NCBI GenBank assembly: GCA_964596115.1
Contig: CAZQRW010000003.1
Location: 5,883-69,882, forward strand
Source: an uncultured bacterium
Lineage (GTDB): Bacteria > Hydrothermota > UBA3072 > B12-G15
Reading direction: 5' to 3'
Length of the DNA stretch: 64,000 bases
Positions within the stretch are counted from its first letter, which is position 1; each line of letters begins with the position of its first letter. The position numbers were made by a program, and so were the translations under genes. Positions 1 to 64,000 of this stretch are shown here, in pieces. The notes under the pieces are model-generated. The model was not told the origin of the DNA and did not search any database. It saw only the letters and a program-made list of their open reading frames with translations.

Positions 1-299
1 TGTATGCGATAAAGGCTCATCCGGGGCATGTCCCTTTAAAATCAAAGCTTGATATAGCATTATACAGCAGTGACCCTCTATCTGGGCTTATTGTTGCTTC
101 TGCACTAATGCATCCATCTAAAAAACTTTCAGGGATTGATACATCTTTTATAATGAGGAGGTTTAAGGAGAAGAGGTTTGCAGCTGGAGCAAATAGAGAA
201 CAAATAAAGGAATGTGAAAAGCTGGGCATTTCGCTCGAGAAATTTATTGAGATATGTCTTGAAGGAATGAAGGAGGTAAGTGATGAACTTGGTCTTTAG
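1..299 (+). CDS. HD-domain phosphohydrolase-like protein, C-terminal fragment (5' end lies outside the window)
   Basis: Frame 3 is open from position 3 to the stop at 299. The tail ...HPGHVPLKSKLDIALYSSDPLSGLIVASALMHPSKKLSGIDTSFIMRRFKEKRFAAGANREQIKECEKLGISLEKFIEI resembles the C-terminus of HD/HDIG-type hydrolases. Truncated by the window edge. Confidence 0.4.
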   Translation, partial: YAIKAHPGHVPLKSKLDIALYSSDPLSGLIVASALMHPSKKLSGIDTSFIMRRFKEKRFAAGANREQIKECEKLGISLEKFIEICLEGMKEVSDELGL

Positions 300-600
300 T
301 GTATTAGTGCTCTTTTCTTTTATGAATCCAAAAAATGATAAGTGGATAGCAAAGGACAAGGGACTCCATATTATACATTCTGCCTGTGCAGTTGGATTGA
401 CTTATCATGTTTATCATTGCGAATTGAATAATAACTATAGCGGTGCTATAAAATTTTCTGTATCCCTTACAGGGCTTGCAGGAATAACAAAGGAAATTTT
501 TGATTCAAAGAAAAAACCATCTAGTTCGAGCTGGAGAGATCTTGTTGCAGATGCAATAGGTATTGGATTAGGTGTTCTATTATTTTGCAGGGGAGGATAA
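280..600 (+). CDS. small lipoprotein-like protein (DUF2279/YfiM-like)
   Basis: 106 aa with a hydrophobic N-terminus. It carries DKxxH, KExxDS and a SWRDLVADAIG..G motif pattern typical of DUF2279 periplasmic lipoproteins. Identified by pattern memory only. Confidence 0.35.
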   Translation: MMNLVFSVLVLFSFMNPKNDKWIAKDKGLHIIHSACAVGLTYHVYHCELNNNYSGAIKFSVSLTGLAGITKEIFDSKKKPSSSSWRDLVADAIGIGLGVLLFCRGG

Positions 601-603
601 GAA

Positions 604-1554
604 ATGAAGAAAGTTTTTCTCACCTTTCCCTTTCCAGAGGATTGGATAGACGAACTAAGGGAAAATGTTCAGGTGTATATGAATCCTGATAAGAGAATGC
701 TTAGCGAAGAAGAGCTTATGGAGAATTTTAAAGAAAAGGATGGTGTCATTACACTCCTTAGTGATAAGATTACGAAAAAAGTTATTGGAAGTGCTAACAG
801 GCTTAAAGTGATTTCCAATTATGCGGTTGGTTATGATAATATTGACATTGGATTTGCAAAAGAAAGAGGTATTGCGGTTACAAATACACCAGATGTGCTT
901 ACGAATGCCACTGCTGAGCTTACTATTTCTCTTATATTTGCAGTGGCAAGAAGAATAGTAGAAGCAGATAGGTTTACGAGGGAGGGTAGATTTGAAGGGT
1001 GGCAGCCTACATTACTTTTAGGAAAAGAAATAAAAGATTCGATTCTTGGCATCTTGGGGGCGGGAAGGATTGGTATTGCTGTAGCTAAGAAGGCTTATTC
1101 TCTTGGAATGAATGTAATTTATTACTCAAGAAAAGAGAAAGATGAGATGAAAGCATTAAACGCAAAATTCGTATCACTTGACTACCTGCTGAAAACTGCT
1201 GATTTTATTTCTCTTCATCTCCCTTTGACAGAAGAAACCTATCATGTTATTGGTGAAAAAGAGTTTAAGATAATGAAACAAGATTCAATTATTGTAAATA
1301 CTGGAAGGGGCGCACTTATTGATGAGGCCTCTTTGGCAGAGGCGTTGTTAAATAATAAAATAGGGGGAGCTGGTATTGATGTGTATGAGTTTGAACCAGG
1401 CGTTACTACAACCCTCTTAAAACTCCAAAATGTAATTCTTACGCCTCATATTGGAAGTGCCACATACAGAGCCAGGAGAATGATGGCAAAAATAGCGGTG
1501 AAGAATGTGCTTTTAGTTCTTAATGGGCAGGAACCTCTCTACAGAGTAGTATGA
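604..1554 (+). CDS. D-isomer-specific 2-hydroxyacid dehydrogenase (glyoxylate/hydroxypyruvate reductase family)
   Basis: 316 aa with the NAD-binding motif GILGAGRIGIAVAKKA and the catalytic region typical of this family. The RBS GGGAGGA lies just upstream of the ATG. Confidence 0.85.
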   Translation: MKKVFLTFPFPEDWIDELRENVQVYMNPDKRMLSEEELMENFKEKDGVITLLSDKITKKVIGSANRLKVISNYAVGYDNIDIGFAKERGIAVTNTPDVLTNATAELTISLIFAVARRIVEADRFTREGRFEGWQPTLLLGKEIKDSILGILGAGRIGIAVAKKAYSLGMNVIYYSRKEKDEMKALNAKFVSLDYLLKTADFISLHLPLTEETYHVIGEKEFKIMKQDSIIVNTGRGALIDEASLAEALLNNKIGGAGIDVYEFEPGVTTTLLKLQNVILTPHIGSATYRARRMMAKIAVKNVLLVLNGQEPLYRVV

Positions 1555-3308
1555 AAATTCCTGGTAAGATACCCCAATTACCAGGGGTATATATTTTTTT
1601 AAATCAGGATAAGAGTCCAATATATATTGGGAAGGCAAAAGACTTAAAGAAAAGAGTTGAGTCTCATTTCAGGAGTGATGCCCCTATAAAGTCTCAAATT
1701 GTAGTTAGAAATGCTGTCTCCATCGAATTTATAATTACTGAAAACGAAGAAGAAGCTTTACTTCTTGAAGATACATTAATAAAAAAGTACATACCTCGTT
1801 ATAATATAAGATTAAAGGATGATAAGAAATACCCATATATAAAGGTTACGATAAATGAGGATTATCCGAGGGTTTTTTATACCCGGAAGGTAGTAAAGGA
1901 TGGTTCAATATATTTTGGGCCATATACAAATGTGAAGTCAATTAAAAAATCGCTTCTTATACTAAATAGGATATTTCCATTGCGAAGATGCAGGACAAAA
2001 AAGCTCCCTGATAAAGTATGCCTTGATTATTATATTGGAAGGTGTTTAGGCCCCTGTGAAAATAAAATTACTAAGGAGGAATATAAAAATTTAGTAGAGG
2101 GTGCAATTGAGTTTCTTAAGGGTGATATAGATAAAGTTCAAACAAAAGTAGAAAAGATAATGTGGGCTTATGCAGAGAAAGAGGATTTTGAAAATGCTGC
2201 AAGAATGAGAAATCAGTTAATGGCTATAAGAGAGATTACCAAAAAACAGACTATGGTAACGGATCTCAAGGAAGATATTGATATTATTGGTCTTTACAGG
2301 GAATTGTCTTCTATCTGTATTTTTATATTTCAGTTGAGAAATGGTAGAATTATTGGGAAGGCACATTATTTTATTGAATCCAGTAAGGGAGATTCGGAAA
2401 GAGAAATCATTAGATATGCGCTTTTGAAACTTTATAATGATATTTTCTTTAAGCCCCAAAAGATTGTAGTGCCCATTATGCCATATGATCGAACATTGCT
2501 TGAAAAAGTACTTGGAACAAAAATAGTCACATCGAAGGGAGGTAAATTAAATAGAATAGTCAAACTTGCGGAGAAAAATGCATATGTTGAGTTTGAATCA
2601 AAAAAAATAGAGATAAAAAGGTCAGTACCTTACTTCTTAAAAGAACTGCAGAAATTAGTTCATCTAAAAAAACCACCAAGAAGAATTGAGGGTTTTGATA
2701 TATCAGATCTTTTTGGTAAAGATGCAGTAGGCTCCTGTGTAGTATTTATTAATGGGAAACCTAAAAAATCAGAATACAGGAGGTTTAAAATAAAGAGTGT
2801 AACAGGCATTAATGATTTTGCAATGATAGCTGAGGTTGTCTCCCGGAGGATTAATGTATTAATTAGAGAGGAGAAAGAGTTCCCAGATTTGATTTTGCTG
2901 GATGGTGGAAAAGGGCAATTAAACACAGTGCTAAATATAATGAAAGAAATTAACGTTGGTATACCAGTGTTGGGGCTTGCAAAGAGATTGGAGGAAATAT
3001 ATCTTCCTGACGGGAGAGTTGTTTCTCTGCCTGGAAATTCAAGTGTATTAAAGTTGTTGCAGAGAATAAGGGATGAAGCACACAGATTTGCAATTTCTTA
3101 TCATAAAAAACTAAGGTCAAAAAAATTAACCAAGTCAAAATTAGACAAAATACAAGGTATAGGAGAAAAGAGAAAACAATCACTTATATTATTCTTTGGA
3201 TCTGAAAAAAAAGTGGAAGAGGCATCTATAGAAGAGCTGATGAGAGTCAAGGGCATTGGCAAGAATGTAGCCAAAGTTATATATGAAAAATTTCACAAAC
3301 TCTATTGA
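1551..3308 (+). CDS. uvrC: excinuclease ABC subunit C
   Basis: 585 aa. N-terminal GIY-YIG motif (GVYIFLNQDKSPIYIGKAKDLKKRV), UvrBC-interaction region, and C-terminal RNaseH-like/HhH region (GIGEKRKQSL...). Overlaps the upstream gene by 4 nt. Confidence 0.95.
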   Translation: MKIPGKIPQLPGVYIFLNQDKSPIYIGKAKDLKKRVESHFRSDAPIKSQIVVRNAVSIEFIITENEEEALLLEDTLIKKYIPRYNIRLKDDKKYPYIKVTINEDYPRVFYTRKVVKDGSIYFGPYTNVKSIKKSLLILNRIFPLRRCRTKKLPDKVCLDYYIGRCLGPCENKITKEEYKNLVEGAIEFLKGDIDKVQTKVEKIMWAYAEKEDFENAARMRNQLMAIREITKKQTMVTDLKEDIDIIGLYRELSSICIFIFQLRNGRIIGKAHYFIESSKGDSEREIIRYALLKLYNDIFFKPQKIVVPIMPYDRTLLEKVLGTKIVTSKGGKLNRIVKLAEKNAYVEFESKKIEIKRSVPYFLKELQKLVHLKKPPRRIEGFDISDLFGKDAVGSCVVFINGKPKKSEYRRFKIKSVTGINDFAMIAEVVSRRINVLIREEKEFPDLILLDGGKGQLNTVLNIMKEINVGIPVLGLAKRLEEIYLPDGRVVSLPGNSSVLKLLQRIRDEAHRFAISYHKKLRSKKLTKSKLDKIQGIGEKRKQSLILFFGSEKKVEEASIEELMRVKGIGKNVAKVIYEKFHKLY

Positions 3309-3332
3309 ATAATTCTAAAATTTTGCTATAAT
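3305..3332 (+). promoter_or_regulatory. sigma70-like promoter (TTGAAT-16-TATAAT) for the paaI-like/ferritin-like/rex operon
   Basis: -35 TTGAAT at 3305-3310, a 16-nt spacer, and a perfect TATAAT at 3327-3332, located 7 nt upstream of the ATG at 3339. Confidence 0.4.
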
Positions 3333-3338
3333 ACTTGT

Positions 3339-3743
3339 ATGAATTTTATTAGTGATGATAACTATTGTGTTATGTGTGGAAAACTAAATCCAGTGGGTTT
3401 AAGGTTAGAGTTCAGACTTAACAATGGAGAATCTGAGGCTGATGTCATTTTCCCAAAATATTTTGAAGGGTATAATGGCATAACCCACGGTGGAATTGTT
3501 TCTTCTGTATTAGATGAAGCTTCTGTTTATGCTGCTACATCTATTGGGGAGGTTTGTGTTACAGGTGAATTGAAAGTTAGGTTCAAAAGACCTGTAAAGA
3601 CTAACGCTCCTTACGTAATTAAGGGTAAGATAATCGAAAGAAGAGGTAAGATAATATTAACAAAATCAAAGATAGTGGATAATGATGGTAACATTTATGC
3701 ATATGCAAATGCCAAGTTGTTTTCAGTAAAGGAGGACAGTTAG
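3339..3743 (+). CDS. PaaI-family hotdog-fold thioesterase
   Basis: 134 aa. N-terminal zinc-ribbon-like CVMCG, followed by the hotdog signature GITHGGIVSSVLDEASVYAA. Confidence 0.7.
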   Translation: MNFISDDNYCVMCGKLNPVGLRLEFRLNNGESEADVIFPKYFEGYNGITHGGIVSSVLDEASVYAATSIGEVCVTGELKVRFKRPVKTNAPYVIKGKIIERRGKIILTKSKIVDNDGNIYAYANAKLFSVKEDS

Positions 3744-4250
3744 ATGAAAAATGTGGTAGATCTATTAGAGCTGGCTTTAAAGGGGGAGAAAGAAAGCCTT
3801 TTGACCTATTTAAAATATGCGAGATCAACCAAGAATATCAGTGGTAAGAATATGTTTATCAGACTTGCTATTGATGAATATAACCATGCCGAGTTTATAC
3901 AGATGGAACTTAAATGTTATTATGAGAATGGTAAGACGATAGATGGAAAAATAGAAAAATCAGAGATTGAATTTATTATTCCACATTTAAAGAAAAGTAT
4001 TGTTGAGGGAAGGGGAGTGAAAGGAGTTACCGATCTCGATGCATTAAGAACTGCCCTCGATCTTGAACAAGCAGCCATTGACCTGTATAAAAAAATATAT
4101 GAAAAAGCGGAAGAAGAAAAGGTGAAAAAAATTGCTCAACGGTTAATGAAAATGGAAGAGGCTCATTTCGAATTAATACAAGCAGAAATTGATAATATAA
4201 AAAGAACCGGTTATTGGTTCGATTTCTCGGAGATAAATCTTGAACGATAG
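3744..4250 (+). CDS. ferritin-like/rubrerythrin-like diiron domain protein
   Basis: 168 aa with two ExxH motifs (DEYNHAEF and MEEAHFEL), spaced as in ferritin-like four-helix diiron proteins. Confidence 0.5.
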   Translation: MKNVVDLLELALKGEKESLLTYLKYARSTKNISGKNMFIRLAIDEYNHAEFIQMELKCYYENGKTIDGKIEKSEIEFIIPHLKKSIVEGRGVKGVTDLDALRTALDLEQAAIDLYKKIYEKAEEEKVKKIAQRLMKMEEAHFELIQAEIDNIKRTGYWFDFSEINLER

Positions 4251-4875
4251 ATTACCCCCACCAACTGTAAAAAGGTTTTCACTATACCTTCATACACTTG
4301 AAGCATTGGATAAAAAGGGAATTACGCATATTTCCTCTGTAGGTATGTCAGAATTACTTGAGATTCCAGATACCCAGATAAGAAAGGATTTAAGTTTTAT
4401 CGGGAAAACTGGTAAAAGGGGAAAGGGTTATCCTGTTGCAGAACTTATGTCTATCCTGAGGGAGATACTCTTTTTAAAATCTTTTATACCTGTTATTCTT
4501 GTGGGAGTTGGAAATCTTGGTACTGCTTTACTTGCCTCTAAGTTGTTGAGAAAAAGGGGATTTCGGATCGTAGGTGCATTTGACTCCGATCTTAGAAAGA
4601 TTGGCAAAAGGCTTTGTTACATAAGTATAATGGATGATTCAGAAATACCCAATATTGTAAAAGAATATAACGTTAAAATAGCTGTACTGACAACCCCTGG
4701 TGAGATTGCACAGTCTGTGGCAGACAATCTGTGCAAGGCAGGAATAAAAGGTATATTGAATTTTACCCCTGAAAATCTTAATGTGCCATCAGATGTAAAG
4801 GTACACAATGTTGATTATACCACCGAGCTTGAATTCTTAAACTACCTTGTATATAGCGAGGAAAAAGAGAGTTAA
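4240..4875 (+). CDS. rex: redox-sensing transcriptional repressor Rex
   Basis: 211 aa. N-terminal winged-helix region (RFSLYLHTLEALDKKGITHISSVGMSELLEI...) and a Rossmann NADH-binding region (ILVGVGNLGTALL). Confidence 0.9.
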   Translation: MNDRLPPPTVKRFSLYLHTLEALDKKGITHISSVGMSELLEIPDTQIRKDLSFIGKTGKRGKGYPVAELMSILREILFLKSFIPVILVGVGNLGTALLASKLLRKRGFRIVGAFDSDLRKIGKRLCYISIMDDSEIPNIVKEYNVKIAVLTTPGEIAQSVADNLCKAGIKGILNFTPENLNVPSDVKVHNVDYTTELEFLNYLVYSEEKES

Positions 4876-4937
4876 CGGGTTCATTTTAAGGGATTTTCAA
4901 ATTTCTATGATTATATGAAAGTTTTTTTTAAGATTTA

Positions 4938-6107
4938 CTAAGTCTTATGACCTTCCTCCTTTATGATACATAGAAGCAAGATAGATGCGAGACCTGCCAA
5001 ACTTGCACCATATTCAAAAGCCGCAGTTGGGCTTATTTTTTGCCAGATAATACCAAAAATTACACTTGCGGGGAAAGATGCTATACCAACTGCAAGATGA
5101 TAGAATCCAAACGCAGTTCCATGAAATTCGGGTACCACAAGATCACTTACGAAGGCTTTTTCAACTCCCTCAGTAAATCCAAAATAGATACCATATAAAG
5201 CAAATAATAACCAGATATGCCATATATTTTTGGAGAAACCAAATCCCAGGTAGATTAATGCATAAATGAGCCAGCCAAGCACAATAACTCTTCTCCTCCC
5301 GATTTTATCTGACCATATACCACCTGGCATAGAGGTAGCCATTTTAACAGTATGAAGGACGACCCAGAGGAGGGGTATTAGTGCAATCGTAATACCTACT
5401 TCCTTTGCTTTTAGTATCAAAAATGCATCAGAAGAATTCCCCAGAGTGAATAACACTATGACAAGCAGATAGTTTTTGAAATTTTTAGAGAGGACTGAAA
5501 ATCTAAACTCTCTCTTTTCTAATTTAGAGATTATCTTTTTTTCCTTTACAAGTGAAAGGAGAATAATAACTGTGATTATTCCCGGAAGGAAAGCCCATAG
5601 GAAAATGTTTCTGAGACTCATACCAAATTTCAGAAGCAACATAGCGATTATTGGTCCAAAAATTGCACCTGAATGGTCCATTGCCCTATGGAATCCAAAT
5701 GCCTTACCTCTTATGTTTTCTGGTGTGGAATGCGAAATCAGCGCATCCCTGGGAGAAGTTCTTATGCCCTTACCCAATCTATCTATAAATCGTATTATTG
5801 CTACCTGCCACCAGTATCTTGTAAGCGCTATAATAGGTCTTCCAAAACCAGCAAGGCAATACCCGATTACCACAAGAAATTTTCTTCTTCTTAATCGATC
5901 GGAGATCCAGCCAGTAAATAATTTTAGCAAACTCGCTGTTGTCTCTGCTATACCCTCTATTATGCCCAATACCTCTGCCCCGACACCGAGCACACTTGTA
6001 AGGAATATTGGAAGAAGCGGATAAATCATCTCGCTTGCAGTATCATTAAAGAGGCTTACAAATCCAAGCGCCTTAACATTTCCTGGTATGTCCTTTAGAA
6101 ATTTCAT
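4938..6107 (-). CDS. MFS transporter
   Basis: 389 aa with about 12 predicted TM helices and MFS-type loop motifs (GWISDRLRRRK; GIWSDKIGRRR). Confidence 0.8.
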   Translation of the reverse strand: MKFLKDIPGNVKALGFVSLFNDTASEMIYPLLPIFLTSVLGVGAEVLGIIEGIAETTASLLKLFTGWISDRLRRRKFLVVIGYCLAGFGRPIIALTRYWWQVAIIRFIDRLGKGIRTSPRDALISHSTPENIRGKAFGFHRAMDHSGAIFGPIIAMLLLKFGMSLRNIFLWAFLPGIITVIILLSLVKEKKIISKLEKREFRFSVLSKNFKNYLLVIVLFTLGNSSDAFLILKAKEVGITIALIPLLWVVLHTVKMATSMPGGIWSDKIGRRRVIVLGWLIYALIYLGFGFSKNIWHIWLLFALYGIYFGFTEGVEKAFVSDLVVPEFHGTAFGFYHLAVGIASFPASVIFGIIWQKISPTAAFEYGASLAGLASILLLCIIKEEGHKT

Positions 6108-6108
6108 T

Positions 6109-6753
6109 TTAGACTTTTTTTGAGATTGATAGTCTTAAAAATTTATAAAAAATCTTTTCTTCCATTTCGGTAAACCCATTTTCAGCAAGCATCTTCTTAA
6201 GTTTTCTATTTATAAAATCTTCAGCTAACGGGCATTCAACCTTTCTAACAAGATACTTTACAAAAAATGGGGAATAATCTATGTCAAAATTATTATAATC
6301 AAAAATATAAAAATATCCTTCGGGTTTTAGAGCCCTTAAGGCATTTACCAAAATTTTGATTCTATTTTCCTGAGTGAAACCATGAAGAACAAAAGAAATA
6401 AACACCTTATCAAATTCCTCTTTAAAGGGAAGTGGGTTTTCGATTCTGTAAGGTAAAAGATCAATTTTTTTACAAAGGTTTTTTCTTTTCAAGAATTGTC
6501 TTTGCATCTCTTTACTGATTTCAAGACCAATTACCTTTCCTGTGCTTAGGTATTTTGACATTATACAGGCATTTTTTCCAGTACCTGCCCCAAGATCGAG
6601 AATTTTATCATCCGGTTTTATACGCATATATGCTATAACTTTATTGATAAGTTTGGTGTATTTACCTAGGGATAGAAAATCCAGCATTCTATCATAGATC
6701 TTTGCCTCAAAATCGCCTATTTCAACAAAAGGCTTTGTATTCTTTTCATCCAT
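6109..6753 (-). CDS. class I SAM-dependent methyltransferase
   Basis: 214 aa with SAM-binding motif I (ILDLGAGTGKNA) and a downstream acidic motif. Abuts the MFS gene. Confidence 0.8.
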   Translation of the reverse strand: MDEKNTKPFVEIGDFEAKIYDRMLDFLSLGKYTKLINKVIAYMRIKPDDKILDLGAGTGKNACIMSKYLSTGKVIGLEISKEMQRQFLKRKNLCKKIDLLPYRIENPLPFKEEFDKVFISFVLHGFTQENRIKILVNALRALKPEGYFYIFDYNNFDIDYSPFFVKYLVRKVECPLAEDFINRKLKKMLAENGFTEMEEKIFYKFLRLSISKKV

Positions 6754-7094
6754 TAAATGATTATATACGTAAAAAAGAATTTTTCAATACACCTCTTGGT
6801 GTCAGTCTCTAAATTTTAAATTTTACTAAAGACATAAAGGCGGGTAATATAGTCAAAATGTAGTCAAGACGCAAAGGAGGATATAAAAGGCAGGATACAG
6901 GAGACAGAATATAGCAAAGACAAACGACGAGACATAAATCTCATCTTTCTGGTTAGTAAATTTTTTTCTTTTTGGGTTCTTAAACAGACAGAGTAGAAGA
7001 AATATAGAAAGAAAAACGAGTAGGAGAAAAATAGAAAAAGAGTAAGGCAGAGAACGATATGATATAAAATATAAAGAATAGGAAATGAAAAACC

Positions 7095-7122
7095 TTTACA
7101 CAATTTGATTTTTGTATATAAT
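7095..7122 (+). promoter_or_regulatory. sigma70-like promoter (TTTACA-16-TATAAT) for the M14 peptidase gene
   Basis: -35 TTTACA at 7095-7100, a 16-nt spacer, and a perfect TATAAT at 7117-7122. The RBS AAGGAGGAAGG at 7131-7140 and the GTG start at 7142 lie downstream. The ATG at 7112 used by the ORF track sits inside the -10 box, so it is unlikely to be the true start. Confidence 0.5.
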
Positions 7123-7141
7123 CTGTAAAAAGGAGGAAGGT

Positions 7142-9676
7142 GTGAGACAATTATTTACGTTCTTTTTATCATTATCTATTGTTTTGTTTCCCAAGTATAG
7201 TCAGGTAAGAGTTTATACAACTAATTACAATGCAGTAAAGGATATGGATATTGTAAGAACAAAGAGGGATGTTTTTTTTGAAATTATTGCAAATGATAAT
7301 GACCTTTCAAAACTTGATAAAAGAGGACTTAAATTTGAGGTTATCATCCCTGACCTTGAATCTTATTATAGTTCTAAAATGAGTGGGAAGGGAACATTCG
7401 GAAATTATTATACCTATAGTGAGGCAATTGCAATTCTTGATTCACTTCATAATGCCCACCCTGATATATCAACGTCTTTGTTTTCTATTGGGACGTCATG
7501 GGATGGTAATGATATGTGGGTTATGAAGATATCGGATAATCCTAATTTAGATGAAGATGAACCAGAGGTTTTTGCAGATGGGGTAATCCATGCCAGGGAG
7601 CCCATAGGAGCAAATATAATCGTTGAGACGGTCAGGAGGATTCTTGATGGATATGGCAATGATCCGACCATTACTTATCTTGTAAATAATAGGGAAATGT
7701 ATTTTATGCCCGTATTCAATCCCGATGGTTATTTATATAATGAAAGCACCAACCCTAACGGTGGAGGTATGTGGAGGAAAAACAGGAGAAACAACGGTGG
7801 TGGTATTTATGGGGTCGATCTCAACAGAAATTTTTCATATGAATGGGGGGTTGGTAATGTATCTTCAGATCCATCATCCAATGTATATATGGGTCCTGAT
7901 TCCTTTTCTGAGCCAGAAACACAGCACTTCAGGGCGTTTGTGGATTCACATAATATATATGTATATCTAAATATTCACTCTTATTCAGATGCTATACTTG
8001 TCCCCTGGTCCTGGGACCCAAACGGGCATTGGGCTCCCGCACCCGATAGTGAAATTTTTTACGAAATGGGAACACATATGCAGGCCTTCAACAATTATGA
8101 CCTTGGCACAACGGTGCAGACGATTGGCTATAATTGTGGAGGCACCGCTACTGACTGGATGTATGGACAACAATTAGAAAAACCAAAGGTATATGCATTT
8201 GTTACAGAGGTTGGGGAGTCATTCTGGCAGGAATCGGCTATTTCGAGGCAACTTGGAGAGATGGTTCCCGCAGTGCTGTTTTTAGAAAAGACAGCGGGTG
8301 TTTTTGTAGAACCCGGAGAATTGGTCATCGATGATACACTTGGAAATGGCAATGGGAAATTTGAGGCAGGAGAGGCAGGTAATCTCAATTTTAATATTAG
8401 TAATTTGGGTTTTAAAGATACTGCTGAAAACGTTATCATTAGATTGACAACGGACGATCCTTTTATTTACTTGCATAGTGCAATTGAAGGATTTTCTTCT
8501 ATATTGCCTTATGATTCTGTACAGTGTTCTTTTCCTGTTTCGATAGATTCATCTATTCCTGATGGCCACCTAATTAATATTTTAAGAACAATCTATCTCA
8601 GCGGTATTGAAGTGTATATGGATACAATAAAGATTGCAGTGGGAAACGAGGTCGCTCTTTTTTATGATGATTTTGAGGAGGGGCCGAGTCAATGGAACTG
8701 GGATTCGCCCTGGGCCATTACAACAGAGGATTATCATTCTCCAGATCATTCTGCAACCGATAGCCCTGGTGGATCATACAGCAACTATACAGATGCCAGT
8801 ATTACCACAGTTAATTCGATATCTATACCCAATTGGGATAACATTTCCCTCTCATTTTACCACAAATACCAGATTGAGACTGGATGGGACTATGGTTATT
8901 GTTTGGTATTCAATGGTACTGAATGGGATACATTGGATAGTTTTACTGGTACAAATAATGTATGGAGAAAAAAGAGTTACTCACTTAATTCCTACTGTGG
9001 GGAGAGTATTAAGCTAAAGTTTAGATTTTATTCAGATGTCTCTGTTACCTATGATGGATGGCATATCGATGACGTTTTGGTTTCTGGATTTCAACCGGTT
9101 GGGGATAGTATTCCTTCTACCCCTACTCTGGTCTCCCCTGTTAATGACACAGTTTATACAATTTATCCTGAATTAACAGTGAATAATTCCATTGATCCGG
9201 ATAATGATACGTTGTTCTATGGATTCAGGGTGTACTCTGATTCCCTTCAGACCAATATTGTTACGAAGATCGATAGTGTACCTGAAGGTAGTTCAACTAC
9301 GAGCTGGCAGGTAAGTGTTCCCCTTACGGAGGGAATGTATTATTGGCGTGCCTATGCGAGTGACGGTATTGAAAGAAGCAGGCTTTCTAATACAGGGATG
9401 TTTTATGTCAATACTGCTGGCATTGCAGAAAGAAAGGCGGTATTTTCTATAACCAGAGGTCTCATCCAAAGAAGCATATATATAAGTACGGATAAAATGA
9501 ATAACTATGAATTTAGCCTTTATGATATTGCTGGTAGAAAAGTTCTGGATTATAGGCTAAAGGGCTCACATTATATAGACCTTAAGAATGTAGGTCTTGG
9601 AAAAGGGAATTACTTTTTCATAATAAAGTCTGGGCAACAGAAGATTAAAGGGAAGCTCGTTTATATTGGAGGGTAG
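7142..9676 (+). CDS. secreted M14-family zinc carboxypeptidase with T9SS C-terminal sorting domain
   Basis: GTG start after a strong SD, then signal peptide VRQLFTFFLSLSIVLFPKYSQV. M14 motifs are present: HAREPIG (HxxE zinc ligands), NPDGY, DLNRNF, NIHSYSD. A middle beta-sandwich-like module (WNWDSPWAITTEDYHSPDHS...WHIDDVLVSG) follows. The C-terminal ~55 aa (FSLYDIAGRKVL...GNYFFIIKSGQQKIKGKLVYIGG) match the Por/T9SS CTD pattern. Confidence 0.85.
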   Translation: MRQLFTFFLSLSIVLFPKYSQVRVYTTNYNAVKDMDIVRTKRDVFFEIIANDNDLSKLDKRGLKFEVIIPDLESYYSSKMSGKGTFGNYYTYSEAIAILDSLHNAHPDISTSLFSIGTSWDGNDMWVMKISDNPNLDEDEPEVFADGVIHAREPIGANIIVETVRRILDGYGNDPTITYLVNNREMYFMPVFNPDGYLYNESTNPNGGGMWRKNRRNNGGGIYGVDLNRNFSYEWGVGNVSSDPSSNVYMGPDSFSEPETQHFRAFVDSHNIYVYLNIHSYSDAILVPWSWDPNGHWAPAPDSEIFYEMGTHMQAFNNYDLGTTVQTIGYNCGGTATDWMYGQQLEKPKVYAFVTEVGESFWQESAISRQLGEMVPAVLFLEKTAGVFVEPGELVIDDTLGNGNGKFEAGEAGNLNFNISNLGFKDTAENVIIRLTTDDPFIYLHSAIEGFSSILPYDSVQCSFPVSIDSSIPDGHLINILRTIYLSGIEVYMDTIKIAVGNEVALFYDDFEEGPSQWNWDSPWAITTEDYHSPDHSATDSPGGSYSNYTDASITTVNSISIPNWDNISLSFYHKYQIETGWDYGYCLVFNGTEWDTLDSFTGTNNVWRKKSYSLNSYCGESIKLKFRFYSDVSVTYDGWHIDDVLVSGFQPVGDSIPSTPTLVSPVNDTVYTIYPELTVNNSIDPDNDTLFYGFRVYSDSLQTNIVTKIDSVPEGSSTTSWQVSVPLTEGMYYWRAYASDGIERSRLSNTGMFYVNTAGIAERKAVFSITRGLIQRSIYISTDKMNNYEFSLYDIAGRKVLDYRLKGSHYIDLKNVGLGKGNYFFIIKSGQQKIKGKLVYIGG

Positions 9677-9783
9677 TAGTCGAAAAAAGAGAGCGGCCCC
9701 TTGACAGATTTAAGATGGATTCCGTGACGTGATAGCCTTCTTGTTAAAAGACAGGATCGCTGATTTTTAGGTGCGTATGTCAG

Positions 9784-10215
9784 TTAAGTTTCTTTTTTTC
9801 TCCATACCATTGCAATGTGTGGGATACCTGCCTCAAGAAATTCCTCCCCTATTGATTCAAATCCAAGATTCAGGTAGAAATCTTTTATGTATGTTTGGGA
9901 ATGAAGCCAGATTTCATTTATTCCCTTTGAAACTGCATAGTCAATCATTCTTTCCATAATTTTTTTTCCGATTCTTTTTCCTCTGTATTTTTTTATTACA
10001 GCTACCCTTCCAATATAGTATTTTTTACCATCATAAAAAAACCTTGCTGTGCCAATGGGCTTTTTATTTTGGTATACGACAAGATGAGTGGCGATATCAT
10101 CGTATACATCTATTTCAATTGAAGGATCGATACCTTCTTCATCTATAAAAACACTTTTCCTTACAGGATAAGCCCTTTTTAACCCATTTTTTCCTTTTAG
10201 AAATTTAAACATCAT
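9784..10215 (-). CDS. GNAT family N-acetyltransferase
   Basis: 143 aa with the acetyl-CoA binding motif IGRVAVIKKYRGKRIGKKIM. Confidence 0.8.
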   Translation of the reverse strand: MMFKFLKGKNGLKRAYPVRKSVFIDEEGIDPSIEIDVYDDIATHLVVYQNKKPIGTARFFYDGKKYYIGRVAVIKKYRGKRIGKKIMERMIDYAVSKGINEIWLHSQTYIKDFYLNLGFESIGEEFLEAGIPHIAMVWRKKET

Positions 10216-11270
10216 ATTGTATTTAATCTTTTAAATGCCTTTATTTTTTCGGTTTCTCCAATTCTTGCCTTTTCCAGGGCCACTTTCAGGAAGTTTATTG
10301 TATTTTCGTATGTCTCTCTGTCAACCGGGTAAGGAATACCATCCTTTCCTCCGTGTGCGAAGCTAAATCTCGCAGGGTCTTTGTAACTTGGGGATATATC
10401 GTATAAAAGTTCAGATAGAAGAGAGAGTGCCCTTATCGTTTTTGGACCAACCCCTTTCATACCAAGCAGTTTTTCAAAGTTTTCAGCTTTCCTTTCGTAG
10501 GTATTTAAAAATATTTTGTAGAGCCTGTGGGAATTCATATCTTTTAAAAAGATCTGGTGCCTTTTAGGGAGTTTTAGTTCCTCTAAATGATTTAATTCTT
10601 TAATGAGAGTATCTGGTTTTTCCCTTGATAAATTACAGATCTCAGAGCGGGCCTTATTACTTTCCTTTGCTATCAGATTTAAAGGATTTGTGAATGAATC
10701 AGAAATGATGCCAGTGTGCGGTTCATTTACAAAATCCTGAACTTTTTTGCCAAGCCAATGGTATCTTCTTGCCATTCTTTTCTCCGTATTCATTCCCTGC
10801 TGAATCACCCCCCAATTTCCATAGGAATCAAATATTATATTATGGTGATAGAGTTGATATCCATCTTGGATTGCATTATTATCTACCTTTGCCGTTATCT
10901 TACTGATATATATAAGTGCATCAGAATTAATTCCAGTCCTTTCACCGATAGTTCTCAATTCATCGGGTGTTTTTCTTGAAGTTCTTCCTTTTCCTCCAGC
11001 AATGAATATACCAGAGTTAATTCCTCTTATTGCCTCCTTTAACGCTCCCATAACTGTTGTTGTTAGACCGCTTGAATGCCAGTCGAATCCAAGTATGCAT
11101 CCAAAACTCTGAAACCAGAAGGGGTCAGAAAGTTTTTCAATAATAAAGCCAGGGGAATTGTCAAGGAGAATAGTCTCAACTATTGTTCGGGATAGGGTTA
11201 CCATTCGTGAGAATAGCCAGCGAGGTGCCTTTCCATAGTGAAGTGGGAGGCTTGCATAACCCCTTTTCAA
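10212..11270 (-). CDS. conserved hypothetical protein (DUF763-like)
   Basis: 352 aa. The N-terminus ASLPLHYGKAPRWLFSRM is reminiscent of the DUF763 family, but no catalytic motif was recognised. Overlaps the GNAT gene by 4 nt. Confidence 0.4.
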   Translation of the reverse strand: MKRGYASLPLHYGKAPRWLFSRMVTLSRTIVETILLDNSPGFIIEKLSDPFWFQSFGCILGFDWHSSGLTTTVMGALKEAIRGINSGIFIAGGKGRTSRKTPDELRTIGERTGINSDALIYISKITAKVDNNAIQDGYQLYHHNIIFDSYGNWGVIQQGMNTEKRMARRYHWLGKKVQDFVNEPHTGIISDSFTNPLNLIAKESNKARSEICNLSREKPDTLIKELNHLEELKLPKRHQIFLKDMNSHRLYKIFLNTYERKAENFEKLLGMKGVGPKTIRALSLLSELLYDISPSYKDPARFSFAHGGKDGIPYPVDRETYENTINFLKVALEKARIGETEKIKAFKRLNTI

Positions 11271-11271
11271 A

Positions 11272-12183
11272 TCAGTCCTCTCTTATAGTTTCGAGTAGGA
11301 GTTTAAACGAGAAACCCTTAAAGAGATCAGGAGGCGTTTTGAGTATAAATGTATTATTATCAGGGGTCTCTCCAAGAGAAAGCGTTTTTTTCTGAAATAA
11401 TGAGTAATCTTTCAACACAACATCAAATTTTAGTCCTTCAGAATGGTGATTGAGAGAGATTATTTTCGCAAAATAATCATCCATTGTTATTGGTTTGTAT
11501 ACAAAAGATCTAAGCTTATCTGGTTTTACCTTTATCTTTATATTATCATTGTATTTGAATTCAACTATTTTATGTTCCACAATGGGGTGTAAAACTTTTT
11601 TAAATTGCATATAGTATATTTTTTTACCTAAACTTCTCCATTTCCTTTCATATTTTGTCTCAAAATACCCTTCATTCCTCTGGACGAAGCCACTCTTAAA
11701 GATTGGTCTCCAGACCTTGTAATGAACTATTTCTTCAAGGGTGAAATCTCTATAGAATGGATCATCTGTAACTATGATTAGCCCCCCGTCTTTTTTTGAA
11801 CGAGATGCTGTTAGTAAACTGAAAGACCTGTCAATTAACCTTCTCTTATGGTGTTTTTTCTTTGGCCATGGATCCGGGAAATTTACATATATGTATTCCA
11901 ATGAGCATTCCGGTATAAGCAGTTGAAATGCAGATTCTGCATCAAGATTAATTAATATCACGTTCGAAAGATTAGAGTTTGATAGCTTTTTTGAAGCTTT
12001 TTTTGTAGAAACAATTGAGTAATCAATACCGATAAAATTTTTATCAGGATTCTCCTTTGCTTTATGGACAAGAAAGGAACCGTCACCAAAGCCAATTTCA
12101 CATTGGACGGCATTATTATTGCCAAATAGAAGTTCGAAGTTTAAAGGTTTTTTTTCTTTCACCCAATCTAGAACAAATTCCAT
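11272..12183 (-). CDS. trmB: tRNA (guanine46-N7)-methyltransferase TrmB with a C-terminal extension
   Basis: The N-terminal ~210 aa carry TrmB motifs (EIGFGDGSFL, NFPDPWPKKKHHKRRL). An extra ~90 aa C-terminal domain of unknown function follows. Confidence 0.75.
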   Translation of the reverse strand: MEFVLDWVKEKKPLNFELLFGNNNAVQCEIGFGDGSFLVHKAKENPDKNFIGIDYSIVSTKKASKKLSNSNLSNVILINLDAESAFQLLIPECSLEYIYVNFPDPWPKKKHHKRRLIDRSFSLLTASRSKKDGGLIIVTDDPFYRDFTLEEIVHYKVWRPIFKSGFVQRNEGYFETKYERKWRSLGKKIYYMQFKKVLHPIVEHKIVEFKYNDNIKIKVKPDKLRSFVYKPITMDDYFAKIISLNHHSEGLKFDVVLKDYSLFQKKTLSLGETPDNNTFILKTPPDLFKGFSFKLLLETIRED

Positions 12184-12295
12184 AGTATATAAATATTGCA
12201 GATTGCAACATTGTCAATATCTATTGGAAATAAAAAAATAGATTTAGAAATTTCTCAATATGTCCACATACTTGTATGAGGGACAAATCACTTTC

Positions 12296-12323
12296 TTGAC
12301 AAGATAACTGCATTCTCTATAAT
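12296..12323 (+). promoter_or_regulatory. sigma70-like promoter TTGACA-16-TATAAT, giving a leaderless transcript of the PduT-like gene
   Basis: Perfect -35 at 12296-12301 and perfect -10 at 12318-12323. The ATG at 12329 lies only 5 nt after the -10, and no SD is present. Confidence 0.5.
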
Positions 12324-12328
12324 AGGGT

Positions 12329-12877
12329 ATGACAAAGGCAATTGGTTTGCTTGAGTTTATAAGTATTGCGAAAGGGATTGAATCTACAGATGATGCTCTC
12401 AAGGCCTCTACTGTAGATTTGTTATTAGCACGACCAATTTGTCCCGGAAAGTATATTTTTCTTATCTCAGGTGATGTTTCTAATGTGAGAAATAGTATCG
12501 AGTCTGCAAAGAGAATTGGAATAGAGACGGTAGTGGACGAACTTATTATTCCTAATATCCATCCGGACTTAATCCCTGCTATTTCTGCTATTACTGTTAT
12601 TGAGGAAATCAATGCATTAGGGATTATAGAAACGTTTTCTTGTGCTTCTACTATTGAGGCAGCAGATGTAGCTGCAAAAACAGCCGAAGTTTCTCTTATA
12701 GAGGTCCGACTTGGAATGGGTATTGGTGGGAAGGCTTTTTTAACCCTAACTGGGGAAGTTGAGGCTGTTAAATCCTCTATTAGATCCGCTGCTATGATAC
12801 CTGAAAGAAAAGGTCTATTGGTTAGAAAAGTAGTAATCCCATCACCCCATAGAGACATAAAGAATTTTATACTTTAA
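12329..12877 (+). CDS. tandem-BMC-domain (BMC-T) shell protein, PduT-like
   Basis: 182 aa with two BMC repeats. The first repeat is MTKAIGLLEFISIAKGIESTDDALKASTVDLLLARPICPGKYIFLISGDV, including the ICPGK cysteine that ligates a 4Fe-4S cluster in PduT. The second is ALGIIETFSCASTIEAADVAAKTAEVSLIEVRLGMGIGGKAFLTLTGEVEAV. The antisense ORF 12244..12858 is low-complexity noise. Confidence 0.7.
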   Translation: MTKAIGLLEFISIAKGIESTDDALKASTVDLLLARPICPGKYIFLISGDVSNVRNSIESAKRIGIETVVDELIIPNIHPDLIPAISAITVIEEINALGIIETFSCASTIEAADVAAKTAEVSLIEVRLGMGIGGKAFLTLTGEVEAVKSSIRSAAMIPERKGLLVRKVVIPSPHRDIKNFIL

Positions 12878-12881
12878 ACTT

Positions 12882-13214
12882 ATGAATATAGGAACCGATA
12901 TTGTTTTTATCCCAAGGATTGAAAAAATACTAAAAAAATGGGGCAAGAGATTTTTAGAAAGGGTATTTACTTCTGAAGAGATCACATATTGCATAAAGAA
13001 ACAAAGGCCTGAGGTATGTTTTGCTGGGCGTTTTGCCGCAAAGGAGGCTATATTTAAGGCACTGGGGAGAGGGAATTTGGCTTTTAAAGATATTGAAATA
13101 ATTAGCGAGGGTCCTCCCTTCATTACTCTAAATAAGGGAGAGAAACCATCTATAAAAGTTAGTATCTCCCATGATGGAAATTATGCAGTGGCTACCGCCA
13201 TTGTTGAAAACTGA
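12882..13214 (+). CDS. acpS: holo-[acyl-carrier-protein] synthase
   Basis: 110 aa. GTDIVFIPRIEK..., FAAKEAIFKALG, ISISHDGNYAVATAIVE. Confidence 0.9.
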   Translation: MNIGTDIVFIPRIEKILKKWGKRFLERVFTSEEITYCIKKQRPEVCFAGRFAAKEAIFKALGRGNLAFKDIEIISEGPPFITLNKGEKPSIKVSISHDGNYAVATAIVEN

Positions 13215-13218
13215 GAAG

Positions 13219-13956
13219 TTATATCTCTTTTTTTATTTTTTGCCAGATTGAATCCATCTCTTGTAATGAAAGGTTTTTTTTACCATATTTTTCAATCTCT
13301 TTTTCGAGTCTTTCGAACCTCTTTGAAAATTTATCACATGCCTTGTGTAAGGCGATTTCTGGAGAAAAGTTTAAAAAATTACCCAGATGCGCTACAACGA
13401 ATAGAATATCACCAAATTCTTCTTCGACTTCTAACGGGTTTTTTGCGTTTTTTAATTCTTCTATTTCCTCTTCAATCTTGTCATAGACTCCAGAAATATT
13501 GTTCCATTCAAAGCCCTTTCTTTTAGCCCTTTCCTGGATTTTATAGGCTCTGATTAATGCTGGGATATCCTTTTCAATATTCCATTCTCTTCCCTTTCTC
13601 TTATCCCATTTTTCCAGAACTTCTTCAGCTGTTTTTGCTGTATCTTTTCCGAATACATGGGGATGCCTTGCAATTATTTTTTTCTTTATATGTTTTATCA
13701 CATCAGAACCCGAAATACCCTTTTCTTCAAGTAATACCATCATCATAACTACAACGAGTAGAACATCACCTAATTCTTCATTTGTTGCGGGGAGATTACT
13801 TTTCTTTATTGCAGCAATTAGTTCAAATCCTTCCTCAATGAGATATTCAGACATTGATTTGAGTGTTTGTTTTCTATCCCAGGGGCATTCTTGCCTCAAC
13901 CGTTTAACAATTGAGAAAAATTCGTTAAATTCCTGGTCCGTTTTCTTTTCAACCAT
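13219..13956 (-). CDS. mazG: nucleoside triphosphate pyrophosphohydrolase MazG
   Basis: 245 aa with two MazG EExxE repeats (LIEEGFELIAAIK, EELGDVLLVV and EEEFGDILFVVAHL). Confidence 0.85.
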   Translation of the reverse strand: MVEKKTDQEFNEFFSIVKRLRQECPWDRKQTLKSMSEYLIEEGFELIAAIKKSNLPATNEELGDVLLVVVMMMVLLEEKGISGSDVIKHIKKKIIARHPHVFGKDTAKTAEEVLEKWDKRKGREWNIEKDIPALIRAYKIQERAKRKGFEWNNISGVYDKIEEEIEELKNAKNPLEVEEEFGDILFVVAHLGNFLNFSPEIALHKACDKFSKRFERLEKEIEKYGKKNLSLQEMDSIWQKIKKEI

Positions 13957-14105
13957 ATTGGAAATAATATTACTACTTAAACATATGTCAAGTAAAATTA
14001 AGATTTATAGATGGTTGAATAACTTTGAGTCCTGAAATTTTTTAATGTGGATGCTCTAAATTTTGACCATTCTGATAGAGGTTGAATTCTGAGTAATGCA
14101 TATTT

Positions 14106-14123
14106 CCCAAAAATTCAGATAAG
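14106..14123. repeat. IS left terminal inverted repeat
   Basis: CCCAAAAATTCAGATAAG; identical to the reverse complement of 15747-15764. Confidence 0.8.
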
Positions 14124-14310
14124 GTTTTTTGAGTAGAAATTCAGGCTATATTTTGTCTTAAAGGGGAGGGGATAAGGGGATGTGATTAATTCATTGTAAA
14201 GAATTAGATAAATTACTTCTTTTTTATTGATATATCTTTATTTTTGGTATTTTTCTTCAGTATCCTATAAAAAGGTTTATGAATAAAAGATTTTTTCTTC
14301 TTTTATTTAA

Positions 14311-15684
14311 TTATACGTATACATAGGCATTGAGGGCTCGCCATCTCGTCCTCTGGAATAACTCATAGTATGGGTAATTGTTGGGTAGATTTAATATTAT
14401 TTCTCTTCCATGTTTTATCACGCTACCACCAATATTTATTAAAGTAAATCTGAGAGTTTTTAATCTATATATACTCCATCTATAAGGTAACACTGTTAAT
14501 GCAAATAATCTCATTAAATTAAATGCAAGTAATATTATCTGAAAAAATGCACTATTCGCTAATAACTCCCCTGTTGGTATACTATTGAGGGCATAGTCAC
14601 CTTTTAATTCTTTTATTGTATTCTCTGCATCACCACGCCTCTGATACCACCTCATTACTGCAGATTTATCCCAATTATATATATTCGTTATTATTGCATA
14701 ATAACTATACTTAAATTCTTCAAATAATACAGGATCCCTTACTTTTCTCCTCTTCACTATCAGTCTGTATGCATCCCCCTTCTGATCTGGACCTATAAAA
14801 TGTTGCGTCTCTGCTATCTCTTCACCCTCACTGAAATATTCCCATCTGTCCGAAGGTATCCACCTTATACCCCGCCTCACAGCTTTATCCATATCAGCAC
14901 CTATACCAAATAATATCCCTCTTAAATCACAAAACCTCATTATACGATACTGATAGGCAGCACTGTCTGAACGAAAATATATACGCCTTACTCCAAGCCC
15001 CTTAACTTTATTGTATATACCCCTCAATAATGATAAATTGTTGGCAGATGGTGAAGCATTCCCAGGCCTGAATACCCCGCTTATTACCATATCTAATTCC
15101 TTTATTATCCCCAAAAGTGGGTTGAAACCCTTCACCTTTTTATATGTATATTCCGCACTCTCTTTCTCACTCTCTATAACCGTAGAGTCTATGTCTATAG
15201 TAATATGACGAAGCCTTTTCCTCTTTATTGCCTTTTTTACCAATCCATTGCTTATTCCCCTTATTACATTGATATCCCTCCTTTTAAACTGCCTTAAAAA
15301 TTCCCCCATTGTGTTCGGTCTCGGTATATCTTTTCTGTCAAATAATCTCAAAAGCCCAGAATCTGATTCTATTATCCTTATATGCCTTAGCCTATCCCCA
15401 CCAGAAATTATCATCCCCATTAAGTAAAATATCTTCTCATAAACCCTGTATCCTCGCATCCTCCTCTTTAAATGCCCTAATCCTACCTCTATAACCTTGA
15501 ATATACCAAGAGATTTCATAAATGAACCTATAACACTAAGACCCGCATGTGATGTTACTGATAAATTTTTTGATTTTTTTACCTTGAATTTATCCAGATT
15601 ATCGTGTATCATTATACCTCCATAGGTTTGATTTTTTACTTCACCCACTTTCACCTGGTGGGTGAAGTTTTTTCTATTCCCCAT
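14311..15684 (-). CDS. IS1380-family DDE transposase
   Basis: 457 aa. The HAGLSVIGSF N-terminal region, the ITIDIDSTVIESEKE (DDE D1) region, and the C-terminal YQRRGDAENTIKELKGDYAL motif are characteristic of IS1380/IS4-like transposases. Confidence 0.85.
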   Translation of the reverse strand: MGNRKNFTHQVKVGEVKNQTYGGIMIHDNLDKFKVKKSKNLSVTSHAGLSVIGSFMKSLGIFKVIEVGLGHLKRRMRGYRVYEKIFYLMGMIISGGDRLRHIRIIESDSGLLRLFDRKDIPRPNTMGEFLRQFKRRDINVIRGISNGLVKKAIKRKRLRHITIDIDSTVIESEKESAEYTYKKVKGFNPLLGIIKELDMVISGVFRPGNASPSANNLSLLRGIYNKVKGLGVRRIYFRSDSAAYQYRIMRFCDLRGILFGIGADMDKAVRRGIRWIPSDRWEYFSEGEEIAETQHFIGPDQKGDAYRLIVKRRKVRDPVLFEEFKYSYYAIITNIYNWDKSAVMRWYQRRGDAENTIKELKGDYALNSIPTGELLANSAFFQIILLAFNLMRLFALTVLPYRWSIYRLKTLRFTLINIGGSVIKHGREIILNLPNNYPYYELFQRTRWRALNAYVYV

Positions 15685-15746
15685 AACTCCCTTATTCTAT
15701 AGAATTTACAATGCTTTTCAAGCCCTCTTATTGCTAAAATCTATCA

Positions 15747-15764
15747 CTTATCTGAATTTTTGGG
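15747..15764. repeat. IS right terminal inverted repeat
   Basis: CTTATCTGAATTTTTGGG, the reverse complement of the left IR. Confidence 0.8.
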
Positions 15765-15777
15765 TATTTCTTATCCC

Positions 15778-15805
15778 TTGACAATCATATAGATTAATGT
15801 ATATT
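15778..15805 (+). promoter_or_regulatory. sigma70-like promoter TTGACA-16-TATATT for tRNA-fMet
   Basis: -35 at 15778-15783 and -10 at 15800-15805, placed 9 nt upstream of tRNA position +1. It lies immediately outside the IS right end, so it appears intact. Confidence 0.55.
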
Positions 15806-15814
15806 TATTTATGA

Positions 15815-15886
<72 letters not shown>

Positions 15887-15891
15887 TTTTT

Positions 15892-16299
15892 ATGAATAGG
15901 ATTCTTATAATATTAGGTTCGAAAGAGGAAGAAATACTAAAAAAAAGGGTTTCTCTGGCAAAAAAGATTTCAGAGAAATTTTTTTTTAGTAATGTTATTC
16001 TTTCTGGTAGCAATGGTGAGGCAGAAAAAATGGAAAAATTATGGGGGAAAGATGCACTGCTTGAAAAGGCATCTTTAACCACCAGAGAGAATCTACTCCT
16101 CTCAAAAATTTTTACAGAGAATGGAGATATAATTACTATAGTAACGGATTGTACCCATAAGTTTCGGACCTATTATCTTGCCAAGAGAATATTTCCACAA
16201 AATAGAATTGAAATATATACCGTGAATCTCCCTTTAAAATCCATTGTCTCAAAAATATTATATGAGGTCTCAAGACTGATCAGGAATGCATTTGAATAA
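15892..16299 (+). CDS. DUF218 (YdcF/SanA-like) domain protein
   Basis: 135 aa from the ATG at 15892; the longer track ORF overlaps the tRNA. Motifs ILIILGS, ILSGSNGEAEKM, TTRENLLLS and IVTDCTHKFRTYYLAKR fit the DUF218 pattern. Confidence 0.6.
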   Translation: MNRILIILGSKEEEILKKRVSLAKKISEKFFFSNVILSGSNGEAEKMEKLWGKDALLEKASLTTRENLLLSKIFTENGDIITIVTDCTHKFRTYYLAKRIFPQNRIEIYTVNLPLKSIVSKILYEVSRLIRNAFE

Positions 16300-16708
16300 A
16301 CCATATAAATTATTAGATCATACAGCTGATATCGGTATTGAGACAACGGGGGATACGTTTATGAGTGCACTGTCAAATGTTATTTTTGCTATGTATGATT
16401 TGATGATTGATATGAAGAATGTTGAAATCATTACTGAGAGGAGATTTTCTTTAAAAAGAAGAACAGATGAGGATACAGTTGTTGATGTTTTAGAAAATGT
16501 ACTATTTTATTTCGAGACAGAGCATTTTATTGGGAAGAAAATAGAGATAATTAATAACGGATCCAGCATTGATATTGTTATGAAAGGAGAGAAATTCGAT
16601 CCATTAAAACATAAAACAAAATTTGAAATCAAAGCAATTACTTATCATAAATTGGTGGTTAAACGCAGAAAGGGTAAGTGGATAATGAGGGTAATATTTG
16701 ATGTATAA
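16286..16708 (+). CDS. archease (RtcB ligase cofactor family)
   Basis: 140 aa with the N-terminal signature YKLLDHTADIGIETTGDTFMSALSNVIFAMYDLM. Confidence 0.8.
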   Translation: MHLNKPYKLLDHTADIGIETTGDTFMSALSNVIFAMYDLMIDMKNVEIITERRFSLKRRTDEDTVVDVLENVLFYFETEHFIGKKIEIINNGSSIDIVMKGEKFDPLKHKTKFEIKAITYHKLVVKRRKGKWIMRVIFDV

Positions 16709-16735
16709 AAATATGCTTGATATTTTTCAAAATCA

Positions 16736-17434
16736 TTGCATAATTTCTCTATGAGATTTATAGTGGCTATTGATGGTACATGTGCTTCTGGTAAAAGTAC
16801 AACAGCGAGAATTGCTGCCAAAAGACTGAAGTGGCTTTTCCTCGATACAGGTGCAATGTACAGGGCTGTAGCATTTGAGATACTCAGGAGATGTGTGGAC
16901 CCTGAAGATGAGGAAAAGGTATCTGAAATTGTAGGAGAAATTACTCTAACTGTTAAGCCTTCATCTGACGGCCAGAGAACTTTCATTGGGAGTGAGGATA
17001 TCAGCAGTTTCCTTAGAACCCCGGAAATTGATAGAGCAGTAACCCCTGTATCAAAGTTTAAAAAGGTAAGAGAAAGAATGGTATATTTGCAGCGAAAAAT
17101 AGGTGGCGAAAGGGAAATCATTTGTGAAGGTAGAGATATGGGTACTATAGTTTTTCCTGACGCAGAGTTAAAAATATATATAGATGCTAATTTAGAGGTA
17201 AGAGCGTTGAGAAGACAGAAAGAAATGCAGAATAAAAATATTTTTCTAACATTAGAGGAGATAAAAGAAGACCTAAAAAGAAGAGATTTTGAAGATTCAT
17301 CAAGAGAAGAAAGCCCGTTAAAAATGGCAGCAGATGCGATTATGTTAGATACCACCAAGCTTACAATTGATCAGGAAGTGGATTGGGTGATAAAAAAAAT
17401 TAAGGAGAGATATAAACATGTCCTGGCAGTATAG
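16736..17434 (+). CDS. cmk: cytidylate kinase
   Basis: P-loop IVAIDGTCASGKST, then LDTGAMYRAV. The start is probably the internal MRFIVAIDG. Confidence 0.9.
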   Translation: MHNFSMRFIVAIDGTCASGKSTTARIAAKRLKWLFLDTGAMYRAVAFEILRRCVDPEDEEKVSEIVGEITLTVKPSSDGQRTFIGSEDISSFLRTPEIDRAVTPVSKFKKVRERMVYLQRKIGGEREIICEGRDMGTIVFPDAELKIYIDANLEVRALRRQKEMQNKNIFLTLEEIKEDLKRRDFEDSSREESPLKMAADAIMLDTTKLTIDQEVDWVIKKIKERYKHVLAV

Positions 17435-18029
17435 ACTTGGGAGTATCCTTATTAGATTTTTCTTTGGTGTCTTTCTGGGTTTTAAATGGCGGGGTACAGA
17501 GAATGTTCCGGAAAAAGGAGGAATAATTATTGCTCCCAATCACAGATCAAACTACGATCCCCCTCTTATTGGGAGTACAGTAAAACAGAGGGCTATATAT
17601 TATTTTGGAAAGAAAAGTCTCTTTGTGAATAAAATCTTTGGATGGTTTTTAGGTAGATTCAATGTTTTTCCTGCTGATACAGAAAAAAAGAACGATATCG
17701 GTTCTATAAGATTTTCTCTTAAACTTTTAAAAGAAGGTAAAGCATTGATGATATTCCCTGAAGGGACAAGATCGAAGACAGGAGAATTTCTTCCTGCGCA
17801 CCCAGGAGTAGGATATCTTGCGTTAAAGGCTGGAGTTCCTGTTATTCCCGTTATTATAAAAGGGACTCATGAATCTATGAAGGAGCATTTTCTAAGGAGG
17901 AAACCATTGTATGTAATATTTGGAAAGCCAATATTCCCTCCTAAAATACCGATTACACATAAAAATGCACAGGAATTTTCAGATAAAATTTTGGATAAAA
18001 TTAAAGAGATGGATAAGTGGAAATTTTAA
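17418..18029 (+). CDS. plsC: 1-acyl-sn-glycerol-3-phosphate acyltransferase
   Basis: 203 aa with acyltransferase motifs NHRSNYDP and FPEGTRS. Confidence 0.85.
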   Translation: MSWQYRLGSILIRFFFGVFLGFKWRGTENVPEKGGIIIAPNHRSNYDPPLIGSTVKQRAIYYFGKKSLFVNKIFGWFLGRFNVFPADTEKKNDIGSIRFSLKLLKEGKALMIFPEGTRSKTGEFLPAHPGVGYLALKAGVPVIPVIIKGTHESMKEHFLRRKPLYVIFGKPIFPPKIPITHKNAQEFSDKILDKIKEMDKWKF

Positions 18030-18853
18030 TCGCAAAGAAAGCAGGATTCTGCTTTGGTGTAATGAGGGCATTAGATATTACAAGGAGAATTAGGGAGGAA
18101 ACGAGTGAACCAGTTTATACATATGGACCAATTATACATAATCCACAAGTAGTTGAAAAATTAAAAAAAGAAGGTATAATACCATTAGAGGATCTGAATG
18201 AGGTAGTGCCAAAAGGTTATCTTGTAATTAGATCCCATGGTGTTTCTCCACAAATAGTGGAAGAGGCAAGGAGGAGTGGTTTTAAAATTATCGATGCGAC
18301 CTGCCCTTATGTAAAAAGGGCTCAGCAGTTTGCAAAGAAGTTAGTTGATGATGGCTATAGGGTGATAATTATTGGAGAAAAAAATCACCCTGAAGTCCAG
18401 GGGATTTTGGGTCATACAAGGAATAGAGCCGAGATCTACAATGATGACATTGAAATTGGTGAAGGTGAGAGAGTTGGATTGATAGCACAAACGACACAGT
18501 CTTTTAAGAAACTTGAAAAGGTAACCTTGAAGTTTTTGCCTAAAACAATAGAGCTTCGTGTTTTTAACACTATATGTAGCGCAACTTTAGAGAGACAAGA
18601 AGAAGCTGAAAAGCTCTCAAAGCTTGTAGATATTATGATTGTAATTGGAGGGAAAAATAGTGCAAACACAACTAGACTCGCAAAGATTGCTGCAATGAAT
18701 TGCTCCCAGGTTTTCCATATTGAAACGTCTGAAGAGCTTCAAGATTCTCTTTTTAAGAATGCAAAAAAGGTTGGTGTAACAGCAGGGGCTTCAACGCCAG
18801 ACTGGATAATAGAAGAAGTTATTAAAAAAATAAAAAGTTTTAAGGAGGTTTAG
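18017..18853 (+). CDS. ispH: 4-hydroxy-3-methylbut-2-enyl diphosphate reductase
   Basis: 278 aa with the LytB/IspH N-terminus AKKAGFCFGVMRALDI and conserved cysteines. Sits in the classic cmk-ispH-rpsA neighbourhood. Confidence 0.9.
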   Translation: MEILIAKKAGFCFGVMRALDITRRIREETSEPVYTYGPIIHNPQVVEKLKKEGIIPLEDLNEVVPKGYLVIRSHGVSPQIVEEARRSGFKIIDATCPYVKRAQQFAKKLVDDGYRVIIIGEKNHPEVQGILGHTRNRAEIYNDDIEIGEGERVGLIAQTTQSFKKLEKVTLKFLPKTIELRVFNTICSATLERQEEAEKLSKLVDIMIVIGGKNSANTTRLAKIAAMNCSQVFHIETSEELQDSLFKNAKKVGVTAGASTPDWIIEEVIKKIKSFKEV

Positions 18854-18855
18854 GT

Positions 18856-20535
18856 ATGAAAGAAAGCAAAAAGAATACAATAATTGAAGATATCGACGAA
18901 AAAGAAATCGAAAAGTTGCTCACTGAGTATTTTGAGAAGAAGGAGCCAAAGATTGGAATGGTAAAGGGAAGAATAGTTAAAATCACAAATAAGGAAATCG
19001 TTGTTAACGTTGGTCTTAAATCGGAAGGAATTTTGCCCCGCTCAGAATTCAGAGACGACGAGGATATAAAAGTCGGCGATGAGATAGATGTTTACCTGGA
19101 AGATCTTGAAGGAGAGGAGGGACTTGCACAAATATCAAAGAAAAAGGCCGATTTCCTTAAGGTCTGGGATGATGTTAAAGATTGCTATGAAAATGGTACA
19201 AATATAGATTGTAAGGTTATTAGAAGAGTTAAGGGTGGTTTAATGGTAAATGTGTTTGGGATAGAGGCTTTTCTCCCTGGATCACAGATAGATGTTAAAC
19301 CTGTTAATAATATCGATGATTTTGTAAACAAAACCATCCCTGTAAGGGTTATAAAACTTAACTGGAAAAGGAGGAATGTTGTAGTTTCCAGAAGGGTTAT
19401 TCTCGAGGAGGAAAAGGAGCTTGAGAGGAAAAGATTTTTCAACTCAATAAGTGAAGGTGATATAGTTGAGGGTGTTGTAAAAAATGTTACTGAATTTGGT
19501 GCTTTTATTGATCTTGGAGGAGTGGATGGGCTCCTGCATATTACAGATATGTCCTGGGGAAGAATAGCACACCCTTCTGAAGTACTTGCCATTGGTGATA
19601 TGATAAAGGTAAAAGTAATAAAAGTGGATAAGGAACAGGAAAGGGTTTCTCTTGGTTTAAAGCAGCTTGAGCCTAATCCATGGGATAGCATAGAAGAACG
19701 ATATCAGATAGGCAAGAGAGTAAAGGGACGAGTAGTTTCCCTTACGGATTATGGAGCTTTCATCGAGCTTGAGAAAGGTATTGAGGGTTTGATTCATGTT
19801 TCAGAGATGTCTTGGACCCAGCATATTCAACATCCTTCAGAAGTAATGAAAATTGGGGACATCGTAGAGGCGATTGTTCTGGATGTGGACAAAGATGAGC
19901 AAAAAATCTCTTTGGGCCTTAGGCAAGCAATCCCTGACCCCTGGAAAAATGTGGGAGAGAAGTACCCCGTTGATTCAACCGTTGAGGGTAAAATAACTAA
20001 TATCACCACTTTTGGAGTATTTGTTGAACTTGAAGAAGGTGTAGAAGGTTTGCTACATGTTTCTGATATTTCTTGGACGAAGAGGATTGTTCATCCGAGA
20101 GAGGTATTTAAGAAGGGTCAAAAGATAGAATGTAAGGTCTTGAGTATCGATGTGGAAAAAAGAAGAATTTCCCTCGGATTAAAACAATTGGGGCCAGATC
20201 CATTAAAGATCTTTGTAAGAAGGCATACAGTCGGGAGTGATATAAAAGGTGAGGTTGCAGAACTTATGCCTCGTGGAATGATTGTAGAACTTGAGAAGGG
20301 ATTAAAAGGGTTTGTGCCCTTTTCTCATCTATACAGAAAAGGGATGAAAATACCCGCTGATAAGTATAAGATGGGAGAGATTTTAGATTTAAAAATTATA
20401 GAAATAAATCAAAAAGGGAGAAATATAGTATTGTCCGAAAAGAAATTTTATGAAGAAGAAGGGAAGGAAGATACTGGAACTGCATCGGAAGAGAAAAAAG
20501 AAGAGGGGTCTTTCGATCAAAGAACACAAGAATAA
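18856..20535 (+). CDS. rpsA: 30S ribosomal protein S1
   Basis: 559 aa with six S1 repeats (GxVxxVxxFGAFIDLGGVDGLLHITDMSW...), a strong SD, and an acidic C-terminal tail. Confidence 0.9.
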   Translation: MKESKKNTIIEDIDEKEIEKLLTEYFEKKEPKIGMVKGRIVKITNKEIVVNVGLKSEGILPRSEFRDDEDIKVGDEIDVYLEDLEGEEGLAQISKKKADFLKVWDDVKDCYENGTNIDCKVIRRVKGGLMVNVFGIEAFLPGSQIDVKPVNNIDDFVNKTIPVRVIKLNWKRRNVVVSRRVILEEEKELERKRFFNSISEGDIVEGVVKNVTEFGAFIDLGGVDGLLHITDMSWGRIAHPSEVLAIGDMIKVKVIKVDKEQERVSLGLKQLEPNPWDSIEERYQIGKRVKGRVVSLTDYGAFIELEKGIEGLIHVSEMSWTQHIQHPSEVMKIGDIVEAIVLDVDKDEQKISLGLRQAIPDPWKNVGEKYPVDSTVEGKITNITTFGVFVELEEGVEGLLHVSDISWTKRIVHPREVFKKGQKIECKVLSIDVEKRRISLGLKQLGPDPLKIFVRRHTVGSDIKGEVAELMPRGMIVELEKGLKGFVPFSHLYRKGMKIPADKYKMGEILDLKIIEINQKGRNIVLSEKKFYEEEGKEDTGTASEEKKEEGSFDQRTQE

Positions 20536-20553
20536 GGTAGACGAAAAAAAAGA

Positions 20554-21279
20554 ATGACAAAAAAGAAGAATAAAATAATAGGTGTAATACCTGTAAGATT
20601 TTTTTCCACACGCTTCCCGGGAAAGCCTCTTGCTTTAATAGCTGGTAAACCAATGATTCAGTGGGTATGGGAAGGTGTCTCTTCTTCTAATTTGATTAAT
20701 AAAATAATAGTTGCAACAGACGATGCAAGAATAAAAAAGTTTGTTGAATCTATTGGGGGGGAAGCCAGGATGACTTCCCCTTCTCACTTTTCAGGGACAG
20801 ATAGAATATGGGAGGTGGTCAAAGAAGAGGCAATAGAGATCATAATAAACATACAGGGAGATGAGCCCCTTATAACAGGTAAAATATGCGATAACGTTAT
20901 AGAAACATTATTAGCTCATCCTCAAGCTGATATGGCAACGGTTGTTAAGCGTGAAAGAAAACCAGGAAATGAAAATATTGTAAAAGTAGTTGTTAATGAG
21001 AATGGATATGCCCTCTATTTTTCCCGGTCACCAATACCTTTTTACGTGGATGGGAATCCCTCTTATTTAATTCATAAAGGTATTTATGGATTTAGAAAGA
21101 ACTTTCTTGAAAGGTTTGTAAATTCTGACCAATGTTATCTTGAAAAAGCGGAAAAACTGGAACAACTAAGGGCACTTAGCATTGGAGGAAAAATAAAGGT
21201 TGTTGAGATTGAGGAAGAACTCATCTCTGTAGATGTACCTGCAGATATTGAAAAAGTGAAAAGGACGTTAGCATCATGA
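20554..21279 (+). CDS. kdsB: 3-deoxy-manno-octulosonate cytidylyltransferase (CMP-Kdo synthetase)
   Basis: 241 aa. IGVIPVRFFSTRFPGKPL..., DDARI, IINIQGDEP. Confidence 0.9.
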   Translation: MTKKKNKIIGVIPVRFFSTRFPGKPLALIAGKPMIQWVWEGVSSSNLINKIIVATDDARIKKFVESIGGEARMTSPSHFSGTDRIWEVVKEEAIEIIINIQGDEPLITGKICDNVIETLLAHPQADMATVVKRERKPGNENIVKVVVNENGYALYFSRSPIPFYVDGNPSYLIHKGIYGFRKNFLERFVNSDQCYLEKAEKLEQLRALSIGGKIKVVEIEEELISVDVPADIEKVKRTLAS

Positions 21280-24200
21280 TTATTTTAATCTTAGCGACAA
21301 TAATTAATGTAAATTTTCAACCCCGGATAATTTTTAGTGATGGCTATATCAAAATAGCAGAAAAAAAATGCGTTCCCTTTCCATCTCCAGGCGATCCGTC
21401 TATTCCCGTTTACCCCCTTGAAATTAAAGCAGATGGAAGGATAGATAATATCCACTGGGCTATAAAAGATATAAAATCTGTCAAGAAGAGTGTTAAGGGC
21501 GCTATTTTACCAAATCAGGTGCCTTCCATTTTGTCGCTACCCCCAAGGAAATGGATCTCATTAAAAAAATTTGATGTGTATCCAAAACAGATTGTTCAAT
21601 ACAAAGGTGTATCATATAAAGGAAATGAATCAATTATTTCATTTATTATTTTCCCTGCAAGGGTTAAGAATGATACAATTCAGCTTATTGAGGGTGTCAC
21701 AATATCTATAAAATATGATACTAAAAAAATATTACATAAAATATCAGATTCATTGGATCTTGCAATAATAACAAACCGAGAATTTAAAAATGCCTTTGAA
21801 GAGCTGAGAAATTGGAAAATGAAAGAAGGTATAAAAACAGGCATCTTTGAAGTTGATAGTATTGTTTCTTCTTGTGCTGGAAGAGATACACAGGAGAAAA
21901 TTAGAAATTTTGTGAAATCTCTGTATTATAACCGTGGTCTCAAATATCTTATTCTTGGAGGAGACGAGGATGTAATACCATCAAGAGTTGCATTTGCGAT
22001 GAGTTCTGAAGCAGGAATAATGCCTGACGAAGATAGCCTTCATGCCGATTTATACTACGGTGATTTGGATGGGGATTGGGATAGGGACCAAGATGGAATA
22101 TTTGGAGAAGTGGAGGATTCAGTCGATCTTTATCCCGAGGTTTCAGTGGGGAGAGTACCTGCTCGGAAAGACCATATAGAGGATGTTAATGCATTTATAG
22201 GAAAATTAATAAATTATGAAAAAAATCCTGGGAGTAATCTTCAAAAAGATCTTTTCCTGGGTATGATTCTCTGGGAGGATCCATATACAGATGGAGGAAA
22301 GGCAAAGGATAGAATAATCGATAGGTGTATACCTCCCTATATTAATGTGATGAGGATGTATGAATCAATTGGCAATTCTGATCATGATTCTGTTATCCAG
22401 GGGATGAATACTGGCCCCAATCTCATCAATCATAATGGACATGGGTGGTATACAGGTATGTGGATTAGAAGCGGCCAATACGTTTCTATTGGGGATATGG
22501 ATACACTTTCTAATGATACTTACGGAATTGTATATTCACTGGGATGTTGGGTTGGTGCTTTCGATTATGATGCGGTAAGTGAACATTATATTAGAAATCC
22601 AGGTGGAGGGGGTGTTGCTTTTATAGGTAATTCAAGGTATGGATGGGGTTCTCCTGGCAACCCTGGTTTTGGATATTCTGATATCATTGACGAGAAGTTT
22701 TTCAATATTCTTTATAATAAGGTGGATGACACAATAGGCAAAATTTTGGGGGATACCAAGGTATCCTTTATTCCTCTTTCAAGAGACAGAAACGTTTATA
22801 GATGGCATCAGTATCAAATAAACCTGCTTGGCGATCCCTCTATGAGGGTATGGAAGAAAAACCCAGATACAATGAGGGTTGTATTTCTTGATTCAAACAA
22901 TTGTATTGTTGTTCACAATAATACACCTGTTGAAAATGCAACCGTGGTTGAGTGGGGTAATAATTATAAAATACTCAAGACTGATTTTACAGGAGGATTT
23001 CCCATTTACGCAGATTCTTGTAATATAACAATTACAAAAGAAGGTTTTTTACCCATTGAGTTTACACATAACCGAAAATCTGGTATTAAATTGAATTTAA
23101 TTACATCAAATAATAAAAATATTTTGTTCCCCGGTAAGGGTATGTATTTTGATTTAAGTATAAAAAATAATACAGGTAAAGATATCGATTCAGCCCTGGC
23201 GAAAGTGACAGGTAACAGTATAGATATAACAGATAGCTTGACTGCAATAGAGAACCTTAACAACGGGGATTCTCTCTATATTGATAGTGCTTTTTATGGA
23301 ATTCCAGGTATAAATTTAATGGATGGAGATTTAGTGTCAATAAAATTGGCAGTATTAGGTGATACTTTAATTAAATATTTCGGTATTGGTACCCCTGTTA
23401 TGTCCCTAAACAATGTTGATTACAGGGGCGATGCTATTTTGTTTACATGGAAAAATGTTGGTCACTTCAGTGCAGCAGGTGTTACAAGGGCTATTTTCTC
23501 ATCTCCTTTTCCACTCAACCCAAACAGGAATATTGGAGAGATACTACCAGGCCAAAATATTCAAGATACTGTTTTTTTTCAATCTCCATTTATAGGTGAT
23601 TTAGAGACAGTATTGTCTACAGAAAATGGTAGTACAATTGATACAACTTTAAGATTTATGAATTATTATTCTTTTTATGATAATTGTGAACCACCAGACA
23701 CTTTTTTTACACATTCTGGTGTTAGGGACTATTGGCATCTTTCAAGTAGAAGATCCCATCAAGGTTCTTATTCCTGGTATTGTGGTATTGAGTCTACATA
23801 TACAGATTCTCAGGATGCCTCTCTTATATCTCTTCCTGTTATAGCCTCAAACATAAATAAACTCTCTTTTTATTATTACTACTCCTTCCCAAACTATGGT
23901 TCTGATGGATTGTATATTATTTTAATGGATGGAGACACGAATGATACCCTTGATTATATAGGTTCGGGGGGTGCCTTGAAGGCTATTCAGGGGGGATGGT
24001 ATAAGTCTGAGTTTGACTTGCCTGTACAAGAGGGTGATACTTTCTCAATATGTTTTTCGTGGAAGTCAGACAATGATAGTATGGTCGGAGAGGGAATTTA
24101 TATTGATGATATTATCATTACTGGGAATAAAGTTTCGCAAGCAATTAGTATATTTCCCAAGGATTCATTAAAAATAAGTTATAATACAGAAAATGGTACC

Positions 24201-24419
24201 TATGATATTTATTTTTTACTTGAAAAGTATAAAAATCTATCATTTAATGTATATGATATTATGGGAAGAAATATTTATACAAAAAAAATAAATTGTAATA
24301 CTGGTTTGAACCACATTGTGGCTGGGATAAGGGAGTTTAAAAAAGAGGGTGTTTATTTTATAAGGATAGGCGGTTTTCCTATAGAAAAAATTGTATTTTT
24401 AAGGAGGGAAGTGAAGTGA
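21276..24419 (+). CDS. C25 (gingipain-like) cysteine peptidase with T9SS C-terminal sorting domain
   Basis: 1047 aa. C25 catalytic-domain signatures: YLILGGDEDVIPSR, DLYYGDLDGDWDRDQDG, NHNGHGW (His), YSLGCWVGAFD (Cys). A beta-sandwich-like module (YWHLSSRRSHQGSYSWYCG...GIYIDDIIITG) is homologous to the one in the M14 protein at 7142-9676. The C-terminus FNVYDIMGRNIY...GVYFIRI fits the T9SS CTD pattern. Confidence 0.8.
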   Translation: MIILILATIINVNFQPRIIFSDGYIKIAEKKCVPFPSPGDPSIPVYPLEIKADGRIDNIHWAIKDIKSVKKSVKGAILPNQVPSILSLPPRKWISLKKFDVYPKQIVQYKGVSYKGNESIISFIIFPARVKNDTIQLIEGVTISIKYDTKKILHKISDSLDLAIITNREFKNAFEELRNWKMKEGIKTGIFEVDSIVSSCAGRDTQEKIRNFVKSLYYNRGLKYLILGGDEDVIPSRVAFAMSSEAGIMPDEDSLHADLYYGDLDGDWDRDQDGIFGEVEDSVDLYPEVSVGRVPARKDHIEDVNAFIGKLINYEKNPGSNLQKDLFLGMILWEDPYTDGGKAKDRIIDRCIPPYINVMRMYESIGNSDHDSVIQGMNTGPNLINHNGHGWYTGMWIRSGQYVSIGDMDTLSNDTYGIVYSLGCWVGAFDYDAVSEHYIRNPGGGGVAFIGNSRYGWGSPGNPGFGYSDIIDEKFFNILYNKVDDTIGKILGDTKVSFIPLSRDRNVYRWHQYQINLLGDPSMRVWKKNPDTMRVVFLDSNNCIVVHNNTPVENATVVEWGNNYKILKTDFTGGFPIYADSCNITITKEGFLPIEFTHNRKSGIKLNLITSNNKNILFPGKGMYFDLSIKNNTGKDIDSALAKVTGNSIDITDSLTAIENLNNGDSLYIDSAFYGIPGINLMDGDLVSIKLAVLGDTLIKYFGIGTPVMSLNNVDYRGDAILFTWKNVGHFSAAGVTRAIFSSPFPLNPNRNIGEILPGQNIQDTVFFQSPFIGDLETVLSTENGSTIDTTLRFMNYYSFYDNCEPPDTFFTHSGVRDYWHLSSRRSHQGSYSWYCGIESTYTDSQDASLISLPVIASNINKLSFYYYYSFPNYGSDGLYIILMDGDTNDTLDYIGSGGALKAIQGGWYKSEFDLPVQEGDTFSICFSWKSDNDSMVGEGIYIDDIIITGNKVSQAISIFPKDSLKISYNTENGTYDIYFLLEKYKNLSFNVYDIMGRNIYTKKINCNTGLNHIVAGIREFKKEGVYFIRIGGFPIEKIVFLRREVK

Positions 24420-26128
24420 AGTATATAGTAGTAGTTGGAGGGGTGTTAAGCGGAATCGGTAAGGGCGTCGCTACTGCTTCTATTGCAAGAATGCTGAAGG
24501 AGTATGGCTTTAAAACAACTGCAATTAAGATTGATCCTTACATAAACTATGATGCGGGGACATTGCGACCTACTGAACATGGCGAGGTTTGGGTTACAGA
24601 TGATGGGGGAGAGATCGATCAAGACCTTGGTAATTACGAGAGGTTTCTTGGAGAGAATCTTCCCAAAAGGAATAATATTACCACAGGTCAGATTTATAAG
24701 GCTGTTATCGATAGAGAGAGAAGAGGAGAATATCTGGGACAGACAGTCCAATTTATACCCCACATTCCTAATGAAATAAAAAGCAGGGTAAGGGACGCCT
24801 GTGGTGGGAATGATGTCTGTTTGATAGAAATTGGAGGAACCATAGGAGATTATGAAAATATTCCATTTCTTTTTGCAATGAAAAGTATGGAAAGGGAAGA
24901 AGGAAAAGAAAATTTCATCTATGTATTATTGACCTACCTTCCCATTCCATCTCATATTCATGAGATGAAGACAAAACCTACACAGCAGGCAATAAAATCG
25001 CTTTCTCAACACGGCATTTTCCCTGATTTTATTCTTTGTCGGTCAGAGGTGCCACTCGATCTTGTAAGAAAAAAGAAAATAGAAACCTATGCGAATATAG
25101 ATGCGGAATTTGTAATCTCCGCGCCAGATGTAGAAACTATATATCAGGTTCCGTTGAATTTTGAAAAGGAAAATCTTTCTATTAAAATAATGACTAAACT
25201 AGCACTTACTCCAAGAAGGAAACCGGATTGGTCTGACTGGCAAATACTTGTCAAAAGAATTCTGCAGCCTTCCAGAACTATTGATATAGCTATAGTTGGA
25301 AAGTACATCGATGTAGGAGAATTTACTTTGACTGATTCCTACATTTCAGTAAACCAGGCTGTTGAACATGCTGGTGCCCATACCGATACCCAATTAAAAA
25401 TCAATTGGGTAGATGCAAAAAGGTTGGAGGAAGAGGAGCCTGCAAAAGTTCTAAATGGGTTTTCAGGTATAATTGTGCCCGGTGGTTTTGGTAACAAAGG
25501 AATAGAGGGTAAAATAAATGCGATTAGGTTTGCTCGAGAGCAAGGTATACCATTTCTTGGTCTATGTCTTGGTATGCAGCTTGCTGTTGTTGAGTTTGCA
25601 AGAAATGTTTTAGGTATGGTAAAGGCAAATTCAACTGAATTTGACCCGAAGACTCCATATCCAGTAATTGATCTATTACCAAAACAAAAAGAAATACTTC
25701 AAATAAAGAAATACGGTGCCTCTATGCGACTTGGTGCATATGTAGCCCAGGTAATAGATGGGGTGAAGGTTTTTGAACTATATAAAAAAACTGGTAGGAT
25801 GATGAAGGATAAAGAAACTGTCGGCAATCTTGACCCTTTTAGGGTAGGGAATGTTCAATTGAATGATCCGTTCGTTGTTGAAAGACATAGGCATAGGTAT
25901 GAAGTAAATCCTGTATATATAGATAGTTTTGAAAAAGAGGGAATGATATTTTCTGGATATCACGTATCTATTGAGAATGAATACTTAATGGAGTTTGTTG
26001 AGTTAAAAGATCATATATATTTTGTTGCAACACAGGCTCATCCGGAATTTAAATCAAGAATAGAAGATCCAGCCCCTCTGTTTTTAGGATTTGCAGAAAA
26101 GGTGGTAGAATATGCAAAAAAAGATTAA
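24416..26128 (+). CDS. pyrG: CTP synthase
   Basis: 570 aa with an N-terminal synthase domain (VVVGGVLSGIGKG) and a C-terminal glutamine amidotransferase with catalytic GLCLGMQ. Confidence 0.95.
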   Translation: MKYIVVVGGVLSGIGKGVATASIARMLKEYGFKTTAIKIDPYINYDAGTLRPTEHGEVWVTDDGGEIDQDLGNYERFLGENLPKRNNITTGQIYKAVIDRERRGEYLGQTVQFIPHIPNEIKSRVRDACGGNDVCLIEIGGTIGDYENIPFLFAMKSMEREEGKENFIYVLLTYLPIPSHIHEMKTKPTQQAIKSLSQHGIFPDFILCRSEVPLDLVRKKKIETYANIDAEFVISAPDVETIYQVPLNFEKENLSIKIMTKLALTPRRKPDWSDWQILVKRILQPSRTIDIAIVGKYIDVGEFTLTDSYISVNQAVEHAGAHTDTQLKINWVDAKRLEEEEPAKVLNGFSGIIVPGGFGNKGIEGKINAIRFAREQGIPFLGLCLGMQLAVVEFARNVLGMVKANSTEFDPKTPYPVIDLLPKQKEILQIKKYGASMRLGAYVAQVIDGVKVFELYKKTGRMMKDKETVGNLDPFRVGNVQLNDPFVVERHRHRYEVNPVYIDSFEKEGMIFSGYHVSIENEYLMEFVELKDHIYFVATQAHPEFKSRIEDPAPLFLGFAEKVVEYAKKD

Positions 26129-26945
26129 AATAAGGGATGATTTATACATAGGTGGAGGTGCACCATTTGTTCTTATTTCTGGTCCCTGTGTAATTGAATC
26201 CAGAGACAATGTTTTTTTAATTGCTGAAACCCTAAAAAAACTGTCCAGTGAGTTGGGGATAGGATTTATCTTTAAGGCCTCTTTCCTGAAAGATAACAGA
26301 TCATCCCCTGAGAATTATATGGGTCCTGGCATAAAAGAAGGCTTGAAAATATTGAGAGAAGTAAAAGAATCCCTTGATATACCTGTTCTTTCCGATATTC
26401 ATTCTGTTGATCAAGTAGAGCCAGCTGCGGAAGTTCTGGATGTTCTTCAAATACCAGCTTTTCTTTCACAGCAGACATCTTTACTTTTTGCTGCAGGAAA
26501 AACGGGAAAACCAATAAATATAAAAAAATCCCAATTTATCCCACCAGAGGATGTTAAAAATTCAATTAGCAAAGTGGAGTATGTCGGAAATAAGAATATA
26601 ATAGTTACCGAGAGAGGAACATTCTTTGGGTATCATAGGCTTATTGTAGACATGCGTTCGTTCCCCATTATTAGGAAAACGGGCTACCCAGTAATTTTTG
26701 ATATTACACATTCTGTGCGAGTATACGGAATTCCTTCAAAGGATCCAAGAGGTGGAGAGAGGGAGTTTATTGAACCTCTTGGGAGGGCAGGTGTTGCTAC
26801 TGGTGTGAACGGGGTTTTTATAGAGACGCACCCTGAACCTTCTAAAGCATTGTCAGACGCTGCAAGTATGTATCCACTTGACAAAATGAAATCTTTTCTT
26901 ATTCAACTTCTCCGGATTCATAACCTTGTAAAAGAGTATGTATAA
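26112..26945 (+). CDS. kdsA: 3-deoxy-8-phosphooctulonate synthase
   Basis: 277 aa. LISGPCVIES..., KASFLKDNRSS, FDITHSV. Confidence 0.9.
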   Translation: MQKKIKIRDDLYIGGGAPFVLISGPCVIESRDNVFLIAETLKKLSSELGIGFIFKASFLKDNRSSPENYMGPGIKEGLKILREVKESLDIPVLSDIHSVDQVEPAAEVLDVLQIPAFLSQQTSLLFAAGKTGKPINIKKSQFIPPEDVKNSISKVEYVGNKNIIVTERGTFFGYHRLIVDMRSFPIIRKTGYPVIFDITHSVRVYGIPSKDPRGGEREFIEPLGRAGVATGVNGVFIETHPEPSKALSDAASMYPLDKMKSFLIQLLRIHNLVKEYV

Positions 26946-27456
26946 ATTTTTAGGTTTGGATGTTGATGGCGTTTTAACTAATGGTAGTATTGCATATACT
27001 GATGTGGGTGATGAATTCAAGATATTTAATGCTCATGATGGGCTGGGTTTGAACCTGTGTGTCCGTTCGGGTATCTTGGTCGCTATTATTACAGGTAGAA
27101 ATTCTAATATGATTTATAGAAGAGCGGAGGATCTCGGAATAAAAGAGGTATGGGTGGGTATAAGGAATAAAAAACGAATTGTTGAAGAACTTCTTTATAA
27201 TTACAATATTAAAAAAGAAGAGGCAGTCTTTATTGGTGATGATATTCTTGATATTCCAGCACTTGAAAGCGTTGGTTTTCCTGTTGCTGTGAGAAATGCC
27301 TGTAAAGAGGTTAAAGAGATATCTAAGTATATTACAAATGTTAATGGGGGCGACGGGGCAGTGAGAGAGGTATGTGAGTTAATCTTGAAAGAAAATGGTG
27401 TATGGAGAAAAACAGTAAATGAGTTACTCAAAGAACTTAGAGCAGCAGATTATTGA
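26938..27456 (+). CDS. kdsC: 3-deoxy-D-manno-octulosonate 8-phosphate phosphatase
   Basis: 172 aa with the HAD-IIIA motifs LGLDVDGVLTNG and GDDILD. Confidence 0.85.
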   Translation: MYKFLGLDVDGVLTNGSIAYTDVGDEFKIFNAHDGLGLNLCVRSGILVAIITGRNSNMIYRRAEDLGIKEVWVGIRNKKRIVEELLYNYNIKKEEAVFIGDDILDIPALESVGFPVAVRNACKEVKEISKYITNVNGGDGAVREVCELILKENGVWRKTVNELLKELRAADY

Positions 27457-28402
27457 GATAGCGAGAGGTATATTCGCTAAAGAAGGAAAGGAATTAATAA
27501 ATATTTCTAAGAGAATTGGGAAACATTTCTTTGAGGCTATTGGTATTTTATCTAAGTGTAAAGGAAGGGTAATTGTGACAGGTGTTGGCAAATCAGGCCT
27601 GGCAGGAAGAAAAATTGCCTCTACATTTTCCAGTACTGGTACACCTGCTTTTTTTATTCATCCTACGGAAGCCTTGCATGGAGAGATTGGTCTGGTGAGA
27701 AAAAATGACGTAGGACTCATTCTCTCTAAGAGCGGAGAATCCGAAGAGGTTATAAATGTAGCCCTTTTAATGAAAAATTTTGGGATACCTGTCATATCTA
27801 TTACTTCTTCTCCTCATTCCCAGATTGCAAAGATATCAGATGTATGTCTTGAAGTGAAGGTTAATGGAGAAGTCTGTCCTTACAATCTTTCCCCAACAAC
27901 CTCAACAACTGCTTCGCTTGTAATGGGAGATGCGCTTGCCATAGTATTATTAAAATTAAAAAATATTACAAAAGAAGAATTGGCACGAATTCATCCTGCG
28001 GGAACCATTGGTAAAAAATTAATGTATCTTGTAAAGGATTTAATGTTGACTGGATCTTATGTACCTATAGTAAAAACGGATGTAAGAATGGAAAAAGTTA
28101 TACTCGAAATGACTTCTAAGAGAGGAATTACCAGTGTAGTTGACAAGAGAAATAAGGTTGTTGGTGTTATTACAGATGGTGATTTGAGAAGGGCGTTGAA
28201 AGGCAACAAAAATATTTTTGAGTTTAAAGCAAGCGATATCATGACAAAGAACCCCAAAATAATATCACCAGATGAATATGTTGAGAGTGCAATCAAAAAA
28301 ATGGAAGAAAATAGGATAACAGCATTAATAGTGACAGATAAAAAAAATACTCCTATAGGGATAATTCATCTGCATGATATTATGCAGAGGGGGGTGATAT
28401 AA
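27419..28402 (+). CDS. kdsD: arabinose-5-phosphate isomerase (SIS plus tandem CBS domains)
   Basis: 327 aa. SIS domain GRVIVTGVGKSGLAGRKIASTFSSTGTPAFFIHPTEALHGEIG, followed by two CBS domains. The real start may lie at an internal Met. Confidence 0.85.
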   Translation: MSYSKNLEQQIIEIARGIFAKEGKELINISKRIGKHFFEAIGILSKCKGRVIVTGVGKSGLAGRKIASTFSSTGTPAFFIHPTEALHGEIGLVRKNDVGLILSKSGESEEVINVALLMKNFGIPVISITSSPHSQIAKISDVCLEVKVNGEVCPYNLSPTTSTTASLVMGDALAIVLLKLKNITKEELARIHPAGTIGKKLMYLVKDLMLTGSYVPIVKTDVRMEKVILEMTSKRGITSVVDKRNKVVGVITDGDLRRALKGNKNIFEFKASDIMTKNPKIISPDEYVESAIKKMEENRITALIVTDKKNTPIGIIHLHDIMQRGVI

Positions 28403-29157
28403 TCTTTGGATACAACATTTTTCCCAAAGTAGAATCCACTCTTGGAAGGGTTGATCCTCTCATAAAAATTGTATTTTCACTTATTTTTGCTGTTGTTGTA
28501 CTAATTACCAAAGATATAAAAGATTATCTTATTTTAACTATATTGGCGATTGCCCCTTTTTTCTTTTCAAGTATTTCTTTTAAAAGGGTCTTAAAAATCT
28601 TTACCCCTTTCCTGATTCTTTTCGTTTTTACGATGTTATTTCACGCATTTTTAACCCCCGGTGAAATTATATTTCAGGTTGGTTTTTTACACATTACAAA
28701 AGCTGGGTTAAGAAATGGTGTAATTTTTTCTATGCGTTTAATGTTGCTTATTCTATCTGCTTCTGTGTTTACATTGACAACTTATCCATTTGACCTTTCT
28801 GATAGATTAGCAGGACTTTTTTTCAATATCAAGAAAACCCTTCTTAGAGAGATACCTTTTATGCTTGGCCTATCAATGCGGTTTATCCCAACACTCTTTG
28901 CAGAAGGGCGAAGGATATTGTTAGCTCAAAGAGCGAGAGGTATTAACATTAAAATAGGAAAGGCTGTATTTTCTATATTATTCCCTGTTGTTCTATCTGC
29001 TATTAGAAAAGGAGATGAACTGGGGAATGCATTGTCAGCCAGAGGTTTTGAACCCGGTGAAAGAAGGACTCTACTTGTAAGAAAGAGAGAGTATTATCTT
29101 GATATAGCTTTCTTGATATATGCTTTTTTACCTATTTTTCTTGTTATATTTATATGA
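28399..29157 (+). CDS. ecfT: energy-coupling factor transporter transmembrane subunit EcfT (start codon uncertain)
   Basis: C-terminal ARGFEPGERRTLL and TM topology typical of EcfT/CbiQ. The conserved N-terminal region (FPKVESTLGRVDPLIKIVFSLIF) is in frame but lies upstream of the first canonical start (TTG at 28543). Translation probably starts at ATA/ATC/ATT overlapping the kdsD stop. Confidence 0.65.
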   Translation: MIFGYNIFPKVESTLGRVDPLIKIVFSLIFAVVVLITKDIKDYLILTILAIAPFFFSSISFKRVLKIFTPFLILFVFTMLFHAFLTPGEIIFQVGFLHITKAGLRNGVIFSMRLMLLILSASVFTLTTYPFDLSDRLAGLFFNIKKTLLREIPFMLGLSMRFIPTLFAEGRRILLAQRARGINIKIGKAVFSILFPVVLSAIRKGDELGNALSARGFEPGERRTLLVRKREYYLDIAFLIYAFLPIFLVIFI

Positions 29158-29864
29158 GGAATATAAAAATCACGATAGAATATGATGGGACAGATTTCTA
29201 TGGTTGGCAAAGGCAACCCTCAAAGAGAACTGTCCAGGGGGATATAGAAAGGGTCATAAGGCGTATTACTGGTGAAAAAACAAGTGTAAAAGGTTCGGGG
29301 AGAACAGATGCAGGAGTGCATGCAGTAGGTCAGGTCGCGAATTTTTTCTTAGAAAAAGATATACGTTTAGAAAGATTAATGGCAAGTATGAATAGTTTAC
29401 TTAATAATGATATTTACATAAAGTTCATAGAATCAGTTCCAAAAGATTTTGATGCCAGATTTTCCGCTATTTCTAGAACTTATAGATATTATTTGTTTTT
29501 AGGGAGGTCACCCATCAGAAGGAGGTATGTATGGGAATTTTCTCATCCTTTAAACCTCGATATAATGATAAAATCAACGGATATGTTTAGAGGAGAGAAG
29601 GATTATACTCATCTTTCTACAAAGGATTCTGGAAAATGCACGGTTCTGCGGGTAGATATGTTAAAAGATAATGAAACTGTCATTATTGAAATTGAAGCAA
29701 ATAGATTTCTCAGAAGGATGGTTAGGGGGATAATTGGTACACTTATTAGTCTGGGCACTGGCAAAATGAAGATCGAGGATTTAGCCCTTATTTTCTTGGG
29801 AAAAATAAAGAGGCCAGGAATAGCCCCTCCTCAAGGTTTATTCCTGTACAATGTAAGATATTAG
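29154..29864 (+). CDS. truA: tRNA pseudouridine(38-40) synthase
   Basis: 236 aa. IEYDGTDFYGWQRQP..., GRTDAGVHAVGQV. Confidence 0.9.
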   Translation: MRNIKITIEYDGTDFYGWQRQPSKRTVQGDIERVIRRITGEKTSVKGSGRTDAGVHAVGQVANFFLEKDIRLERLMASMNSLLNNDIYIKFIESVPKDFDARFSAISRTYRYYLFLGRSPIRRRYVWEFSHPLNLDIMIKSTDMFRGEKDYTHLSTKDSGKCTVLRVDMLKDNETVIIEIEANRFLRRMVRGIIGTLISLGTGKMKIEDLALIFLGKIKRPGIAPPQGLFLYNVRY

Positions 29865-29965
29865 ATTAGTAAAAAAAATTTTATCTTTAGTGATATTTTT
29901 TCCAGGGTTTTTGTTGATAGTAAAAGTGTTTCTCGTGATGTAATGTATAGTTGTTTTTAGTCCAA

Positions 29966-29996
29966 AGAAAAGGGGGGCTTTTCCCCCCCCTTTTTT
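29966..29996. terminator. bidirectional rho-independent terminator (A6-GGGGGG-cttt-CCCCCCCC-T6)
   Basis: A G6/C8 hairpin at 29972-29990, flanked by an A-run upstream and a T-run downstream. It sits between convergent truA (+) and hsp20 (-). Confidence 0.7.
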
Positions 29997-30441
29997 ACTT
30001 CACAGAGACCTCGATTTCTTTTGGTTTAGATTTCTCAGATTTAGGAAGATTTATTTTAAGGACACCATGTTCATAAGAAGCTTTAATTTTGTTCTCGTCA
30101 ACTTCTACAGGGAGTGTTATTACTCTTTGAAATTTACCATAGGAGCGTTCAATTCTGTGGTAAGTTTCATCTTTTTCCTCTTTTTCTAACTTCCTTTCAC
30201 CGCTTATAGATAGCTGGTCTCCGTGGATGGTAACCTTGACATCTTCCTTTTTCATACCGGGCAATTCTGCAGTAACAACAATGTTGTCTCTGGTTTCCTT
30301 TATGTCCACAGCTGGAAACCAAATTTCCTCACCTTTTTCGGGTAGAATTCCAAGATACTCCTTGAATATTCTGTCAAAGTCATCCTTAAGGGATATTAAA
30401 TCTCTGAATGGATCCCATTTAGCAATATCTCTTTTAGCCAT
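29995..30441 (-). CDS. Hsp20/alpha-crystallin family small heat-shock protein
   Basis: 148 aa alpha-crystallin domain (FPAVDIKETRDNIVVTAELPGMKKEDVKVTIHGDQLSISGERK) with a C-terminal IxI-like tail. RBS AAAGGAGGTGATAAT-ATG. Confidence 0.9.
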   Translation of the reverse strand: MAKRDIAKWDPFRDLISLKDDFDRIFKEYLGILPEKGEEIWFPAVDIKETRDNIVVTAELPGMKKEDVKVTIHGDQLSISGERKLEKEEKDETYHRIERSYGKFQRVITLPVEVDENKIKASYEHGVLKINLPKSEKSKPKEIEVSVK

Positions 30442-30569
30442 ATTATCACCTCCTTTTATCTATAATTATCTTTACACGATTTCCATAATAATAATAATTA
30501 AAAATTATCTTTTGTCAAGGGTTAACAATTATTTTTTTTAAAAAATTCTATTGACAAACCTGAAGAAGT

Positions 30570-31049
30570 ATGTTAAAAGGAGATATGAAGTTTAGAGAGA
30601 TTTTTAAATCTATAAAAGTTATCTTGGATCTTGAAGCAAAAGATAAAACAGAAGCGATTAAAAAGATAGTTGGATATCTTCCTATAAACAGTGATGAAAA
30701 AAAGGAAATATTATTTAGTGCCATAATAAGCAGAGAAAAATTAGGTTCTACAGGGATTGGGCACGGTATTGCTGTTCCTCATGCCAGAAGCCTTATTCCC
30801 AGAGATCTTTGTGTTGTTGTTGCAAGATTGAAAAACCCAATTGATTTTGAATCTCTTGACAATAAACCTGTTAGGTTGATTTTTCTTGTAGTTGCTCCCC
30901 CTATTGATTTCAAGAATAGATATTTAATAACCCTTGGCAAGATTGCAGAGATATCAAGAAAGATTGCAAACGATAAGAGGATATTTAATATTGAAAAAGA
31001 AGAAGAGTTTTTGAGAGAACTCGAACGGCTTTTAGATAAATCAAAATGA
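30570..31049 (+). CDS. ptsN: PTS EIIA type-2 domain protein (PtsN/EIIA-Ntr-like)
   Basis: Active-site GIAVPHARS, preceded by GSTGIGHG. The likely true start is the ATG at 30585, which follows the RBS AAAGGAG. Upstream TTGACA at 30551-30556. Confidence 0.7.
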   Translation: MLKGDMKFREIFKSIKVILDLEAKDKTEAIKKIVGYLPINSDEKKEILFSAIISREKLGSTGIGHGIAVPHARSLIPRDLCVVVARLKNPIDFESLDNKPVRLIFLVVAPPIDFKNRYLITLGKIAEISRKIANDKRIFNIEKEEEFLRELERLLDKSK

Positions 31050-31381
31050 ATTCTCAATTAGTTTATCTAATATCTCTACAGGAGATTGATATGCTTATTA
31101 AGGATAAGAAAAGGGAGGAAAAAGCAGGTTATAAAATGGAGGACATTGAGGAATTTAACAAAGCAAGGGAAAGTATACTCTCTCATATTGAACCACATCT
31201 CCTCAGAAAATACCAGCGATTAAAGGAACGATATGGTAATGCAGTAGTCCCAGTAGTTGCAGGCATATGTCAGGGTTGTTTTATGCTTCTTCCTACCTCT
31301 CTCGTTTCTCAGAAGGGTAAAAACGAACGTATACATACTTGCCCAAATTGTGGAAGAATCCTTTTTTGGGCAGACGAATAG
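31046..31381 (+). CDS. C4 zinc-ribbon domain protein (COG1579-like, short form)
   Basis: 111 aa with a coiled-coil N-terminus and the C-terminus GICQGCFMLLP...HTCPNCGRILFW. Confidence 0.5.
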   Translation: MNSQLVYLISLQEIDMLIKDKKREEKAGYKMEDIEEFNKARESILSHIEPHLLRKYQRLKERYGNAVVPVVAGICQGCFMLLPTSLVSQKGKNERIHTCPNCGRILFWADE

Positions 31382-31382
31382 T

Positions 31383-32372
31383 CTAATTTAAAGAGTTAGC
31401 AGAAAATACAAAATAAGAATGATATCCATTTCTTTTTAAGATATTTATCTCTTTTTTAATATTAGTTTGGTTGCATATGAAAGCTCCTAATGATGGATAG
31501 GCCTTTTTAGGGAGTTTTTTTATTTGCCTGTAGAAATTATTGGTGTCGTTTGTGTAAATCATTGGAATAACAAAATCCACGATACCTTTCGATAACCATG
31601 TTTCCCAATCTTGATAATAAAATCTTTTTGCAATTTTACTATCCGACATAACACAGACACCGCAAGGTAATGAGATATCAGAAATTAGTTTTTGTAGGAA
31701 TGCTGTAATTTGCGAAGTTCTGTCCTGCGAGAAAATTAATTTTATGTTCCCATTGAGTATGAAAGTCAGAGGATCTTTGGGGGTAATATAGTATTTCTTG
31801 AAGAAGCTTTCAACTGCAGGATTTTCATAACCGAAGATTGAGGATGGGTACCTTAAATAATCAAATATTATACCGTCTATGGGATAATTATTAATCAATG
31901 TAAACAAATATTTATGTAGCATTTTTTCATAATCCATTGCGTAAGGAGAAATGAAGTATCCTGGCAAACCTCTTTTTTTTAATTCAATAATACTCATATC
32001 TATGTTTTTTTCCCCATATTTGTCAACTATAAACCACTCAGGATGGCTAAAAACAAGATGGTGAGCCTTATGTGGGAATGGTGCTTGAGACCACGAGTAA
32101 AATACATTTATCCAGGAGAAGACTTTTATATTGTTCTTATGAGCACTTTCAATTAATATTTTCAGTATATCCTTGTTAGTTTTCAATTCTTCAAATCTCG
32201 GGAAAAATTTATTTTTGAATATAGATTCCCCCCTGGCAAATGTCTGTATAGCTATTGTATTCAGGTGATTTTTTTTGCATTTTTCAATAATAGTTTGTAC
32301 TTCCTGATCTTTTACCAGTTCCCATCTAATTACAAAAAGACCTTTAATAGAAAGGAATAAGAGAAAGAGCAT
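31383..32372 (-). CDS. secreted glycoside-hydrolase-like family 10 (GHL10/DUF187) protein
   Basis: 329 aa with an N-terminal signal peptide and TIM-barrel-like motifs (NTIAIQTF, GIIFDYLRYP) typical of GHL10. Confidence 0.55.
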   Translation of the reverse strand: MLFLLFLSIKGLFVIRWELVKDQEVQTIIEKCKKNHLNTIAIQTFARGESIFKNKFFPRFEELKTNKDILKILIESAHKNNIKVFSWINVFYSWSQAPFPHKAHHLVFSHPEWFIVDKYGEKNIDMSIIELKKRGLPGYFISPYAMDYEKMLHKYLFTLINNYPIDGIIFDYLRYPSSIFGYENPAVESFFKKYYITPKDPLTFILNGNIKLIFSQDRTSQITAFLQKLISDISLPCGVCVMSDSKIAKRFYYQDWETWLSKGIVDFVIPMIYTNDTNNFYRQIKKLPKKAYPSLGAFICNQTNIKKEINILKRNGYHSYFVFSANSLN

Positions 32373-33286
32373 TATAGATGGTTTCTAAACCAATCATACG
32401 TTCGTTTTAAACCTTCCTCAAGGGTAAATTGAGTAGACCATCCAAGTTTTTCTTTTGCCTTGGAGACATTTAGTGATATCCTATCAACCTCTCCTTCTCT
32501 CTTTGGCTTGTACACAGGTTTTGTATCCTTATGGGCTATTTTTTGAAGAAGGTTTAGAAGTTCTTCTACGCTTGTTTCTATCCCTGAGCTTATGTTGAAT
32601 GTATCTCTGTGACCTTTATGAATAGAAAGAATATTAGCAGAAACAACATCTTCTACGAATACGTAGTCTCTTTTCATTTTTCCAAAACCGTAAAGAATTG
32701 GTTTTGCATCTTCAATTAAAGCCTTTGAAAATATAGCAACTACACCTGCTTCTCCATAAGGATCTTGCCTTGGACCATAGACATTTCCATATCTCAGTAT
32801 AGTGTAATTCAAATCCTCCCAGAAGCCAAAAATACGCAAATAATGCTCTGCAGATAATTTCGAGACGCCATACGCAGACATTGGCTCAGGGATCATTTTT
32901 TCATCTGCAAACACTTTATCGCCATATATGGCCCCACCTGTGGATGAAAATATAAATTTTTTCACCCCTGCTTTGATGGAGGCTTTTATGATGTTAATCG
33001 TTCCACCAATATTAACAGATTGATCAAATAGTGGATCCTTCAGGGATTTCCTTACATCTATTTGTGCAGCAAGATGGAAAACAAGGTCAGGTTTAAAGGA
33101 TAAAAAAATGTGGTCAATTGTTCTATCCCGAATATCCAGTTTCAGAAATCGTGCCTTTGTATTAAGGTTATTTTTTTTACCTGTTGATAAGTCATCTATA
33201 ATTAAAACTTGATTCTTTTCTTTGAGTAGCCTATCAACAAGATGAGAGCCAATAAATCCAGCGCCTCCAGTAACAATTGCCTTCAT
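32372..33286 (-). CDS. NAD-dependent nucleotide-sugar epimerase/dehydratase (SDR, GalE/TviC-like)
   Basis: 304 aa. GGAGFIGSHLVDRLL Rossmann fold and the YxxxK catalytic pair (YGVSKLSAE). Confidence 0.85.
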   Translation of the reverse strand: MKAIVTGGAGFIGSHLVDRLLKEKNQVLIIDDLSTGKKNNLNTKARFLKLDIRDRTIDHIFLSFKPDLVFHLAAQIDVRKSLKDPLFDQSVNIGGTINIIKASIKAGVKKFIFSSTGGAIYGDKVFADEKMIPEPMSAYGVSKLSAEHYLRIFGFWEDLNYTILRYGNVYGPRQDPYGEAGVVAIFSKALIEDAKPILYGFGKMKRDYVFVEDVVSANILSIHKGHRDTFNISSGIETSVEELLNLLQKIAHKDTKPVYKPKREGEVDRISLNVSKAKEKLGWSTQFTLEEGLKRTYDWFRNHL

Positions 33287-34614
33287 TATCTTAAGCCAAG
33301 TTTATAAATTTTGTTTGAATTTATGCCTTTTGTGGCATTGCGGGTATCAAGAATTATTGTTGAGTGTTTTACAATAAAATTAAAATCATAAAAATCATGT
33401 GCATCGATAATTACAAGGGCATTTGCACTTTTTAAAGTTTTTTCAGTTATTTCTGTAGATTTATAGGTTTTGTTATTTATAGTAATCTGTGGAACGAAAG
33501 GATCATTATATAAGATTTTTCCTGCTCGAGGGGAGAGCAGTTTTATTATTCTAATCGCAGCAGAATTTCTCGTATCTTTTATATTTTCTTTAAATGCAAC
33601 GCCAAGAATAAATATAGTAGATCCCTTCAGCATAATATTATTTTGATTCAGGATATATTGAAGTTTATCTACAACATAGTATGGCATATTTTCGTTTACT
33701 CTTGCAGATAATTCAATAAAAGAAGTATGAAAATCATACTCTCTTGCTTTCCAGGAGAGATAATATGGATCAATTGGTATACAATGTCCGCCAAGGCCAG
33801 GGCCTGGGTAAAAGGGCATATACCCAAATGGTTTGGTTTTCGCAGCTTCAATAACTTCCCATATATCGATATTGCCCATTCTTTCACATAAGAGTGCAAG
33901 CTCGTTCACAAGTGCTATATTTACATTCCTGAATATATTCTCGAGTAATTTTGTCATTTCTGCAACCCTCGGTGAGGATACAATGTGAACCTTATCAACT
34001 ATTTTTTTATAGAGTAGGGCAGTTAGCCTTGTGCATTCAGGAGTGACACCACCAACTACAACGGGAATCTCGTGAGGCCTAAATTTTTTGTTTCCTGGAT
34101 CTACTCTTTCTGGAGCAAAAGAGAGAAAAAAATCTTTGCCGACACTTAGACCGCTTTTTTCAAGTATGGGGAGCACCTCTTTTTCTGTGGTTTCTGGATA
34201 TGTGGTACTTTTTAAAATAATGAGTTGGTCTTTTCTAAGGTATTTTGAAATTTCTTCTGCTGCTGCCATTACGAATCTGAGATCCGGATCCTTTGTTGCA
34301 GTAAACGGTGTAGGAACACAGATATTTATGACGTCACAATCAGAAATCATTTTGTAATCATTGTAAAAAGTAAATTGGCCATTCTTTACATAAGGTTTAA
34401 TATCTTCATTTGTAACATCATCTATGTATGAAATCCCCTTTTTTAACATATGGAGTTTTTCGTTAGAAAGGTCTATACCAATCACCTTATAGTTCTTTTG
34501 TAGAAAAGAAAAGGCCAATGGTATACCTACATAACCTAGACCCACTATTCCAATTACTGCAGTTTTTTCATTTATTTTTTTGTCAAGCATAATGAGATTA
34601 TATGATTCAGGCAT
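33286..34614 (-). CDS. UDP-sugar 6-dehydrogenase family protein (TviB/WbpA-like UDP-GlcNAc dehydrogenase)
   Basis: 442 aa. N-terminal GIVGLGYVGIPLA Rossmann fold and a catalytic Cys region (GGHCIPID). Overlaps the epimerase by 1 nt. Confidence 0.85.
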   Translation of the reverse strand: MPESYNLIMLDKKINEKTAVIGIVGLGYVGIPLAFSFLQKNYKVIGIDLSNEKLHMLKKGISYIDDVTNEDIKPYVKNGQFTFYNDYKMISDCDVINICVPTPFTATKDPDLRFVMAAAEEISKYLRKDQLIILKSTTYPETTEKEVLPILEKSGLSVGKDFFLSFAPERVDPGNKKFRPHEIPVVVGGVTPECTRLTALLYKKIVDKVHIVSSPRVAEMTKLLENIFRNVNIALVNELALLCERMGNIDIWEVIEAAKTKPFGYMPFYPGPGLGGHCIPIDPYYLSWKAREYDFHTSFIELSARVNENMPYYVVDKLQYILNQNNIMLKGSTIFILGVAFKENIKDTRNSAAIRIIKLLSPRAGKILYNDPFVPQITINNKTYKSTEITEKTLKSANALVIIDAHDFYDFNFIVKHSTIILDTRNATKGINSNKIYKLGLR

Positions 34615-34762
34615 ATTTTGTCAAGTGAGAAACAAGTTTTGAATCGCCGATTTATCATTCGGGAGATTTTTCTTAATATTAAGTTGCCATCTGATTGCTT
34701 TATAAGATATCATAGTCTTTATGAATGGGCATATAGTAGTAACTAGGGTAATAAAAATTTAT

Positions 34763-34789
34763 TGACATGATTTATAAGTAGTATATAAT
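34763..34789 (+). promoter_or_regulatory. sigma70-like promoter TTGACA-15-TATAAT upstream of tatA
   Basis: -35 at 34763-34768 and -10 at 34784-34789. The spacer is slightly short. SD AAGGAGAG follows. Confidence 0.35.
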
Positions 34790-34808
34790 TAAAAAAAAGG
34801 AGAGAAAT

Positions 34809-35033
34809 ATGTTTGGAACAATTGGATGGCCAGAGATTATTTTAATTCTGGTAGTTATTCTTCTTATTTTTGGTGCTAGAAAATTACCAGAGGCAGGTAA
34901 AGCACTTGGAAAGGGAATTAGGGAATTTAAAAAAGCCTTAAAGGGCATAGAAGAGGATATTGAGGAACCTGGAGAAGAAAAGGAAGAGAACAAATCAGAC
35001 GAAACACAGAAAAAGAAGGGGAAAAGAAAATGA
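34809..35033 (+). CDS. tatA: twin-arginine translocase subunit TatA/E
   Basis: 74 aa with a TM helix and amphipathic helix (GWPEIILILVVILLIFGARKLPEAGKALGKGIREFK), then a charged tail. Confidence 0.85.
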   Translation: MFGTIGWPEIILILVVILLIFGARKLPEAGKALGKGIREFKKALKGIEEDIEEPGEEKEENKSDETQKKKGKRK

Positions 35034-35887
35034 GAATATCAAGGAGGAATTTTTTAAAGATTGCTGGAATGAGCATTTTTTTTGGTGGGGGTATAACGCA
35101 GCTTTTTGGGGGTGAGTATGAACATTCGAGAAAATATCATTTCTGGAAAAACGGCAAATTTTCTCAGAAAACTGTTGACTCTTCTGAGGCGAACAATGGA
35201 ATAATAAGGGCTAAAATAGATGGAAGGTGGAGAGAGTATAGTATTAGAGCACTGCCAGAAAAATTTATGAAATGGAATGTTGCAAAAAGACTTGAGACAC
35301 TGAATAAAATGATGAAAGGTGAAGAACCTTCACTTGCTGGGCCTCATTCTGGTATGATCGCTTCTTATGGTGTTAAAAGGAGGGATTCAAAGTTTTCTCT
35401 GAATAACGCTGTCAAAGGAATAGGATTTGTTCCTAAAGAGGATTTAATTAAGGAAAAAATAAAATATATGAGGAATACTTTTTCAGATTCTCCTATGAAA
35501 AAGATGGAATTTATAAAGAGCCTATACAGAAACCCCGAACAATTAAATGATAAGCTTCAAGTGTCTCTAGAATTATATACGACCCCAGATTTTGAGACAC
35601 ATTCTTTTTTGAATCTGATGGCGAACCCAATAGCCACAATTGTTTTTCTAGATTTCCCCAGCTTTGAAATAAGAACTATCGCTAGGGTAATTCATCCTGA
35701 AGACAATACACCAGGAACATACGAAAAAGACTGCATTAAATACACAAATATGATCCATAGTTACTTTCATGGTGAGTTCAAAAGACAATTTATTGGACTT
35801 ATCTTTTATATTATTGAGGTTTTTGATAATACGCCTGGTGAAAAGGATGCACTTGGCCAGAGGATAGTCCCACCGATTCTAAAATAA
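35030..35887 (+). CDS. Tat-signal-bearing protein of unknown function
   Basis: 285 aa. The N-terminus MRISRRNFLKIAGMSIFFGGG is a canonical twin-arginine signal (SRRxFLK). The start overlaps the tatA stop by 4 nt. No cofactor motif was recognised. Confidence 0.55.
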   Translation: MRISRRNFLKIAGMSIFFGGGITQLFGGEYEHSRKYHFWKNGKFSQKTVDSSEANNGIIRAKIDGRWREYSIRALPEKFMKWNVAKRLETLNKMMKGEEPSLAGPHSGMIASYGVKRRDSKFSLNNAVKGIGFVPKEDLIKEKIKYMRNTFSDSPMKKMEFIKSLYRNPEQLNDKLQVSLELYTTPDFETHSFLNLMANPIATIVFLDFPSFEIRTIARVIHPEDNTPGTYEKDCIKYTNMIHSYFHGEFKRQFIGLIFYIIEVFDNTPGEKDALGQRIVPPILK

Positions 35888-35947
35888 TTATGGATTTATA
35901 GTAAAATCATTTTGTAAGATAGAGAGATATAAATATGAGATGTATTT

Positions 35948-37582
35948 TTAAAATATAGTTTTTAATTTATCCTGTTCTCCAATAATTTCTTTTATCCTAT
36001 CTTGTTTCACTTCGATCACATCGAGAAATGCTTCTACGATATTTGGATCAAAGTGGGTGCCAGCATCTTTCTTCAATCTTCTAACTGCTTCGGTAAGTGA
36101 CAATCTTTTTCTGTAAGGCCTGTCGGTTGTCATTGCGTCAAATGCATCTGCGACAGTTATTATCTTTGAAATAATAGGGATCTTTCTTCCTTTTAAACCA
36201 GCAGGATATCCTGAACCATCGTATTTTTCATGATGGTGAAGTATTCCTTGAATAACCAGTGGTTTATTCAATGGTTCCATAATTTTTGCTCCCCTTACAG
36301 GATGTTGTTTTATGACAGCGTACTCTTTTTTCGATAATTTCCCTGGTTTTAGTAGAATACTGTCAGGTATTCCTATTTTTCCTACGTCATGTAATAATGC
36401 AGCTAATTCAAGCGCATTTCTTTCATCAGGTGAAAGTTTTAGCGTCTTAGCAATAAGTGTTGAATATGAAGTTACCCTTGCCGTATGACCTTTTGTATAG
36501 GGATCTTTTGCTTCGATAGCATTCACTATCAATCTAATTGTATTCCTAAATAGTATTTCGAGTTCTTTATAAAGGCTGGCATTTTCTATTGCAACGGATG
36601 CCTGCTTTGCTATTGCCTCGAAAAGCGTAATGTCTTCCTCGCTGAAGTGCTCGCCTCCTCTTTTGTTAAGGACTTCTGAAACACCAACAATTCTATTTTT
36701 TCTTCTTAGGGGGACAGCAATAATTGATTTTGTAATGAACTTTGTCTTTTTATCCACGCCAGAGTAGAATCGAGGATCCTTTGAAACATCAGGAACATAA
36801 AGGGTCTCACCATGTGCAGCAACCCAGCCAGCAACCCCTTTTCCCCAGGGCACTCTTATTTCTCTTAATGACTCTTTTTTTTCTCCTGTAGCCGCAATGA
36901 AATAGAGGTCTTTTTTCTCTTCATCTATTAAAAAAATAGAACTTGCCTCGGCATTGAGGGTTTCTCTTGCAATTTCCATTATCTTTTCGAGGAGTGTCTG
37001 TAAGTCGAGCATTCCACCAAATTGGAGGGATATGTCGATGAGAGCTTTAAGCTTATCTAACTCTCTTTGGTTGATATCATATAATCTCATTCGTTCTATT
37101 TCAAAACCAAATACAGGAATTACACTCTTTATAATTTCTATGTCATCTTCGTTGAACCCATCCTTTTTATTCATTAATTCAATGACCCCTACAAGCCTGC
37201 CATCGATTATAATTGGAGCAGCAACAAGATTTATTGGATGGTAGTTTTCATCCTTTATCAATTCTAACCATCTCTTATCATTTTTAATATCATTCGAGAC
37301 AACTATACTTCTTTTTTTTGCGGCAATTCCAGAGAGCCCCATACCTATTTTTATTTCTTTGCCAACAATATTCTTTGGTCCTCTATAATTAGCAAAGAAA
37401 AAGAGCTTCTGATCTCTTTTAAGAAGGAGACTTCCTTCTCCTGCACTAATACCTTCAACGATTGTTTTTAAAAAGTTTGTAGCGACATTCTTCATATCAA
37501 AAGAAGTTGTCATTCCAGAAAGGAGATTTTCAATAATCTGAGTTTTTCTTATTGTCTTATGATCCAATTCTTTTGAGCTCAT
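35948..37582 (-). CDS. GAF-GAF-HD-GYP domain c-di-GMP phosphodiesterase
   Basis: 544 aa with two GAF domains, then an HD-GYP domain (HDVGKIGIPD..., HHEKYDGSGYP). Confidence 0.85.
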   Translation of the reverse strand: MSSKELDHKTIRKTQIIENLLSGMTTSFDMKNVATNFLKTIVEGISAGEGSLLLKRDQKLFFFANYRGPKNIVGKEIKIGMGLSGIAAKKRSIVVSNDIKNDKRWLELIKDENYHPINLVAAPIIIDGRLVGVIELMNKKDGFNEDDIEIIKSVIPVFGFEIERMRLYDINQRELDKLKALIDISLQFGGMLDLQTLLEKIMEIARETLNAEASSIFLIDEEKKDLYFIAATGEKKESLREIRVPWGKGVAGWVAAHGETLYVPDVSKDPRFYSGVDKKTKFITKSIIAVPLRRKNRIVGVSEVLNKRGGEHFSEEDITLFEAIAKQASVAIENASLYKELEILFRNTIRLIVNAIEAKDPYTKGHTARVTSYSTLIAKTLKLSPDERNALELAALLHDVGKIGIPDSILLKPGKLSKKEYAVIKQHPVRGAKIMEPLNKPLVIQGILHHHEKYDGSGYPAGLKGRKIPIISKIITVADAFDAMTTDRPYRKRLSLTEAVRRLKKDAGTHFDPNIVEAFLDVIEVKQDRIKEIIGEQDKLKTIF

Positions 37583-38636
37583 ATTGTCTTTTTCCTAATC
37601 CAATTTTTTCTGCATAGTCAAGTTGATACTCAGGGAAAGTTCCTCTATTAACTACTTCGAATTTATCAACTTTTTCTTGAGAATAGTCGTAATTCTGGGT
37701 CCAATTCGAACCCTTTACAAGATCAAAGGACGCCTGATCAATTGCAACAGGATCATTAGAGAGTAGTATTCCTATATCAGGAACAATGGGGGCATCGCTA
37801 AATGGGTAACAATCGCATTGGGGAGAAATATTTGTGAGAAAGTTTATGTAAATTGCCTGCTTGGAAAACACAACTCCATAGGCATACTCGACCATTTTTT
37901 CAACCAGACTTCTTATAGGTGCATCCCATTTTATCTTTATTGCATTGAAAGGACAGATTCCTATACATTCACCACATCCAATGCATTTTTTTTTATCTAT
38001 GACCGCAATTCTATTAACCATACTTATTGCATCAACAGGACAGAATATCTCACATTTTTTACATCCTGTGCAATATTCTTCTTTTATGATGGGAATTGCA
38101 TTTGAATGCATTGAGAGTTTGCCCTCTTTTATAGCACATCCCATTCCAAGATTCTTTATTGCCCCTCCAAAACCTGTTTGTTCGTGTCCTTTAAAGTGAG
38201 TAACTACAACAATTTTATCAGAATTTCTTATGGCTTCTGCGATTTTAACAGTACTATAATGTTTTTTGTTTATCTTGACAGGAACATAGGAAGTTCCAAA
38301 CATTCCGTCAGCGATGATGATGGGGGCGAAATTAAATCCATTCCAGCTGGCGGTATTTAGATAATCAACAGCCGTAGATCTTGAGCCTTTATACAAAGTT
38401 GTCGTATCTGTAAGGAAGGGTTTTGTGCCTAAGGAGATAAGGAATTCGTAAATTTGTTTAACAAATATTGGCCTTACAAAGCTAGTATTATTTTTTTCAC
38501 CCATATGAAGTTTAATAGCAATAATATCACCCTTCTCGAAGATTTTGTAGAATGTACTTCTTTGTAATACTTCAATTATTCTTTTGAGTAAACTTTTTCT
38601 TGTCTTTAGAGGGATAAAGTAAACTTTTTTATTCAT
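37557..38636 (-). CDS. DUF362 domain protein with 2x[4Fe-4S] ferredoxin domain
   Basis: 359 aa. The N-terminal DUF362 is followed by CTGCKKCEIFCP and CIGCGECIGICP cluster motifs. Confidence 0.7.
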   Translation of the reverse strand: MNKKVYFIPLKTRKSLLKRIIEVLQRSTFYKIFEKGDIIAIKLHMGEKNNTSFVRPIFVKQIYEFLISLGTKPFLTDTTTLYKGSRSTAVDYLNTASWNGFNFAPIIIADGMFGTSYVPVKINKKHYSTVKIAEAIRNSDKIVVVTHFKGHEQTGFGGAIKNLGMGCAIKEGKLSMHSNAIPIIKEEYCTGCKKCEIFCPVDAISMVNRIAVIDKKKCIGCGECIGICPFNAIKIKWDAPIRSLVEKMVEYAYGVVFSKQAIYINFLTNISPQCDCYPFSDAPIVPDIGILLSNDPVAIDQASFDLVKGSNWTQNYDYSQEKVDKFEVVNRGTFPEYQLDYAEKIGLGKRQYELKRIGS

Positions 38637-38874
38637 TCTCTATAAAATCTCTTATTCGTGGTTCAACGTAGATATTCTCATTTATCAATGTTTTTAGTAT
38701 TTCTTTGAGAATTCTTAGTCTATAGGGCTCAGGGATTTTGTTACTTATAATAATATATTTTTTGTTGTATAGCCTACAGTATCCTCCCGGGGATAGAATC
38801 CTATCCATAAAGACATTAATTCCTAATCCCTTTATTATTTCAATCAAATAATCAGAGTTGATCTTTTCTTTCAT
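38629..38874 (-). CDS. small hypothetical protein
   Basis: 81 aa, overlapping both neighbours (by 8 and 23 nt) within a co-directional operon. No recognisable motif. Confidence 0.3.
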   Translation of the reverse strand: MKEKINSDYLIEIIKGLGINVFMDRILSPGGYCRLYNKKYIIISNKIPEPYRLRILKEILKTLINENIYVEPRIRDFIENE

Positions 38875-40204
38875 TGATATATCCCAGGACTATATTTTCG
38901 ATTTCTTTTAACCTTTCCGGGGTTTTTGCTTCGAAACGAGCCACAATGACAGGTTGAGTATTTGACGCCCTGACGAGTCCCCAACCATCTTTAAATTTAA
39001 TCCTTGCACCATCGATATCTATAACAGGAAAATTTTTGCTGAAATGATTCTTTACATCCTCGACAATTTTCCATTTTTTATTTTCACTTGTTTCTAATCT
39101 AATTTCAGGCGTAGAATAGTATGCTGGTATCTCAGAAAGCATCTCTGAGATAGTTTTATCTGAACGAGATAATATTTCGTAAAGTTTGGCTGAAGCAAAA
39201 ATCGCATCATCATAGCCATAATAGTCACCGGCACAAAAAATATGGCCACTCATTTCACCTGCAAGTGGAGCATTTAATTGTTTCATCTTTGCCTTAATGA
39301 GTGAATGGCCTGTTTTCCACATAACGGGTCTTCCACCGATTGATTCAATATACTCTTCGACTCCCTGTGAACATTTTACATCAAAAATGACATAGGAATT
39401 TGGAAATCTTTTGATAGCATATTTTGCGAAAATGGCAAGTATTTTATCGCCCCATACTATATTTCCCTTTTCGTCTATAACACCTATCCTGTCAGCATCC
39501 CCATCATATCCAACCCCAATATCTGCTTTATTCTCAATTACCTCCTGTTTTAAGGATTCCATATATTCAGGAATAGTTGGATCAGGGAGATGGGCGGGAA
39601 ATCTTCCATCTGGTTCACAGTTTATACACTCAATAGAAGCTCCAAGTTTATTAAATATTTTCTTCGCAATGATTCCCCCTGTTCCATTGCCAGGATCGAT
39701 TACAATTTTCAGTTTTTTTAAAGGATAAATAATGGATAAAACCTTACTTATATAATCTTCTGAGAAATCTTTCGTTGTTTTCTTACCTTTACCTTCAAGA
39801 AATTCCTTGTTTAATATCATTTTTTTTAATATTTGAATATCCTCTCCATAAAGTGTCCGTTCGCCTAACATAATTTTGAATCCATTGTATTCAATAGGAT
39901 TATGGCTACCAGTGATCATTATCCCGCCATTCAGGTTGAAATGTATAACAGAAAAGTATAATAGCGGTGTTGGAACCATTCCAATAGAAATAACGTTTAC
40001 ACCTGTTGACGTTATCCCATCACATAGTGCATCATTAAGCCTGGGGGAACTTAGTCTTGCGTCATAACCTACTGCAACCTCAAGACCTTTATTTTTTCTC
40101 ACGAGTGTGCCATATGCCCGCCCTAAACTAAACGTAAAGGCATCAGTTAATTCCGAATCAGCTATTCCTCTTATATCATACATTCTAAAAATAGTATCAA
40201 ACAT
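38852..40204 (-). CDS. phosphomannomutase/phosphoglucomutase
   Basis: 450 aa with the active-site Ser loop TGSHNP, the Mg-binding DGDADR, and sugar-binding loops. Confidence 0.85.
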   Translation of the reverse strand: MFDTIFRMYDIRGIADSELTDAFTFSLGRAYGTLVRKNKGLEVAVGYDARLSSPRLNDALCDGITSTGVNVISIGMVPTPLLYFSVIHFNLNGGIMITGSHNPIEYNGFKIMLGERTLYGEDIQILKKMILNKEFLEGKGKKTTKDFSEDYISKVLSIIYPLKKLKIVIDPGNGTGGIIAKKIFNKLGASIECINCEPDGRFPAHLPDPTIPEYMESLKQEVIENKADIGVGYDGDADRIGVIDEKGNIVWGDKILAIFAKYAIKRFPNSYVIFDVKCSQGVEEYIESIGGRPVMWKTGHSLIKAKMKQLNAPLAGEMSGHIFCAGDYYGYDDAIFASAKLYEILSRSDKTISEMLSEIPAYYSTPEIRLETSENKKWKIVEDVKNHFSKNFPVIDIDGARIKFKDGWGLVRASNTQPVIVARFEAKTPERLKEIENIVLGYINERKDQL

Positions 40205-40522
40205 TTTCTCCCCAGGTAAAAAAATACCTCAAACGTTAGTTTTACTATAATAATACTATCTTGTCTTCTCTATTTCAACATAATTATATATGAAGTTACA
40301 AAGTATGTCAATAACATATTAGATTATTGTTATTACTATTTATAGATGTCACATTAGAGAAGGTATAGAAAATGCAGAAGTGAGAAGTGGGAATGCGGAA
40401 GTCATAAAGACCGTGAGGCTTTTCTTTTTATCTTGACTTCTACCTTGCTGCTCTCTCTACTTTACTTCTACCTTCTCCTGTGTAACATTTTTTTATAATA
40501 ATCACACAAAATAAAATATTTC

Positions 40523-40550
40523 TTGACTTTGTATTAAGAATCTTTAAAAT
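40523..40550 (+). promoter_or_regulatory. sigma70-like promoter TTGACT-16-TAAAAT upstream of accB
   Basis: -35 at 40523-40528 and -10 at 40545-40550, then RBS GAGAGGTGAGT-ATG. Confidence 0.4.
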
Positions 40551-40564
40551 ATATACAAAGAGAG

Positions 40565-41029
40565 GTGAGTATGAAAATAGAATTTATACGAAGGCTTATT
40601 AAAGTTGTAGAGGAGAGTAATATAAATGAAATTGAAATTTCCAGATTTGGAACAAGGATAAAAATAAGTAAGAATGGCAGTGTGATTGAAACCGAGGTAG
40701 CCAAATCTCCTGGAAAACAAAAGAAAACTAAGGTGCAAGAAAATATTGAAGAGGTAAGGGAAGAGGAACGAAAAGAACAGAGAAACCTTACTCCAATAAA
40801 ATCCCCTATGGTGGGGACATTTTACAGGGCACCTGCACCGAATGCACCGCCTTTTGTTGAGGTTGGTGATATGGTTAAGCCAGGTCAAACAGTATGTATA
40901 ATAGAAGCCATGAAATTGATGAATGAAATTACTGCAGATATAGCTGGTAGGGTTGTTGAGATATTGGTCAAGAATGAAGAGCCTGTAGAGTACGGTCAAG
41001 AATTATTCCTAATTGAACCTGTTTCATAA
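40565..41029 (+). CDS. accB: acetyl-CoA carboxylase biotin carboxyl carrier protein
   Basis: 154 aa with the biotinyl-lysine motif IEAMKLMNEI and a Pro/Ala-rich linker. Confidence 0.9.
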   Translation: MSMKIEFIRRLIKVVEESNINEIEISRFGTRIKISKNGSVIETEVAKSPGKQKKTKVQENIEEVREEERKEQRNLTPIKSPMVGTFYRAPAPNAPPFVEVGDMVKPGQTVCIIEAMKLMNEITADIAGRVVEILVKNEEPVEYGQELFLIEPVS

Positions 41030-41040
41030 GGAGGAATACC

Positions 41041-42126
41041 ATGGAACTAAAAAATCTCCTTGCAAAAATGATAAAGTTGGAGGCTTCAGACTTACATCTA
41101 AAGGTTGGTAGTCCTCCTGTAATGAGAATAAATGGTAGCCTTACTGCACTTAATATGGAGCCTTTGTCTAATGATGATTTAAGGAAAGCCGCTGCCTCAT
41201 TGATGACAAAGGAACAGCAGGAAAAATTTTCAAAACAGAAAGAGGCAGATTTTGCTATTGGGTTAAAGGGTCTTGCAAGATTCAGAGTAAATATATACGT
41301 TCAGAGAGGGAGTATTGCAATCGCAATGAGGATAATACCTCACCAGATAAAAACAATTGAAGAATTGAATCTCCCAGGTGTATTGAGAGATTTTTCAATG
41401 AGACCGAGGGGTCTTGTTCTCGCAACTGGTACAACAGGTTCTGGAAAATCAACAACACTTGCAGCAATGATAGAACATATTAATTTGAATGTGAATAAAC
41501 ATATTATAACAGTTGAGGATCCTATTGAATATCTTTTTAAGGATAAAAAATCTATTATTTCTCAAAGAGAGGTCGGAAGTGATACAAACTCTTTTGGCAA
41601 TTCCCTTCGCTATATTCTAAGACAAGATCCTGACGTTATAATGATCGGTGAAATCAGGGATGTTGAAACAATGGATATTGCTCTAAAGGCTGCTGATACA
41701 GGTCATCTTGTATTTTCTACGCTTCATACACTAAATGCTGCTGAGACAATAAACAGAATAATAAGTTTTTATCCACCCTATCAACAGCAACATATAAGAG
41801 TGCTTCTTTCAGCTACCCTTGTTGGCGTTATATCACTCAGACTTCTTCCAACTAAAGATGGCAAGGGAAGAATGCCTGCAACTGAGATACTTGTTGCAAC
41901 ACCCCTGATAAGGGAATACCTTCTGGATGAAGTTAAGACATTAAAAATTCCAGACGCAATTGTAGAGGGTGACCAGTATGGTATGCATTCTTTTGACCAG
42001 TCTATCATGGAGTATTATAAACGTGGTGTAATCGATTTAGAAACTGCCATTGAAAATGTAACAAATCCTGATGAATTTAAGATGAAATTAAAGGGTATAG
42101 AAACGATGCAAGCGGGGTGGGGATAG
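41041..42126 (+). CDS. pilT: type IV pilus twitching-motility ATPase PilT family
   Basis: 361 aa. Walker A GTTGSGKSTT, Asp box HIITVEDPIEY, Walker B/His box VIMIGEIRD, and a PilT N-terminal domain. Confidence 0.9.
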   Translation: MELKNLLAKMIKLEASDLHLKVGSPPVMRINGSLTALNMEPLSNDDLRKAAASLMTKEQQEKFSKQKEADFAIGLKGLARFRVNIYVQRGSIAIAMRIIPHQIKTIEELNLPGVLRDFSMRPRGLVLATGTTGSGKSTTLAAMIEHINLNVNKHIITVEDPIEYLFKDKKSIISQREVGSDTNSFGNSLRYILRQDPDVIMIGEIRDVETMDIALKAADTGHLVFSTLHTLNAAETINRIISFYPPYQQQHIRVLLSATLVGVISLRLLPTKDGKGRMPATEILVATPLIREYLLDEVKTLKIPDAIVEGDQYGMHSFDQSIMEYYKRGVIDLETAIENVTNPDEFKMKLKGIETMQAGWG

Positions 42127-43472
42127 AATTAATGATAAAGAAACTTCTTGTTGCAAATAGAGGAGAGATTGCTGTTAGAATTATAAGAGCAGCCAAAGAG
42201 CTCGGAATTGCCACTGTCGCCGTATTTTCCGAAGGCGACGAAAATGCCCTACATGTATATCTCGCAGATGAGTCCATCAGAATCGGCCCAGCTCAACCAG
42301 CCAGGAGTTATCTAAATATACCAATGATTATTGCAGCTGCAGAAGTAACAGGTGCAGATGCTATTCATCCCGGGTACGGTTTCCTTGCAGAAAACCCTGT
42401 ATTTGCTGATACTTGTATTACAAGTGGTTTTATTTTTGTTGGACCATCTCCTGCATCAATTTCAAAGATGGGAGATAAGTCAGAGGCGAAACGAACTATG
42501 AAAAATGCAGGTGTACCTGTTATTCCAGGTAGTGATGGTCCAGTATTAAAAGTAGAAAAAGCCCTTGAGATAGCTGATTCTACGGGATATCCAGTAATCA
42601 TTAAAGCTGTAAGTGGGGGAGGAGGTAGGGGTATGAGAATTGCACGAGATGCAAAGGAGTTATCTTCTTCCTTCAGAATGGCTATGTCGGAAGCAGAGGC
42701 ATCTTTCGGTGATGGAAGACTCTATATTGAAAAATATATTGAAAATCCCAGGCATATTGAGGTACAAATTTTAGGAGATAAAGATGGGAATATCATTCAT
42801 TTAGGCGAGAGAGAGTGTTCTATTCAAAGAAGACACCAAAAGCTACTGGAAGAGTCACCCTCTACGATTGTTACGCCAGAGACGAGGAAGAAAATGGGTA
42901 ACATAGCGATACAGGGAGCGAAATCTATAGGTTATTATTCAGCTGGAACTATGGAATTTATTATGGATAAAAAGAAAAAATTTTATTTTATGGAAATGAA
43001 TACAAGGATTCAAGTTGAACACCCTGTTACTGAACTGGTTACAGGAATCGATATTGTGAAGGAGCAAATTAAGATTGCGATGGGAGAGAAGATTACTTAT
43101 AGACAGAAAGACGTAAAATTTAATGGTCATTCAATAGAGGTTAGGATTAACGCAGAAAACCCTTCGTCTGGTTTTGTACCTAGCGTTGGTAAAATAGAAA
43201 ATCTGCATATTCCAGGTGGACCTGGAATCAGGGTGGATACCCATATTTATCAGGGATATCAAATCCCTTCATTTTATGACTCTCTTTTAATGAAATTAGT
43301 TTCGTATGGTATTGATAGAAATGAATCAATCAATCGAATGAGAAGGGCTTTAAATGAGATTATAATTGAAGGTGTTGATACTACTATACCACTTCACAAA
43401 AAGATAATTGATAGTGAGGGTTTTCAAAAAGGAGAAATAGATACTGAATATATCAAGAAATTGGGATATTAA
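42117..43472 (+). CDS. accC: acetyl-CoA carboxylase biotin carboxylase subunit
   Basis: 451 aa ATP-grasp protein (KKLLVANRGEIAVRIIRAAKELGI...), with biotin carboxylase C-terminal motifs. Confidence 0.95.
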   Translation: MGIELMIKKLLVANRGEIAVRIIRAAKELGIATVAVFSEGDENALHVYLADESIRIGPAQPARSYLNIPMIIAAAEVTGADAIHPGYGFLAENPVFADTCITSGFIFVGPSPASISKMGDKSEAKRTMKNAGVPVIPGSDGPVLKVEKALEIADSTGYPVIIKAVSGGGGRGMRIARDAKELSSSFRMAMSEAEASFGDGRLYIEKYIENPRHIEVQILGDKDGNIIHLGERECSIQRRHQKLLEESPSTIVTPETRKKMGNIAIQGAKSIGYYSAGTMEFIMDKKKKFYFMEMNTRIQVEHPVTELVTGIDIVKEQIKIAMGEKITYRQKDVKFNGHSIEVRINAENPSSGFVPSVGKIENLHIPGGPGIRVDTHIYQGYQIPSFYDSLLMKLVSYGIDRNESINRMRRALNEIIIEGVDTTIPLHKKIIDSEGFQKGEIDTEYIKKLGY

Positions 43473-43473
43473 G

Positions 43474-44076
43474 ATTATTGGGATTACTGATAGGAAATAT
43501 CTTGGAGAAAACATAGAGAAAGGTGTAGAACTCGCCCTTAAGGGTGGAATAAAAGCTATCCAATACAGGGAGAAAGAGATGGATGATAGATATAAATACA
43601 AAAAGGCTTTGGTGTTAAGAGAATTATGTGATAATTATGGTGCTATCTTAATTGTAAATGACAGGCCTGATATAGCAATTCTCTCCCATTCACATGGTGT
43701 TCATCTTGGGCAGAGTGATTTACCTGTTGATAAAGTGAGAGGAATATTCCAGGGTTTAATTGGGGTTAGTGTTGGGAATAAAAAAGAAGCGGAAGAGGCT
43801 GAGGTAAAGGGTGCAGATTATTTAGGGTTAGGAGCGTTTTATCATAGTAATACAAAACAAGATATAGCAGAGGTAGAGGATAAGGTTGTTAAAGAAATAA
43901 AAAAAAGTGTGAAAATCCCTGTCATTGCCATTGGGGGCATCAATATTAGTAATGTTAGAGCTGTAATGAAGAAGGGTGTGGATGGGATTGCTCTTAGTGA
44001 AGGATTATTTACAGGAGATATTTTTGTAAATGCCTCAAGATTGGTTGATTTGGTAAATAAATATGTCTCTCATTAA
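43474..44076 (+). CDS. thiE: thiamine-phosphate synthase (start codon uncertain)
   Basis: ThiE motifs ALKGGIKAIQYREKE, LIVNDRPDIA, HLGQSDLP, IAIGGIN. The conserved N-terminal ~35 aa lie upstream of the first ATG (43579) with no canonical start in frame. Initiation is probably at ATT (43474/43477), abutting the accC stop. Confidence 0.7.
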   Translation: MIGITDRKYLGENIEKGVELALKGGIKAIQYREKEMDDRYKYKKALVLRELCDNYGAILIVNDRPDIAILSHSHGVHLGQSDLPVDKVRGIFQGLIGVSVGNKKEAEEAEVKGADYLGLGAFYHSNTKQDIAEVEDKVVKEIKKSVKIPVIAIGGINISNVRAVMKKGVDGIALSEGLFTGDIFVNASRLVDLVNKYVSH

Positions 44077-44659
44077 GTACGCGTCAAAAGAAATTACATG
44101 TAAAATTGTATACTACGGGCCGGGTAGAGCTGGTAAGACTACAAATTTAAAATTTCTATTTACGAAGATTCCTGTGGATAAAAAAAGCGACCTCGTATCC
44201 CTTGCAACTGAATCAGATAGAACACTATTTTTTGATTTTTTACCCATAGAACTTGGTAATTTTCGTGGTTTCAGAACGAGATTTCAGCTTTATACAGTTC
44301 CTGGCCAGGTATATTACGATTCGACAAGAAGACTTGTACTTCAGGGTGCAGATGGCATTGTTTTCGTTGCCGATTCTTCAGATTCAAGATTTGAGGATAA
44401 TATCGTTAGTATGGAAAATATGATTGAAAATATGGAAAAAAACGGATTGTCAGTGGATGAAGTCCCGATTGTTATACAATACAATAAAAGAGATTTACCC
44501 GATGTAGTTTCGGTATCACAACTTGAAAAGTCATTGAATCCAAACGGATTTAAGTATTTTGAGTCAATAGCAATTAAAGGTGAAGGCGTAGCATCCACAT
44601 TCAAAGAAATTGGGATGCAGGTTTTAAAATCAATAAAAATGAAATTGGGGCTTGAATGA
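44063..44659 (+). CDS. mglA: MglA-type Ras-like small GTPase (gliding/polarity regulator)
   Basis: 198 aa, near-colinear with Myxococcus MglA. P-loop KIVYYGPGRAGKTTN, switch TESDRTLFFDFLP, YTVPGQVYYDS, and NKRDL for guanine specificity. Confidence 0.85.
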   Translation: MSLIKYASKEITCKIVYYGPGRAGKTTNLKFLFTKIPVDKKSDLVSLATESDRTLFFDFLPIELGNFRGFRTRFQLYTVPGQVYYDSTRRLVLQGADGIVFVADSSDSRFEDNIVSMENMIENMEKNGLSVDEVPIVIQYNKRDLPDVVSVSQLEKSLNPNGFKYFESIAIKGEGVASTFKEIGMQVLKSIKMKLGLE

Positions 44660-46371
44660 TCATTTCGAATTTTAATAAGGAAGCAGCAAAGGCAATTCAG
44701 TTTGCCTGTGAAAGAAAAAGTGAATATAATCCTATATACATATATGGCCAAAGGGGTAGTGGTAAGACTGAGATAATTAAAGAGATATTCAATAAATTTA
44801 AAGGCAAAAAAATGATTTTGACTCCTTCGGAATTCTGTGAAAAAAGCATTGAGGATATTAATAGAAATGATCTGCTTATTATTGAGGATATTGGTTTAAT
44901 AAGACCCAATAAAGAGAACGAAAAAAAACTTATTTCCTTGATGAATAAATTTTTTGAAGAAGGTAGACAGATCGTATTAACGGGTGTATATGAGCCTGAT
45001 AAGCTTCCTTTTAATGAAGAGATCGTGAACAAAATAAAAAGGGGTATAACCCTGAAGATATACCCACTTGATGACGAAGATAAAAAATTATTATTTAGAA
45101 ATTATGCCCCAGATTTAGATGAAGGTATGCAGCAGAACATTCTTAAAAGCGAGGTTTCAACTGTCAAGGAATTTTTTGGATATCTCAATAATATCAGGAC
45201 TTATAAGAAGAAAGAAGGGGAGAAACCACTTACGCAATCCAATGTATTTAAGGAATTTATAAAAGAGATTGAAAATGATATGCCAGAAACCCTCAAGAAG
45301 GGTTCAGTAGAGGAAGAGCTGAGGGAAGAGTATAGAGCCAAATTGTATGTTTGGAAAATGAAGGGTTTTCGATGTGATAGAGTTGAATCAGTAATTGATG
45401 GTAATATTGAGGATATAACCAGGGAGTTTGTAACATTTACAACAAATGTGCAGAGGTTGATTGAGTTACAGAGAAGGTATGGAAGTATTGATCAATCTAT
45501 TATTCCGAAAGAAGAAAAAAGCCAGATAGAGGAGCGTCTTTTTAACCCTGAAGACATTCCCGAACTGGAAGAGACAATAGCACGATATGAATTGCTTTCA
45601 GAAATAAGAAGGAATGTTGCCAAATATATTAATTGGGATAAATCTTTTGATGATTATGTGGTTAGTGAACCCAATAAAGAGGCATACGATTTTGTAATTG
45701 ACATCATAGATAATCCACGACAGAAGGGGGTATACTTAATTGAGGGTTGTATGGGCTGTGGAAAAACAGAGATTGTAAACCTTCTTGCACAGGGGCTTTT
45801 CAAAATGTATCCTGATGTTACCTTTTTGTTTTACAAATTTGAATATTTGATTTCAAGAGATTATCCGGAGTATATTAGCGAAAACATTGATGTGATACTT
45901 ATAGATGATGTTGATATGTTTATAAATAAATCTGGGTGGGAGAAATTTGAATCTATTATCAATAGATGTAGTAATAGGTTGTGTATCTTTACTCTTACAA
46001 AGTATCCCAGAGCTGAAAAATTTAATGAATATGTTGATAACTCACGTATAGTTAAGATCCGCAAACCAGATAGACGCATTCTAAAAAAAATGTTAGAGGA
46101 CGTTGAAAATATCAAAGGAATTGATTTAACGCTCGAGACAGAAAAAGACATATTGGATAAAGCAAAAGGTGGATTTTATGACCTTGAGGCACTGGTATCT
46201 TTACAACTAAGTAAGGGGTTGAGTAGGGAAGAGACGACGGATTTAAGAGAAAAATCTATAAAAAACAGACCCGAAGCAATAGATAAACTCAAAAGGAGGG
46301 GGCATGAATTGATAGATGGCATAGCGCAGGAGTTTCAGGACGATGATTTCAGATTGGGTAAGGAGATATAA
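44656..46371 (+). CDS. protein with two tandem DnaA/Hda-like AAA+ modules
   Basis: 571 aa. Module 1: YNPIYIYGQRGSGKTEI (Walker A), LLIIEDIG (Walker B), GRQIVLTGVYEPDKLPF..IKRGITLKIYPLDDEDK (sensor/box VII-like region as in DnaA domain III/Hda). Module 2: GVYLIEGCMGCGKTEI, VILIDDVDMF, NRLCIFTLTKYP...IVKIRKPDRR. Neither module has a DnaA domain I or IV. Confidence 0.6.
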   Translation: MIISNFNKEAAKAIQFACERKSEYNPIYIYGQRGSGKTEIIKEIFNKFKGKKMILTPSEFCEKSIEDINRNDLLIIEDIGLIRPNKENEKKLISLMNKFFEEGRQIVLTGVYEPDKLPFNEEIVNKIKRGITLKIYPLDDEDKKLLFRNYAPDLDEGMQQNILKSEVSTVKEFFGYLNNIRTYKKKEGEKPLTQSNVFKEFIKEIENDMPETLKKGSVEEELREEYRAKLYVWKMKGFRCDRVESVIDGNIEDITREFVTFTTNVQRLIELQRRYGSIDQSIIPKEEKSQIEERLFNPEDIPELEETIARYELLSEIRRNVAKYINWDKSFDDYVVSEPNKEAYDFVIDIIDNPRQKGVYLIEGCMGCGKTEIVNLLAQGLFKMYPDVTFLFYKFEYLISRDYPEYISENIDVILIDDVDMFINKSGWEKFESIINRCSNRLCIFTLTKYPRAEKFNEYVDNSRIVKIRKPDRRILKKMLEDVENIKGIDLTLETEKDILDKAKGGFYDLEALVSLQLSKGLSREETTDLREKSIKNRPEAIDKLKRRGHELIDGIAQEFQDDDFRLGKEI

Positions 46372-47969
46372 TGGCAATAAAAGGATCACTTAGAGAAGCA
46401 TCCTTACCTGATGTGGTACAGATGCTGGCTTTAGGAAGAAAAACTGGTATTCTGAGTGTTACCAATGGTGAAATGCTTGCACATATTTACTTTGAAGAAG
46501 GCAAATTAACAGGGGCTGATATTGTCAATAGGGAAAATAAAGTAGGGGAGCTGCTGGTAAAGGCTGGTAAGATAACCCCTGAACAGCTTGACAGTGCACT
46601 GGAGAAACAAAAAAGTAGACGAGGTGTACCCATTGGGGAGATATTATATGAAATGGGGTTAATTGATGAGAAGACTCTTCAGGACGCATTAATAGGACAG
46701 ATGAAAGAGACACTTTTTAATTTATTTTCCTGGAAAGACGGTCTTTTTAATTTCGAACCAGGCGAAAGTAAGGTTAAGAAAATAATTTCTATCAGCATAA
46801 AGGCAGAAGACTTACTTCTTGAAGCAGCAAGGCTCGCAGACGAGATTGGTGTTGTGGACCTACCTCCAGCAGATAGTATTCTTCAGAAGATGGGCGGTGT
46901 AAATATTGAAGAACTCGATGAATTTGAAAGACAAGTATTTGAAGTCATTGATAATAAAAAAACAATGGAAGAAATCCTTTCCTCTATAAGTATGGATGAA
47001 TTTGAGACGATGAAAGCAATTGGAAGATTAAAAAAGAAAGGTGTTATTACATCACGCAAGTTTACCAATATTGCGCCTGAGAAGGCGGCTTCAAAAATTG
47101 CTGAACATGAGAATCTTGGATTGGCGTTTCTACAGATGCATATGTATGAAGAAGCTGAGAGAGAATTCAAGAGGATTTTAGATTTTCGTCCCGATGATTA
47201 CAGGGCAATGTTTTATCTTTCAATTATAAGGTATAAATTAGAAGATTACAAGGAAGCGGCAAGTCTTATAGAAAAAATTAAAGATAGTCAATTTGAACAT
47301 CCATATATTTACTCTAACCTTGCAGTTTATTATGAAAAACTTAACGATTTAAACAAGGCATTAACTTTAGTTGATCACGGGCTTCAGAGATGGAATTCAA
47401 ATTTAGAACTTTTGTTAAATAGAGGTATAATTTTGATGAAAATGGGTCGATACGATGATGCTATCAATGCATTTAACAATCTTTTGAAGGTTAATAATGA
47501 AAATACATATGCATATTTTTTTATAGCTCTAATAAATATACTCCAAAATAAGATTGAGCATGCATTAAATTTTTTACTTGATGGATTACGCTACAAACCA
47601 AAGTTTCCTGAGTACTATAATAATATTGCCCGTGTATACGAAGAAACTGCTGAGTTTGAAAAAGCAGAGGAGATGTATAAAAGGGGACTCGAAATAGATC
47701 CTGCGTATCAACTTATCCGACTTAATCTTGCTAATTTCTATTATAAAAATGGTTACTATTCATTAGCAGAGGAAGAATATCTTAAGCTTATTTCATCTGA
47801 TTATAAAAATGGGGATATATTTGCGAAACTTGGGAATATTTATTTTAAAAAGGGAAACAAAAAAGAGGCACTGCTTTATTGGGAAGAATCGCTTAAATTC
47901 AATCCAGATGATTTGACTGTATTAAAGAATATAAAAATTGTAAAACAGGATTATGGATTGGGCATTTGA
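46371..47969 (+). CDS. PATAN (DUF4388) domain protein with C-terminal TPR repeats
   Basis: 532 aa. The N-terminus GSLREASLPDVVQMLALGRKTGILSVTNGEMLAHIYFEEGKLTGADI has an alpha-helical insert (GELLVKAGKITPEQLDSALEKQ...GEILYEMGLIDEKTLQDAL) typical of PATAN. Then at least 6 TPR-like repeats. Confidence 0.65.
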   Translation: MAIKGSLREASLPDVVQMLALGRKTGILSVTNGEMLAHIYFEEGKLTGADIVNRENKVGELLVKAGKITPEQLDSALEKQKSRRGVPIGEILYEMGLIDEKTLQDALIGQMKETLFNLFSWKDGLFNFEPGESKVKKIISISIKAEDLLLEAARLADEIGVVDLPPADSILQKMGGVNIEELDEFERQVFEVIDNKKTMEEILSSISMDEFETMKAIGRLKKKGVITSRKFTNIAPEKAASKIAEHENLGLAFLQMHMYEEAEREFKRILDFRPDDYRAMFYLSIIRYKLEDYKEAASLIEKIKDSQFEHPYIYSNLAVYYEKLNDLNKALTLVDHGLQRWNSNLELLLNRGIILMKMGRYDDAINAFNNLLKVNNENTYAYFFIALINILQNKIEHALNFLLDGLRYKPKFPEYYNNIARVYEETAEFEKAEEMYKRGLEIDPAYQLIRLNLANFYYKNGYYSLAEEEYLKLISSDYKNGDIFAKLGNIYFKKGNKKEALLYWEESLKFNPDDLTVLKNIKIVKQDYGLGI

Positions 47970-48720
47970 GTATCTGAAAAGAACTATTAAAGAAATATTG
48001 AATTTTGAACCGGAGAATTATAAGGTTAGGCCATTTATAAGGAGGATAAGGTCAAGGATGAGAAGTGTAGGTATAATGGAATATTCTAAATATGCTGATT
48101 TCTTAAAAAATCATCCAGAGGAAGTAATTAAACTCAAAGAGACATTGACCATTAATGTTTCGAAATTTTTCAGGAATCCATCTGTATTTTCCATTATAGA
48201 GAATGAGATTTTTAAAAGACTTTCTTCTCCTATCACAATATGGAGTGCCGGTTGCGCAACAGGTGAGGAACCTTATACTCTTTCAATGATCTTGTTAGAA
48301 TCTGGAAAGACAGGTAAGATCATAGCTACAGATGTTGATGCATCAGCAATAAAAAAAGCACAGGATGGTGTATATGAAAAGACATCCCTCTCGGAAATGT
48401 CTCCCTATATCATTTCTCGGCATTTTAGTAAAGAAAATGGTAAGTATAGAGTAAATGATAATGTCAAAAAACTTGTTGAATTTAGAATTCTTGATCTGAA
48501 GGAGCTTGAAGAATTTAAAATGATTTTTGATGTCATTGTCTGCAGAAATGTATTAATATATCTTTCAAAGGAGTTCCAAGGGGAGCTCATTAAGGGTTTT
48601 GCTAATCATTTAAAGGAGAGAGGATTTCTTATTCTCGGTATGGTGGAGGGAATGTTCGGTATTGGCGAGGATTTCTTCGTTCCATATAATTTAAGGGAGA
48701 GAATCTACGTAAAAAAATGA
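47953..48720 (+). CDS. cheR: chemotaxis protein methyltransferase CheR
   Basis: 255 aa with an N-terminal helical domain and a SAM-binding domain (IWSAGCATGEEPYTLSMIL, VIATDVD). Confidence 0.9.
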   Translation: MDWAFEYLKRTIKEILNFEPENYKVRPFIRRIRSRMRSVGIMEYSKYADFLKNHPEEVIKLKETLTINVSKFFRNPSVFSIIENEIFKRLSSPITIWSAGCATGEEPYTLSMILLESGKTGKIIATDVDASAIKKAQDGVYEKTSLSEMSPYIISRHFSKENGKYRVNDNVKKLVEFRILDLKELEEFKMIFDVIVCRNVLIYLSKEFQGELIKGFANHLKERGFLILGMVEGMFGIGEDFFVPYNLRERIYVKK

Positions 48721-49193
48721 AAAAGTTATTTGTAAAGGTAGGAGATATGAAGGCTGCCAAAGATTCATCCCTGTTAATTACACTTGGGCTTGGCTCATGC
48801 GTTGCAGTAACAATTTATGAACCAGAAAAAAAGATTGGGGCGTTACTCCATTTTCTTTTGCCAGAGGGAGATAGAAACGGAAGTTCACCATTTAAATACG
48901 GAGATAAAGGCATAGAAATGATGGTTAAAGCTTTGGAAAATTTAGGTGCACAGAGGAACAAAATGGTCGCTAAACTATTCGGGGGGGCATTAATGTTTGC
49001 CCAATTGATAAGAACACCGGAGAATTCTATAGGGGTGAGAAATTTAAAGAAGGCAAGGGAAGTTCTTAATAGATTAAATATACCAATTGTTGGCGAGGAT
49101 ACAAACGGTGATTACGGAAGAAGTATTGAGTTTAACCTGAAAGACGGATCAGTTCGTGTTTCCTCGTATAAAGCTGGGGTTAAAGTTATATGA
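48717..49193 (+). CDS. cheD: chemoreceptor glutamine deamidase CheD
   Basis: 158 aa with the conserved GLGSCVAV and catalytic Cys/His region. Confidence 0.85.
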   Translation: MKKLFVKVGDMKAAKDSSLLITLGLGSCVAVTIYEPEKKIGALLHFLLPEGDRNGSSPFKYGDKGIEMMVKALENLGAQRNKMVAKLFGGALMFAQLIRTPENSIGVRNLKKAREVLNRLNIPIVGEDTNGDYGRSIEFNLKDGSVRVSSYKAGVKVI

Positions 49194-50209
49194 TAAGGGT
49201 GCTCGTAGTAGACGATTCGCTATTTATAAGAAGTCTATTAACAGACATACTTGAATCGGAAAAAGATATTGATGTAATCGATACAGCTAAGGATGGGATT
49301 GAGGCAATTTCAAAGACCCTAAACTTTAGGCCAGATGTTATAACAATGGATGTAGAAATGCCTCGTTTAAATGGTATTAAGACCGTTGAAAAAATAATGA
49401 AGGAAAGACCCACGCCAATTATTATGATAAGTGCATACACCAAGAGAAATGCGGAGATAACCCTGGAAGCACTTTCAAAAGGTGCTATTGATTTTATAAC
49501 CAAACCTGGTGGACCTGTAAGTTCGGATATAGGGAAATTGAAGAACGATATAATTACAAAGGTTAAAATAGCCTATAGGGCAAATATTACTTCATTAAAT
49601 ATAAAACCTACCAGGGATGTAGTACCTGGTTCAGAGAAAAGAACATTTAAAATTGTAGTAATTGCTTCTTCCACTGGTGGCCCAAAGGCACTCTCTCACA
49701 TAATCCCAAGATTACCAAAAGATTTTGCAGGTTCCATTCTCGTTATTCAGCATATGCCAATGGGCTTTACAGGACCACTTGCTGAAAGGCTTGACAGGGT
49801 TTCAAATGTTAAGGTTCTTGAGGGGAAAAATGGAACAAATGTCAGACCTGGAACAGTGTACATTGCTCCCGCAGGTTTTCATATGAAGGTTGATTCGAAA
49901 TTAACTATCTTTTTGACAAAGGATCCTCCTCTGCATGGAGTAAGACCATCTGCAGATGTAACTATGATGGATGTTGCCAGACTTATGCAAAAGAATTCAA
50001 TTGGCGTAATTCTGACAGGAATGGGTAGAGATGGTAGTATGGGTGTTAAGCAGATTAAAAAAATGGGTGGTAAAGTAATCGTTCAGGATAAAGAGACTTC
50101 TACTGTTTATGGAATGCCGAAATCTGCACTTTCCACTATTACTCCTGATATCATTTCCCCTCTTGATAATATTGCAGAGGAAGTGATCAGGTTTATTGAA
50201 AATGATTGA
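49190..50209 (+). CDS. cheB: chemotaxis response-regulator protein-glutamate methylesterase CheB
   Basis: 339 aa. REC domain (VLVVDDS..., DVITMDVEMP) plus a C-terminal methylesterase (SSTGGP, HMPMGFTG). Confidence 0.9.
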   Translation: MIRVLVVDDSLFIRSLLTDILESEKDIDVIDTAKDGIEAISKTLNFRPDVITMDVEMPRLNGIKTVEKIMKERPTPIIMISAYTKRNAEITLEALSKGAIDFITKPGGPVSSDIGKLKNDIITKVKIAYRANITSLNIKPTRDVVPGSEKRTFKIVVIASSTGGPKALSHIIPRLPKDFAGSILVIQHMPMGFTGPLAERLDRVSNVKVLEGKNGTNVRPGTVYIAPAGFHMKVDSKLTIFLTKDPPLHGVRPSADVTMMDVARLMQKNSIGVILTGMGRDGSMGVKQIKKMGGKVIVQDKETSTVYGMPKSALSTITPDIISPLDNIAEEVIRFIEND

Positions 50210-50966
50210 AGAAATAGAAAACAGGATAAAAGAAATTGAAGATAAAATAAGAAAAAAGAAGGATTTTACTATTGAACTTAAATTACTTAAAAAAGAATTT
50301 TTAAAATACAAGGCTTATATATTTTCTGTCGAAAATAGAATACAGGATATCGAGGCAAAACTAGCCCCTGCCAGGATGATGGGAAAGTTGAGGTCTGCTG
50401 ATGTTGATATTCAAACTCTTCTGGATAGTGCCTGGAATAATATAGTAAATGGTAATTATAAGGAAGCCGTTAAAGTGTTAAAAAAAGCACGAGCCCTTTC
50501 TCCAAATAATGAAAAAGTTCATTTATATCTGGGTTGGGCATTTACTTTACTTGGGAAGTATAATGAGGCAATGGCTGCCTATCAAAATGTGCTAAAAAAA
50601 GATCCCTTTAATCAACTTGCTTTGACAAATATAGGATTTATTAATTACAAATTAGGAATATATGGAGAGGCAATCGAAAGATTATCAAAAATAATAAAGG
50701 AAAATAAAGATAGACTGGCTGTATTGTATGCAAATTTTTATCTTGGCATAATATATTATGAAAGAGAAATGTATTTTGATGCCATTGAATTTTTTAATAA
50801 GGCAATAAAGGCTGGACCAAATCTTTTTGAAGCATACTATTATCTTGGAAAGGCATATATGAAGTCAGGAAATAAGAAATTAGGTGATGAGGTCTGGGAT
50901 AAGTTGCTGTCTTTAAAGACAACGAATATATGGTCTCAGAAGATCGAGGAGGAAAGAAATGGTTGA
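50196..50966 (+). CDS. TPR-repeat protein
   Basis: 256 aa with an N-terminal coiled coil, then TPR repeats (AWNNIVNGNYKEAVKVLKKARALSPNN...). Confidence 0.7.
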   Translation: MKMIEEIENRIKEIEDKIRKKKDFTIELKLLKKEFLKYKAYIFSVENRIQDIEAKLAPARMMGKLRSADVDIQTLLDSAWNNIVNGNYKEAVKVLKKARALSPNNEKVHLYLGWAFTLLGKYNEAMAAYQNVLKKDPFNQLALTNIGFINYKLGIYGEAIERLSKIIKENKDRLAVLYANFYLGIIYYEREMYFDAIEFFNKAIKAGPNLFEAYYYLGKAYMKSGNKKLGDEVWDKLLSLKTTNIWSQKIEEERNG

Positions 50967-51771
50967 AGAATATTGGGGTTTTAAGCTTAAGCCCTTTCTG
51001 AATACGCCTGATACTCAATTTTTATTCAGAAGCGAGTGTTTTAATGAAGGGTATGCCAGAATTTTATACAATATTAAAGAAATCAGGGGAGGACTGACAT
51101 TGATTACCGGAGAAATTGGCAGTGGTAAAACATACCTTGCCTATGCTTTGAAAGAAGATCTTGGCAAAGAAGGGGAACCAGTGGTTCTTCTAACAAACCC
51201 CACTTTTTCTCCTACTGGCTTTTTGAAAACTATAATTGAACAATTTGGCATTGGAGAAAACGAAAAGATCTCGAGATACAGGGTGAAACTTTTAAAGAAG
51301 ATAGAGAATATTCTTAATGAAATCAAGAGAGAGGGTAAAAATGCAGTTATTATGATTGATGAAGCCCAGGTGTTGAGGAAAGCCTTATTAGAGGAGATAA
51401 GATTACTGCTTAACTTTGAAGATAAAGATGGTAAACTTTTGCAAATCGTAATGCTAGGGCAGCCCGAAATGGCAAAAAAAATCAAAAAAATGCCTCAGGT
51501 TAAACAAAGAATAAATGTTAGGTACCATATTGGACCTCTCAGTAAGGAGGAAACTATAGAATATATTTCTCATAGATTAAATGTTGCAGGTGGTGAGATA
51601 AATATATTTAAAAAAGAAGCAATTGATAGAATATTTAAATATTCTAAAGGAATACCCAGGGTTATAAACAATATTGCACAAAATGCATTATTTGTTGGTA
51701 TGAGTATGGAGGCTAAAAATATAAATGGAGAAATAATAGATGCAGTAGCAGTAGATTTGAGGATATTATAG
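50959..51771 (+). CDS. ExeA/GspA/MshM-family AAA+ ATPase
   Basis: 270 aa. PFLNTPDTQFLFRSECFNEGYARILYNIKE, Walker A GEIGSGKT, Walker B VIMIDEAQ, and LGQPEM...RYHIGPL...Y, as in ExeA-type secretion/pilus assembly ATPases. Confidence 0.75.
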   Translation: MVEEYWGFKLKPFLNTPDTQFLFRSECFNEGYARILYNIKEIRGGLTLITGEIGSGKTYLAYALKEDLGKEGEPVVLLTNPTFSPTGFLKTIIEQFGIGENEKISRYRVKLLKKIENILNEIKREGKNAVIMIDEAQVLRKALLEEIRLLLNFEDKDGKLLQIVMLGQPEMAKKIKKMPQVKQRINVRYHIGPLSKEETIEYISHRLNVAGGEINIFKKEAIDRIFKYSKGIPRVINNIAQNALFVGMSMEAKNINGEIIDAVAVDLRIL

Positions 51772-51772
51772 A

Positions 51773-52465
51773 ATGAAAAAGAGAAAAAAGATTTCCTTCC
51801 AAAAAATGCTTGAATTAAAGGAAAAATCAGAAAAGAAGATAAATAAATCAATAAAGAGTAAAACGGTTAAGGCAGAGGCTGCAAATATCAAGGAAGAACC
51901 AAAGCAACCAGCAAAGCTATCAGTACAGAAACAGCACAAAAAAATAGAAAAGGAGCAGAAAATAGTTGAGGATACAGGTTTACCGTTATTAGAACCAAAT
52001 CAGATAGATAAAGGTAAAGCCATTGTGTTAGATGAAATTTTGGTAGTAAAGATAAAAAACGAATTTTATGGACTTCCGGTTGAGTATGTCACTGAAATAT
52101 CAGAGCTTAAGGCCGTCCCAACACCTGATATGCCTGATTTCATCGCAGGTATAGTTGAAGTAAGAGAGAAGGTTATTCCAGTTATTGATCTTGCGGCAAG
52201 ATTTGGTCTTGGGAAAATAGAAGGTAAAGTTTTACCTGTAGTTATAATTAATGTAGGAGATGAATCAATCGGTTTTCAAATCGAGAAGATCATTGAAATA
52301 GAAAAAATGAAAGACAGGGTAATAATGGCTTTACCAGATAACTTTAAGGAGAGATATCTTTTAGGAGCAATTGAATATAAAGGCAGGGTTTTAGCGATTA
52401 TTGACCCCGGTTCCCTTCTAAGAGAAAGTGAATATAAGGGATTAAAGAAGATTAGAAATGAATAG
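51773..52465 (+). CDS. cheW: CheW-like coupling protein with Lys-rich N-terminal extension
   Basis: The C-terminal ~140 aa form a CheW domain ([44 protein letters not shown]). The N-terminal ~70 aa are K/E-rich and low-complexity. Confidence 0.8.
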
Positions 52466-54140
52466 CATATCAAAAAAATATGCACTTTATACAGTTTTAC
52501 CAGGAATTGTAGGCACTATTCCTGTTGAGATTGTGGGTATAAGGTTTTATGCAGGTTTACCAGCAGAAAGACTACTTCCCCTATGCCTTTTAGTTTTTAT
52601 CATTGCATCATCCTTATCCGTTATTTATTATTTTTTTCACTATTACAGGATGGAAAGGATTATTTCGGAAGATAATGCGAATGGATTGTTCCAGAGTCCA
52701 ATCATTTCTGGAATTCATACATTGATAAATTTTGCTATTTTGGCCCCAATAATTTTTGTTATATATAATCACTTTAATGAACTTATTAGCAATACACAAA
52801 TTGGTAAGGTGTTTTTGGTCAATATTTTTGCAGGTTTGATTGTATCGGGGATTGTATACCCCCTTGGGGAATTGATAATAATGCCATATCTATACAAATA
52901 TGAACGAAAATTTAAAGGGATATCTTTATTTGTAAAATTATGCATTGTTCTATTAATTGGGTTAATCTTTTCGTGGTTTACTGGTGTACTATTTATCCGA
53001 TATAATCCATCGATATTTCTAATTTTATTGCCCATTTTTCTGACGCTTCTAACAATATTCAGAGTTCTTAAACCAATGAGGCTTTTTAATGAAGGCTTAG
53101 ACCAATTTATCTCTGATAAACCCAATCTAAGGTTGAAGATGAAAGTAAAGACAGGCGATGAATTCGAAGATCTGTCTGAGAAGGTAAATAAGTTTGTAGA
53201 AATAGTATCAGAGATTGTTAGTAGAATTAAAGAAATCTCAGAAAAAATGATGAAATCTTCAGAATCAATTTCTACCTTATGTAAGAAATTAGCATCTTCT
53301 ATCAAGGAAATTATCAGCAGTATTAATAAACTCAACAATGAAAATATTAATTCTCACCAATATGTAAAGCATGTTAACGTAGAAGCTAGAAACGTCACTT
53401 CAATGGCAGAGAATATTGAATCTCAAATGAAAATGCTAACAAAAGTTACACAGGATTCAGATAAAAGAGCAGTTGAAGGAGAAAAAAAGGCAGAAGAGGT
53501 TCTTTCGAGGATAAAAGAGAATATCAACTCTATAAAGTCAACAGAGGAGAGAATGAAGGACCTTATTGCAACTGTTCAAGAGGTTAACAGTTTTGCAGAT
53601 ATTTTATCAGAAGTGACAGAGGATACAGATCTCCTTTCATTGAATGCTTCAGTAGAAGCTGCCCGTGCTGGGGAATACGGTAAAGGATTTGCAATAATTG
53701 CAGAAGAAATAAGAGGGCTCTCTAACCAATCAAAGGAATATCTTGATAGAGTTGTTTCAGTCTTAGATAGAGTAACCACTGCTTTTGAAAACTTCAGGAA
53801 TACACTTTCAGAAGGTATTAGCAAGATTTCAGGAAGTGTGGAATCAATGGATAATATTAAGGGTGCATTAAGTGAGATATCAGAAAATGTTACACTTGGT
53901 ACCAATATGACAAATCAGGTATCTGATACTATCAAAGAGGAAATAAATAGTATATCAAAGTTGTATAGTGTAATAAGCAATGTTTCTGAGACCTTTGGGG
54001 CAACTACTTCTGCTATAGAGGGAATTTCTTCTTCTTTAGAAGAACAAATGGCATCGATGGAGGAACTTAAAGGTATGACGGAAAACATGCTAAAAGTTTC
54101 CCAAGAGATGAAATTATCTATTGAGAGGTTCGAGGTTTGA
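52458..54140 (+). CDS. methyl-accepting chemotaxis protein
   Basis: 560 aa with multiple N-terminal TM helices, a HAMP-like region, and a C-terminal MCP signalling domain with the highly conserved [30 protein letters not shown]. Confidence 0.85.
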
Positions 54141-54565
54141 AATATTTGATTTTTAATTTAGGTGAGAATACATTTGGAATTTCCATAGATAAAGTTAAAG
54201 AGCTTGTAAAATTTAAAAGGTTGCGTAGGTTGTCGCAAATGCCTAAGTGGCTTTCGGGAATAGTTTCTTATAGAAAAGAGAATTATGGATATGTAAGATT
54301 GTGGGAGATTCTTAAGACCCCCTCCCCTGAAAAGGAAATAATTCTTTTTTTAACAGGGGTTGATCTGGTAAGCTTTGGTATTGGTAATTTGGCAGGGATC
54401 AAAGACATTTCAGTAAAGGGGGTATCACACTCTTTTTTAAGGCTAAAGTATATAGAAGGGATTGGTAATTTAAATGGTAATATTGTATTAATTATTTCTC
54501 CTGTAAATCTTATTGGATCAAGGAAAATAAATACGATTAAACAGTTACTTAAGGGGAGAAAATGA
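54137..54565 (+). CDS. cheW: CheW-like coupling protein
   Basis: 142 aa single CheW domain ([20 protein letters not shown]...). Confidence 0.75.
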
Positions 54566-55770
54566 GGAAGAAAGCATCTGTTATTGCAATCGGAAATGAA
54601 ATTTTAATGGGGGAAATAACAGATACAAACTCTACTTTTATTTCAAGAAAATTGTTTGAAAAAGGTATATTGACAGTCGTCAGATTGCAGATACCAGATA
54701 AAAGAGAAGATATTGAGCAGGCCTTGAGATTCTGTATGGAAAAAAGTAATATTATTATTACCACAGGTGGTTTGGGCCCAACGAATGATGATATCACAAA
54801 GAAGACAATTGCCAATTTTCTTGGCAGAGATCTTGTACTTGTGGATGATTTAAAAAATTGGGTAGAGGGTTTTTTTCAACGCAGAGGAATTCCAATGTCA
54901 GATGTGAATCTATCTCAGGCAGAGATTATAGAAGGTTCAAGATATATAATGAATCCTATTGGCACTGCTCCCGCCATTATCATAAATGTAGGCAAGAAAA
55001 AGATTGCAATGTTTCCAGGTGTACCATCAGAGTTATATGTAATGTTTGATAAATTTCTTGAAGGAATAGAGGGGAGTATACCAGTTACTACATTGCTCAG
55101 GACAACTGGAATAGCAGAATCGGACATATATAACGAGGTGAAAAAGGATGCACCCCAAAAGATACAAAAGATTATATATTATTATCCTACCTGGAGAGGA
55201 GTTGATTTAAGAATAGTGAGTTATGATATTGATTTACAAAAAGATGCAGTTAATTTTTTAAAGCATAAATTCGGCAACTATATTTATTCGTTAGAAGAAA
55301 AAGAGATTGAAGAAATTGTTGGCATTATGTTGAGGAATAAAGGCATTTCAATTTCTGTTGCTGAATCCTGCACGGGTGGTCTGGTTGCAGATTATATAAC
55401 TGACGTTCCTGGCAGCTCGGATTATTTTATTGGAGGAGTGGTTACATACTCAAATAAATCCAAGATAAACATCCTTGGTGTAAGGCAAAATGATATCGAC
55501 AGATTTGGTGCCGTAAGTGAAATAGTCGCAAGGGAGATGGCTGAAGGTGTTAAAAGTTTATTTAATGCTGATATTGGGGTTTCAACAACGGGTATTGCGG
55601 GCCCTACGGGTGAGAGACCGGGGAAGCCATTGGGACTTGTTTATATGGCAGTATCTTACAAAAATGAGACCATTGTTAAAAAACAAATTTTTCTTTCGCC
55701 ACGAAAAAGGGTAAAGGTAGCAGCCGCAACCTTCCTCCTTAATATGGTCAGGGAGGTAATAAAGGGATGA
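54562..55770 (+). CDS. cinA: CinA-family competence/damage-inducible protein (MoCF-like N-domain plus PncC deamidase C-domain)
   Basis: 402 aa. VIAIGNEILMGEITDTN, TTGGLGPTNDD, and the C-terminal AESCTGGL. Confidence 0.9.
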   Translation: MRKKASVIAIGNEILMGEITDTNSTFISRKLFEKGILTVVRLQIPDKREDIEQALRFCMEKSNIIITTGGLGPTNDDITKKTIANFLGRDLVLVDDLKNWVEGFFQRRGIPMSDVNLSQAEIIEGSRYIMNPIGTAPAIIINVGKKKIAMFPGVPSELYVMFDKFLEGIEGSIPVTTLLRTTGIAESDIYNEVKKDAPQKIQKIIYYYPTWRGVDLRIVSYDIDLQKDAVNFLKHKFGNYIYSLEEKEIEEIVGIMLRNKGISISVAESCTGGLVADYITDVPGSSDYFIGGVVTYSNKSKINILGVRQNDIDRFGAVSEIVAREMAEGVKSLFNADIGVSTTGIAGPTGERPGKPLGLVYMAVSYKNETIVKKQIFLSPRKRVKVAAATFLLNMVREVIKG

Positions 55771-56294
55771 GATTATTTTTTGGTATTGATATACCTTTAG
55801 ATGCAAAAGAGGCAATTTTTCAACTAACACATTTATTCTCAGCAAACTCAGTAAGGGTAAAATGGGTAAGAAAGGAAAACCTACATATTACCCTTCGATT
55901 TTTGGGAGATAACGATCCCCACAAAGTGTTAGAAATTATAGGGAATTCTTGCCCTGAAGAACCTTTTTATATAAGTCTAAAATCTATTGGAGCATTTCCT
56001 AATCGTTTAAAGCCGAGAATTTTATGGGTTGGCGTTGAGACAGGTGAAGAAAAGGTAAGATCTATCTATAAATGGCTTGATGAAAGATTAAATTCTCTTA
56101 AGCTGAAAAAGGAGAATAATTTTCTTCCTCATATTACCTTTGGGAGAGTAAAGCAGGGGAGGCTTAAAATCCCTCCTTTGGATTTTGAGTATCCTGAGTT
56201 TAAGATTGATAGGTTTTACCTGTTTAGTTCGGTTTTAAAAATAGGGGGACCGGAATACAGTAAAATTAGCGAAATTAAACTGGGAGGGAGATGA
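55767..56294 (+). CDS. thpR: RNA 2',3'-cyclic phosphodiesterase (2H family)
   Basis: 175 aa with two HxT/Sx motifs (HITLRFLG and HITFGR). Confidence 0.85.
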   Translation: MRLFFGIDIPLDAKEAIFQLTHLFSANSVRVKWVRKENLHITLRFLGDNDPHKVLEIIGNSCPEEPFYISLKSIGAFPNRLKPRILWVGVETGEEKVRSIYKWLDERLNSLKLKKENNFLPHITFGRVKQGRLKIPPLDFEYPEFKIDRFYLFSSVLKIGGPEYSKISEIKLGGR

Positions 56295-57271
56295 TGAGTT
56301 TTGGTCAATATCTTGGTATAGAATACGTTTTAACTATGTTTATTATGCTTGTTTATGCGGCATCATTAAAAAAATCGGGTTTATTTGATATTTTCTTTCA
56401 AGAAGTTTTTAAGAGGACAGGACCTAAGACTGGGTTTTTAATCGTTTTGACAATTATATATTTTTTCTCCCCTCTTTTTTTAATACCTGTTTTAATAGGT
56501 AGCATACAGGATATTAGTATGAGGTATAAAAATAAGAATATAGCTCTTTCTATCTTATTGTCTGCCTTAACATTTGGTAGTGTCATTTTGCCTTTCGGTA
56601 ATCCCAGAAATTTTTATTATATTATTTATTATAAGAGCGTTAATGGGACTCCGCTCTTTTTTTCAGAGTTTTTAAGAATTATGTTCCCTATTTGGATTAT
56701 GATGTACTTTGTAATTTTATTTACCGCAATCATTGTTTTAAAACCAGAGCTTAATGGTGAAATTAGTTTAAGAAGCAAAAAGTTTAGATACAAAGAAATA
56801 ATTTTTGTAAGTTTTCTTCTTATATTTATTATTGCATATGCGATGGGGAAGATGAATTTTCTTGGATTCTTTTTTGTGACTGGATTTTTCATTTTTACAT
56901 TTGTTGGGAAGGATACATTAAAGAAGGTTGAATGGTGGATGTTAATTCCTATCTCACTATCGATACCATTAGGAATACTTATTTTTACACATCCAGTGAA
57001 AATGACAGGTATTTTTACATATCTTGTCACATTTTTCTCTTCAGGGATAATCACTTCTGATGTTTCTACTTTTATTTTTCCATATCCCCTTGCGAAACCA
57101 ATTAATTTCCTGTATGGTATATCGGCAGGTGCTACGTTTGGTATATTAGGTTCTAGTTTAAGTATTTATTTATGGAAGAAGGGACGGGTGAAGCCCGATA
57201 TGAGGACTTTATTTATTATTTCAGCACTGGCTTTTTTGGTGGGCTTAATTATAATTATTATATGGAGGTGA
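56291..57271 (+). CDS. polytopic membrane protein of unknown function
   Basis: 326 aa with about 9-10 predicted TM helices. No diagnostic motif recognised. Confidence 0.5.
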
Positions 57272-57275
57272 AAGT

Positions 57276-58298
57276 ATGGAAGAAAAGAAAAAAAAGGCAA
57301 TAGAAGAAGCAATGAAGCAAATTGAGAGACAGTTTGGCAAGGGAGCTGTAATGGTCCTGGGTGGGAAGGAGATTGTTCAGGTTGATGTTATTCCTACCGG
57401 TTCTATCTCACTTGATTATGCACTGGGTGTTGGGGGGGTGCCACGGGGTAGGGTGGTGGAGATATTTGGTCAGGAGGCCTCAGGTAAAACTACCCTTGCC
57501 CTTCATATCATAGCCCAGGCACAGAGGTTGGGTGGTGCTGCGGCATTTATAGATGCTGAGCATGCACTTGATCCAGCTTATGCAAAAGTCCTTGGGGTTG
57601 ATGTAGACGATTTATTAATTTCACAACCAGATACAGGGGAGCAGGCGTTGGAAATCGCGGAAATGCTCACGAGAAGTGCTGCTGTCGACCTAATTGTTGT
57701 TGACTCAGTTGCTGCCCTTGTTCCAAAGGCTGAAATCGAGGGTGAAATGGGGGATTCTCATATAGGGCTTCAAGCAAGATTGATGTCACAGGCACTTAGG
57801 AAATTAACAGGTGTTTTGAGTAAATCTTCCACCTGTGCAATTTTTGTAAACCAGGTAAGGTATAAGATAGGTGTAATGTTTGGTAATCCCTTGACGACAC
57901 CTGGGGGGCTTGCATTGAAATTTCATACTTCAGTAAGATTGGAAATTAAACATATAGGTTCTTTGAAAGAAGGTGATAATAGTGTTGGAATAAGGGTACA
58001 GGTTAAGGTTGTAAAAAATAAACTCGCCCCTCCTTTTAAAACTGCCCAGTTTGATATAATATATGGTGAGGGAATCTCAAGGGAAGGGGAACTTCTCGAC
58101 CTTGGCGTACAGAATGGCGTGGTTATAAAATCAGGTGCCTGGTATACATATAGAGAGGAAAAGCTTGGTCAGGGAAAAGAAAATGCTCGAAGGTTTTTGA
58201 AGGAAAACAAAGACATTGCTGAAAAAATAGAGGGTGAAATAAAGGAGAAGTTAGGTATTGGAGGAGAAAAGGCTAAGACTGAACAGGATAAAGAATAA
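57276..58298 (+). CDS. recA: recombinase RecA
   Basis: 340 aa. Walker [23 protein letters not shown], and L2 loop [22 protein letters not shown]. Confidence 0.95.
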
Positions 58299-58845
58299 AT
58301 ACCAGGTTTTTTATGAAGATAAATTAATCGGTGAATTCCCTGTAAGACTCATAAATAAGATAGGTATAAAAGATGAAAAAATTGATGAGGAAAGATTTCT
58401 TCAAATTTTAAGTGATTATTTTATTCCTTACACCAAGGAAAGGGTATTAAGACTTATTACTTATAGGCAGAGAAGTAAGGAAGAAATAAGAAGATACCTT
58501 AACAGGCATAAATTCTCAAAAGATATAGCAGATGCCATAATAAAAGATTTTACACGGGCAGGATTGATAGATGACGTTTCTTTTGCCGAATTTTTTGCCC
58601 TTTCAAGATTTCGAATGAAACCTGTAGGTAAATTTTATATAGAACAAGAACTAAAAAAGAAGGGCATTTCATCTGATATTATTCACCGTATACTTTCCAA
58701 TTACGATGAGGAAGAAGCCCTTAAGAATGCATATGAAAGGGCAAAAAAAATATATCCCGATAACAAAGAAAAGAAGATCCAGTTTCTTATGAGAAGGGGT
58801 TTTGATATTTCAATGATTTTTGAAATTATTAATGAAAAAATGTAA
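58258..58845 (+). CDS. recX: recombination regulator RecX
   Basis: 195 aa helical-repeat protein directly after recA. The real start may lie downstream of 58258. Confidence 0.75.
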
Positions 58846-58963
58846 TTCGTGAATTGTGAGAATAGACAATAACTACGATATTATCCTCTCAGAGAGATAC
58901 AGGGATTGAATTTATATTGCCATTAATCAGAGTGAAAAATAGAATATAGGATAAAAAGGATTA

Positions 58964-58984
58964 CCCGGGGGCATCGCCCCCGGG
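58964..58984 (-). terminator. rho-independent terminator of the minus-strand OMP operon
   Basis: 9-bp GC stem CCCGGGGGC/GCCCCCGGG with a 3-nt loop. On the minus strand it is followed by TAATCCTTTTTATCC, and it lies 14 nt after the OMP stop codon. Confidence 0.6.
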
Positions 58985-58997
58985 TAAAAAGGATTGA

Positions 58998-60218
58998 TCA
59001 AAATCCCTTTGCGACAAACAGGTATCCTGCCATCATAGGATCTGTGCCTGTGAAATAGTCCCCAGGCATCCAGTATCCACCAGTAGCACCAATGGAGAAT
59101 TCCTTATTCAGATTTAATGATGCATAGAGGGCTATCTCATTACCCATTGCATTGGGCGTACCCTGTACAGTTTTATACATAAAGTAGTCAGCACGAATGC
59201 TGAATGCGGCAGCATCGTAACCAATATGTCCATTGATCACATTGAGGTTCGGTGTCACAAGATTAAATCCATAAGGGCTCCAGAGTGTGTAGGCAGGACC
59301 AAATCCTACCCATCCCTTATAAAAATCATTGGGATAGGGACCGTATGTTGGAGAGCCATAATCCTCATTCTCCGCAGTAGCAGGGTCATCACCTGAGAAA
59401 TAGTAGTATCCACCACCCACTGTAACAGGGGTAAATGTATAGTTAAGTCTTGCTGAATAATACATACCCTTGTAATCAACAGGTGTAGCTGCGCCATTAT
59501 TTCCCATCATCATTGCAAAATCACCAGTGTAGGAGAGACCCTTCATCGGTGAACCAGCAGAACGGACGCCTACCCACATTGGCTTATCATCACCCTCTGA
59601 TCTCAGGAAGCCAAAACCATTGACCTCAACGTTGCCTTCCATAAGCTTAACGGTAGCCCATACACCGCTAAGATCCTGATCAGGTGGAGGTGTTCCTGCT
59701 GTACCCATCAACATATAACCCATACCACCATTCTCTATAGCCCTGTAGGTGAAAAGATCAATACCCATCATATCGGTATTCACATTGATCTTTACACCTG
59801 TAAATCCATCCTCGCCACCATCAAAGGCAATGTCACCATAAGCCATAGGGATAATACCCACAGTAAATCCTACAGGGGTATCAAATAGATTCTGTGCACT
59901 AACATAGGCATGCATAATATGAGCGCCCATTCCAGCAACACCACTACCCAGTATAGGATGCATACCGTAGTTACCCCAGTCACCAATCCTGACAAGGGCA
60001 GTTACACCATTGCCAAAGTCAGCAGTTGCATTTAAATCTCCGTGAATATAATAGTGCATATCTCCGTCTGCAACACTCGAGTTAAAATCTGCATTCTGCC
60101 ACATAAATGCATAATCATAGAAAAGACCATGCCATTCAACAGTTACTCCCTGAACTGAAAATGTAGCAAGTAGAGTAATAGCTAAAATAGCCATTAATTT
60201 CTTCATAAAACCTCCCAA
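58998..60218 (-). CDS. putative outer-membrane beta-barrel (porin-like) protein
   Basis: 406 aa with a signal peptide (MKKLMAILAITLLATFSVQG) and a Gly/Tyr/Asp-rich sequence of alternating pattern. The C-terminal residue is Phe (...YLFVAKGF), as in outer-membrane beta-barrels. RBS GGGAGG. Confidence 0.5.
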   Translation of the reverse strand: MGGFMKKLMAILAITLLATFSVQGVTVEWHGLFYDYAFMWQNADFNSSVADGDMHYYIHGDLNATADFGNGVTALVRIGDWGNYGMHPILGSGVAGMGAHIMHAYVSAQNLFDTPVGFTVGIIPMAYGDIAFDGGEDGFTGVKINVNTDMMGIDLFTYRAIENGGMGYMLMGTAGTPPPDQDLSGVWATVKLMEGNVEVNGFGFLRSEGDDKPMWVGVRSAGSPMKGLSYTGDFAMMMGNNGAATPVDYKGMYYSARLNYTFTPVTVGGGYYYFSGDDPATAENEDYGSPTYGPYPNDFYKGWVGFGPAYTLWSPYGFNLVTPNLNVINGHIGYDAAAFSIRADYFMYKTVQGTPNAMGNEIALYASLNLNKEFSIGATGGYWMPGDYFTGTDPMMAGYLFVAKGF

Positions 60219-60240
60219 TTTAGATTTAATGTTAACAGTA

Positions 60241-61170
60241 TTATCTTACCCTCATTCCTGCAGTTTCATCCCAATGGAGTGGTTTGTCAAATTTAGGAAG
60301 TGGTGCACCAGGGACTTCCTTTATAGATACACCATATTTCCAATTAGGTGGGCATACTGCGATATAACGTGCATAACCACCAGCTCCATTTTTTGGCTTT
60401 GCAAATCCTATTACTATTAATGCACCAGCCTCAGGGACCTTGTCAAGATTTGTTACACCCTCTGCCTGGCAATAATGGTTATGCATAAGCCAATATTCAC
60501 CTTCAAGTGATGCAGTGGTATCTGTATCAAGTGGTTCGTGACCATGGAATAATATATGTCTCTCCAAATGAAGGAACTTTATGGCATCAAGACCGACACC
60601 AGCAAAGGGGAATTCGTCACATTTTTTCTTATCAGGCCATCTCTTTGACCAATCAGAACGAACCATCACTACAGAGCCAGCGGGTATTTTGCCGTGCTTT
60701 GCTTCCCAATCCTTGATATCCTGAACAGAACAATGATAACCAGGATCCTTAGCCACCTTGTCATGGATATCTATTACTACAAGGGGTCTTATCGCATAGG
60801 TTGCAGGAAGGTCACTTATAGTTGCTGCATATGGTTCCCAGTGAGCAGGTGGGTCTAACTGTGTCCCATACTGGTCAGTTGGGATATAGTAAGCTGTAGC
60901 AATAAATCCATGTTCCTTGTAGGTAAATACCTGGCCCTTTTTGACATAACCTGGCATTTCTTTACCAGCCTTGGCGGGGTAAAATTTTGCATTACCAAAG
61001 CCTACCCAGACAGGGATCGTAGGGGTCATATCATGCGTCAAATCCACATACTTTGCATTCACGAAGTACTTGTTATACACCTTCCATAACGGATAACCTC
61101 TTCCATGGACGTTCACAGAAATCCCGAACAACAAAACAACAGCACCAACAACATAAAACCTTCTGGACAT
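60241..61170 (-). CDS. secreted cyclase-family protein (PF04199-like; kynurenine-formamidase/arylformamidase fold), copy 1
   Basis: Signal peptide MSRRFYVVGAVVLLFGISVNVHG. Motifs QYGTQLDPPAHW and HGHEPLDTDT resemble the HxGTHxDAPxH and second metal-binding motifs of the cyclase family. The likely start is the ATG at 61170; the track's GTG at 61176 lies inside the SD. Confidence 0.65.
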   Translation of the reverse strand: MSRRFYVVGAVVLLFGISVNVHGRGYPLWKVYNKYFVNAKYVDLTHDMTPTIPVWVGFGNAKFYPAKAGKEMPGYVKKGQVFTYKEHGFIATAYYIPTDQYGTQLDPPAHWEPYAATISDLPATYAIRPLVVIDIHDKVAKDPGYHCSVQDIKDWEAKHGKIPAGSVVMVRSDWSKRWPDKKKCDEFPFAGVGLDAIKFLHLERHILFHGHEPLDTDTTASLEGEYWLMHNHYCQAEGVTNLDKVPEAGALIVIGFAKPKNGAGGYARYIAVCPPNWKYGVSIKEVPGAPLPKFDKPLHWDETAGMRVR

Positions 61171-61191
61171 GAACACCTCCTTAGTTTGTTT

Positions 61192-61227
61192 TCACGGATT
61201 TACATCTTTCCTGTTATCTTTTCTCAT
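61192..61227 (-). other. leader mini-ORF (MRKDNRKDVNP) with strong SD, upstream of cyclase copy 1
   Basis: AACAAGGAGGTGCG-ATG, then 11 codons and TGA. It ends 21 nt before the SD of the cyclase gene. Confidence 0.3.
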
Positions 61228-61312
61228 CGCACCTCCTTGTTATTTATTTTTACTTTCTGTTATGATAGACGAAGCAACCAACATATCTATCTGCTTCCCT
61301 GTATTTTTAGAA

Positions 61313-61341
61313 ATTTTAAGTAAAAATAAAAAATTTGTCAA
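61313..61341 (-). promoter_or_regulatory. sigma70-like promoter TTGACA-17-TAAAAT internal to the operon (drives leader plus cyclase copy 1)
   Basis: On the minus strand, TTGACA (complement of 61336-61341), a 17-nt spacer, then TAAAAT (complement of 61313-61318). Confidence 0.4.
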
Positions 61342-61391
61342 GTGTTTTTTTAGTATTATCGATTGCAAAATTCCACAGGAAAATCATATTA

Positions 61392-62318
61392 TTATCTCGT
61401 TCTATAACCCTTTGTTTCATCGTAATAGAGTGGTTTGTCATATGTCGGAAGAGGATACCCTGGATTTTCTTTTATAGATACACCATATTTCCAATCAGGC
61501 GGGCAGATAGCGATATATCTTGCATAAGAACCTGTACCGCCCAGGAATTTTGGGAAACCAACTGCAATAAGGGCACCAGCCTCTGGAACCTTGTCAAGAT
61601 TTGTTACGCCCTCTGCCTGTGTAAAGTTCTGATGTAAGATCCATGCTTCACTGGCAAAATTACTTGTAGTATCAGTGTCCAAACATTCATGTCCGTGGAA
61701 TAATATATGCCTTTGTTCATGGAGGAATTTTACAGCCTCGAGGCATATGCCAGGAAGATGAGATTCAAATGCTTCTCTATCGTCCCATTTCTTTGACCAA
61801 TCAGAACGAATCATTACCACAGAGCCTGCTGGTATTTTGCCGTGCTTTGCTTCCCAGGCCTTTATGTCTTTGATCTGACAGTGATAATCGGGTTCCTTTT
61901 CTGTCTGTTTATGGACATCTATTACTACAAGTGGCCTTATGACATATGTAACTGGTATCTTATCTTGTGTGGTTCCATATGGGTTGAAATGTGCTGGTGC
62001 ATCTAATTGCGTCCCCATTTGATCGGTTGGCAAATAGTAAGCATTACAACAAAAACCATGCTTTTTGTAATTGAAAACCTCACCTTTTTTTGCAAAACCT
62101 GGCACCTCAACACCACATTTGGTAGCGTAGAACTTCGGTTGCCCAAATCCTTTCCAAATTGACATATAGGGAGTGATTGTGTGACTTAAGTCTACAAGCT
62201 TTGCATTTTCGAAATACTTGTAGTACACATTCCATAATGGATACTTTGTTGCATAGACGTTCACAGAAATTCCGAATAACATAACTACTACACCACATAC
62301 ATAAAACCTTTTGGACAT
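61392..62318 (-). CDS. secreted cyclase-family protein, copy 2 (tandem paralog)
   Basis: About 65% identical to copy 1 over the full length, with the same motifs (QMGTQLDAPAHF, HGHECLDTDT) and signal peptide. Likely start at the ATG at 62318. Confidence 0.65.
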   Translation of the reverse strand: MSKRFYVCGVVVMLFGISVNVYATKYPLWNVYYKYFENAKLVDLSHTITPYMSIWKGFGQPKFYATKCGVEVPGFAKKGEVFNYKKHGFCCNAYYLPTDQMGTQLDAPAHFNPYGTTQDKIPVTYVIRPLVVIDVHKQTEKEPDYHCQIKDIKAWEAKHGKIPAGSVVMIRSDWSKKWDDREAFESHLPGICLEAVKFLHEQRHILFHGHECLDTDTTSNFASEAWILHQNFTQAEGVTNLDKVPEAGALIAVGFPKFLGGTGSYARYIAICPPDWKYGVSIKENPGYPLPTYDKPLYYDETKGYRTR

Positions 62319-62376
62319 AAACACCTCCTTACGTTTGTTTTTACAGATTTAAAACTCTCCTTTCATCATTATCATC

Positions 62377-62385
62377 TTACCTCAT
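62377..62385 (-). other. degenerate leader mini-ORF (ATG AGG TAA), homologous to the copy-1 leader
   Basis: Same AACAAGGAGGTGCT SD and ATG AG(A/G) opening as the 11-codon leader of copy 1, but codon 3 is TAA. Confidence 0.25.
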
Positions 62386-62397
62386 AGCACCTCCTTG

Positions 62398-62493
62398 TTA
62401 TTTGTGTTTCATTGCCCTTGATATAAAATAGGCAAGGCCACCGTATAGAATCACAACACCTATGACGAGCATAGCTATAGCAGATGCATTCAT
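62398..62493 (-). CDS. 31-aa hydrophobic peptide (MetS-like small subunit of the NSS transporter)
   Basis: MNASAIAMLVIGVVILYGGLAYFISRAMKHK forms a single TM helix. RBS GGTAAGGAGGAATA-ATG. The start overlaps the transporter stop (TAATG). Not in the ORF track because it is under 60 aa. Confidence 0.45.
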   Translation of the reverse strand: MNASAIAMLVIGVVILYGGLAYFISRAMKHK

Positions 62494-63956
62494 TATTCCT
62501 CCTTACCTTTTATTTTCATTAAGACTACAGATAGAATGATAAATAGAGCCACTATACCAAATCCCACGAATGAGACCCAGCCTGGATATCCACCGTATCC
62601 CTTTCTTACAGTGTTTATGATCTCCATTACGAGTGAGATACCCAGAATTATTGGCGTAATTATCATTATACAGACATCCCACCACCTGCCTATCTTTACT
62701 TCAGAAACACTGTTAACATATTCCCTCATCTTCGATGCCTTAATTACATATCCTACAACTATTGCTTCCAGCAGTCCCACCAATGTTAAAATATATGAGC
62801 AGGTAAAATGGTCAAAGATATCAATCCAGTAATAACCCGCACGAGTGGTAAAAAACAATCCCCCCAAAAATCCAAAAATTACAACGATGGGTAGTATAAA
62901 TTTTCTCGGGAATTTCCATTTATCCATAAAACCTGCGGTAAATGGCTCCACCTGGGATATTTGGGAATCAATCCCAAGTGTTAAAAGTAATATAAAGAAA
63001 ATCACACCAAAGAAGGCAGCCCCAAAAGGTAAAAGAGATATTGTAGTTGGATAAGTGATAAATGCCAGACCGATGCCACTTGATGCTACCTGAGGTACTG
63101 TGACACCCTTTGCCACGGCAAGATATCCGAGGGTGGAGAATACTGCAAATCCAGCAAAGAATGCTGTGCCACAGTTTGCAAGTGATGTTATGAACGCATT
63201 ATTTGCTATATCCGAATCCTTCGGAAGGTAACTGGAATAGATTATAAGAGACCCCATTCCAAGACTCAGGGTAAAAAATATCTGGCCATATGCAGCAAGC
63301 CATGGTTCCGGATTCAGCAGGGACTTAAAATTAGGTGTAAGGTAGTAATTTAAACCATCAACAGCACCCGGTAGGGTCAGACCCCTGACAACCATTATAA
63401 TCAGGATTACCCAGGGGATTGAAACTGTCCAGTAGATTTCTTTACCTATGCTTTTTGTTCCCCTTCTCAGGTAGTTATAAGACCACAGCCATGTTAATGC
63501 AAGACCAATAATAATCATCCAGTTAAGTCCCCCCAATTGACCGGGACCTGAAGAAATATGAAGGAATTTATTAAAGAAGAATGCATTTGGGTTTGCTCCC
63601 CACATTGCCTTAACAGAAAATACGATGTAATTCCATATCCATCCCATTATTACTGAGTAATATAGGAAAATAGACATAACAGCAAAGAGGGCAAGCCAGC
63701 CAATCCATTCCAATCCCTTTTTGATCTTTGCAAATGCTAAGGGTGCTCCGCCCTGTGCCATCCTCCCAAGCCCAAATTCAACAATTACAAGTGGTATACC
63801 AGCTGTAATAAGTGCAATAAAATAAGGAATTAAAAAGGCACCTCCTCCATACCGATAGGTAATATACGGAAACCTCCATACATTACCAAGGCCAATTGCA
63901 GCACCTATTGATGCAAATAGAAAATCAGACCTTCTATTCCATCTTTCTCTTTCCAT
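62493..63956 (-). CDS. neurotransmitter:sodium symporter (NSS/SNF) family transporter
   Basis: N-terminal NSS signature RERWNRRSDFLFASIGAAIGLGNVWRFPY and 11-12 TM helices. Likely start at the ATG at 63956 (RBS AAAGGAGAG); the track's upstream GTG at 63971 falls in the SD region. Confidence 0.85.
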   Translation of the reverse strand: MERERWNRRSDFLFASIGAAIGLGNVWRFPYITYRYGGGAFLIPYFIALITAGIPLVIVEFGLGRMAQGGAPLAFAKIKKGLEWIGWLALFAVMSIFLYYSVIMGWIWNYIVFSVKAMWGANPNAFFFNKFLHISSGPGQLGGLNWMIIIGLALTWLWSYNYLRRGTKSIGKEIYWTVSIPWVILIIMVVRGLTLPGAVDGLNYYLTPNFKSLLNPEPWLAAYGQIFFTLSLGMGSLIIYSSYLPKDSDIANNAFITSLANCGTAFFAGFAVFSTLGYLAVAKGVTVPQVASSGIGLAFITYPTTISLLPFGAAFFGVIFFILLLTLGIDSQISQVEPFTAGFMDKWKFPRKFILPIVVIFGFLGGLFFTTRAGYYWIDIFDHFTCSYILTLVGLLEAIVVGYVIKASKMREYVNSVSEVKIGRWWDVCIMIITPIILGISLVMEIINTVRKGYGGYPGWVSFVGFGIVALFIILSVVLMKIKGKEE

Positions 63957-64000
63957 ATTCTCTCCTTTCACTTTTTAGTAAAGATAACCATCTTTACCTC

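Follow-up and report, generated by a model that had tools for sequence, protein, structure and literature searches.

A group of minus-strand genes in our window (the whole 64-kb stretch of DNA analysed) has a higher G+C content than its surroundings. An earlier note read it as a horizontally acquired module for the uptake and hydrolysis of an amide or formyl-containing amino-acid derivative, with arylformamidase-fold hydrolases. Is this locus foreign, and what does it do? In our best explanation, to which we give about an even chance as a whole (homoserine route included), a Stahlbacteria/WOR-3-like bacterium has a native, conserved module of seven genes, and the five in the window form its downstream part. 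The module's two units would serve one pathway, in which periplasmic hydrolysis frees homoserine that is then imported and oxidised to aspartate.

Gene content and extent of the module

All five genes are real, and the identities and families first assigned to them agree with profile matches in Pfam and NCBIfam (Table 1). The 5' end had been placed at 63971, which is that of a GTG-extended open reading frame; the symporter gene itself stands, and the exact product of its ATG start is present on 17 public contigs. The window edge cuts the module, leaving most of an aldehyde dehydrogenase (ALDH) gene, hom and the promoter-like element P1 beyond it. In same-strain contigs, dapA-thrB is followed by a 212-bp gap and then hom-ALDH-NSS-metS-cycA-cycB-barrel, and contig L001, with 8 mismatches to the window in 11.5 kb, shows dapA-thrB and then P1-hom-ALDH-NSS. 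The earlier description as a tightly packed single operon therefore holds only in part: packing is close, but a 221-bp gap with a strong promoter-like site separates cycA from cycB, and the transcription unit begins outside the window. This upstream continuation into hom and ALDH, invisible to the earlier note, is the strongest functional clue at the locus.

Table 1. Features of the module within the window (window coordinates).
Feature	Position	Strand	Details
Intrinsic terminator hairpin of cycB-barrel unit	58961..58987	-	12-bp stem, 9 G-C pairs
Outer-membrane barrel gene	58998..60206	-	18-strand (predicted), AlgE-like, signal peptide
cycB, secreted PF04199 'cyclase' family	60241..61170	-	Pfam 114.4 bits
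Duplicated leader	61184..61277	-	direct repeats D4 and D7 vs 62333-62435, 73-79% identity
P2 promoter-like element upstream of cycB	61302..61349	-	TTGACA and TAAAAT, 17 nt apart; flanks conserved
cycA, divergent secreted PF04199 paralog	61392..62318	-	Pfam 129.2 bits
MetS-family small subunit, 31 aa	62398..62493	-	NCBIfam NF033493, 51.9 bits (cutoff 25)
NSS (SLC6/SNF) sodium-coupled symporter, 487 aa	62493..63956	-	ATG start at 63956; Pfam SNF 417.8 bits
3' end of upstream aldehyde dehydrogenase (471 aa)	63968..64000	-	final 10 codons and stop; translation EVKMVIFTKK, then stop

Promoter-like elements, terminator and a duplicated leader

P2 matches 11 of 12 consensus positions and is the only match to the element in the 64-kb window, where none is expected by chance. 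On every same-strain contig this 48-nt promoter-like element is present twice and no more, as P1 before hom and P2 before cycB, and the two agree at 46 of 54 positions. Because the element occurs before both genes, it suggests two co-regulated units: P1-hom-aldh-NSS-metS-cycA and P2-cycB-barrel-terminator. The cycB ATG at 61170 is preceded by a ribosome-binding site (AAGGAGGT). The GC hairpin terminator proposed earlier is borne out: 11 nt past the barrel stop codon, the hairpin begins, followed by TCCTTTTTAT (a T-run), and it folds at -24.9 kcal/mol (z = -4.3), a value that 0 of 200 shuffles equalled. The duplicated leader is a copy of the metS 3' end and of the leader preceding cycA, and so marks the tandem duplication from which cycA and cycB arose.

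Base composition and ancestry

The rise in G+C is real but smaller than the 42-47% first estimated, with the five genes at 38.5-43.7% (0.385-0.437) against a window background of 35.3% (0.353 +/- 0.025). Per kilobase, G+C is 0.37-0.45 in the module and about 0.31-0.41 elsewhere in the window, and GC3 of the five genes is 0.344-0.357, compared with a background mean of 0.290 and maximum of 0.343. A G+C of 38-42% is what their amino-acid composition alone would lead one to expect, and this accounts for most of the excess; the residual of +0.014 to +0.022 matches that of recA (+0.015) and of three further native genes. In synonymous codon use the cyclases and the barrel are ordinary, and NSS is unusual (z = -2.8).

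A recently acquired island with arylformamidase-type chemistry would fit G+C and GC3 values at or above the local maximum in all five genes, the codon use of NSS, module flanks unlike those in the sister lineage, and a patchy spread across phyla that suits ancient mobility; the cyclase fold is also that of formamidases and isatin hydrolases. However, the elevation extends to hom and ALDH, a Stahlbacteria locus (L077) has the same G+C offset, and the module tracks host G+C in every host (GC3 0.22 to 0.87). The nearest homologues are from Stahlbacteria/WOR-3, as they are for RecA, with a similar identity ladder, and internal gene order is retained in the sister lineage and on a WOR-3 chromosome. 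Neither an integrase nor a tRNA nor flanking direct repeats were found, and the metal motif of formamidases is not conserved. Native-like GC and codon statistics, with syntenic homologues in close relatives, are thus largely what we see, and the earlier note had itself named this pattern as speaking against its reading. Because the residual is no different from recA's and the homologues lie in RecA's lineage, recent transfer is unsupported, and we regard the island as very unlikely. Protein composition, not recent transfer, explains the mild G+C excess, while the small residual and a GC3 atop the local range are still compatible with an old transfer.

Conserved neighbourhood and a possible homoserine route

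To place the module in a wider context, we surveyed 80 GTDB loci selected by the cyclase alone. The neighbours were the barrel (22 loci, directly downstream of the cyclase), Hom (17, within 6 kb), ALDH (12), NSS (10), the tungsten enzyme AOR (7), an IclR regulator (6) and the Na:alanine symporter AGCS (3), in varying gene orders and under about 10 phylum- or class-level labels. ALDH is missing from all seven AOR loci, five of which do have hom, and AGCS occurs where NSS is absent. Co-localisation is therefore conserved, with non-orthologous replacement of parts. The proposed path from outer membrane through periplasm to inner membrane gains support here, since barrel, secreted cyclase and small-amino-acid importer co-occur in many lineages.

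These neighbours point to homoserine as the transported intermediate. A small extracellular compound would enter through a dedicated 18-strand, AlgE-like channel and be converted in the periplasm by one or both of the secreted enzymes, members of a diverged cyclase/isatin-hydrolase-fold subfamily, for which we infer hydrolysis. The product, a small neutral amino acid and most likely L-homoserine, would be imported with Na+ by NSS/MetS. Homoserine dehydrogenase (HSD) could then oxidise it to aspartate semialdehyde and ALDH oxidise that to aspartate, with the neighbouring thrB and dapA offering branches to threonine and lysine. Homoserine lactone or acyl-homoserine (lactone) as the extracellular substrate is only a lead.

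There are precedents for parts of this route. Purified Hom and ALDH have been shown to turn homoserine into aspartate with aspartate semialdehyde as the intermediate (PMC9533460), a catabolic HSD has been described (bioRxiv 2021.02.09.430557), and so has salvage of homoserine and AHL via homoserine kinase (PMC4460637). The closest parallel is canavanine utilisation in Pseudomonas canavaninivorans and Rhizobiales (PMC9533460), where HSD and ALDH are clustered beside an importer and a homoserine-liberating enzyme, and where dapA is also present at the Rhizobiales locus. The cluster here is alike, with the cyclase-fold proteins as candidate releasing enzymes, but these are periplasmic, whereas the canavanine enzyme is a cytoplasmic PLP gamma-lyase (CanγL), which was not found at cyclase loci except for a distant Cys/Met-PLP gene beside hom in Melioribacteraceae. 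The importers also differ (an ABC system there, NSS/MetS or AGCS here), and our loci have a dedicated outer-membrane channel and can use AOR in place of ALDH. Hom here is an archaeal-type short HSD and matches the A. fulgidus HSD structure (8e-62) with well-conserved matched stretches.

Alternatively, barrel, cyclase and NSS could be a self-contained uptake system for an unrelated small amino acid or derivative (e.g., Met/Ala-like, as in MetPS), with Hom, ALDH, dapA and thrB as unlinked aspartate-family neighbours. The dapA, thrB and hom products pass NCBIfam biosynthetic equivalog cut-offs (423 vs 373 for hom), and hom, which adjoins dapA-thrB in this lineage, may be a housekeeping biosynthetic gene. 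The upstream ALDH matches no equivalog (the top model, lactaldehyde dehydrogenase, is below cutoff) and is not adjacent to the module in the sister lineage. Several loci (L029, L059, L068, L099) have the cyclase-barrel pair without hom, and the Cys/Met-PLP gene of Melioribacteraceae could belong to ordinary Met biosynthesis. Most proteobacterial and cyanobacterial loci have the cyclase without Hom, ALDH or barrel, so its substrate need not be homoserine-linked. Against this separation, Hom lies near the cyclase in many phyla and several gene orders, AOR usually stands in where ALDH is missing, compact IclR-Hom-ALDH-cyclase-barrel units headed by the regulator have the layout of a catabolic operon, and hom and cycB here have the same promoter-like element. 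We therefore consider unlinked neighbours unlikely, though the likeliest of the alternatives to the homoserine route.

Outer-membrane channel and importer

The AlphaFold model of the barrel (pLDDT 83.9) has 18 strands and is predicted to be monomeric. Its best PDB matches by Foldseek are AlgE (E = 7e-15, TM 0.68) and then the OccD/OccK channels, which are likewise substrate-specific 18-strand channels, but identity to these is 11-13%, and with Pfam Alginate_exp the score stays under the threshold (17.4 vs 25.2 bits). AlgE partners a polysaccharide secretion machine, whereas the partner here is a secreted enzyme and there are no alginate genes. The 85 barrel homologues are mostly from WOR-3/Stahlbacteria.

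As in MetPS-type transporters, the NSS gene is followed by an overlapping gene for a single-pass peptide of about 30 aa: the start codon of the MetS-like gene and the stop codon of NSS overlap, and the peptide matches the family model. That family takes its name from a Met/Ala importer, which would suit self-contained uptake, but the peptide falls short of the MetS equivalog (NF033494, 24.3 bits vs cutoff 70). The 60 best PDB matches of NSS are all eukaryotic SLC6 transporters, and some cyclase loci replace NSS with AGCS.

The secreted cyclase-family proteins

The secretion signals first noted for cycA and cycB are supported by their sequences, and the barrel has one as well: all three N-termini show positive charge and then a hydrophobic stretch. 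Among the 120 best cyclase homologues, 117 have a secretion-type N-terminus, 16 have a lipobox, and all 120 contain QxGTQxDxPxH and HGHExLD[TS]D. CycB, with QYGTQLDPPAH and HGHEPLDTD, is the copy nearer the family consensus (56-74% identity to cyclases of other loci), but it is broken by a 19-bp deletion in one population. CycA is divergent (65% identical to CycB), and its orthologues (93%, 78% and 80% identity) are confined to the Stahlbacteria lineage.

Structure prediction recovers the expected fold without the canonical His metal site. The cycA model (pLDDT 79.4) best matches 8f9x (the cyclase-phosphotriesterase C-PTE) and isatin hydrolases; these relatives (PF04199; 4j0n, 5nna, 8f9x) share its Pfam family and its fold (Foldseek probability 1.0, target-normalised TM 0.72-0.86), but identity is only 25-31%. 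Throughout the subfamily, C-PTE ligands H92, H96 and H224 are replaced by Q100, Q104 and E224, so the formamidase/isatin hydrolase motif HxGTHxDxPxH reads QxGTQxDxPxH, and the earlier proposal of specifically an amide or formyl-containing substrate is unsupported. Compared with C-PTE and isatin hydrolases, the subfamily also has an added, invariant HGHExLDTDTT block, is longer by ~40 residues at the N-terminus and ~35 at the C-terminus, and is always secreted or lipoprotein.

Because all three His ligands are replaced, the hydrolase chemistry of cycA and cycB is uncertain. They could be non-hydrolases (periplasmic binding or chaperone-like proteins, or a lyase, isomerase or true cyclase acting on a compound that passes the channel), a reading that also draws on the new block having no counterpart in solved relatives and on model confidence, which is lowest (pLDDT <50) in the QxGTQ motif, at residues 99-101. 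However, C-PTE's active-site Asp, Glu and second-shell His are kept: D106, H110 and E236 do not vary and correspond to its bridging Asp, proposed catalytic His and Glu ligand. Many polar residues are strictly conserved (65% mean column identity across phyla), as is usual for active enzymes, and the characterised members of the fold are all hydrolases. We therefore think a non-hydrolytic role improbable and retain periplasmic hydrolysis as the working step.

Kynurenine formamidase KynB (4co9, 4cog) has the superfamily fold in common with the cyclases at 15-16% identity, but its binuclear Zn motif is not retained, the cyclases act outside the cytoplasm, and genes of tryptophan or kynurenine pathways were not found near the cyclase in the locus neighbourhoods. 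The JGI automatic annotation labels many cyclase homologues 'kynurenine formamidase'.

Gene content and extent of the locus

The five minus-strand genes that an earlier note had placed at 59-64 kb are borne out, as is the strong GC hairpin terminator behind them. They encode an outer-membrane barrel, two secreted PF04199 paralogs (cycA and cycB), a MetS-like peptide (metS) and an NSS symporter. The hairpin folds at -24.9 kcal/mol, a value that no shuffle out of 200 reaches. The genes had also been called tightly packed, which overlooks the 221 bp separating cycA from cycB. The true starts are ATGs preceded by an AAGGAGG-type RBS, not the GTG/TTG-extended ORFs. In an exact-protein look-up, the GTG-extended NSS product returned no match and the ATG-start product returned 17 public metagenome contigs.

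One of these contigs, L001, has 8 mismatches to the window in 11.5 kb and carries, in order on the same strand, dapA, thrB, a 212-bp gap, hom, ALDH (471 aa), NSS, metS, cycA, cycB and barrel. The window edge thus truncates the five-gene unit, which continues upstream into ALDH and hom, an example of how informative genes can hide past such an edge. NCBIfam equivalog cut-offs are passed by dapA (225.8 vs 206), thrB (284.5 vs 194) and hom (423.3 vs 373, NF004912). ALDH reaches no NCBIfam equivalog, its best models being lactaldehyde dehydrogenase and ALDH21, both below their cut-offs, and no NCBIfam model matches the cyclases or the barrel.

Features of the minus-strand locus at the end of the window
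Feature	Position	Strand	Assignment
Barrel, 402 aa	58998-60206	minus	no Pfam family above threshold
cycB	60241-61170	minus	PF04199, 114.4 bits (cutoff 23.1)
cycA	61392-62318	minus	PF04199, 129.2 bits (cutoff 23.1)
metS, 31-aa peptide	start overlaps NSS stop at 62493	minus	NF033493, 51.9 bits (cutoff 25)
NSS/SNF symporter	62493-63956	minus	PF00209, 417.8 bits
ALDH 3' end, last ten codons and stop	63968-64000	minus	upstream ALDH of contig L001
Terminator hairpin	11 nt past last stop codon	minus	12-bp stem, 9 G-C pairs, then T-run

A cyclase subfamily with a divergent active site

The cyclase-family fold proposed for cycA and cycB holds up: both score well above the Pfam cutoff, and the structural model (pLDDT 79.4) matches the Ruegeria cyclase-phosphotriesterase (C-PTE, PDB 8f9x) with a fold E-value of 3e-20 and a target-normalised TM of 0.83-0.86. 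The model shares the PF04199 fold, with isatin hydrolases and KynB matching too. By sequence, the best solved relatives are likewise C-PTE and isatin hydrolases (3e-33 to 3e-23), in agreement with the fold. More than 4,500 homologues are 52-80% identical across phyla.

The active site is a different matter. In the canonical HxGTHxDxPxH motif, the first two histidines bind the alpha metal, and H224 is the third histidine ligand in C-PTE. In 8f9x, D98 and E236 bind both zincs; H92 and H96 are further ligands of the alpha-zinc and H224 of the beta-zinc, with H102 nearby (PMC12135135). Profile alignment puts Q100, Q104, D106, H110, E224 and E236 at these active-site positions: D106, H110 and E236 are kept, H224 has become an invariant E224, and oxygen donors therefore stand in for all three histidine ligands. 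The canonical motif is thus absent, its place being taken by a QYGTQLDPPAH-type sequence (QMGTQLDAPAH in cycA). QxGTQxDxPxH and an additional invariant HGHExLD[TS]D block occur in all 120 best homologues. A secretion-type N-terminus is present in 117 of them, and a lipobox in 16. Model confidence is lowest exactly at the replaced-ligand motif. Because the active site is altered, the hydrolase chemistry of cycA and cycB is uncertain.

Secreted proteins of the branch with QxGTQ/HGHExLDTDTT signatures number in the thousands and come from more than 10 phyla. Many members of the subfamily carry the JGI label 'kynurenine formamidase' despite the absent formamidase metal site. That motif is missing from 120 of 120 best homologues, which leaves the earlier suggestion of an amide or formyl-containing amino-acid derivative as substrate unsupported.

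The barrel, the transporter and Hom

The AlphaFold model of the barrel (pLDDT 83.9) is an 18-strand beta-barrel with the fold of AlgE, its best PDB match (E = 7e-15, TM 0.68), followed by MOMP and the OccD/OccK substrate-specific channels. A role as alginate exporter is not supported: PF13372 scores 17.4 vs 25.2 bits, and the alginate context is missing, with no alg genes in a search of 10 kb to each side of the NSS gene.

NSS is a full-length SNF-family (NSS/SLC6) protein, also matched by NF037979 (60.4 vs 50). Its best 60 matches in the PDB consist entirely of eukaryotic SLC6 transporters, for dopamine, proline, creatine, taurine, GABA and glycine (E = 1e-84 to 1e-73), and bacterial LeuT-type proteins are absent from these 60. 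As a short single-pass peptide next to NSS that matches NF033493, metS belongs with the MetS-family small subunits; assignment to the MetPS methionine/alanine importer equivalog is not supported (NF033494, 24.3 vs 70 bits). The route from outer membrane through periplasm to inner membrane, as first predicted, is supported.

Judged by its similarity to solved HSDs (PDB 3do5, 8e-62; 4ydr, 4e-54), with the matched stretches well conserved, Hom is a canonical HSD of the short archaeal type. The hom gene of this lineage may be the housekeeping copy.

Neighbours of the cyclase across species

We scanned one genome per GTDB species, found a cyclase relative in at least 575 species and retained 80 loci, in which neighbours were identified by tblastn with nine locus proteins and by de novo clustering of all adjacent ORFs. 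Near the cyclase lay the barrel in 22 of the 80 loci, Hom in 17, ALDH in 12 and NSS in 10, as well as three Pfam-confirmed families: aldehyde:ferredoxin oxidoreductase (AOR) in 7, an IclR regulator in 6 and a Na:alanine (AGCS) symporter in 3. None of the seven AOR loci has ALDH, and five have hom (L012, L013, L016, L024 and L025; also L097). AGCS is found where NSS is missing (L022, L024 and L025). Gene order varies, e.g., hom-aldh-NSS-cyc-barrel, cyc-barrel-NSS-hom, cyc-barrel-hom-aldh and IclR-hom-aldh-cyc-barrel-AGCS. The loci are labelled WOR-3, Stahlbacteria, Spirochaetes, Calditrichaceae, Aminicenantes, Lentisphaeria, Deferribacteres, Melioribacteraceae, Cloacimonadota and Bacteroidota, and two belong to Clostridia/Eubacteriales-labelled MAGs.

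Hom is ordinarily one gene among thousands. Its linkage to the cyclase bears the mark of a functional module under selection, because in a fifth of the loci the two lie no more than 6 kb apart, in variable order and with non-orthologous replacement at two steps, aldehyde oxidation and transport. This conserved module is so far undescribed, and the cyclase subfamily within it is large and active-site-divergent. Many cyclase carriers lack the Hom link, and in the sister lineage ALDH is not adjacent. At proteobacterial and cyanobacterial loci the cyclase mostly stands alone, with no steady partner; peptide-type ABC binding proteins and Lrp regulators turn up there now and then.

At two Melioribacteraceae loci (L030, 1436-2833, and L038), a 465-aa Cys/Met-metabolism PLP enzyme is encoded directly upstream of hom-ALDH-cyclase-barrel, with an Lrp-type regulator ahead of it. 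The best-scoring matches of the enzyme, O-acetylhomoserine sulfhydrylase and methionine gamma-lyase, all fall short of the equivalog cut-offs. This arrangement is reminiscent of the canavanine gamma-lyase locus, but the gene could equally belong to ordinary methionine biosynthesis.

A proposed route into aspartate-family metabolism

The four cytoplasmic enzymes, with ALDH as a candidate, have homoserine or aspartate semialdehyde as substrates. NSS/MetPS and AGCS, which alternate in the module, are both families that import small amino acids. There is also precedent: conversion of homoserine to aspartate semialdehyde and on to aspartate by Hom and ALDH has been reconstituted for canavanine catabolism (PMC9533460). 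The Rhizobiales canavanine locus likewise contains dapA (PMC9533460). A catabolic, oxidation-biased HSD is described from Arthrobacter (bioRxiv 2021.02.09.430557), and homoserine and AHLs can be used as a threonine source via homoserine kinase (PMC4460637).

From the enzymes, the reconstituted precedent and the amino-acid importers, we propose the following pathway. An extracellular compound would enter via the barrel channel, and a periplasmic reaction by cycA and cycB would free homoserine, which would be imported with Na+ and oxidised to aspartate, with branches via thrB and dapA. Such a route could let uncultured anaerobes (WOR-3/Stahlbacteria, Calditrichia, Aminicenantes, Melioribacteraceae and others) channel an extracellular compound into aspartate-family metabolism. 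To our knowledge, the homoserine-to-aspartate route has hitherto been shown in aerobic rhizosphere bacteria only. The proposal also provides a very large and widely mis-annotated cyclase subfamily with a testable function.

Homoserine lactone or an acyl-homoserine (lactone) is a chemically attractive candidate substrate, which we offer as a lead and not as a result. Isatin hydrolase opens a five-membered lactam, and phosphotriesterase and lactonase activities often occur together in one enzyme. The bolder reading, which we regard as a long shot, is that the QxGTQ/HGHExLDTDTT branch consists of unrecognised periplasmic lactone- or amide-opening enzymes with an all-oxygen (hard-metal) site and with homoserine lactone or acyl-homoserine lactones as substrates. 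If so, the module would combine quorum-signal degradation with nutrient salvage in anaerobic sediment bacteria, turning the signal head group into aspartate, threonine and lysine.

Promoter-like elements and the cyclase duplication

The gap between cycA and cycB contains a TTGACA-17-TAAAAT site. The 48-nt stretch around it has one match in the 64-kb window, with zero expected by chance, and its 30-nt core occurs exactly twice per same-strain contig, before hom (P1) and before cycB (P2). P1 and P2 are identical at 46 of 54 positions, and these near-identical copies suggest two co-regulated units, P1-hom-aldh-NSS-metS-cycA and P2-cycB-barrel-terminator. A permissive-threshold Rfam search of the whole extended locus gave no riboswitch or leader RNA, its sole match being a chance CRISPR-DR (E = 0.43).

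The cycB leader (61184-61277) is a degraded copy of the metS 3' end plus the cycA leader (62333-62435), at 73-79% identity; cycA and cycB therefore arose by tandem duplication. The duplication is old, because the sister lineage holds both paralogs, in reversed order.

In one population (L004, 12787-13697, and L010; JGI 3300033156), cycB has a 19-bp deletion, equivalent to about 60860-60880 of the window, which removes CCCAACTGACCAGTATGGG, i.e., the PTDQYG motif, and leaves ORFs of 98 and 171 aa. The allele shows no other difference across 940 bp. It is a recent pseudogene, which would imply that cycB is redundant with cycA, or else an assembly variant.

Base composition and horizontal transfer

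A rise in G+C at 59-64 kb had been taken as a sign of horizontal acquisition. The rise is real, but the 42-47% given for it was too high: the five genes have 0.385-0.437, vs 0.353 +/- 0.025 for 60 other ORFs taken as genes. The window as a whole has about 35% G+C, with per-kb values of 0.452, 0.411, 0.394, 0.372 and 0.412 in this segment and about 0.31-0.41 elsewhere. GC3 of the five genes is 0.344-0.357 (other ORFs: mean 0.290, maximum 0.343). On contig L001, raised GC3 (0.33-0.36) spans the seven genes from hom to barrel and is not found in dapA or thrB.

For each gene, we applied the codon usage of the window to the encoded amino-acid sequence to obtain an expected G+C. This gave 0.380-0.420 for the island genes vs a background of 0.355 +/- 0.021, so most of the rise is protein composition. 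A 5-8 point rise in a low-G+C genome can therefore arise from protein composition alone. Against the 64-kb background, the residual of the island genes is +0.014 to +0.022, the same as in native genes: +0.015 in recA, +0.018 in gene 4938-6107, +0.017 in gene 10212-11270 and +0.015 in gene 7112-9676. Synonymous-codon log-likelihoods on the same background are unremarkable in the barrel and cyclase genes (z = -1.4 to -0.3); the exception is NSS, a membrane protein (z = -2.8), and two other native genes are low too. In 20 other hosts, module GC3 tracks the host from 0.22 to 0.87, and the module exceeds its neighbours by 3-6 points of total G+C in several low-G+C hosts, Stahlbacteria locus L077 among them, as it does here.

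Homologue affinity, judged by nearest named homologues, also argues against a foreign source. The closest cycA homologues are from Stahlbacteria/WOR-3 (93% and 78% by protein search, 80% at Stahlbacteria genome locus L011), as are those of the barrel (72-68%), and the nearest RecA relatives come from the same groups, not unrelated taxa, on a similar ladder (95%, 80% and 72-74%). The sister lineage keeps the internal gene order, and a WOR-3 chromosome keeps dapA-thrB-hom-NSS-metS-cyclase. The recA, recX, ligT and membrane-protein flanks adjoin the module in none of the 80 GTDB loci, and those of the sister lineage differ; positional synteny could therefore be traced only within the module itself and, in one WOR-3 chromosome, across dapA-thrB-hom.

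We found no integrase or transposase in the flanks and no direct repeats bordering the module, and the sole tRNA of the window lies at 15.8 kb. A recent island is thus not supported by composition, border mobility signatures or unrelated closest homologues; an ancient transfer of the module is still conceivable.

Upstream of dapA (L001, 5033-5371) is a 45% G+C stretch with hairpin repeats such as ctcccttcaagggcgagg, cccccttcgaggggg and ccctcccttgatgggaggg. A 112-aa 'ORF' here was rejected as a mobility gene, being this series of GC-rich hairpin repeats. Past the repeats, contig L006 has wholly different genes (aminotransferase, PfkB kinase), so the junction is strain-variable; it sits outside the elevated-G+C block.

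The window's tRNA, a tRNA-Met (CAT) at 15815-15886, overlaps a mechanical ORF call at 15811-16299, which is therefore probably non-coding in its 5' part at least. At the other end, recA and recX (57276-58845) overlap by 41 nt, and no other 'background' gene is as G+C-rich as recA (0.428). On the upstream side, cinA-ligT-recA-recX adjoins a plus-strand chemotaxis cluster (about 46400-54600) of CheR, CheD, CheB, two CheW, an MCP, and TPR and AAA proteins, named by the Pfam labels of an identical contig.
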